This document shows, in pieces, positions 1 through 64,000 of a stretch of 64,000 nt of DNA. The stretch spans positions 357,864,001 to 357,928,000 of the forward strand of contig CM097882.1 in NCBI GenBank assembly GCA_044892505.1. Direction: 5' to 3'. A program made the translations under genes and the position numbers. This DNA is from Schmidtea nova (lineage: Eukaryota). Under the pieces are notes generated by a model. That model made no database searches and had not been told where the DNA came from. It saw nothing but the letters and a program-made list of their open reading frames with translations. The stretch's first letter is position 1. Each line of letters starts with the position of its first letter.

Positions 1-124
1 AGGCTATCACTGAAAAGTAGTCAAAATCTTTTATTTTGATCACGATCAAAGGTTGAGAACAATTTCACAATGATTAAAAAAGGCTCACCTGTTATTTGTT
101 TCGTTGTTTATTTTATGAATATTA

Positions 125-181
<57 letters not shown>
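125..181. repeat. (ATT)n microsatellite
   Basis: Perfect ATT run directly visible, just before an N-gap (217-490). Confidence 0.95.
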
Positions 182-182
<1 letters not shown>

Positions 183-2244
183 GAGCAAGTGTTTCGAAAA
201 AAGTCGATATATTACTNNNNNNNNNNNNNNNNNNNNNNNNNNNNNNNNNNNNNNNNNNNNNNNNNNNNNNNNNNNNNNNNNNNNNNNNNNNNNNNNNNNN
301 NNNNNNNNNNNNNNNNNNNNNNNNNNNNNNNNNNNNNNNNNNNNNNNNNNNNNNNNNNNNNNNNNNNNNNNNNNNNNNNNNNNNNNNNNNNNNNNNNNNN
401 NNNNNNNNNNNNNNNNNNNNNNNNNNNNNNNNNNNNNNNNNNNNNNNNNNNNNNNNNNNNNNNNNNNNNNNNNNNNNNNNNNNNNNNNNNGAGCTTGAAA
501 AAAATAATTACGAAATAAGATTCAGCCTGTGCATAAAAGCGAATAGTAAATCAATCTGTCACCAGCTTTTAGGGTCAAACAGATTGCGATATTGTTCATT
601 AAAACTGTCCATTTTCTAATCACTAAAGATTATACTCATGAGACATTATAGACGTTTCATTACTTTTTTATTACCAGAACTACTGCAGATCATTGAATTG
701 TTCTGCAACAGAATAAGGTTTGATTTTTTTTATCGTTTGTTAAGTTGTATCAATCTTTATCCGTTGTCCGATTTATTAATACTTCATGAGTAGTTGCAAT
801 ATCCTTAATTTGAATGGTTTATAACAATATATAATTAAGTAAAATTAAATATTGTTATATACTACTTTCAAAATATTCATATGCTAAATATCTTAAAAGT
901 TTATTTTTTATTTGTACTTTGAAAGTATTTTATTAAAAGTAGTGAATTTTTGTCGCTCAAAATTATATTTAAAATTTTTGCTCTCATTTTTGTAACTTGA
1001 CTCATTTTTTAATTATTACGCATTTATTTAATTTAGCATTTGAATATTTCCTCAAAGATTTTGGTATTATTTTTATTTTTATGTCTACTTTTTATTTTCA
1101 TTTTCATTTGATTATTTATTAAAAAAAATTTCAATAATATTTATATGAAAATGAAGAGGAAAATAATTAAAAATATTTGATCAATGGTGGGGCATATCGA
1201 GGATTTATAATATCAAAAATAAAATTTCAGAATTATTAAATTTAAATAATTCAAATATGGAAAACCATTTTTATTTATTTTGTAATTAGAGTAAAACCGC
1301 GTTTCCCTCCGTCGTTACTAAAGGTAATTTTATTGCAGATAATCGTCCTGAACACTATCATACTCTTTTAATGTCATAACGAATATTATAGAACATTATT
1401 TCTACTGAAAGCAAGTGAGTTATATACTGTCTACGCACTTATTCTGACCGTTATTGACTACCGTTAAAACACCTGGGATTTAATGTAAAACATTTTTCTT
1501 CAAATAGTTTCTCCAAAAAAATATTCAAATTCCATTTCACAAAAATTCCTAAATATACAATAACAATTTTATAATATTAATAAATTGCTGAAACAGTATT
1601 ATAACATACAATTACCTTGAATGCTCTTTGAAACCCTTAAAGAGAAACTCTAGTATAGGAAGATAAATTTTTAATGTAAATGATCAATAAATACAAAGGT
1701 TCATGAAAAGATCTGACAAATTTTGAAATTATTTATTATTATAATCTCTCGCTCTTATATCTTAGTTGATTCTAGAATAATATTTCTCTTCTCTTTATCT
1801 CAATTTATCTTTAATTTCATTTGATTTCACCCTAATTTTCTATCGGTAATAAATAAAATTACTCTAACTGTTCGTTACTGTGAAACCGAATAACAAATAA
1901 CTTATATAGTATCTGCGTTTCTTAGTGTTAGAACAAGATTCATTAGTACATGGAATGTCTCGACTTTTCTTCAATTTGTATACTATGTCCATTAGGGTTA
2001 TGACTTTTTTTAATCTCTTATCCTGGGGCGTCAAATGATGAACTTTTAATATAACGAATATGACATTTATTTTGAGCGCCTTTACAAAAGGTTGGCGAGC
2101 CCAACACAAAATCTATACTAAACAAAACTTTTGTACTGAACAAAATGGGTCTTTTTATGTGTTGAAATAATTACAAATGCGTTTGTTACATGTGTACATT
2201 GGTGTTAATAAATTTCAGATTGAGATATTTGTCACTTTTGCACG

Positions 2245-3732
2245 TCACATAAATGTTTTCAAAGGTATTCTCAGCTCTTCAGCCACAATATTCGATCGGG
2301 GAACATCAATAACCGAGGGTTGAGTCACCCAGTGCGTTCTAAAGCATTTTATTGTTTTTTGGCAACCCAATTCGGACATAGCTGACAGGAGAATATCATA
2401 TACACAAGCATTGGAATGTTGGTCGGGGAACCACATTGAGGCCAAAACAGTAGATATAAAGTTGCATAGAGTGTCTAACTGATCACGATACTGAGGCAAA
2501 AGGAAATACACAAGAAGAGCAAATGTTCCTCGTGAGTTCCATCTTGCATTGCTTAAAGAGGAAAGTTTTCGCCACTTAATGATGGATAACACACCACAAT
2601 TCTTGTAAATTTTAAAAGCTTCGCACAATTCAAATAGAAATTTGTAATCATCTGGCCAACCGGTGTTGTTAATAGCTGGAACGGTAGGTCCACCAGTGTA
2701 TGATTTTTGAAGCATCTCATATTTGCTGACAATTTGTTCAACAAATTCGTAGTTCATGTTTGGTTTTTGTGAAGTAGCTGGTACAGAGAAATCAAGTAAA
2801 TGTCGTAGGATCAGGTCTAAAAATATGGTTTTGACAAACAATGTAGTGTGGTTTGTTGAACCCATTTTTTACATTCCTTTTGTATTCGAGAAACAATTTT
2901 GCAGCCTGTATTGACGTCTGTTGTATCACATACAATCATTTCATATTTCTCAAACGTCAAATTCATCTAAAAGCTCCGTCATTACCGTAAAAATGTCTTC
3001 CGCAATGCCACCTTTACAAATTAATACACGAAGGTTGATAGTTCGGGCAATACTTTTTAAACAAACAACTTGGTACTCATGATTTGATATCCGCTTCCCA
3101 TCAAAATGTAAGCAGAAGTCAGTTTCAATTTGCAGTATGGATTTCATTTGCAAAATCTTCTTTTCTACTTCTCTGATGACTCGTTGCCAAATTCCACTTT
3201 CTGACGGTGATGCAACCTGCGAGGCCCCTTCACTTGATAAATTACTGCAGACTTTGGAAGCTTGTCTGGTAGTCAGAGAACATTTGGAAACCAAATTAGC
3301 TGCCGACGTGATGCTTTCATATTTTTTGCACCTTTCCTCAACCTCGCAGTAAAAATTGGGATCTTCTAAATTGAAATCCTCGTCACATGTGGATTCATTA
3401 GATCCAACACAAGTAAGTGCTTCAATTGTTTCATCTTGAGATGTCTTACGGTGTTTTGATGGGTGAATAGATGACATAGGTGCAGGTTTTGCTGTTGTAT
3501 GGCCAACATAAGATGCAAACTGAATTTTATACAATTCTTTATCTTCGGAACACAACCATTCACCATTAGAATTTGTATTGTCGAAGGCATGTATCAAATT
3601 CTTCTTAAGTTCTTCGCTTTTCCTCTTCCGATATTTTTCATATGCATGAACTAATGCACTTATTATTCCATTCACCTGTTGTTTTGAAATTATAGGGAAA
3701 CTTAACTTTTTCCAAAGCTCTTCCACCTCCAC
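2245..3732 (-). pseudogene. hAT-like DDE transposase, frameshifted
   Basis: Motifs LHFDGK, CDTTDVNTG (frame change near 2950) and YIVCQNHI-LDLILRH (CxxH, frameshifts around 2865 and 2825) match the hATm-type pattern HWDGK...DTT.xNTG...CxHH. The subfamily name is recalled, not searched. Confidence 0.75.
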
Positions 3733-4225
3733 AATTCTTATATTCTAATTTTTGCTTTTTTCACCGTCTGATGGAGTCCTAATTATCATCCAACAATATC
3801 TTTCTTGAGAAGCATTTTGCACAGCTCGTTCAATTCTACCATACGCGAGGGTATTTCTGAACGTCTGGTGACTTTGTCTTTTAAATTTCCTCGCCATTGA
3901 CTTGAGCAGTTGTTGACAGCATTTGCCGATAATTTAGATGCAATGATCTAAAAGTTTGAAACATTTATTGAATGATTCATGCAAATTCACTAGGCATTTT
4001 TGTAGTTTTAATAATTGCTAATGAAAATCAGAAAACACTAAACTTTGGCTAATTAAAAAATTTAATAATTCTCCACAAATGCTCGTTTGTACCTAATGGA
4101 CTCTTAAATATGCTTTTAATTAACTTTACTTAAAAAATAATAATTCAATGCTTTAAAATTTTGAATGAATAATCTTACCATTATCTTACCATTAATCAAT
4201 TTCGTTCAATTAACTGTCTTATATG

Positions 4226-4394
4226 CTTAATGACTTTGATACGAATTAACAAATTCATTCTTCTGCTGAATTTTTCGATATCTATTTCTCTACTTTACCT
4301 ATTTTAGATCTTAATGACTTTGATACAAATTAACAAATTCATTCTTCTGCTGAATTTTTCGATATCTATTTCTCTACTTTACCTATTTTAGATC
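4226..4394. repeat. 84-bp direct tandem duplication in the subterminal region of the hAT element
   Basis: CTTAATGACTTTGATAC...ATTTTAGATC starts at 4226 and again at 4310, with one mismatch. Confidence 0.95.
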
Positions 4395-5209
4395 TATAAT
4401 TTTCATTACTTTGTTTACTTTTCAATCATACTTGCCCTGATTTTTCATATTTTTTATTCTTATTTTTCAAACTGATTGTAGATTAGTGCATAAATCACAT
4501 GACATTGGTCCTAAAAATTTCTATGCAAGCCAGGTTTTTTTCGAATTTTTCAAAAAACCATTAAAAGTCTACTAAAAATATAAAAACTCATCTAAAGAAA
4601 CCCAGTAGTCACAAAAATAAATAAAAGTGATTTGTAGTCATAACCCTAATGTTCATATATTCAAATCATGGCAGTAATAGTGTTTGAAAAAATGTCCACT
4701 TTCTTACCTGTCGAAAAAATCGTTGTTTAGTTTAAAGTCACAACTTTAAGCCAATTTTCCAAATTCTAGGCAAATTTAAATTCTAAAACTGATATTCAAT
4801 TTCCGCAAAATTGTTTAGCTAATATTTGAATAAATTGAATAGTTATTATTTAGATTTTAGTAAAATCTAATAAGCAACAGACAACAGAATACTTATCAAA
4901 TTTCCTTTTATAGTCTATAAAAAATTACCAAAATCGAGTATGATTTTCAGAGAATGCACAAAAATCACAAATTTATGTACTTACAATTTTCTTAAAAGAA
5001 ATAAGTAAAGTAAATAATAGTTATAGTAACAAAAAATCCATTCCTACTAAAACTAAAACAAGCATTTAAGTATTATGACAAAGCAGAATCATCATAAAGA
5101 ATAAATATTTGAAAATTAAAATATTAAATAGTTAACTTCAAATATTTAATACTATAATTGTTATTATAATATTGCAATTATTTTTATATTCTTCTAATTT
5201 TTTTAATTT

Positions 5210-5278
5210 CCTGGTGGAACCCTTAATATTACACTGCGGAACACTAGGGTTCCATGGAACCCAATTTGTGAAACATTG
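5210..5278 (-). mobile_element. Isolated hAT (Charlie-like) terminal fragment
   Basis: Reverse complement reads CAATGTTTCACAAATTGGGTTCCATGGAACCCTAGTGTTCCGC, typical of hAT termini (CAGTGTTTCTCAAACTGGGTTCCGCGGAACCC). No partner end or TSD found. Confidence 0.5.
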
Positions 5279-7561
5279 TTTTAACATATAACTGCACAAA
5301 TGATATTAAATGATGTTAAAAAACCATCCCACTTTTGAAGGGAAAAATTTTAATTTTAATTTATAAAATTATAATTAAATAATAAAAATATAAAATTAAA
5401 TTATTATATAAAAGACATAAAAATAATCTACTTAAATTTTTGTAAGCAAAACTTTTAAATTAAGTTCTTTCATAAATGTAAATTATAAGTTATAATTAAA
5501 AGAAGGTTGTTTTACACCATAGCCAGATAATTTAAATTATAAAATCAATGTTAATTTTTTTGTATGAAAATGTAAGGAATCTGTTACTTATTATTTACTA
5601 TTTGAAACAATTTACATAATAACAATTATTACAACACACTATAGAGCAGAAATAATAAAGAATGTTAATACATGCAAACATAGTATAGAGATAAAAAGAA
5701 ATCAAGAGTGTTGAAAATGTGTCTGCATTTTGTAAAGCTTGGAAATTGTTTAAGAGTAATGTTAGAATCCGAAGTTTTACTTTTATTTTAGATATCAATT
5801 TTTTAAGTTGGTGTGCGGGTTTTTAAAAAAATTGTTGTCACTTGGGGTTACTACAACCTATATACCATTATGAAAATGTTAAAACTCCCTAACTGGTGTA
5901 CCCATAGCTATTTCTCACAAAAGTTTAAAAAAATAACAGGTCATAGTTAAAGCCCCTGTTTAAAGTTAAAATTATGATTTTTCATCGTCTATTTATATTT
6001 TTTTTGAGTGGCTGTGTCTACTACCAATACGCTGTTGCTACACAAATTTTCTACATTTAACACTAGATTAGAAAAATGTATTTGTATGTGTTCAATTTTC
6101 TCTCCTTTTCTACCACTTTTCCGAACACGCCACCCGTGATATGGACACTATGCGTATGTTCACTCAGTGACTCCTTCAAGGTAGCATGCACGTATTTTCC
6201 AAAATAATTTGTATGTTACTATTTTTAGTAGCATTTTCTAAACTTATTTATGAGTCAACCAATAAGGTTATTTGTATTTGCTATCTAACTGTGTACATGT
6301 TAACCTTGCTTAATGATTAAATTATTTAGCTAAAACAAAGATAATTTTTATTTAACTATAACAAAGATAAATTTTTTTAATTCAATTTTATTTATTTTGT
6401 AAAATTTATTTTAAAATTTATTCTATTTATTTTCCAAATATTTATTTTTCAATTCTACTAAATTATGTGTCTATTGATTAAATAATTTTTTTTCTGTTTT
6501 TTTCTCTTATCTTTTTTATTTTAACGATATTTTAATAGGAATTTCTTCTGCAATTTTTAATAAATTATTTTCTTTATTTTAATACCAATTTTATTCTTTG
6601 ATCATGCTTTTTCCTAGCAATGATATATTCCATTCAATTCTCGTGTGGTCTTTCGTATGAAAATTTGACTTGCACTCAAATTGTGTGCTTTCTTGTGAGA
6701 TGCCTCTTTTTTATCGTATTTTTCCTTATCTCAATGACATGAAAAGCGGTTCATAAGATTACTATTGCTGCTTTATTATTCTAGGTACTTTTATGTTATT
6801 TTTCTGTTTAATGCTCTTATGTGTTATCTTGCAATTTGAATTATCCTCTTTTTGTGTGTATTTATTTTTGGCCGTATTCAAAAAAATTGAACCTCAATTC
6901 TACCAGCCCAACACCTTTGTTTAAATTATATGTTTAAGGTTGAGAATCAGGCAACGCGAAAAATATGAGAACTTCTTAAATAAATAATTAGTAGGGACAA
7001 GTGAGTGGTCTGTCACAAGCCATTTATCTCTAAACTGCATAAATTACATAATAATTTTACAGTAAACACCCGTCACCTAAAACATACAGTATAACGTCAG
7101 AATATGTGTTACTTATTAATTACACAATACTTTAAATATTACAAATCCAATGACCTAATACTTTAGAGATCGCGAAATATTTCATTCATTGTGTAATTCA
7201 TGATGTAACACTTTACAAATAATATAATACATTAGACATTATATAATTGATGATGCAATATTGGAAATTTTTAATTTTCATTTAATTTAATTTTTCAAAG
7301 TTTTTTCAAAAAATTAAGAAAAAACATTAATTTTTTACCAATCTACTGAGAATTGAACGGTGAACAAAAAAGGATGAAAAAGCCAAAACATGAAAAAATT
7401 GGTCTCCGCCGATTACATGTATAATCCTTACTCCAGGAATTTCCAAAAATTTAAAAATGGTCAGAATTAAATAACTTTTTTACCAATATACCAAAAATCA
7501 AGAAATCAAAGTAAAAATGGATTAAATTATAAAGAAAAAAAACTTGCAAAAAGTTAATAAT

Positions 7562-7897
7562 AATGAAAAATTAACGCAGTTTACCACATTTTAATGCTCT
7601 GATAAAGGCTCCAATTAATAATCGTATGAAAGATTTACAGGCTTTTCCCCCTTTCTTATCGATCATTATTATTTGCTTGAAGTTATTGTCAATATAATTC
7701 GTGGTAATGTAAATATTAGTAAAGTCAAAATATTATTACTACAAAAACACAAAAGATCTCTTTTATCACTAGTCAACACTAAAAATCTTAATCATTTTCG
7801 AAAGATTTTTTATAAAGAAAATGGCGGTTTACTAGGTATATTAATTCCAAGAGTATTATCAGCTATAAGTGCAATTTCATCGTTAAATGGGGGCTAA
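7562..7897 (+). pseudogene. Maverick/Polinton small basic protein with adenovirus-pX-like C-terminus
   Basis: VIVNIIRGNV...LQKHKRSLLSL...ENGGLLGILIPRVLSAI matches the recurrent Polinton small ORF (ALNILKGNV..LKKHK..QKGGFL.LL.P). The 5' part (7562-7670) carries stops and frameshifts. Directly upstream of the integrase. Confidence 0.7.
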
Positions 7898-8020
7898 AGA
7901 TTCAATACCCAACAAACATAATTTAGACTTGAAAATATTCACATCTTGTAGTAATAGTGAAGCAAATATTAACCAAAAAGAATCAAACCAAAAGTCAATT
8001 GAAAAAGATTTGGAAAAACC

Positions 8021-8597
8021 CAAAAGATCCCAGTTGGCTTGCTGGGATAAACAAAATTTCAAAAAGAGTAAATAATTCAAAGAAAGATACATAAAAATGG
8101 TTATCTGATCAATTGGCATATAGTTTAAATAAAACAATGTTGAAAAGATTTCCTACACATAGTTATAAAACAATTGGTGTTGATGATTGATGGCAGATGG
8201 ATTTATTGCAAATGATACCTTTTTCAAAAATAAATAATGGATACAAGTATATTTTGACTTTTATTGGTGTGTTTAGCCGCTATACACGTGCAGTTTCAAC
8301 AAAAACTAAATTTGCAAATGAAATGGCCGAAGCTATAAAAATTTTATATTCAGATGGGCAGACTCGAAATTTACAAGCTGATTTGGGTAAGATTTAAATT
8401 TGATTTAAACTGTTTTAAATTTTATTAATTTAAACTTTATAATAGTAAAGTTAAAGAAATTATCAAGGGTATTAATTTTTACTCGATATTTTCACAATTC
8501 AAACCAGTTGTTGTTGAAAGATTGAATCGAACTTTGAAAGATAAATTGAAAAAAATACTTTGTTTTTCAAGGAAATATAACTTGGATAAATGTTTTT
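8021..8597 (+). pseudogene. Maverick/Polinton retroviral-like (rve) integrase, 3'-truncated
   Basis: KWLSDQLAYSLNK..KRFP...GVDD*WQMDLLQM...GYKYILTFIGVFSRY...LQADLGK...VERLNRTLKDKL. In-frame stops and a frameshift. Cut off at about 8597 by a gypsy RT fragment. Confidence 0.9.
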
Positions 8598-10489
8598 TTA
8601 AATGTCTTCTTTCCTTATTGGGATCTGATGATATGCTTTTTGCAGATCAATTTTTGAAAAGTATTTTGCACCCTTTATTCGGTTAATTATGTCTTTTATA
8701 ATTGGTAATGAGTAGCTGTCTGGTTTTGCGATTTTATTTAGAAGTCTATAATCGCCACAGGCTCTCCATTCACCATTTGCTTTAACATCAATGCAAAAAA
8801 CCATTCGGAATTTGAATGTTTGACAATGTTGTTTTCCAGTAATTCGTCGAAAATGTTTTTCGTAATTTCTATTTTTTTGGGATCCAGTGGCCTTAATTTT
8901 GCGTGTACTGGATTTCCATTTGTTATTATCGCATGTTCAGTTATGTGTTCTGAATCATCGCTAAATTATACTGGTTTTGTTAATTCACTGAATCGATTCA
9001 GTATTTTGCTGATTTCTGGGTTAGTTTTATTTTGTTGAAATAGGACTTTATTTTCAGTGTTTCTTGAAACAACACCTATGACAATCTTAGGCTTTGTTTC
9101 ACTTATTATGTTAAGTTGTAAATTTATTGTGTTTGAATTTTCAATAAAACGCTTATTTTTGCAGTCGACCAGAAAATTGTATTTTGATAAGAAATCTGCT
9201 CCTATTATTGCTTGCTGAACTTCTGCTATCGTGAATGTCCATTTGTAAGTTTTATTGTTTATTGTTAGGGTTGTATCCTGTTCACCAAAAGTTTTTATGT
9301 TAGATCCATTGGATGCAGTTAGTAGTTTGTTTTGATTTTTGTATTTTTGTACAAAGTATGTGGTAGTACCAATATCACTGAACCTGTGTCCACTAGAAAT
9401 TCCAATTTATATGAATGTACTGAGAAAGTGTTTTGTTTATTCTCAAGTGTAGGTGCAACTACTGGTAACGTTTTCAGTTTTTCTGAATTTGTTCCGTTTA
9501 ATGTAGGAGCAACTATTAGTAAACTTTTCAATTTTTCTATATTTCTTTTCGTTATATCTGCATGGTTTTGTGCATTTGAATGCCTATTATCCAAATTTTT
9601 TAAGGTAGTAACAAAATTCTTGATTTGTTAGTCTGATTTCTGGTTTCTGGGATTTTTATCTTTTTTCAGTTTTAGTGTTTTTATTGTTGTGAAAGTTTTG
9701 GTGTTGATTTCCTAAGTTCGGCTTTGGCCTGTTGAGCCTATACGATGTTTGATTTTGACAGTAATTTTGTTTTAGGTTTTTTTCTTTAATTTCATTTTGT
9801 TCTAATTTGAATCTCTTATTTTCAGTTGCTATATTGTCAAGTTGACTTATTAAGTTACAAAGGATTTTATTTGTTTCATTAAGTTCTGTTCCCTCATTTT
9901 CTTTCTCATCTTGTCATACTTAGATATTATATTTTTGTTGTTTTAAGTGTTGTTAACACTGGGGTAAGCTCCTGAGTTTATTTTATTGACCATATCTATC
10001 AACATTTTATTTTCAGTTTCATTAATTTTAGTTGCTAATCTTTGCACTGTTCTTTGCTCGTTTGAGTCACAGTTTGCTAATTTTGCTTGGCTACTTTTCG
10101 TTTATAAAGAAATTTGGGATGGGGTTAATCGTTGCGATAATTTTTTATGCTGTTAAAATTGTTTATTTTCTTGTTTTATCCTTTACTTATTTTGAAATTA
10201 AAATAGGGTTTATTAAAAGGATATAACCTACTGTGTTCGGTCAAAAGACCTCACCATTCTTTATAGTTCTATAATAACTATGATAAAAGAAAAAATGATT
10301 TGAAAACAAATTTCGTCAAATGTGTTGTGTTTAATGTTTTTTGCTTCTGACACCAATTTATATTGTGAAATATAATTTTGTATTATTGTGAATGTAGTAT
10401 GTAGTTAAATATGTGTTGTAAAAGACAATTGTAGTAGGAGGTAGTGTCCGGTCTGGATCCGTACGAGTTATCGCGCGTTTTTAGTGCCA
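8598..10489 (-). mobile_element. Degenerate Ty3/gypsy (CsRn1-like) fragment A: LTR remnant, PBS, deleted gag, protease, RT N-terminus
   Basis: PBS TGGTGTCAGAAG at 10344-10355, decayed CHCC gag motif (CYY.KKFG..AFKCTKPC), protease FLVDTGS and RT GEWRACGDYRLLN...FSKIDLQKAYHQIP. Colinear with element B but diverged. The outer LTR boundary is approximate. Confidence 0.85.
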
Positions 10490-10994
10490 TTTTTAAAGTG
10501 TGTTTTGTTTAAATGTTTGGAATTTTTTATTATTTTTTTTTATTAATTAAATTATTTTTTTTTTATTTAAATTATTTTTTTTATTAATTAATTTTTTTTT
10601 AATTATTTTTTTTTAAATATTATTAATTTACTTTTGTTAGTATATAATATTAATGATATTATAATTTTTGAAACACTTCAATGATAAACATTCAATGAAA
10701 GCAGTACTCAAAATATTATAAGCATATAACAAAATGAGACGACTGTGCACAACAACAACAAAAAAAATTACATGGTGAAATACGAAAAATATTAAACTAA
10801 TTATTTATTACAATTATTATTATTAATATTACTATTATTTCTATGACATAACCATAGTTTCTAAAAATTATTACCCAAATTATAAAAACAGACTGAAACT
10901 AATCTGTAAAATTTATAACTAAATAATTAAAAAACAAAGTTTTTCAACAAATTTTATTTTATAAAACTGTTTTTTCTTCAGTTGGATCTTGAAA

Positions 10995-12678
10995 TTATTG
11001 ATCTGAATTGATTCTGGGATCGGTATGTTGAAATATAACCAAGTCACCTCCCATATAATGGCCATATGCCAAGCTTTTATTTTTCGCAACCCATTTCCTT
11101 TTATCATCTGCGTTTGTCAGTGCAGTCTTTTCACTTTTAATAGTAAAAAGTTGGTGATTTTTACTTGTGATTCTTGTTTGGGGAACAGAAAATATTTGGT
11201 TATTATTAAAACAGTCCATGTACGACTAATGTTTTATGTCAGTACCCGCCAATGTTGCCCCTTAGCTTTATTAGTTTCCTCGCCACCTAAAAGACTATAA
11301 CATTTAGGTCTAAGAAACACCCACTCCTGGTACTTAAGCCCTTTATTCTCGTCTTTGAACTTGCCAATGACAGAATCAAGGTTCCTACTATATAATGGGT
11401 GATTCGGATCAGAATTAGAAGTGTCAAGTAATTTATCTCTTATCATGGCCGGTAAAAGAATATCAAGCTTACAATTTCTAATCTCAAGAAAAAATGAATC
11501 GGTGTCACCAGCTACGATGTTGATTTCGCAGTTGAATTCGTTACGATATTTTTGTAACTCTTCATACTGCAGCTGGTACATTCTAAGTTTAGATAGATCC
11601 AGTACAGTTTGACCAATGTAGCTAGGTCTATCCAAACACACCGAATCTTTATTCAGTAAGACGGCAACCAAATCATCGTCAATTTCGAATGTCCTTTTGA
11701 AAGTTGGCTTAAAAGTATATGTAATCAGCCTAGAAGCCGAATTACATAATCTTAAATTTATGCGCTTTTTAAGATTCTCTACGGTTTTACCGTAGAGACT
11801 ATTATTCATTAATTTATAATAATTTTTACCCAGAGCATTACTTGATTCTGCTCTAAGTCTGGTATTGGTATCGATGTAATCCTTAAAAATACATGCTTGT
11901 TTAAATTTAATTGCCCTATGGACATGAGTTATTTTTACTCTAAGAGAAAGAAAAAGTTTGAGAAGTCTCCAATGAAGAACATAGTTCTTCTTGGAATAAT
12001 GCGTAAGCATCAACTTCTCAACCTTTGAGCCAGGTGGACACATCTTTTCAGCGGCAACTGGAAATCATCCAGCTTGTCGTGAATCGAATCAGGAATTTCT
12101 AAATCGACTTCTAATGTAAATCCAAATGTTAATACTTCTAAATCAGCAGATTCACAATAAAAAATTATTTTATTTAATTTTTTCCTATCAGTTATCCATT
12201 TAAATTCTTTATAAGGTAGTTTTTGGCTTAAAGCCCACCCATATAAATTATTTATATCTATATAAAGAAGCTCAGTGTCGTCGGAGGATACTACATGGTG
12301 TTTGTTAACAAATGTTAACCCCCCATGGATCCCCCCTTCGAAAAAATTATACATCTCCATATCTTGAAGCAATTCAATAGGAGATTTCAAAGTCATCAAA
12401 GCTGAATTCCATGACATGCCTTGAATTCCCAAGAAATTAAGAGGCTCAAGTCGGTTATGTGCAATGGATTTTGCCCTAAATTGCTGAAAAAAGTCGGCAA
12501 GTAAGAAAACATCCGAGTTCAGATATAGCATCATATAATCAAACAATGTTTCACAATTAAATTCATCCCATATCTGTTGAGCTTTTTCATACTCGTCAAT
12601 ATTAACTCCCTCCCAAATCGGTGGTAACTCGTATGTATTTTGTAAAACCTCTAAAGAAGTTGCAAAATTATATGGGAA
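10995..12678 (-). pseudogene. Maverick/Polinton protein-primed DNA polymerase B, copy 1, 3' part
   Basis: pPolB motifs YIDINNLYGWALS, KLMNNSLYGKTVEN, AGDTDSFF, FLRPKCYS and KRKWV. Frameshifts near 12040 and 11240. Confidence 0.95.
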
Positions 12679-13809
12679 TAAAAGGTAAGTTCTTTTATTA
12701 ATTAGATTGCGGACGTGTATTTATGGATATGTATATTAGATATGTAATTGCTTTGTTATTTGTTTATGTTCTGTTCTATCACACTAGAAGAGTGTAAGTG
12801 CCCGAGAGAGTCTGGCGTTAGCAGTGTACCGACACTCGGGGTGAATGTTTAGTAATGCTTGATGTTATGCAACAAAAATAAAAACAAAATGATGAAATTA
12901 AATAATTATTATGTATCAACACAATTATAACAACTTTCAATAAATTACTTCTATTTTTGTAAATTCAGTAGTAGAATGGGATTTGTTAGAATAGGATTCG
13001 GCCTCAATACAGTTACTCAATAATTCAGCTCTTCGAGCAATATAATATTATTTACTGCTATTATCAATCAGGATAAAAAGTTTTATTATGGTTTTATCTT
13101 GGTTTGTAAAACGCTAATTTACGGGAGGATAATTTGTTAGGATAGGATTCGGCCTCAATACAGTTACACAATAATTCAGATCTTCGAGCAATATAATATT
13201 ATTCACTGCTATTAGCAATCAGGATAAAAAGTTTTATTTTGGTTTAATCTTGGTTTATAAAACGCTAATTTACGGGAGGATAATTTGTTAGGATAGGATT
13301 CGGCCACAATATAGTTACACAATAATTCAGATCTTCGAGCAATATGATATTATTCACTACTATTTTCCAACGGGATTTTCAGTTTTCTTGCGAGAATCTT
13401 CTTTTGTTATTCTTAATTTATTTTCAATATTTTCAAATTCTAATTCCTATAGTAATTCTGATTATTACTATAGGAATTGATTATTTTGTTTTTTTTAAAA
13501 TTATTTAATTTTTGTTAAATTTTAATTATTATCTAAAGAGAAACTGGAAATGAAAAACGTTAAAAGTTATAGAGATGTTTTCAAACTCATTCGACGATTA
13601 ATTATAATATAAAGGCCTAGTTTCCATTACTTACTAAACCTGCAAAAAAGGGGGGGGGAAGTACAAAGCGCACCACCATGACGACAACAACAACGCATAG
13701 TCATAAAAATAATAGCAAAATTTACACCTATATCCGCATATATACAATCATTCTGTAAAATCATGATCACACCAAATAACCATTGTTGACATTCTTCTCA
13801 CGCATCACA
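12679..13809 (-). repeat. 3' LTR of gypsy B
   Basis: Direct repeat of 18315-19443 with about 7 substitutions and 2 single-base indels by eye. Contains 2.5 copies of a 151-bp unit (12981-13365) and a 15-bp-stem hairpin (13442-13478). Confidence 0.97.
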
Positions 13810-13812
13810 CAA

Positions 13813-13823
13813 CTTCCCCCTTT
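13813..13823 (-). promoter_or_regulatory. Polypurine tract of gypsy B
   Basis: AAAGGGGGAAG on the minus strand, 3 nt before the 3' LTR start (TGTGATG). Confidence 0.85.
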
Positions 13824-14055
13824 AAAACCGGAGGTTAACATTTGACCGAAAAATTTACAATTTAACAAGGTTGATAACATATTTTTGTTGTTTTATTTTA
13901 TTTTGTATTTGTTTTTGTATATTTTTGTATTGTTTTACAACGTTAAACAATAAAATTTACAACGCTTCGCGAAAGAAAACAAAAAAAAATTAATAAAAAC
14001 TGTACAATTGGCTATGTTGTGCCTGTGTTATGCTTGTGTGTATTTGTGTTTTTAT

Positions 14056-17000
14056 TTAAAGCATTAGCTGTAATGTTTTTTCCTTGGGGTAGGCTGTGTG
14101 AGGCGTTGTGTGTAAATTTTGATTGTTGTAATGATAGGGTTTTAGTCTGCGGATGTTGACTCTAACTTTTCGGTTGTTTATCACTAATGTGCCCACGTTT
14201 TTGTCTAATTCGAGAAGTTTGTAAGGGCCTTCATATTTCGATTCGAAACCACTGGTAAAAGGTTTTTTATTAAAACCATATCGACCATTAAATTTGTTTT
14301 GGTTTGTTTGCTGTTATTGTCTATTGAGACTTCTTTTGGTTCATTTTGGGATGTTAGTGTTCTGTTCTTGTAAGTTTTATCAGGGTTTTTGTAGTTATCT
14401 ATTAAGTTTGGGAGGTTTGTTGAATGCCCGAAAGTTAATTGGCTTGGGCTTTTGTTGGTTAAGGATGAAGGGTTGTTTCGAAAACCAATTAGGATTTCTG
14501 GGAGTTTTTCTAACCAGTTTCTGTCATCGGCTTTAGTCCGAATCGCTTGTTTTAAAGATCTGTGCAATCTTTCCACTTTGCCGTTTGACTGGGGGTTATA
14601 GGCTGTTGTTCGGAATTTTTTTATTTTATATTTTGAGCAAAATCTTTTGAATAAGTCTGACTCGAATTGTCTGCCTTGATCACTGATAATTGTTTTTGGA
14701 CATCCGTATCTCGCAAACCAGTTTATTTCTAGTTTTCTGCAAATTGTTGCTGCTGAGATCTCTTTGATTGGGATTGCCTCAAACCAGTTGGTGTATCAGT
14801 CTATTATCGTCAATAGGTATTTGTGTTTGTTGTTAGGTGGTAATGGGCCCACTATGTCTATATGTATTGTTTGGAAAGGTTCTGTTTTTGGGAATTCAAT
14901 TTTTGTTGTTTTGAATTTTGTTGTTTTTTTGTTTTTCTGACAGTTTATACATGAGTTTACGTATTCTTTGATGTCCTTCCTCATGTTCGGCCATACCACT
15001 TTTGTATGCATAAGTTCGTATGTAGCTTTCGCTCCTGGGTGGTATATGTTGTGAAATTGTTTGATTAGTTCAGTTCTGTGTTCCTCAGGTACTATTAGTC
15101 TTATGTTGTTTTCGTTAGAGACATCGTACCAAATTCCATCAATCTCTTTTAGTATTAATGAGTTGAGTTTTGTGAAGTTATTTATTGTTCTTTCTTGTTT
15201 GTTTCTCATTGTTTCTTGATTCACTGTTGGAATCATGCTGATGGCGTTTGTTTCTGTTTCGATTCGCGAGAGGGTATCTGCACATATGTTTGCTGCTCCT
15301 GCTATATATTTTATTTCGCAATTGAATTGTGAAATGTAATTTAACTGTCTTATTTGCCTTGGTGATGGTAATTTCATGTTCATTGCGTTTACTAGGGGTT
15401 TGTGGTCTGTATACACTTCAAATTCTTTCCCTTCTAAGAGGTATTGATAGTGTTTTATTGTATCATGTACCGCCAACAGTTCCCTGTCAAAAGTGGAATA
15501 TCGCATTTGGTGAGTTTTGAGTTTTTTTGAGTAAAATGCGATGGGTTTTTTTTCGTTATGTTTTTCTTGGTATATTGTACCTCCCATTGCTGTTCCAGAG
15601 CAATCAGTGTTGAGGATGTATGTTAAGTTTGGGTCAGGGTAGTTTAATAGACTTGTGTTGGATAGGTTTGTTTTTGCCTTTTCAAAAACACTTTCTAGTT
15701 GTTTGTTCCAGTTGATTTTAATGTTTCTTTTGTTGGTGTTTAGGTCGTTTAGTGGTGCGAGTATCTCGCTGCACTTTGGGATGTGTTTGTGGTAAAAGTT
15801 TATCATTCCCATAAAACGACTTAATTCTCTTGTTGTTTTGGGGAGTGGGAAATCTTTGATGGCCTTTATTTTGTCGTCTAGAGGTCTTGTTCCATTTCCG
15901 TTAAGGATATGTCCCAAAAACTTGACTTCGTGTTTTAAGAATTCGCACTTCTTTATATTAATTTTGAGATCGTGGTTGTTGAGGGTGTTTAGAACTTCCG
16001 TGATGTCCTGCATATGTTCGGTTTTGTTTGTTGATGCGATTAGGATGTCGTCTAAATACGCTACCGTATTCCTGTGGTTTCTCAGAATTTGGTCCATGAA
16101 CCTTTGGAAAGTGGCGGCTGCGTTTTTTAAACCGAATGGCATTCGGTTGTATTCATATAACCCGATCGGTGTTATTATTGCAGTCTTTTTTACGTCTTCT
16201 TCACGCACCGGAATTTGGTGATACGCCTTTTGCAGGTCGATTTTACTGAAATATTTTGGATTATGTATCCTGTTTATGATGTCGTTGATTATATGTATAG
16301 GGTATTTGTCAGGTATTGTAATATTGTTCAAAGCTCTGTAATCTCCGCATGCTCTCCATTCGCCATTTGCTTTTTCTTTTAGCATCAGTGCGGATGACCA
16401 GTTGGAATTTGAATGTTGAATGATTCTGTTTTCCAGTAAATCGTCGAAGATTTCTTTGGTTATTGTGAGTTTTTGTTGTCCAGTTGTCTTACTTTGGCGT
16501 GGACAGGGTTACCATTTGTTATGATGGCGTGTTCTGTGATGCATTTATTTGTGGTTTCTATTGATAGTTTATCAGTGATTGTAGGGTAGTTTTTGAGTAA
16601 TTCTTTGATTTCTTTTGGTATGGAATTGTCTGCGTTTGTTTTTTCGCATTTTGTTATATTTTTAGTTTGTAATCCTTTAGTTTGTATTTTGGTTGTGTTT
16701 GCGGTTATTACCCCGATGTCACAATTTGTTAAGGTTTTTAAGTTTTCTTGGTTAGGTTTGTTGTTTGGGTATTTTTCTGTTTCGGAAGTATTTTGTATTA
16801 TTTTTTTATTTCGGCAGTCTACTAGCAAGTTATATTTCGCTAGGAAATCGGCTCCTACAATGGCCTGTTTCACGTCGGCGATGATGAATTCCCAATTGTA
16901 GTTTGTTTTGTTTATATTAATGGTTAGTTGCTGTTTGCCGTAGGTTTTGATGTTGCTGCCATTTGCTGCGCACAGGTTGTAGTTTCCTTCTTTTAAGGAT

Positions 17001-17212
17001 TGGTATAAATAACTTGGTAACAAACTAACTATTGAACCGGAGTCGACAAGGAAATTTATATTGTTGCTTTGCACCGTGAATGTTTCGTAGTCGCCAAATG
17101 TCGGTGCTGTCATTGGCGACTTTAATTGTTTTCCGGCTTCTTGTCGTGGAAAGTACAAGGTGCGTTGCACTTGAAAGCCTTGTCCCCAAATCTGTTGTGA
17201 AAATAACACCAA
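14056..17212 (-). pseudogene. gypsy B pol (protease, RT, RNase H, integrase), lightly damaged
   Basis: FLVDSGS, WRACGDYRALN, YLDDILI, TDCSGTAMGG, DTLSR, HxxxxH/CxxC zinc finger, IHIDIVGP, SDQGRQF and VERLHRSLK. Lesions: -1 nt in an A-run (16470-16474), CGA>TGA at 14796-14798 and -1 nt in an A-run (14263-14268). Confidence 0.95.
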
Positions 17213-18123
17213 TTTTCATTTGTTATGTAGTTGTTGTTTGTGTTATTGTATCGGTTCAAATTTGGTTTTTGCTCAGTGGGGTTGTTGTAGTTATTTTGGT
17301 AACGGTTAAAGTATGGGTTTTGTTCTGTACGGTTGTTTTGATTGAGCTGCTTTCTTTTCGTTTCTCTTTTTTGTGCCTCTTGTAAGTCGTTTCGGAGGTT
17401 CTTGTTTTCTATTAAGACCTCGTCGACTTTCTTTATTAACGAGTTAAGTAGAAGGTTGGTGTCGTTGTTATGGTTATCTCGTTTTTGGCAGTCTTCTTGC
17501 TTATTTTCCCATGGGTGCTATTTTCGGTATGTTTTGCAAACCGCTGGGAATAATTCATCATTTATTTTGTCCGCGATTTCGGCTACTTTGTCGAGGTCGG
17601 TGTTGTCATTTGCGGCTAAAATGCGTCTTATTTCTTGTGGCATAGCCCTCATGAATAGGTCCTTTACGAATTCGCTCGATTTCGAGCTTGTTATTTTGGG
17701 TTGTAGGAATTCCAGTTTTGTTTTAAGGTGCCTTAAAAATTCGCTAGGTTTGTCGTTTCCTAGCTGAATGTCTTTTAAGCAAGATTCTAGTATTTCTCTC
17801 CTGTTTATCTTATTTCTATTTAATAAGGTTGAGTACAGTGTTTCGAAAGGGTCATTATTTTTTTCTATTTCTTCTATTCTGTCGCCGATTTCGTTTAGTA
17901 TGTTGCTTGGCAATGCGGCGATTATGTGAGCGCATAGTGTTTTTGATGACTTGATCCCTGATAGAGTCAGTGTTAGCTTGGCGAACTCTAACCATTTTTG
18001 CGGGGTTCCGTTTTCATCGGTAAAAAAATTGGGGATGTTTGCCTTAGGGTTGATGATTGAGTTTATGGTGTTGTGGTCAAGTGGTGTTTGTGAATTGTTT
18101 GAGTTTGTTTGGTTTGATGCCAT
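17122..18123 (-). pseudogene. gypsy B gag with C-terminal CHCC motif
   Basis: Single frame of 334 codons with one internal TAG (17518-17520). Ends ...WCYFHNRFGDKAFKCNAPCTF (C-x2-H-x9-C-x3-C). pol overlaps in the -1 frame, with candidate slippery GGAAAAC at 17134-17128. Confidence 0.9.
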
Positions 18124-18298
18124 TTCTATATTCTTGCTGTTTGTTTATGTGAAGAAAAATGAAATTGGTTGAAGAATATAGCCTACTGTGTTCGGCTAAA
18201 AGAGTCAACTATCCTTTATAGCTCTATCTAATAGCTATTCTAAAAGGCTTAGTGATTGAAAAAACAATATTCGGCGATTGTGTGTTATGTTTTTTTTG

Positions 18299-18310
18299 CT
18301 TCTGACACCA
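18299..18310 (-). promoter_or_regulatory. Primer-binding site of gypsy B (tRNA-Leu(CAA)-like)
   Basis: TGGTGTCAGAAG is complementary to the 3' end of animal tRNA-Leu(CAA) (...CUUCUGACACCA) and lies 4 nt inside the 5' LTR. Confidence 0.8.
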
Positions 18311-18314
18311 GTTA

Positions 18315-19443
18315 TAAAAAGTAAGTTCTTTTATTAATTAGATTGCGGACGTGTATTTATGGATATGTATATTAGATATGTAATTGCTTTGTTATTTGTT
18401 TATGTTCTGTTCTATCACACTAGAAGAGTGTAAGTGCCCGAGAGAGTCTGGCGTTAACAGTGTACCGACACTCGGGGTGAATGTTTTGTAATGCTTGATG
18501 TTATGCAACAAAAATAAAAACAAAATGATGAAATTAAATAATTATTATGTATCAACACAATTATAACAACTTTCAATAAATTACTTCTATTTTTGTAAAT
18601 TCAGTAGTAGAATGGGATTTGTTAGAATAGGATTCGGCCTCAATACAGTTACTCAATAATTCAGCTCTTCGAGCAATATAATATTATTTACTGCTATTAT
18701 CAATCAGGATAAAAAGTTTTATTTTGGTTTTATCTTGGTTTATAAAACGCTAATTTACGGAAGGATAATTTGTTAGGATAGGATTCGGCCTCAATACAGT
18801 TACACAATAATTCAGATCTTCGAGCAATATAATATTATTCACTGCTATTAGCAATCAGGATAAAAAGTTTTATTTTGGTTTAATCTTGGTTTATAAAACG
18901 CTAATTTACGGGAGGATAATTTGTTAGGATAGGATTCGGCCACAATATAGTTACACAATAATTCAGATCTTCGAGCAATATGATATTATTCACTACTATT
19001 TTCCAACGGGATTTTCAGTTTTCTTGCGAGAATCTTCTTTTGTTATTCTTAATTTATTTTCAATATTTTCAAATTCTAATTCCTATAGTAATTCTGATTA
19101 TTACTATAGGAATTGATTATTTTGTTTTTTTTTAATTATTTAATTTTTGTTAAATTTTAATTATTATCTAAAGAGAAACTGGAAATGAAAAACGTTAAAA
19201 GTTATAGAGATGTTTTCAAACTCATTCGACGATTAATTATAATATAAAGGCCTAGTTTCCATTACTTACTAAACCTGCAAAAAAGGGGGGGGAAGTACAA
19301 AGCGCACCACCATGACGACAACAACAACGCATAGTCATAAAAATAATAGCAAAATTTACACCTATATCCGCATATATACAATCATTCTGTAAAATCATGA
19401 TCACACCAAATAACCATTGTTGACATTCTTCTCACGCATCACA
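18315..19443 (-). repeat. 5' LTR of gypsy B
   Basis: Near-identical to 12679-13809. Confidence 0.97.
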
Positions 19444-20396
19444 GGGAATATGCTTTTTGAAGTAATAATAGTCCCTATAAATTCGGATGAAGTAAGAGGA
19501 AAATCTGTTAAAGTCTTTACAGCATCGTTTAAGCTACAGCTTACAAATTGGCAAGAATCGATAAATTTAAAAGTTAAACTATCGACTCTTGCATATAAAG
19601 TCAAAAACATTTCACTTGTAGTAGGAATACAACTTATATCCCATTTAACGAATTTATTTAAACCATACTTGAGGATATGATGCAGATCATATCCACGTAA
19701 ATTATGAAATATGACTGGCATGATGAATCTTATTTGCCGAGAAAAATTACATTTAGAGCAAGCCGCACCCAAGTATTTACCTGTATAATGGTCATGATCT
19801 TTAACCGGATTTCTCAAAGGTTTATTACACAAATAACAAATTATAGAACTACGAAATGATCTTATTTGTGAAGTGGAAAGTTATTCCATTTTCTTTTTGG
19901 AATTATTTATAAAGTAAGGCAAAACTACTTTTTTTCCTATATCGTTGATTTCAGTCAAAAACTCTTCTACGCAGTTAAGACCATAAAAGCTTTTAAAAGA
20001 TTTTTCGCCAGTAAAGTTATTAATAAGCAACAAACCAGCAGAAATAGGCAAGTGGCGTTGAAAATACTTATCATCCTTGGGTAAAACAGCCTCAAAATCA
20101 GCATATACAACGAAAGGAGGGGTAACAATTTTTGACCAATCTTTAAATTCCAAGTTCTTATCTGAAGGCAAAGTGTACAAAGTTGTACCTAACTGGTTTT
20201 TTGTACATAAAGCCTGATGTTTCTCAAAAGCTTCAGTCAATCTAAAACCATTCAAGCAACGCTCACACCAAATGCATCTTATCCTGACATTGGTAACAGT
20301 AAGTTTGTCACAATTCAAAAGCCTATTAATATTGGTAACTCCTATATAATGAAAAGAGTCACTTTCCTCTAACAAAATCAAATTAATTGGAGTGCC
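19444..20396 (-). pseudogene. Maverick/Polinton polB copy 1, 5' part (exonuclease and endonuclease-VII-like insert)
   Basis: CIWCERCL, PFVVYADFEA, KDHDHYTGKYLGAACSKCN and VIFHNLRGYDLHHI. In-frame TAA at 19881-19883. The N-terminus is lost at a junction with the capsid gene. Confidence 0.95.
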
Positions 20397-20405
20397 CAAG
20401 TATTT

Positions 20406-21408
20406 ACAACCCAAGTATTTATTACCGGGTGTTAGTGCTCAAATTAAATTGACGAGATCAAATCCAGACAATAGTTTAACATACACAAAAGTTGAACCTA
20501 TAATTGAATTATTAGGGGGAAATTAATGGTTAGAAGAGTAAGAATTGAGCCATCTGTTTTGGCTGGGCATCAAATTGGACTTGGTACAAGAAATGCAATT
20601 TATCCAATAAGAAATAAGGAAGTTGTAGAATTTTCATTGCCAGTGGGTTCTTCGTCATTTTATAAATAACAAAATTTTGTTGATAGATCAAATTTTATTC
20701 TTGTAGCATTTTAATGAAATAAAAGACATGGCGGTTCATTTACCGAAACTTATTCTATTTACAATCATTTTAATGTAAAATCATTAAATTTAATTGATAA
20801 TTGAGGAAAATATTCGGAAAATCTTGAAAATGACAATTGCAGTACTAGTTATATGCAATCCATTGTCCGTAACCTTGGTTACCTGAATTAATGTATGAAT
20901 TGTGGTATTTCATTAGCCGATTGGAATCCAAAAAATCCATTTTCACCTTTGTTTTGGCTCCAAATTTTGATCTAAATCAAAGTCAATTACCCCAACAGGG
21001 TAATCTTAGACTTGATATTAAGTTTGGTACACCATTGACTGAATCAATTTCTGTAATTGTATATGGAATACATTAGAACCTCGATTTGCGTCGTTTCGAT
21101 TTGCGTTGTTTTCGAAGTTGCGTCGTTCTTGAATTTTTGTCATTTCAGAGTTTCGTCGTTAAAATTTTGGTTTGCGTCGCTTAAATTTTTTATAAATAGG
21201 ATGTTCCATTTAATTCTGATTTAATTAAATAGTTTTTGATACAAGGAATTGTTTTCTGTTAGTACTTATTAACAAAATATAGTAATACATACGTCAATAC
21301 TAAAAACTCGATTTGTGTCATCTTTTTCAAGTCCCAATTAACGACGCAAATCGAGGTTCCAGTGTATTTGAAAAAGAATTGCAAATTACATCTAATCGAC
21401 AATATTAG
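20406..21408 (+). pseudogene. Maverick/Polinton major capsid protein (double jelly-roll), C-terminal part
   Basis: QPKYLLPGVSAQIKLTRS...LMVRRVRIEPSVLAGH...AIYPIRNKEV...GNLRLDIKFGTPL..ISVIVYGI|FEKELQITSNR matches the Polinton MCP pattern. Several frameshifts, and split by a MITE. Confidence 0.85.
21071..21364. mobile_element. Tc1/mariner(pogo)-type MITE
   Basis: TIRs CA(T/C)T(A/G)GAACCTCGATTTGCGTCGTT with TA on both sides (21069-70, 21365-66). Excising it restores the MCP frame (YGI-FEKE). Confidence 0.9.
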
Positions 21409-21680
21409 TTTTATTGGAAATCAAACGTTGTTTTTCAAATAGATACTTTAACTTTCCCTTTATTTTTAGGGTCAAAAGTGTCCCAGGCCGAATTTAGATT
21501 AAAATAATTAAAAAACTTGTTGATAGATTGAGCTGATATTTGTTGACTTTTTAAATGCACATTCAAAGAGTAAAATAACGGTCATTTTAAAAGTTGTTAT
21601 CCATCAATCATCTTTTCATTGCTAATCTTTCTAGATTTTGATTTATAAAGTTTTTTGTAAAAATAGTTTTTTTCAAGAAA

Positions 21681-21905
21681 ATGACCGAAAGAGATTCAGG
21701 GGATGAGGTTTTTGATGATTTTGAGGACTTAATGAATATCGAAGATGAAGAATCAGCAGAAATTGAACAACAATTAGAAGAAAATGATGAAATTGAAGAT
21801 AGTGATGATGAGAGTGATTATGAACATTGCAGCCAAAAAGTGTTGTGCAATTCTTGCTCAGGCGCAACTCATGATGATGAAAGTGATGATTATGATTATG
21901 AATAA
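21681..21905 (+). CDS. 74-aa highly acidic hypothetical protein
   Basis: Intact ATG-TAA ORF, D/E-rich, with a CNSC motif. Downstream of the MCP on the same strand. No recognised domain. Confidence 0.45.
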   Translation: MTERDSGDEVFDDFEDLMNIEDEESAEIEQQLEENDEIEDSDDESDYEHCSQKVLCNSCSGATHDDESDDYDYE

Positions 21906-22022
21906 CCTTAAAATTGATGTAATTTGCTTAAATTGATAGACTTCTCACTAAATACACACTGTTTCATGTTTTTAAAAAAAGTCTTCTATTTGGGACATTT
22001 TTTACCCCAGATATAATATAAG

Positions 22023-22849
22023 CAGCGGCGGAACTACTGGACGCAGGACCCTGCGTTGCGGGGGGGCCTACCAGCTATAGGGGGCCCTCATATAAAAAAA
22101 ATTATACTCTCAATAATATTTATACTATAAAACTCTTTTCCGCAGGTATAGTGGGCCCTAAAATATAAAACTTGGATAAAAAAAATGTCATCCATCGTAT
22201 TAAAATATATTGTTCAAAAAATTATTTTTGTATTGGAGTGCGTAGTTTACATTTAAACGAAAAGTTTTAACCTTTTTAAAATTGCATACGCAATTGAGAA
22301 ATAAAGTACGATTATCAGCTGCGAACTGCCAGATTTTATGGTAAAGTCAATGCTACACGATGAAATATCAAAAATATCATCTATACGTGAATTGGCTGAC
22401 CTTTTAATAGTAAAATTGTCAACTATAGCTGCAAGCGTTCCACAAGTGATAACAGCATTGTTATTGTTTCTTACATTACCTGTTACTGTTGCATCAGCTG
22501 AACGTTCTTTTTCGAAACTTAAAATAATAAAAAATTATTTACGAAATACCATTGGTAAAGAATGTTTAAGCGACCTTGCAATACTTTCTATTGAGGCAAA
22601 AGCGGCTGGAAAAATGGAAATGAAAAACATCATTACCGATTTTGCCAATATGAAATCAAGAAGGAAAGATTTCACTATTTAAGTTCGGTTAAGTTTTAGT
22701 TTCGTTTTTAAGTTATCTTTATCTTTATTTAATTTTTTGTTTTTAAATATGATATATGAAATAAATATCTATTTAATATGTGAAGCTTTATTTTTTTTTA
22801 AAAAAACATTCTTTTGCGGGGGGGCCCAAATTTTGAAGTTCCGCCACTG
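22023..22849 (+). mobile_element. Non-autonomous hAT deletion derivative carrying the C-terminal dimerization domain
   Basis: TIRs CAG(C/T)GGCGGAACT and a perfect 8-bp TSD AATATAAG (22015-22022 and 22850-22857). ORF 22338-22682 has LTLPVTVASAERSFSKLKIIKNYLR...LAILSIE. Confidence 0.93.
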
Positions 22850-23242
22850 AATATAAGCAATTTTTTATCTGATATAAAGGAAAAGTTAAATGAATACGTT
22901 ATTGGATATTTTAAATATTCCATCCAGTATTGAAGAAAATTTACTGTCGGATTTCTGACCAAATTAACTGCCGAAATTGAATTTTCTTCAAAAATTATTA
23001 GATATTTTCTTGTTTCGACATCTTTTTCGATCCTAGAATAAAAAATAAAAACTATTCATTTTAAATAAGTTAAACCTACTTTTAAATTGATACATTTTTT
23101 AATGAAATCTGTATATTATTATTAATTTATATGTTTTCAAAATTTAAATAAACCAATCAGGATTTATTTAGCTTATTAACCGAATTTTATGTATTAATAT
23201 TTATGTGTGCAGATACACACTTTATATTTGATAATTATTAAT

Positions 23243-23244
<2 letters not shown>

Positions 23245-23274
<30 letters not shown>
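23245..23274. repeat. (TA)n microsatellite
   Basis: Directly visible. Confidence 0.95.
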
Positions 23275-23277
<3 letters not shown>

Positions 23278-23828
23278 TAATTCTTTTATAATATTTTTAT
23301 TTATAGTGCATTATATCTGACATATTGTAATTCCTCAACTCATGATGAAAATTGTCACGAGTCGATGAAAATTTACAACTCCCACAAACATAACCACATA
23401 ACTTACCTAATTTGTACTTTCTGTAAAATATCTTCTGTTAGAGACTTTTATCGTATTCATAAGTTTCACTTGAATCAATTTCAGACATCGAANNNNNNNN
23501 NNNNNNNNNNNNNNNNNNNNNNNNNNNNNNNNNNNNNNNNNNNNNNNNNNNNNNNNNNNNNNNNNNNNNNNNNNNNNNNNNNNNNNNNNNNNNNNNNNNN
23601 NNNNNNNNNNNNNNNNNNNNNNNNNNNNNNNNNNNNNNNNNNNNNNNNNNNNNNNNNNNNNNNNNNNNNNNNNNNNNNNNNNNNNNNNNAAAAGAAAAAT
23701 ACAATCTGTGGTCCCACCCGAAATAAAATATTTAAATTAAATGAAATTTTCTCTAATTTTGTATTGACGCAGAGTTTGAAAAAGATGGTGAATTTATATT
23801 ATTTATCATTCCAAACTCTGTAAGATCA

Positions 23829-24850
23829 ATGAGTTATACCTTTTTAGATGAGGGTATATATCTTTTAAGTGAAAAAATAACTTTTATTAACGACAAAGGG
23901 AGTAACTGGGTCATTAACAAAGTTAAAGAAATTCATTTCGTTTTAACTAAATTTGCTAAAATTAGTAGTTTAAGTGGGCGTGGACATATTGAAACCCCTA
24001 AATCTTTACAACTAAAACATTTTACTGTAAACGTGAGAAAATTTGATGACTTATGTTTCATTTATAGCATTTTGGCTATTTTGAAATATGATGAGATAGA
24101 AAATAATAGAAATAGGGCAATTAATTATAATCTTTCTGATCTTGACTTTGATCCTACTGATTTTACGATATGACGTTGTAACACTCCCAAATTTGAGGCT
24201 AGATATCCTGGACTTGCTATTAATATTATTTCTTACAATGAGGATACTTTACTTGATACCTTGGCAAGCCTAGAAGTTTTTAAACATTCATGTGTTGGCG
24301 TTATTCATTGGTTGAAAGTTGTTGGTGGTACTCCAATCAATTTAATTTTGTTGGAAAGTGGTGATGCATATCATTATATTAAGGTCACCGATCTTGATAG
24401 GCTTTTGAATTTTGATTATCGTACAATTTCCAATACTCGCATTTAAAGTATATGGTGTCATCGATGCTTGAACGGATTTCGAAAAATGGAAGCATTCGAT
24501 TGTCATCAACCGTTGTGTGCTAAAAGTCAATTGAGTACAACTCTTTATACTTTATCTAGGAATAAATATTTGAAATTTAGCAATTGGGGCAAAACAATTA
24601 CCCCACTTTTTGTTGTTTACGTCGATTTTGAGGCAAATTTACCTGCTGATGATAAATATTTATAAATACATGTCCCAATATCTGCCGGTCTTTTATTTGT
24701 AAATAACTTTACTGGAGAAAATATTTACAAGAGTTTCCTAGGACTTGATTGTGTTTCTAAGTTTCTTTCTGAAATTAGTGATATTTCTAAAACTATTGTT
24801 TATCTCTTTTATAAAAATAATTTCAAGAAACTTCTTTTTATGATTGTGTC
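23829..24850 (+). pseudogene. Maverick/Polinton polB copy 3 (diverged subfamily), N-terminal portion only
   Basis: GSNWVINKV..., NVRKFDDLCFIYSILAIL, GTPINLILLE, WCHRCLNGF and PLFVVYVDFEA are colinear with copies 1 and 2. Many stops and frameshifts. Homology ends near 24850. Confidence 0.85.
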
Positions 24851-25411
24851 TCAAAAACAATGTTTTTCTCAGCGACTATTAGTTATCTATGTGTTGTGGC
24901 CATTGATGGGTTAAATTGAAGAAAACATGCTCTAGGGATGCCTCTATCCACAGCCAAACATAAAATGCTTACGTGACACACGAGCACCCTCGACTAGTTC
25001 CCTGGATAATCGAGTTGGAAATGTGCAAGGTGTTTGAACAATGATGGGTAGGTGAGCTCTATTTCTAGAACTACTCCCCATTTATGTTCGCGGGTTCATC
25101 GCGGCCGATAGAAGGACTTACGCTTTACTTTCATTTTACTTCATTTGCCAATTATCTTTCATTTTATTATTACTGCCCCCTTTACAATATCAACAAATAA
25201 TTATTATATATTGTACTTAAAATCTTAATGTTGATCGTTTCTTAAATTTTATGAATATCATTCTAACATAAATTATACTCGATTAATTCAGTTTGACATT
25301 TAATAAGTACTTTATTTTATTTTTTTACTACTTTACTTTACATAAAAAATTTAATACAAAAAAAAATAAACCTATATTTGTACAAACTAATAAGACCTTA
25401 ACTTCAGTAAT

Positions 25412-26024
25412 TTAATCAAAAAATTTCAAAAAATCTTCATCCAGTGTCATGAAATCTGTCGTCAGATCGATTTCTGGAATTTCATCATTGTGATGGATTA
25501 TCTGTTGAGCGAATTGTTTTTTCCATTTCCTTTGGCGTGAACCCATTTTGTTTTTCTTCTTTTTCTTAATTTCAACTGCTGATGAGTTATTTGCAACTGG
25601 TACTGTTGTTGTTATAACCTCAGGGGTTTGCGATGACCCTTCGGTATTAGTTCCAATAGAGCATCCGGCTTTTTCTTCCGACCAGCGCTGATAAGTGACT
25701 GGTCGTATTAGATCCTTTAGCTCAGTGTCAATGAAAGACGATGTAACTGAGCGCAGACATTTTCTCAATTCAATTTTCGTTGCTTCGAGCTCGATGCGGT
25801 ACTCTTCACTGGCTCGTTGGGCGCGTTTGATTTTTTATAAGTTGACTTTTCATCTGTTTTGGACTAAACCAGATTTTACGAAGATGTGAATTTGTTGTTT
25901 CAGAACTTTTTAGCTTTTCTTTGGTTAGACGGATTTCCTTCTCTAGGCTGCGAATGATTCGCCAAGCCTTATTTAGTTCAGTTTGCGAGCTTGAGTTATT
26001 TGACGACATAGTTCTGAAAATCAA
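25412..26024 (-). pseudogene. ~200-aa coiled-coil protein with basic patch (KKKKKNK), one frameshift
   Basis: ORFs 25806-26024 and 25412-25768 join if one A is removed from the run at 25831-25836 (LIK-IKRAQRASEEYRIELEATKIELRKC). No recognised domain. Confidence 0.6.
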
Positions 26025-26774
26025 TAGTTATTATTTCTTGATTACTTTAAACTTCACATTTACTGATTGATAAATGAATGTTGCTAAGATTTCTTTATGA
26101 ATTACTTTAACTCGATAATACATCTTATAACCCCGACAGACTTCATGCCATTGTTTAAATGGCGATACCCTTCAAATTTACGAAATTATTATATGGAAAG
26201 TTGGAAATGAAGAAGGAAAATAGACATAAAATAATTCTTTAAACACGGTCGCTATGTACAGCGATCAGATTAATTTATTCAGTTTTATTTAGACCTGTGC
26301 TATCTACAACAATCAGGTTAATATACTTTACAAATTTAGTTCTACTGCCCTATATACAGGGATCAGGATATTAAATTCATTCATATTTAAATCTTTCGTC
26401 GTCTACTCATCAACCGTTCAGCTGTTTGTGCTTGATCGTATGTTCGCTACAGTGTGAAGCCTACACTGATTTGCTCGTTATGCTACGCATACGCCAACCT
26501 GATGTTGAGAAAATTAAATTCAAAAATCAATACTAAATGTATAAACTCTGATTTGGAAATATCGACTATTATGATCTATTTGTACGGAGTCTACTACTCT
26601 TTATCGTTATCTACTCTCCTATGGTAGGAAAATGCAAGGTATCTCGAACCTATTTAGGCCACTCATAATACTGTAGAAATGTCGTATCGGCTGAGCTTCA
26701 AAACTACCCAATGTGGTTTATCCTGGTGAAGATTATTGAAGTAGGCATCTCTTGACTTCGTGGATGTGGGTCTC

Positions 26775-27507
26775 AAACATACATTTTGTAATCGCTGTTA
26801 TCTCATGAATTTTTTGAAACATTCATTAGGCCTATTTTATTAAGATCACTGAAATGTTTGCACTCCCGTGTGTCAAACTCCATGATACCTATGGAAAGAA
26901 AATCGTCGAAGCCAAATCCTTCAAGTTTTGCATACCTCCAGAACTTGACATGGTCTGTGAAAAAATCATCTGGTTCCTATCAGTTAACAATGGTATTCAA
27001 AACCACGATTTGTCTCAATCATGGAAACAGCTAGTAGTTACTATTCTCTTTCTATTGGTTAACAGTCCTAAGTTAGCTATTTCTTTTAGTATTCTACGTC
27101 GTAAGAAAATCAACATCACCCTCATGCGCCAAATCTCCGATGCACCATCAAGAAAAAACCCACTGTGTTGTTTGAAATCAATCTTCTGTGTTTGAAATCA
27201 ACAATAAAGTTTATTTATTGCTTTGTTAATCTCATCGTATCAAATTATTTAATAATATAAAGATACTAACTGGTTGACTATACTTGCCAGCAATAATTTC
27301 CTGATCATAAAATTCCCTACCGTACTTGTGGCAATCAACATACTACAAGAATGGCCAACCTTCCACACGGCAGCTGGGCTACCTCTACGAAGGCCGCCTC
27401 CTTCCACCGATTACACAGTGAAAGGAGCACAAGCTAATTATATATTATCAAAATCATGCATCTACATAAAAATAATCTCAAAATTTATATAACAATTTAT
27501 TGAGCAT
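26775..27507 (-). pseudogene. Possible decayed F-box-like ORF
   Basis: With frameshifts and stops the minus strand gives MLNKLLYK/EIIFM.MHDFDNI.L/LLSLCNRWKEAA, resembling L..LP.EIL..IF.YL...L..VCKRW. Protein-like open stretches follow downstream. Very degraded. Confidence 0.3.
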
Positions 27508-28105
27508 TTAAATAATTGAAAGAAATCATGACAACATAAATAAAATTAAAAATCATCCATACCTTTCTCAAAGTTCAATTAGCAAATGATAAAAATTTTC
27601 TCAAATAAAATCATAAACCTTAAAATGGTTCAATTTTGATTCAGTATTTATACTGGATCAGCGATTATGCCAACCAATCAGCATCAAGCTGTTGGTCGTA
27701 ATACCAATTTATTTATACTTATTTATAAAAATTCCTTGTTTTAATTAACTTGAAATTTTCTTATTTAATTTCTTATTTAACTATTTATTGTAGTTAATAA
27801 ATATATTTTATTATATCTCTACTTTTAAATTCCATTTTTTCGTTATATTTTAATATATCATACTTATTTTTTTAATTATTTTTATTCCACTATTTATTTT
27901 ATTTCTATTCATTCTAATACTTGCATTTAAATTTTCTTCTGATGGTATTTGTTATACTTTGTTTATTTTAATTTTATCTATTATTATTTATTTGTTCAAA
28001 TGGTGGGCCCAACAACATTCTGGGACCCCTAAAATTGCGTCCCGCAATTAATTATACAATATTACTTATATCAACATACATAAAAAGTTCTAAAGATTCA
28101 CATAA

Positions 28106-28407
28106 GGGATCGTCCATAAAGTACGTACGCCAAAAAATCGTAAATGCTACCCCCTCCCTCCCTCGTGTTGCAGTGTGTACTTTTTCGGCCCCCTACCCCC
28201 CGGTACATACAACAATCAAGATTCTAAGTTTTTAAAAACCGAAATTTTCTTTTAACCATTATTTTTTAATCGAATCACATTATACTCTGCGGCTATATTT
28301 ACTAGTTTTGTATTTATTTACCGTGTTTTACCCCCATACATACCAATACGCTTTTGGCCTGACACCCCCCTACCCCCTAAGTGCGTACATACTTTATGAA
28401 CGGCCCC
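28106..28407. mobile_element. PIF/Harbinger-type MITE
   Basis: TIRs GGG(A/G)(T/C)CGT(C/T)CATAAAGTA(C/T)GTACGC with a TAA TSD at 28103-05 and 28408-10. Confidence 0.88.
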
Positions 28408-28514
28408 TAAGGTGATTTATTCTACCCATAATCATATAAAAAATTTTTAAAATATAATTTTTAAAATATAATTAAAAGATAATTGTCAACCAAGTGTTTT
28501 TGATAAGTAAGTAA

Positions 28515-29111
28515 TTAAAGTTTATACAGATATTTCATAGCTCGCACTGAATTGGGTTGGTTCTCTGGGATTGCTGGTAGTTCGTATTGAGTTCGCATTC
28601 TGTTGAGGTGATTTCTAATTTGTCTTCGGGCTTTGTCATCATGTGCTGTTGTTTGATTGATGATAGATTGTTTTCGCTTGAGGGTTTTTATTCTGTACGA
28701 AGCGATAAGAATGGTGATTGCGCTGGTGGTCGTACTGATTGTTAATACGATTATGATGGCGACGATCCATCTCTCTTGATACTGGATTTCTGCTCGATGC
28801 AGACTCTTTATGGTTTCTCTATCTTCTTTCAGAATCTTTCGAATTTTCTCTAATTTGTTGTTAATCTTGCAAAGGGTTTGTTGCGTTGATAGTGGGTTAG
28901 GTGCTGTTGATAGTTGGATTTGAGAAATCTCTTTAGCTGTTTCTTTTAGCAGACGGTTTATTTCTTGATAAATTTTATCGGGTAAAACTTGTAGATTTTC
29001 TTTTGATATTTGAATGTCTTCTCTTTGTAGGGTGATTTTGATTATATTTAGGATTTTCAGGATTGCGAGCTTCTTCCTTTTCTTTACATATTTGTCAATA
29101 CAGTTTGACAT
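28515..29111 (-). CDS. 198-aa coiled-coil protein with one predicted transmembrane helix
   Basis: Intact intronless ORF. The hydrophobic segment WIVAIIIVLTISTTTSAITILIASY is followed by basic RIKTLKRK. It starts 18 bp after the stop of the upstream ORF. Confidence 0.7.
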   Translation of the reverse strand: MSNCIDKYVKKRKKLAILKILNIIKITLQREDIQISKENLQVLPDKIYQEINRLLKETAKEISQIQLSTAPNPLSTQQTLCKINNKLEKIRKILKEDRETIKSLHRAEIQYQERWIVAIIIVLTISTTTSAITILIASYRIKTLKRKQSIINQTTAHDDKARRQIRNHLNRMRTQYELPAIPENQPNSVRAMKYLYKL

Positions 29112-29129
29112 TATTATTTTACAACATAT

Positions 29130-29543
29130 TTACAAAGATTTTCGCGCTTCTTTTTTAACTAGCGACTCGTTGGGTTCGTGAAAACCTTCATCTTGAGGTT
29201 CCCCTTGATTCGTAGGGAGTGGTAACCACACTATCGTGTTTCTCCACATGGTTACTTCGTCTCGATATAGGTGCGATATTTGAATTTCTTCATCTAACAG
29301 GTATTCCAAATAATTTGATTGTTCTGTCAACGTTTCTATCTGCTTTTCTAATTCTGTTATTTTGACTTTTCTCTCTTCCTCTTCCATCATTTTGATTGCT
29401 GCTGTGGTGATGTCTGTTTCTTTTGGTGGTGTTATCAATTTTTGTTTCAACTCTTCATTTTCCTATGTTAAATTTACCAAATTTTCCTCGTAGCTCTGCT
29501 TCCTCTTGCTACGCCGACCATCCTTTTCTATCGGCTTTCTCAT
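29130..29543 (-). pseudogene. Basic plus coiled-coil (bZIP-like) protein with one in-frame stop
   Basis: ATG at 29543: MRKPIEKDGRRSKRKQSYEENLVNLT*ENEELKQKL..., then open to 29130. Overlaps the end of the MATH ORF. Confidence 0.55.
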
Positions 29544-30119
29544 TCCTTTCCATTTCTATGTATTAGGTGTCCTCATACAATAATCCCCATATCTTCTTTC
29601 GTGATACAAAATATGGCTCTCCACTTTCTAATCCGCATTCTTCTGTTGGTCTGTTGCTCGTATCTTCTCCTCTATCTGTCGTGAATCTCTTTTCTATGGT
29701 TTCTTTTAAACTCTTGGTTCTTATAGTCGCCCCACTCCTATTGGCCATTCGATTAGATCATCATATTCTCCTTTGCAAAACGCGAAAAATATTGATACGT
29801 GTTTTCCATGACCTTTTCCATCTCCGTTCGGGTATAGTTTCAATCTCACTTTAGCCCCGCTTTTCCATAAGTAAAATGGTGGGCTTATTACCGCGACTTG
29901 CTTAAAACTTCGTGCATCTGCTAATTTGTCTCGATAATCCGTTATTTTCCATACATATGGTGCTACTGGTAAATCTTTTCGCTCGTCGATTTCTCGTAAT
30001 AATTTGTTATATTGCACTTTCATTCCTTTTGCCAATTCTTCGATGGCTATTATTTTTCCTTCCATCTTTTCTCGAGTTAATTCGAATTGTTCTCTGGTCT
30101 CTAATAATAAGTTAATCAT
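29509..30119 (-). pseudogene. Coiled-coil plus TRAF-C (MATH) domain protein, intronless, no RING or zinc fingers
   Basis: YVWKITDY...SPPFY...KVRLKLYPNGDGKGHGKHVSIFF...GEYDDLIEWP, then after a frameshift RPTEE..ESGEPYFVS....EDT*YIE. This is the TRAF-family MATH signature. Confidence 0.88.
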
Positions 30120-30372
30120 TCATTTATATAAATTTTTAAGATTTATGCAAAAATAGACAAAATAAAATACTTTCAATATCTGAAAATTTAATTGAAAATC
30201 CTTAAAATTTTATCAATCAAATCTGGTTTAAATATATCATTAATAACTTGTAAAATGATATTTTAGTGTTACTATTTAAATTAAATTCATTGTTAAAATT
30301 TTAAAATTTATTATATTATTTAATAAATCTAAACTATATATTATCAAATTGAATAATTCTTTTTGAAAATAG

Positions 30373-30796
30373 GAACAAAATCTCGAATGCCACGAACAAT
30401 GTTGCTATTGTGGACAAAATACTATTAAAGAATGCAGTGGATGCGGATGGGCATTTTATTGCAGGTTTGTTAATGTTAATATAAATTAGAAAAAACTCGT
30501 TTTTAATCGCGATAAATAGTCGAGAATGCCAAGAAAAGCACTGGTGCATTCATAGGTTTTTCTGTCAGCAAGGATATGAAAGAGAATTTCCTAAATTGGA
30601 AGGAATGAATATCGTTCCATGTAAGGATTCCCAGATCCAGAAGCGACAAATGGTAGTGGAAGAATGCATAGGGAAAAGTTCTGGACCACCTTGTTGTGCT
30701 ATTTGTGCTGACATCCCCAGCCTGGTCCGATTAGCGAGATTTGCTGGAATGTTGATTTGCACCGATTGCGTTGAGATTCAAGGGTCGATGAATTAG
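30373..30796 (+). CDS. MYND-type zinc-finger protein (exons 30373-30464 and 30520-30796; 5' exon not found) with extra C-terminal C4 motif
   Basis: Removing a 55-bp GT-AG intron (30465-30519) gives CCYCGQNTIKECSGCGWAFYCSRECQEKHWCIHRFFC, the canonical C-x2-C-x7-C-x2-C-x5-C-x3-C-x7-H-x3-C. The frame stays open to CAIC...ICTDC and TAG. Confidence 0.88.
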
Positions 30797-31399
30797 ATTT
30801 CCATTGAAATTATTTGTGTTTTCATTCGGAAAAAAATTAGATTTAATTAAATTTTTTTTCTCAACTGTAATTGAAATAATTTGATTTCAAAATTTATAAG
30901 GTCTTTTGCACCGGTATTGCATTTGGGATTTGTATAATTGAGTCCTATTTAATGAGTTATTTATTGTGTTTTACTAATTTAATGAACTTTCTAACCCCAA
31001 CATTTTCAACTAGCGGGTCACTCATATTAAACCGTGCAATAATGCTGCTGTTTATTTGTGTTCTGGCTTATGGAACACGTTTAAATGATTCAATGACATC
31101 GCGCAATTGAAAAGTAATTTTTAAGGTGATTTAGGATTATTTATTTGATTTACACCATTGCCCGCGTTTATGATTTGTTAAATTGGAGCCATTTTTAGTT
31201 TTTTAATTGTTTTTTCATTAATTTGATGAACATTTTAATCCAATAGTTACAGTTATTAAGTTGCGGGGCGTATGTTGGCGGGAATTTGTTGAGTTCCGTG
31301 AGTCACCTGTAAAAGTCTATTTTGCGGTGGTTCGGGGTTTATAATATGGAAATATGTTCTCGTTTGTACGGTTATTATAAAAAGTAAATTAAAAAGCAG

Positions 31400-34300
31400 T
31401 AGCTAGTTATGTGGACTACACAGCAAAACATTAAATGCAAAATATTGCAATGTCAATGTAAAAAATACCGATAATTTGTGTTTTATATATAGTATTTTGG
31501 CTATTTTAAAATACGATGAGATAGATAACAATCATAGAATCTAATTATAATCTCTCAGACCTTGTTTTTGATCCTTCTGATCCAATGAAATTATGTAATA
31601 TTCTCAAATTTGAATAAAAAAACCCCGGGCTGTCAATAAATATGATGAAAGCAATTTAATCGATTGCTTTGAAAAGAATGAAGTATTGAAACATCCATTT
31701 GTAGATATTATTCATAGGTCAAAGATTTTAGGTGGCACTCCAATTAATTTGATATTGTTAGAGGAAAGAGACTCTTTTCATTATAAAAGAGTTACCAATC
31801 TTAATATGCTTTTGAATTGTGAAACTCTTTCTGTTACGGATGTCCTGATAAGATGTAATTGGTGCGAGCGTTGCTTGAATAGTTTTAGATTCACTGAAGC
31901 TTTTGAGAAATACCAGTCTTTATGCACAAAAAATCAGTTAGGTACAACTATGTATGTGGTGCGGTCAAAAAGTTACCGGCCTACCCTACTTAACAAATTG
32001 ATTTTTTAATGGAAATAGGTTTATTTTATTGGAAATTTATTGACAATTTAATGTTGAAAATCTTATTGACCTAATCCATTTACTTTATCTGTTGCAGATG
32101 GAAATGTCGTTGCAAGTGCATTCGCTGGAAAAAATTGAGTATCGCAGTGCTATTCGCTTTTGTGTTCTTCTCAGCCAAACCAACCAGGAAATCATGGCAA
32201 ATCTGAATCGAGCCTATGGCAAAAAGTGTCCCTCTCAGTCTACCATCAAGTTTTGGATTGCTGAATTCAAACGGAGTCGGCAAAGTGTGTCAGATGAGGA
32301 ACGAGAGGGTCGACCAACGACTTCGAGAAATGAAGATGTGAAGGAAAAATTGGAGAAAATGGTACTGGAAGATCGCCGTATAACTAACCTTCACTTAACC
32401 TTCAGATAAGAACTTGGAATTTACAGATTGGTCTAGGATTGTTACCCTTCATTTCGTTGTATATGTCGATTTTGAGGCTGTTTTACCAGTAGATTATAAG
32501 TATTTTTCAACTTCACTTGCCTATTTCTGCTGGCTTGTTGCTAATCAACAACATTGCTGGTGAAAAATCATATAAAGGCTTTTATGGTCTTAACTGTGTA
32601 GAAGAATTTTTGACTGAAATCAATAATATAGGTAAAAAAGTAGTTTTACCTTACTTTATAAATAATTCCAAAATGAAAATGGAACATCTTTCCCCTGCAA
32701 AAATTAGATCGTTTCTTAGTTCTACAATTTGTTATTTGTGTAATAAATCTTTGAAGAATCCGGTTAAAGATCATGACCATTATACAGGTAAATACTTGGG
32801 TGCAGCTTGCTCTAAATACAATTTTTCTCGGCAAATTAGATTCATCATGCCTGTAATTTTTCATAATTTACGTAGATATGATTTATATCATATCCTCAAA
32901 TATAGTTTAAATAAATTTCCAAGTAGGAATATAAGTTGTATTCCTACTACAAGTGAAAAGCTTTTGACTTTATATGCAAGAGTCGATAGTTTAACTATTA
33001 AATTTATCGATTCTTGCCAATTTGTAAGCTCCAGCTTAAACGATGCTGTAAAGACTTTAACAGATTTTCCTCTTACTTCATCCGAATTTATTGAGACTAT
33101 TATTACTTCCAATGCGATATTCCCATATAATTTTGCAACCTTTTTAGAGGTTTTACAAAATACATACGAGTTGCCACCGACTTGGGAGGGAGTTACACTC
33201 GACGAGTATGAAAAAGCTCAACATATATGGAATGAATTTAATTGTGACACATTGTTTGATTATATGATGTTATACCTGAAATTGGATGTTTTCTTACTTG
33301 CTGACTATTTTCAGCAATTTAGGGCAAAATCCATTGCACAACCGATTTGAACCTCTTAATTCTTTTGGGAATTCCAGGCATGTCGTGGAATTCCGCTTTG
33401 ATGACTTTGATATCTCCTATCGAATTGCTTCAAGATATGGATATGTATAATTTTTTCGAAGGGAGGATCCGTGGTTGATTAACATTTGTTAATAAACACC
33501 CTGTAGTATCCTCCGACGATATTGAGCTTTTTTATATAGATATAAATAATTTATATGGGTGGGCCTTTAGCCAAAGACTGCCTTATAAAGAATTTAAATG
33601 GGTAACTGATAGGGAAAATTTAAATAAAATAATTTATTACTGTGAATCTGCTGATTTAGAAGTATTAATTTATGGCCAACTTTCAAAAGGACTTTCGAAA
33701 TTGACGATGACTTGCTTGCCGTCTTGCTGAATAAGGAATCGGTGTGTTTGGATAGACTCAGCTACATTGGTCACACTGTACTGGATCTATCTAAACTTAG
33801 AATGTTCCAGCTACAGTATGAAGAGTTGCAAAAATATCGTTACGACTTCAATTGTGAAATTAACATCGTTGCTGGGGATACTGATTCGTTCTTTCTTGAA
33901 GTTAGAAATTGTAAGCTTGATATTCTTTTACCGGCCATGATAAGAGATAACTTGTTTGGCACTTCTAATTATGATCCCAATCACTCTTTATACAGTAGGA
34001 ACCTTGATTCTGTCATTTGTAAGTTCAAAGACGAGAATAAAAGGCTTAAGTACCAGGAGTGGTTATTTCTTAGACCTAAATGTTATAGTATTTTAGGTGA
34101 TGACAAAACTAATAAAGCTAAGGGGGTAACATTGGAGGGTACTGACATAAAGTATCAGTCGTACTTGGATTGTTTTAATAATAACCAAATATTTTCTGTT
34201 CCCCAAACCAGAATCACGAGTAAAAATCATCAACCATTCACTATTAAAAATGAAAAGACTGCACTGACAAACGCAGATGATAAAAGGAAATGGGTAGCAA

Positions 34301-34434
34301 AAAATAAAAGCTTGGCATATGGCCATTATATAGGAGGTGACTTGGTTATATTTCAACACACCGATCCAAGCATCAATACATATCAACGATTTCAAGATTC
34401 AACTGAAAATATCCATGATAACAGTTTTATTTAA
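31400..34434 (+). pseudogene. Maverick/Polinton polB copy 2 (close to copy 1, inverted orientation), with mariner insertion and ~410-bp internal deletion
   Basis: Roughly 90% identical to copy 1 by eye. Motifs ADFE-like, DHDHYTG, DINNLYG and AGDTDS. The deletion junction at about 33674 removes the KLMNNSLYGK motif. 3' flank homology to copy 1 extends to about 35555. Confidence 0.95.
31955..32391 (+). mobile_element. 5' fragment of a mariner transposon (HTH region of transposase)
   Basis: TA followed by TGTGGTGCGGTCAAAAAGTTACCGG. ORF 32092-32385 reads EKIEYRSAIRF...CPSQSTIKFWIAEFKRSRQSVSDEEREGRP...LEDRRIT. No right TIR. Confidence 0.9.
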
Positions 34435-35001
34435 ATAAAATTTGTTGAAAACTTTAGTTGTTATTGTTTTTTATTTATTTAATTATTCATTTTATATTGT
34501 ACAGATTAGTTTCAGTCTGTTTTTTTATCAGTCAGTCTTATATATTATAGATGTTTTTGTCTATTTTTAAAATTTTGTATTAATTTCAAGAAACTATGGT
34601 TAAATCATAATAAAAAAAAAATAAATAAATAAGTAATAAAATAAGTAATAAATATTTAGTTTAATATTTATCGTAATTATACATGTTATTTTTTTGTTGT
34701 GCCGAGTCGTCTCATTTGTTTTTATTTGTTTGTAATATTTTGATAAGTGTTTTCAGTGAACANNNNNNNNNNNNNNNNNNNNNNNNNNNNNNNNNNNNNN
34801 NNNNNNNNNNNNNNNNNNNNNNNNNNNNNNNNNNNNNNNNNNNNNNNNNNNNNNNNNNNNNNNNNNNNNNNNNNNNNNNNNNNNNNNNNNNNNNNNNNNN
34901 NNNNNNNNNNNNNNNNNNNNNNNNNNNNNNNNNNNNNNNNNNNNNNNNNNNNTTTCACCTTTGATATTTTTTTATCATTATTATCAATAATTCTCATAAT
35001 G

Positions 35002-35143
35002 CTGACTATAGATCAAAATTTTTTTTATAAACAATAACACAATATTTCGGCACAGCCTTTATCAAGTGTGTATACACACTTGGTAAAGGCTGTGCCGAAA
35101 TATAGTGTTATTGTTTATATTAAAAAAATTTTGATCTAGTCAG
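35002..35143. repeat. ~140-bp near-perfect palindrome with no spacer
   Basis: Centre GTGTGTA|TACACAC (35072/35073). Arms of about 70 bp with 2 mismatches and small indels. The right arm runs directly into an N-gap; another gap ends 50 bp before the left arm. Confidence 0.93.
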
Positions 35144-37800
35144 NNNNNNNNNNNNNNNNNNNNNNNNNNNNNNNNNNNNNNNNNNNNNNNNNNNNNNNNN
35201 NNNNNNNNNNNNNNNNNNNNNNNNNNNNNNNNNNNNNNNNNNNNNNNNNNNNNNNNNNNNNNNNNNNNNNNNNNNNNNNNNNNNNNNNNNNNNNNNNNNN
35301 NNNNNNNNNNNNNNNNNNNNNNNNNNNNNNNNNNNNNNNNNNNNNNNNNNNNNNNNNNNNNNNNATATTAAAAATTAATAAATAAATAACTAAATAAAAA
35401 AATTTTAAAAAAAATTATTTAATAAATATTATAAATAATTTTAAATAATTTTAAATAGAATAAAAATTAAAAAATAAATATATATAAAATAATAAAAATA
35501 AATACATTTAATATTAATAAAAAATAAAAATCCAAACATTTAAACCAAATACAGTTGTGTTGAGTATTTTAAAAAGAAGACGAGAAACCTCTCGAAATCA
35601 TTAAAATCGTTGCAAAATGGAAAAACAAATGTCGAGAATTGAATGTTATTATTGTCAGAAAAATTCATCCAGATTTTTAGGAGGTGTAGACACCATCAGA
35701 ATATTTGGCATGGAGCTTAAAAAATCAATAATAAATATGCCTCGTTAGTTACCCAGAGATTTTCAGATTCTGATCGGTTAGAGTTTGCGTTATCAACGCT
35801 CAAGCTGGACAAGAATTCGAAGTTGGGTACTTTAATATCTAAGTTTACCAACATTTTAAACGCTTTTAAACATGACTTTTGTGCAAATTGAATGTTGATG
35901 GACAGTTTGTGTTTTGTGTTTTCTCTAAAGGTTTTCATAGTGCTAAATAATGAAACGATAATGCAGCTATGTTAGTCGCTCATTAAAGTATCTGCGAAGG
36001 AATCGTGCGTGATATTGATCTAAGGATTCCCAATTTATATGTATGTCGGCAACATGAGTTTTGTAGTAAACCCGTAGTTGATAATGAGTGGATCAAGTAA
36101 TATGTTGGATTCCTGTCGTGTTTTCGATAGCTCCCATGCATCTCAGATTAAATTAAACATTTTTACATTAAATATTTTAAAAGGATTTTCACTCTTAAAT
36201 AAAAATGTATAAAAATATTAGACAAATTTATTTTATCACAACATTTTTATTCTAAATAATAATTTTGTTAATTTACTAAAGTTTAACTAATCTTAATTTA
36301 AATCATTTTCCTCTTTTATTTTAGAAATTTCTTAGACAAAAATCAAATATTTCTAGTAGAGAATTTAAATATTTCCTACTTGTAATTAAATTCTGCAATT
36401 AGTGTTTTTATGTTAAATTTGTAGTTTTTACGTGTTTACTTGGTGCATTGTTGTTCAATAATATTTTGTAGGGTTCACCTTAACAAGCATGAAATAAAAA
36501 TAAAAAGCACAAATTCATGTGCAAATCAATGAAAAAACACAAAATCTAAAATTGATAATTAAAGTACAAAAAATTATTTAAAAAATTAAAAATATATATA
36601 ACGGAGGAAACGGGTATGGGAGGATGTCAAATGATGAAACGAATTCAAATATGGTTACAAAAAATTAAAAGGGGTCCCCAAAAAAAGATATTCAATAAAA
36701 AAATTATTAAAAATTAATGAATAATTTATTAGTTATGTAGAAAAGTCCTAGTTAACAGGAAACCCAAGCGACCCGGGAAAACCGAAAATTCAATTTGCCA
36801 AAAAATAAATTTAAACCTGGTAACAAACCCCAGTAATGGTACAATTTGATTATTTTGTTTAGAAAATCTTAAAAGCAATTATCGGAAATAAAATTAGAGT
36901 GACACGTTAATATGACGAAGTCACTAAATAAACTCAGGGTGAGCTGACAAATGACAATTTTGGTCGAAGAGAAAAATTAGAATTTCAGCGTTAGGTAACG
37001 AGTAAAAGTGATATAAAGAGACTTAAAAAGAGAACCAAAGGTAAGAATCCAGATTAACTCACGCGTATGGGAAATAGAGATTTCTCATTGGGTTACCTAT
37101 CCTAACGCTAGAAGAGTTCAGAAAAGATTTTATAACTTTGTGTAATCGAAATTGTGTTTAATCAATTTGAAAATAAAAATTATTGTGTTAGGTTTAATTA
37201 ATTATTGTCAAAGAAAGAACACAGGAATCAGATACCAACCGACTATTCGTTAATAACACAACATTTTTAAGCGTGTTTTATTTAATTTTCCTATGTATTT
37301 TATTATTAATTTTGTTGGGCAAAACTAAGATTTGTCTAAATAAAGCGGTAACACAGCTCGTAGAAAGCGTACAAGAAGTAAATATAAAATTCTATGAGCT
37401 AAAACACTAAGAAAAACACAATAATCACAAAACACAGAAATAATTAAATAAAACACGTTAAAAATTAAAAAAATTAACAAAAGCGCCATTTAGACGCCGT
37501 TGACCGATCAAATATCATCAGATTTGACTTAGAAGCTTATGAAGTAAAATCGCGGACAAGTCGCACAAAAATCTGAAAACTTTGATACTGTTGTGACACA
37601 TGATTGTAATAATTTTGTTATGTTATTGATATGCTACGTTTCTTTGTAATAGATCCTTGAATGAATTAGGTTTTGTTAATGGTTTGATGTTGGTAAAATA
37701 ATTTATTTTGATGTAATAATAAATTATTATTGATGTGAATATTTATTTAAATTGCCAATTAAAAATCTTACTGAATGTTTATAGATTGACAACTGATTAT

Positions 37801-38030
37801 GGGACAAAATGGGCACTAAACCTTCTATCGGTAGCTCTTGAACCCACTGTGATGTTCGGTCAATCATAGTTTTAATTTTTTGACGCTCACTGTTTGCGGA
37901 TATCCTCCCATTTGTTGCATTAACAACGTTACATTGTGACGGGCAACAAGATAGTTTTGACTAATGTTTTGTGCTGAGTTGTTGATGAGAGCCATTGCAA
38001 CGTAAAGGTCATATTGATTATCAACACCCC
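37801..38030 (+). repeat. Dispersed structured repeat, diverged copy
   Basis: Homologous to 61375-61610 (same strand) and 55023-55260 (inverted). Upstream flanks are also homologous but more diverged. Confidence 0.85.
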
Positions 38031-38597
38031 CAATTTGTTTATTTGGTGTTTCTCATTATAAATATTAAATTCGATTTTCACGCACTCTCTAAATGTTATA
38101 TTACCGCTTCAATAAAACAAAATTCTGTTGAGTTTATTTTTTGCCCAACACTAGCGATTTTAATGATTATAATTGCTTTTATTACTTTTGATTAATGTTT
38201 ATCTCTTTATATGCTTATTTCCCCTATTATTTCATATCTCCCACTATTTAATTCATATTAAGTACACTTTAATTTAAATTTGGCGTTGGCTCTTATTTTT
38301 TTTGATACATTAAAACGTTTGTTGGTTCTACCCCAACATATTTATATCACTAGAAATTTTTAACTTTCAAATTGTCATCAAATTATAAAATATTTTTTAT
38401 ATAAAATAAGTAAAATCTATAGATAAATGTATTTTTAAATAATTTAAATTCTACAACTCAAAATAAAATTGTTATAATAATTATGTTACAATTTTAATTC
38501 TAAAGATGATATCAAAATATTTGTTTTAATAATTAGTATAAATAACTGAAAAACCTAATTAAATAAATTTTTATAATTCAAAAATTATTAATTCTGT

Positions 38598-39290
38598 ATG
38601 GCAACCCCTGCAAAACGAATAAAAGTATTTAGCTCATCGTCAGACAGTGGAAGCTCTATCAATTTCAATAGAAGAAAGCTAAGAAGCGGTACTGCTAGAA
38701 AATCTAAAGAATTATGCAAAAAATTGTTAACTACTGTAAATAAAATTAACAGTGATTCCGAAGATTATGAAGTAAATCATTGGCTATATATTAAAATTAA
38801 CTGGATAAATAGATATCTGAATATGATTCAGATGTAGATCCAGAATTCAAATATTCTGATGGATCTGAATGTGAAGATGCCGAGGAAGTAGATAATAAAT
38901 CTGTGAGCGCTAATTCCAGCCATAGCAATGAATCAGTCATTTCTAATATTACAGAATTTGATGAAACCTTTGAGATGTTGGAAAGAATGTACAACAATGA
39001 AATGTTGACATCAAGTAAAATAGTTAACTATTTATTGTATGAGAAACTAATATGAAATTTTACTTATTAGAAGAAAGCCAAATAAAATCGGTAGAAAATT
39101 TTAATGTAAGTTTTAAATTTTTTTATTTTTTATTCTCTAACATAAAAATTTAAATAAAAGAAGGAAAGACACACGTCAAAAAAGAAACTGTCAGATGAAT
39201 GTATAAGTATTTACGGAGCGGCGGAACATAACTTCTGGGAGGGTAAATATGACGAAGCTCAAGAGCAATGCGCTAGAATCATTAAAGAAT
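38598..39290 (+). CDS. GTF3C3: General transcription factor 3C subunit 3 (TFIIIC102/Tfc4), exons 1-4 (38598-38771, 38813-39014, 39071-39105, 39161-39290)
   Basis: Phase-consistent short introns. An acidic N-terminus is followed by KKLSDECISIYGAAEHNFWEGKYDEAQEQCARIIKE, matching the first TPR of GTF3C3 (KLPRALRGLMGEAN..FARG...A...C.EIIRQAP). Exons 1-3 are less certain than exon 4. Confidence 0.75.
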
Positions 39291-39657
39291 GCAAGTTTTT
39301 AATTATAACATTTTATATATATTTAACAAAAAATTAATAAATTAAAATATCGTTTTGTAAAATTACATAATAAATTGATATTTTGCAAATAGCATAAATA
39401 TATACAAATGTTTTTATAATTTTTTTAATCTATAAGTATATTTTTATTTATCCCTTGTGACATTTTTCAAAATTTACAGTAAGTCTGTACAACGAAAAAG
39501 TAAAATTTCAAAAATAAAAGGAAATTTTTGGATCATAAGTTTATGATTAAATTAAATTTACAAAATTTGCATTTTTGGATTTATCTTTATTAACACTTTA
39601 TACGTATTGTTGTAAGAATTTTTGATGAATTTTAATTGGACATTAAAGTAATTAAAA

Positions 39658-40176
39658 CAGAGGCGTAACTAGGGTATGGAAGACATGGCACGTGCCTTGG
39701 GCGCCAACTGAAGGGGGCGCGTAAAAGCGAAAAAGTCCCGAACAATTATATAGAACAATTTTATAGTTCAGTATGGATATGAAAACGTTTTTCCCAATAT
39801 GCGTATAGCATTGCAAATATTGCTGACAATCGCGGTTTCTATTGCCAGTTGCGAAAGATCATTTAGCAAATTAAAATTGATGCTTTCATATTTGAGAGCC
39901 TCAATGGGCCAAAGTCGATTATGTGATCTTGCTTTGCTTAGCATAGAACGAGAAATGACCGAAGAAATTGACTTTGATAATATAATTAAACAATTTGCGT
40001 CCGCTAAAGCAAGAAAGATAAATTTGTAAAAAAGTGTTAATAGATTTAACTTGTGTGCTTTTTTAACCCAATTCTAAAGTAGTTTTTTAGAAAATAAAAC
40101 ATAAGTAACCTATCGTCGGGGAGGGGCACAAGATCGGTGTTTGCCATAGGCACCATTTACCCTAGGTACGCCACTA
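39658..40176 (+). mobile_element. Non-autonomous hAT derivative with dimerization-domain ORF, in GTF3C3 intron 4
   Basis: TIRs CAGAGGCGTAACTAGGGTA and TACCCTAGGTACGCCACTA, with a perfect 8-bp TSD AATTAAAA (39650-57 and 40177-84). ORF 39799-40029 has LTIAVSIASCERSFSKLKLMLSYLR. Confidence 0.93.
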
Positions 40177-41059
40177 AATTAAAATATATTATATTTTCGA
40201 TCAAAAATACAAGTTCATCTTTTCTGAGATTTTAAAAACACACTTTAATAAAACTGTTTACAAATTTAAAACATCAGAGAATTATCTAAAAAAAGAAATG
40301 GTGATAGGAAAGTCGTGCTGGGACTTGTCAACGCAATTTTAGGGTACATTAATAATTTGTAGGTTTCTATTAACTATATGGACAAATTAAAGGATGGAAA
40401 GAATTGCTAGTCAGTGGGGTGAAAGCGCAAATAAGATCTTACATCTGTCAGACATTGTAGCTAATTTAAGATATGAAATTCATTAATTTTTCCTTACTAA
40501 TATCTGCTGATTCGAGATCTCTCACTAGTTTATAAACGTTTCTTTATCCAGGCGAGTTTTTTTAAGAAAAATAAAGGTTCGAAAAGATTTTATTCTTGAT
40601 TATATTTATTAATTAGATATTAGTTTTGATATGAAATACTTTGAAAACTTCAAAAATAAATATTTTAGATTGAAATATTTATTATGAAACTTTATTCACA
40701 TACAAATGAAATCAGTATTGAATTGTCCTGTAATAACCTGCTGATATTTGTTAGTGAAATAAAGATCTAATTAAACTCGAAATAGACATAAATTTAGTCG
40801 AAAAATTCCAATCCGTTGACGAGTAAGAAACTGGAATTCAGTCTCCTTGAACATGTTAGCACATTCATTACGGAGTGACGCCAACTGGCGTTTAGCACTG
40901 CTCAATGTTTCACTCGGCGTTTCTTAATACTTTGTTGATCTTATAAAAACAAAAGGTTTAGGCTATAATTCAGTGATTCTTTTTAATACATTTTTTTGAA
41001 TTCGATAATATTTGAAATAAAGTGCTGAATTCAATTTTTAAATATTTTCTCCCTTTTAG

Positions 41060-41913
41060 TTCCCCTTCATTTTGGAGCGTATGAAATATTAAGTCGGATT
41101 CACCTCGCGAGAGGTGACAATAAAAAAGCCAGTCAAGTATTTCTACTTTGGAGATTAGAAATCAATTATTTTGCATATTTTAGTTTTATTTTACATCTGC
41201 AATGTGCGATCCGAAAAATTCTGAGAAATGGCTTCTTTGTATAGAAAACACTGAAGGTCTAGAAGGACTAGAAAAAGCTATCCAGTTAACGAAACTGGCC
41301 ATGAATCGCTGTAATACAATAGATATAAGAGAAAAATTGGCAGAATTGCTAGAGAAAGGTGGATATGAGAAAGAGGCAATGAAAAGAAAACTCGCGAATT
41401 TCGAAATGGCTGCCAGTGAAAAAAATCCAACTGTCATTAGTGATATTGTTGAAGAATTATTTTATATGTCGGAAAAGTTTTACGTACGTAAAGATGTCAA
41501 GCGATCGTGCAAATGTCTAGAAATAGTAAATATTAAATATCCGACTCTAGTCACGGATGAGCAGAGATTTAGTCTCCTCAAGCAAATGTTTAGTGTGAAT
41601 AGATTTCACGGCATATTAGATGTGGTGAAAAATATCAAAGGAATTGAAATCGATCTGAATTATCCCGCTAATTTATTATCATTTAATTCGGAAATTTCTC
41701 ATGAAAATCAAAAACAAATAATTTTCTACGTGCTCTTCGCTTCGATACACCTGGAAATGATAGTATTTATCGAAAGCCCATCGTTCTTTTTATATATGAA
41801 AGATATCATCAATGAAGCCGATTGGTATTTGACTATTTGTCATAAACTATATAATATGAAACATTATAAAATCGCAATGAATCTTCTAGAAAATCCTGGA
41901 GGCATTGTTGACG
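41060..41913 (+). CDS. GTF3C3: GTF3C3 exons 5-6 (41060-41136; 41184 into N-gap), TPR region
   Basis: FPLHFGAYEILSRIHLARGDNKKASQ|FYFTSAMCDPKNSEKW matches P...P..TL..IY...GD.EK..QF.LIAAHL.P.D.E.W. The intron is 47-bp GT-AG. The exon end is hidden by gaps. Confidence 0.85.
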
Positions 41914-42312
41914 NNNNNNNNNNNNNNNNNNNNNNNNNNNNNNNNNNNNNNNNNNNNNNNNNNNNNNNNNNNNNNNNNNNNNNNNNNNNNNNNNNNNNNN
42001 NNNNNNNNNNNNNNNNNNNNNNNNNNNNNNNNNNNNNNNNNNNNNNNNNNNNNNNNNNNNNNNNNNNNNNNNNNNNNNNNNNNNNNNNNNNNNNNNNNNN
42101 NNNNNNNNAACAATATAATAATGGTATTAANNNNNNNNNNNNNNNNNNNNNNNNNNNNNNNNNNNNNNNNNNNNNNNNNNNNNNNNNNNNNNNNNNNNNN
42201 NNNNNNNNNNNNNNNNNNNNNNNNNNNNNNNNNNNNNNNNNNNNNNNNNNNNNNNNNNAATATTATAATGGTATTAATAATATTATAATATTAATATTAT
42301 TAATAATTATAT

Positions 42313-42343
<31 letters not shown>

Positions 42344-43398
42344 TGTAATAATATTAATAATAATTATTAACAACTTAATTATATTAACACCTAACATCCA
42401 CCTTTTTTAATTTTTCATTTTCTTGATATTTCATTATTATGTATTTGCCTTCTTCATCTCTTAACAAATAGATTTTTTATTTCGGATCTTACGCTTTAAT
42501 AATACTTTATCCATACATTGAAATTTCTTTTTGTTTCCGCCTATTTTGCATTCGGTACTTCTCTTTACTTTTTTGAAGTAATGCTGTACCATTTCGATTT
42601 GTTGATTATCCTGCCAAAAATGATTTCTGTCCGACTTACCCAATTTTTTTCCTGAATGGTAATATCTATGCCCAACCTTTTCTGATTTGTTCTCTTAACG
42701 ACGAAACTACCTTTTTATTAATTCATTGGTGTTATGGTGATATGTACTTGAAAACATTATTTCTATTCTTATTGACAGCCAATTATTTTATACCGTTTCA
42801 CAATTTACATATAATTCTTTCGGTGCTCCTAATCTCAATATCCATTTTTAGCATAATTTTAAATTTTTTCATCCTATTTAGCTATCTCAGACATAAATGT
42901 ATATGCTGTAGTAGTCGATGATACCAAATATGTAACTTTCTCTATTTACTGTTTCTTTCCTTTGTTCACATATATCCATATAGATCTTCTTCTATCTTAA
43001 TAGTAAGTGTCTACGTTTTTGCAGTATAGATTTTAATTACTAATTTTACTAAATCTTCTATGTCGATATTATATTGAATGTTTTAAAAGATTCTCATATA
43101 TTGCTATAATTTCATAATTATATATTACTTATTTTTAATAGTAGAATAATATTAACTAAAATTACTTTAAATTAATTTCATATTTTAATTTGCTATAATT
43201 ATTTTTCTATGGACATTTAAAAAAATATTTTTAGTAATAATAGTTTCCAAGTTTTGGTTGTCGTAAAATGTCGTTCGTGTCTAATTATTACGATATAAAT
43301 GTAATTTTACATTAGTAATTTTCTGCATGAATTTAAAGACTATATTATTTCATGTCCATGATTTTCAGTGAGTTTTAGCATGTTTTAATATTTTCTAG

Positions 43399-44321
43399 AA
43401 ATTAGCCTCCTTGAAACTGTTGGGAAAATGTCAAGAAGCGATGGGCTTCGATAATGAGGCGTTGTGTACATATGATAATATCATAAATAATGTAACTGGA
43501 CAGGATGCGTCTATTTGGGAATTGAAAGCAAATTTGTTGTATAGATTAAAACGAGAAGACGATGCAATTCAAGTTTTAGCTGAAAGTCAAAAATTCATAT
43601 ACATAAATTTACCTCAAACTAATCTTGTCAATCGATGTAAGCCCACTAAGGATAGCATTCAATTACTTTATAAACTCTGTAATTTACTCTACAATGAAAA
43701 GCGGTTCGAAGACTTTATAAAAGTCTCATGGAAGTTTCTTTTCATTGATTCCTATGAATATTTCCAAGCAAATAAAATTGACATGTGTTGCGAAGACATA
43801 GCGTTTGCTAAATCGAGAATTCCAGAAATTCAAAACAACATATGGCTGTGTCTATCAAAAACTCTTGATTCTAATGGTCATTGTGTTTTTGCTACGACTC
43901 ACTTGAAAATGGGCGATGGATCTACATGGGATATATTGAAAAAATTGATGGATCTCTTTTACAAATCGGAAGAAGATTGTTCAGAGTTACTTGAACTGTT
44001 GTCCCAGTGGGGATTGGTTTTACAGAAAATCCTCAGCTGGCAATCAAATATTCGATTGAATCTATCAGTCATCTATGTGTCAACGGCATTGAGGAATCGA
44101 ATAAAAAACATTCGGTTAAGACTAGATATTTCCGGAAATATGATTTTTCAGGAGTTGAGAGTTCTTAAAAATAAGGTAGTTATCATTCCATCCGCTACAA
44201 GATTTAACGCATTCTACCGTTACAGTATGGAGAGAATATTCAATTTTGGAACCTATTCCATATTTATACATATATTATTGGCGTCAGCAACGAAAGATTT
44301 GTCCTTCGACATTTGCCAATT
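43399..44321 (+). CDS. GTF3C3: GTF3C3 large internal exon
   Basis: Acceptor ttctag at 43398 and donor gtgagt at 44322. About 307 open codons of TPR-like helices, consistent with the GTF3C3 middle region. Confidence 0.8.
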
Positions 44322-44689
44322 GTGAGTATTTTTAGTTGTTTTTAATTTTTCTCATTAAAATCTTAATGAAAAGATAAAATACTGAAAATTACTTTCATAT
44401 TTCCATTATATACTAATAAATCGTGTAGCATTTGCCAAGATAAGTCAATGGTAACAGTATCGATATCTTACCATTCAATAAATTAAATTCAATAAAATAA
44501 AATAAGTAATTTATAAAAATTAATTTAAAATAAATATAAGAATAACATTAAAAAAATATATTATTGCAATATAATCTTTAAAAATTATTATGAACGTGTG
44601 AATCGTGAAGCTTTAATGAAAAAACCATTTAATCCTAAAATAAACATACAAAATGCAATATCTACATGCATTTGGAAAATTTTTAATTA

Positions 44690-45235
44690 CTGTATATACT
44701 CGTGTAAAAGTCGAGAAATTTTGTACTAAATCTGAAGACTTTTTTTTCAATTCGACTTTTACACGTGCCATACAAAAATCATATTTATTTTTTCCAAAAA
44801 AAAACTTTTTTGGAAAACGAGTTTTTTAATCGTGTCGCTTTTAATCAAATTAATTACTTTCAATTAAATTATAGAATTCAACAACGGATTATGCAATTAT
44901 TAAGACATTTAAATTAAATTATTAATTTAAATCCATTTATTAATTAAATAAAATTCAATAAACAATATTTGCAAAGAAATAAAACCAGCAATCTGCAATT
45001 ATCCAACAATGAAACTTATTATCAACATATTATTTTATTAAAAAATTTTGAAATTGAAGAGTGAATTCAAACTTATTAATGTCAATGTTTTTCTATAAAA
45101 GTATTCAATATAATATTATTTTTGACCTTATTTTTTACTTCGACTTATACACGGGTTTCCAATTTTGGACTAAAAACTGGCTTTAAATTTTCAATTCGAC
45201 TATACTAGAGTTGACTTATACACGAGCATATACGG
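44690..45235. mobile_element. pogo/Tigger-type MITE in GTF3C3 intron
   Basis: TIRs C(T/C)GTATAT(A/G)CTCGTGTA(A/T)AAGTC flanked by TA (44688-89 and 45236-37). Confidence 0.88.
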
Positions 45236-45324
45236 TAATTTTACTAAGGTTAATATAAATTTTATTGGATTGTGCGAATGTGATTATGTAATCACTAAAG
45301 GATCATTTTTTTATATTCAATTTG

Positions 45325-46730
45325 TTTTTTGTATTATGATGACAGCTGAGCTATCGAAATATTCTACAAAAATCTATTTAAAAAAATGGTGTTTATTTTA
45401 AATAATAATAGTATTTATTTTAATAAATTGCCATTTTTATTTATTTTTTAAAAATATATTTATCTCGAAAATAGGTCTTAATATTTTTTAATAATCTAAA
45501 TTAAATCAGATTTCAGTAGGAAAATAAACAGAAACAAGTGATAAATAAATTTAAAAGAATTTAATATTGGAATGATCAGGATTTTTTAAAAATTGAAATA
45601 TTTAACCACTTCAAATACTTTTTTGTATTATGATGACAGCTGAGCTATCGAAATATTCTACAAAAATCTATTTTAAAAAATGGTGTTTATTTGAATAAAT
45701 TGCCATTTTTATTTATTTTTTTAAAATATATTTATCTCGAAAATAGGTCTTAATATTTTTTAATAATCTAAATTAAATCAGATTTCAGTAGGAAAATAAA
45801 CAGAAACCAGTGATAAATAAATTTAAAAGAATTTAATATTGGAATGATCAGGATTTTTTAAAAATTGAAATATTTAACCACTTCAAATACTTTTTTGTAT
45901 TATGATGACAGCTGAGCTATCGAAATATTCTACAAAAATCTATTTTAAAAAATGGTGTTTATTTGAATAAATTGCCATTTTTATTTATTTTTTAAAAATA
46001 TATTTATCTCGAAAATAGGTCTTAATATTTTTTAATAATCTAAATTAAATCAGATTTCAGTAGGAAAATAAACAGAAACAAGTGATAAATAAATTTAAAA
46101 GAATTTAATATTGGAATGATCAGGATTTTTTAAAAATTGAAATATTTAACCACTTCAAATACTTTTTTGTATTATGATGACAGCTGAGCTATCGAAATAT
46201 TCTACAAAAATCTATTTTAAAAAATGGTGTTTATTTGAATAAATTGCCATTTTTATTTATTTTTTAAAAATATATTTATCTCGAAAATAGGTCTTAATAT
46301 TTTTTAATAATCTAAATTAAATCAGATTTCAGTAGGAAAATAAACAGAAACCAGTGATAAATAAATTTAAAAGAATTTAATATTGGAATGATCAGGATTT
46401 TTTAAAAATTGAAATATTTAACCACTTCAAATACTTTTTTGTATTATGATGACAGCTGAGCTATCGAAATATTCTACAAAAATCTATTTTAAAAAATGGT
46501 GTTTATTTGAAATAATAATAGTATTTATTTGAATAAATTGCCATTTTTATTTATTTTTTTAAAATATATTTATCTCGAAAATAGGTCTTAATATTTTTTA
46601 ATAATCTAAATTAAATCAGATTTCAGTAGGAAAATAAACAGAAACAAGTGATAAATAAATTTAAAAGAATTTAATATTGGAATGATCAGGATTTTTTAAA
46701 AATTGAAATATTTAACCACTTCAAATACTT
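45325..46730. repeat. Tandem array of five 272/294-bp units
   Basis: GTATTATGATGACAGCTGAGC recurs at 45331, 45625, 45897, 46169 and 46441. Units 1 and 5 carry an extra 22 bp. Confidence 0.97.
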
Positions 46731-48205
46731 TAATGATAATAATAAAGCTAAAGTATTATTATCATGATTTTGCGAATTTACGATTTTTATTGATTTTAAT
46801 CCAATTTTATTAGCTGTAATCCATGATCAGGGATTATATAATAAATAATTAATATAATAATAGTAATAACATACTGTATAGTTTGTTTCCTAATAAATAT
46901 TTCGTAAAAAATGTTAAATACAATATTGTGTAATTAAATTAAAATTCTAAAAATAACTTTTCTGTAAAACATCATGAATTATCCTTTTAATTCACTCTCC
47001 TGAAATTTCAATAAGAAACGATAATAAACCTAAATTACCAAAGACATAATATAAATACAATGATAATTTCAATTGATTTAAAAATCAATATCAATATTGT
47101 ATTAGTCACTCACATATATAGAGAATTATATTTATTAGATGTCACTTAATATCATTAACATCTCTTGTTTTCATCTTTGATCTCTACTTTTCTATTTCAG
47201 AATTTTTTATAAATCCTTTAGATTGAGTCTTGATGAAAAAAAGTCTCGGAAGCTAATCTTTTAAAGTTTTTGAGTTTTTAAATCCTTCTTGTAAGTGTTG
47301 GCATTTTTTTGTCAATAGATAGAACCATTTTATGTATTTTCTCGTGATTATTGATAGTATTGTTTTTGATGTGTTCATTGAGTCAAGTGCAGAAAGTTAT
47401 ATGGGTTTCCCCTATATAATCATCTGGTTGTAGAACGACGAATTTGATATTTGGGGCTAACGAAGTTATGATTTTAAAAGTGCAGAAGTGATAGAAGTAG
47501 GACTGATTGTTACGCTTATTGCATGGTGTTCGTTTAATTTTACTGCCATACTTTATGATTTTCAAGCCCAGTTTTCGGAATTGATTAGAAAATTGTCATT
47601 ATCTACCTGATCAAATTTAATATCTTACGAACAAGGCATATGTGTAACTCATACTGATGAGAGCCAAAAGAGCTCGAATTTAGAATGTCATTAGAAATCA
47701 CATGACTTATCGCATTTCAAAAATCATATTTTAATCAGCGGTCATCCGAAAACCGATTATAAGTTACAGTCGTTATTCGGTAATAGTGAAAATTTTTATT
47801 ATAAAAGTTTAAAAAATTATGTGATTTATTAACCCTTTATCTCCCAGAATAAAAAATTCAACCAAAATTGTTCAAATTTAAAAAACTTATCTTAAAAACC
47901 CTTATTATCGTAAATTCAACTTTTGGTTGCAACCTGTGATACAACTGTTCATAAAAGATGATGCAATATTGCAAGCGTATCGATAGACTTGATATAATTG
48001 TATTTGAATGTGATAATACAAACCAATTTTACCGTTTCCATATGGACACGCTAGCAGATAACGGGTTAATGCATTTACATAACGTTACTATTAAGCGAAA
48101 GATTTAACTCGAAATTCTTTAGATACCCTCGACTAAATATAAGTTTGTATTTATCAATCTATTTGAATTCATAATTATTATTAAATAATTATTATTTATT
48201 AACAG

Positions 48206-48449
48206 GTTAAAAACAATTATTCACTGGAAATGATCAACGCTGGTTTTATTCTACTAGGCAGTGCCAAATTAAGCTTGAGTAAGAACAAGAACAATATTGA
48301 TAATATAATTATTTATTATATTAGCCATCAATAGTAAACTATTCGATGAACACAGAGAAAATCCTCAGTTATGTCTACATTTAGCGATAACGCTAATTAA
48401 TTCTGCGTTATCAAGAAATTGTCGGAAAAGCTGGAAGCTAACTTCTTTG
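48206..48449 (+). CDS. GTF3C3: GTF3C3 exons 48206-48278 and 48325-48449
   Basis: VKNNYSLEMINAGFILLGSAKLSL|TINSKLFDEHRENPQLCLHLAITLINSALSRNCRKSWKLTSL aligns with PENHALCVLNGHNAFVSGSFKHALGQYVQAFRTHPDEPLYSFCIGLTFIHMASQK. Splice phases are consistent. Confidence 0.8.

Positions 48450-64000: not shown

Follow-up and report, generated by a model that had tools for sequence, protein, structure and literature searches.

How did a TRAF coiled coil and MATH domain come to lie among dead transposons, and what element, if any, carried it there? We examined this in a 64-kb window (the whole stretch of DNA analysed), in which a first-pass annotation had seen an intronless, RING-less TRAF gene, possibly an immune decoy carried by a mobile element. 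The coiled coil and MATH domain, on the minus strand at 30119-29509, are real. In our reading, to which we give a probability of about 0.5, they are what is left of an accessory gene, now dead and truncated at its 5' end, that belonged to a reverse-transcribed element, probably a Burro-like Gypsy of a planarian-type host. The TRAF piece and its 5' border comprise:

29724..30119, minus strand: coiled coil and first half of the MATH domain, a 132-aa ORF identified by Pfam, PDB and alignment to the protein P0033
29509..29739, minus strand: second half of the MATH domain in a different frame, identified by a profile match, with a tail resembling that of P0033
30101..30170, minus strand: AT-rich segment containing both ATGs considered as starts, GC about 13%, no skew, starting with GT (30170) and ending in TTAG (30101)

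The 132-aa ORF matched the Pfam families MATH_2 (E 2e-16, profile positions 2-69 of 136) and TRAF-mep_MATH (E 4.5e-14), and a PDB search with it returned TRAF1-6 chains (28 sequences, best E 2.6e-17). It stops at 29721-29723, just beyond a frameshift near 29730-29745; the switch of frame in the similarity comes after a conserved WP motif. The second half (reading frame 29739-29512, with an internal stop at 29563-29565 and a terminal stop at 29509-29511) had no Pfam match alone and was recovered at E 8.6e-6 by a profile of 12 aligned sequences. Cysteine-protease PDB matches of this half alone (E 0.07 or worse) were taken as chance. Pfam, PDB and profile matches therefore bear out the initial description of a coiled coil and TRAF-type MATH domain with one frameshift and one stop, the typical order of the family now lying in two broken pieces. 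The claim that there are no introns holds for 30119-29742, where the alignment to P0033 is ungapped. Likewise, the absence of RING and zinc fingers extends to the entire window: a tblastn search with 172 TRAF relatives placed 370 HSPs in the MATH region, and of 330 elsewhere the best had E 0.033. Either natural loss or truncation may explain the missing RING.

The start of the gene had been placed at an ATG (30123) within TATATAAATG, which sits at 30130-30121. This is wrong, as that ATG is out of frame and reads M-N-D-stop; the in-frame ATG is at 30119. A TATA-ATG start was rejected on account of this reading and of the chance-level frequency of the motif (one match in the window vs. 0.89 expected, and at least one in 62 of 100 shuffles). 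A change-point fit placed the end of coding-like composition at 30101/30102 (interval 30100-30106), past which lie 270 bp of 13% GC without strand skew. The break falls on TTAG, an acceptor-like YAG, with a GT 70 nt upstream. Both ATGs lie on its AT-rich side, so a natural RING-less start is unproven. The segment 30101..30170 is a candidate 70-nt intron or simply a truncation junction, and tblastn with the 172 relatives found no upstream TRAF exon to go with it in the 64-kb window. The ORF may be truncated, a last exon, or one with a natural AT-rich start. That it was ever a MATH-only gene is unproven: the coding-like DNA ends at a YAG, which fits truncation or a last exon.

A search of 1.84 billion representative proteins yielded 2665 at E 0.001 or better, and identity was nowhere above 53% among the 150 matches listed; a word-index homolog search matched one of nine candidates. 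The best full-length single-domain match, P0033 (UPI0006060D85), is a 469-aa protein with a RING-like Cys pattern, zinc fingers, coiled coil and MATH domain. It aligns without gaps from the first residue of the query over 126 residues (36% identity), and the C-terminal tails are similar. The similarity also extends, gapless, six codons beyond the AG at 30101, although such AT-rich codons match easily. Over 147 MATH columns P0033 is 33% identical to the query, no closer than conventional TRAFs (31-35% for most). Also among the best matches is Dugesia japonica TRAF2-like A (P0038; 37% over 125 aa), which by eye shares a zinc-finger insertion with several divergent matches. From these sequences, of which one bears a species name, the nearest relatives of the TRAF piece look planarian. 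Together with the AT richness and short introns of the DNA, this suggests a planarian-type host.

In a tree of 21 hand-picked rows, the query stood with nine divergent TRAFs (including the named D. japonica protein) apart from eleven conventional animal TRAFs at 95.7/93, a split that could be due to long branches. Quick trees covered 112 of 172 relatives and 31 chosen rows, the latter grouping the query with P0135/P0152 and not with P0033. The AU test rejected neither of these two groupings (0.52 and 0.34), and it rejected the query as sister of D. japonica TRAF2-like A (AU 0.027, 5000 replicates). Viral contigs contained no match to the query, PolB or P0033, which is weak evidence since Maverick-type PolB itself was unmatched there too; one viral-contig match was spurious, a phage tail-like gene. 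Among 103 stretches of metagenome contigs there were three weak loci, and locus L001 had no TRAF gene.

We also mapped by eye the receptor-binding residues of TRAF2, as given in the available part of PMC6125299. The triad of serines has given way to E-D-T in the query, F456 to S, C469 to E and R393 to K, with F410, F447 and Y395 kept; the signature of TRAF1/2/3/5-type receptor binders (serine triad, hydrophobic pocket, R393/Y395) is thus not found. P0033 and P0117 also lack the triad, so its loss looks like subfamily divergence and not decay. Since the triad is not kept, a decoy for canonical Px(Q/E)E receptor tails appears unlikely from the sequence. For S. mediterranea, the accessible text of PMC13563047 reports that no clear homologs of NF-kB and MYD88 turned up, a point of weight only with a planarian host. 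The first-pass view of a RING-less dominant-negative NF-kB decoy is therefore unsupported: a natural start is not demonstrated, the query has lost the triad, and P0033, its best full-length match, carries zinc fingers and a RING-like Cys pattern. Today, the piece is predicted to form at most half a MATH domain (half a beta-sandwich) and to be inert.

Dead elements are piled up in the window: three decayed Maverick-type PolB copies, Gypsy, and hAT, mariner and DDE_1 pieces. The TRAF piece lies between PolB copies B and C:

10691-20438: PolB copy A, decayed Maverick-type, truncated, with a Gypsy inserted
23757..24890, plus strand: PolB copy B, decayed, truncated, resembling copies A and C at about 69%
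31425..34760, plus strand: PolB copy C, protein-primed Maverick-type, decayed, with a mariner fragment inside near 31955-32391
30373..30796, plus strand: spliced Cys/His gene, apparently unbroken, with a 55-nt GT-AG intron (30465-30519) and a further CxxC pair

A single PolB split by the TRAF block was rejected, as copies B and C overlap in homology. Of the Maverick set of PolB, integrase, ATPase, protease and capsid, PolB debris and one capsid-like piece were seen; the TRAF gene is not bracketed by long repeats, and the corresponding flanks of copies A and B have been deleted or fall within an N gap. The capsid-like piece (20401-21076, plus strand), which we take to resemble the C-terminal half of the Maverick major capsid protein, is frameshifted and has no Pfam match. 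It abuts the truncated PolB A on the opposite strand, suggesting an internal Maverick deletion. The Cys/His gene lies about 600 bp upstream of PolB C and, on the opposite strand, upstream of TRAF. Its first exon was not found and its separate exons have no Pfam match; a presumably MYND-like finger runs across the intron. As putative Maverick cargo, this gene would be a likelier candidate than TRAF.

The Gypsy within copy A (12678-19443) has 1132-bp LTRs that are 99.2% identical, in each of which a 151-bp repeat occurs 2.5 times. Its insertion left a target duplication of 5-6 bp, and its gag, protease, RT, RNase H and integrase are in separate frames. A second, older Gypsy remnant (7650-10360, minus strand) is 72-74% alike to the first and has its own polypurine-tract-like run. 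Elsewhere in the window are a hAT dimerisation fragment (22305-22679), a DDE_1 transposase fragment (50505-51143), a small element with 44-nt inverted ends (21052-21383), a 272-bp tandem array (45316-46731, 4.8 copies) and a ~350-bp dispersed repeat present three times (37670/55026/61245). A putative host gene (41184-44325, plus strand) is represented by two long frames split by N gaps, with a helical-repeat look, no Pfam match above cut-off and none of 927 homolog candidates matched.

The codon bias of the TRAF piece is Gypsy-like and unlike that of the Maverick, which makes a reverse-transcribed carrier likelier than the adjacent Maverick. At fourfold-degenerate sites A:T was 39:4 for MATH and 89:21 for MATH plus ORF2, the gene overlapping its stop. 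The window Gypsy has a similarly A-rich sense strand (213:58; Fisher p 0.07 vs. MATH and 0.68 vs. MATH plus ORF2), a likeness that supports, without defining, a Burro-like origin of the TRAF piece. In contrast, the counts were 168:328 in the Maverick PolB/capsid-like genes (p 1e-13 and 1e-19, respectively), a difference that speaks against Maverick cargo, and 57:46 in the putative host gene (p 2e-5 and 6e-5), a host baseline that consists of this single gene, itself without matched homologs. A/(A+T) was 0.30-0.34 in all three PolB copies, opposite to the TRAF piece, 0.39-0.58 in DNA-transposon ORFs and only 0.61 in the second Gypsy remnant. The TRAF bias was kept within codon boxes, A exceeding T in seven of eight with one tie. 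With the local Gypsy as control, we infer that the A bias reflects reverse transcription. Carriage by a mobile element, as originally proposed, is thus plausible, but the bias is that of a reverse-transcribed element and not of the adjacent Maverick. An A-codon amino-acid index was 0.61 for the query, 0.63-0.66 for the window Gypsy, 0.46-0.53 for PolB and 0.71 for P0033, the highest of 174 relatives (mean 0.51, sd 0.045). P0033 may perhaps be retroelement-borne itself, and amino acids as A-codon-biased as those of Gypsy proteins make carriage of a complete RING-TRAF by retroelements conceivable.

Downstream of the MATH domain the block continues with further decayed pieces:

28515..29543, minus strand: ORF2, a decayed 342-codon gene overlapping the TRAF stop, recognised by its 2 stops relative to shuffles
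28098..28415, no strand: MITE-like insertion with 33-bp inverted ends (82% alike)
25412..26027, minus strand: ORF3, frameshifted, likely a coiled-coil remnant, with a moderate A/(A+T) of 0.63-0.67
25173..25183, minus strand: polypurine-tract-like run, similar to the one that precedes the 3' LTR in the window Gypsy

ORF2 has two stops (29463-29465 and 29130-29132), whereas 5000 shuffles averaged 23 and never had fewer than 9. The product is predicted to be helical, with a basic patch after its one predicted membrane helix (28710-28766), and a single-sequence fold of part of it was helical (pLDDT 51). ORF2 matched no Pfam family, and a protein atlas held no usable match for part of ORF2 or for ORF3; the sole look-alike of ORF2 was a viral haemagglutinin fragment (0.77, under the useful level of the tool). 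ORF3 may belong with the TRAF block. An 8-mer of the polypurine-tract-like run occurs five times in the window, three of them on the minus strand, and no LTR pair matching the run was found. There is no 3' UTR between the TRAF stop and ORF2. A processed pseudogene of a stand-alone TRAF mRNA was rejected, since ORF2 follows directly and poly(A) was not seen.

Burro/GYPSM1 Gypsy elements of planarians encode Smc and MATH_TRAF_C together with BIR, BCL2-like and env regions; in Dugesia tigrina the Burro MATH is on a separate upstream accessory ORF, and D. japonica has decayed Burro fragments (PMC6431247). Planarian piRNA targets include both Burro and Polintons, according to the available part of PMC8532177. 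If the TRAF piece derives from such an element, the parent gene would have encoded RING and zinc fingers, as in P0033. Long residence in an element copied through RNA would have produced the A bias, and rearrangement among dead transposons would have left the piece beside unrelated Maverick debris. In the parent element, the product would have been a TRAF adaptor, probably with RING, that tuned host stress or cell-death signalling in element-expressing cells. Such a role would fit the BIR and BCL2-like cargo reported for Burro, with partners other than Px(Q/E)E receptor tails.

Pfam found no gag, RT, integrase, BIR, BCL2 or env above cut-off in 24880-31450 (56 of 75 stop-free frames scanned, of 30-32 aa or more), and paired LTRs around the TRAF block were not found, only the polypurine-tract-like run, an absence expected for a fragment. 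A search among proteins of 822-2345 aa matched 3 of 4199 candidates, none with RT, and a scan of 18 long or neighbouring protein matches revealed no retroelement domains. We consider it an even bet that the piece works like cargo of the Burro kind. We do not file it as a Burro member, as LTRs and gag-pol were not found and the likeness considered is one of domain content. A broader proposal, which we regard as doubtful, is that a planarian retroelement lineage carried full RING-TRAF ubiquitin-ligase genes of the P0033 type, that part of the planarian TRAF expansion is retroelement cargo steering host stress or death signalling, and that the TRAF piece is a fossil of it.

Three other origins were weighed against the retroelement reading. 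The piece could be the last exon or a decayed duplicate of a host TRAF of a planarian-type expansion, once an ordinary RING-TRAF adaptor, with its upstream exons lost or outside the window. We judge this unlikely. In its favour, a break exactly at TTAG with a GT 70 nt upstream suits a spliced gene, the neighbouring Cys/His gene has a 55-nt intron, S. mediterranea has 121 MATH domains (PMC6109357, in the part available), and most planarian TRAF-like transcripts are partial or without RING and zinc fingers (PMC7586133, likewise in part). However, the putative host gene has an A:T of 57:46, compared with 39:4 here, the TRAF stop lies within ORF2, no upstream exon was found in 64 kb, and the P0033 similarity runs six codons past the AG without a gap, even if AT-rich codons match easily. 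If instead some different agent copied through RNA, such as a non-LTR element or an endogenised RNA virus, had captured TRAF beside a membrane-protein gene, its relic would share the A bias and the compact overlapping ORFs, and would agree with the LTR pair not found and the sub-threshold haemagglutinin look-alike of ORF2. We think this quite improbable, as there is no RdRp, RT or endonuclease match nearby and the literature search gave no TRAF-carrying case of this sort, whereas Burro provides one.

Similarly improbable, and if anything slightly more so, is the original proposal of a naturally RING-less TRAF carried by a Maverick as a dominant-negative decoy of receptor-to-NF-kB signalling. 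In its favour, PolB copy C lies some 1.3 kb away in head-to-head orientation, with one small gene in between, and TRAF has an in-frame ATG at 30119. [quoted passage not shown] The synonymous bias, however, is opposite to that of all three PolB copies (0.30-0.34; p 1e-13), the ATG originally quoted is out of frame, and the triad (E-D-T), F456, C469 and R393 are all changed. Viral contigs without a related locus add little to this, since PolB matched none either. The locus serves as a warning that closeness to a Maverick polymerase does not amount to Maverick cargo, and offers the lead that the planarian TRAF expansion is possibly in part retroelement-derived, which can be approached through codon bias and linkage.

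Planarian retrotransposons with TRAF cargo have been described before (PMC6431247), and the present case is a dead fragment. That review was the only source for Burro with TRAF in a literature search without the primary Burro paper and Repbase. For animal Mavericks the search yielded no paper describing TRAF cargo, and the available portions of PMC11410931, PMC13238120 and 10.1101/2025.03.14.642691 do not mention TRAF cargo. The TRAF piece resembles Burro/GYPSM1, the dugesiid giant Gypsy, in joining a coiled coil (Smc) to MATH_TRAF_C, and decay of Burro through stops and frameshifts is known. Unlike Burro, it has no gag-pol, LTR pair, or ubiquitin-like, BCL2, BIR or env match, and the gene after MATH encodes a predicted helical membrane protein without family assignment. 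Planarian MATH genes are strongly expanded and often without RING or zinc fingers, as described in the accessible parts of PMC6109357 and PMC7586133. The query shares with this TRAF-like family a divergent MATH domain of TRAF2/3/5 type but is broken, A-biased and overlapped by ORF2. Vertebrate TRAF1 and RING-deleted TRAF2 likewise consist of coiled coil and MATH without RING (PMC7586133, PMC6125299 and PMC2194023, each as far as available). However, they keep the receptor-binding hot spots, whereas here the triad is lost and the absence of RING may be truncation. Finally, the viral TRAF of a fish iridovirus, ISKNV ORF111L, is alike in being a TRAF captured by a virus, but according to the available text of PMC3352826 it is intact, keeps its RING, binds TRADD and promotes caspase-8 apoptosis.
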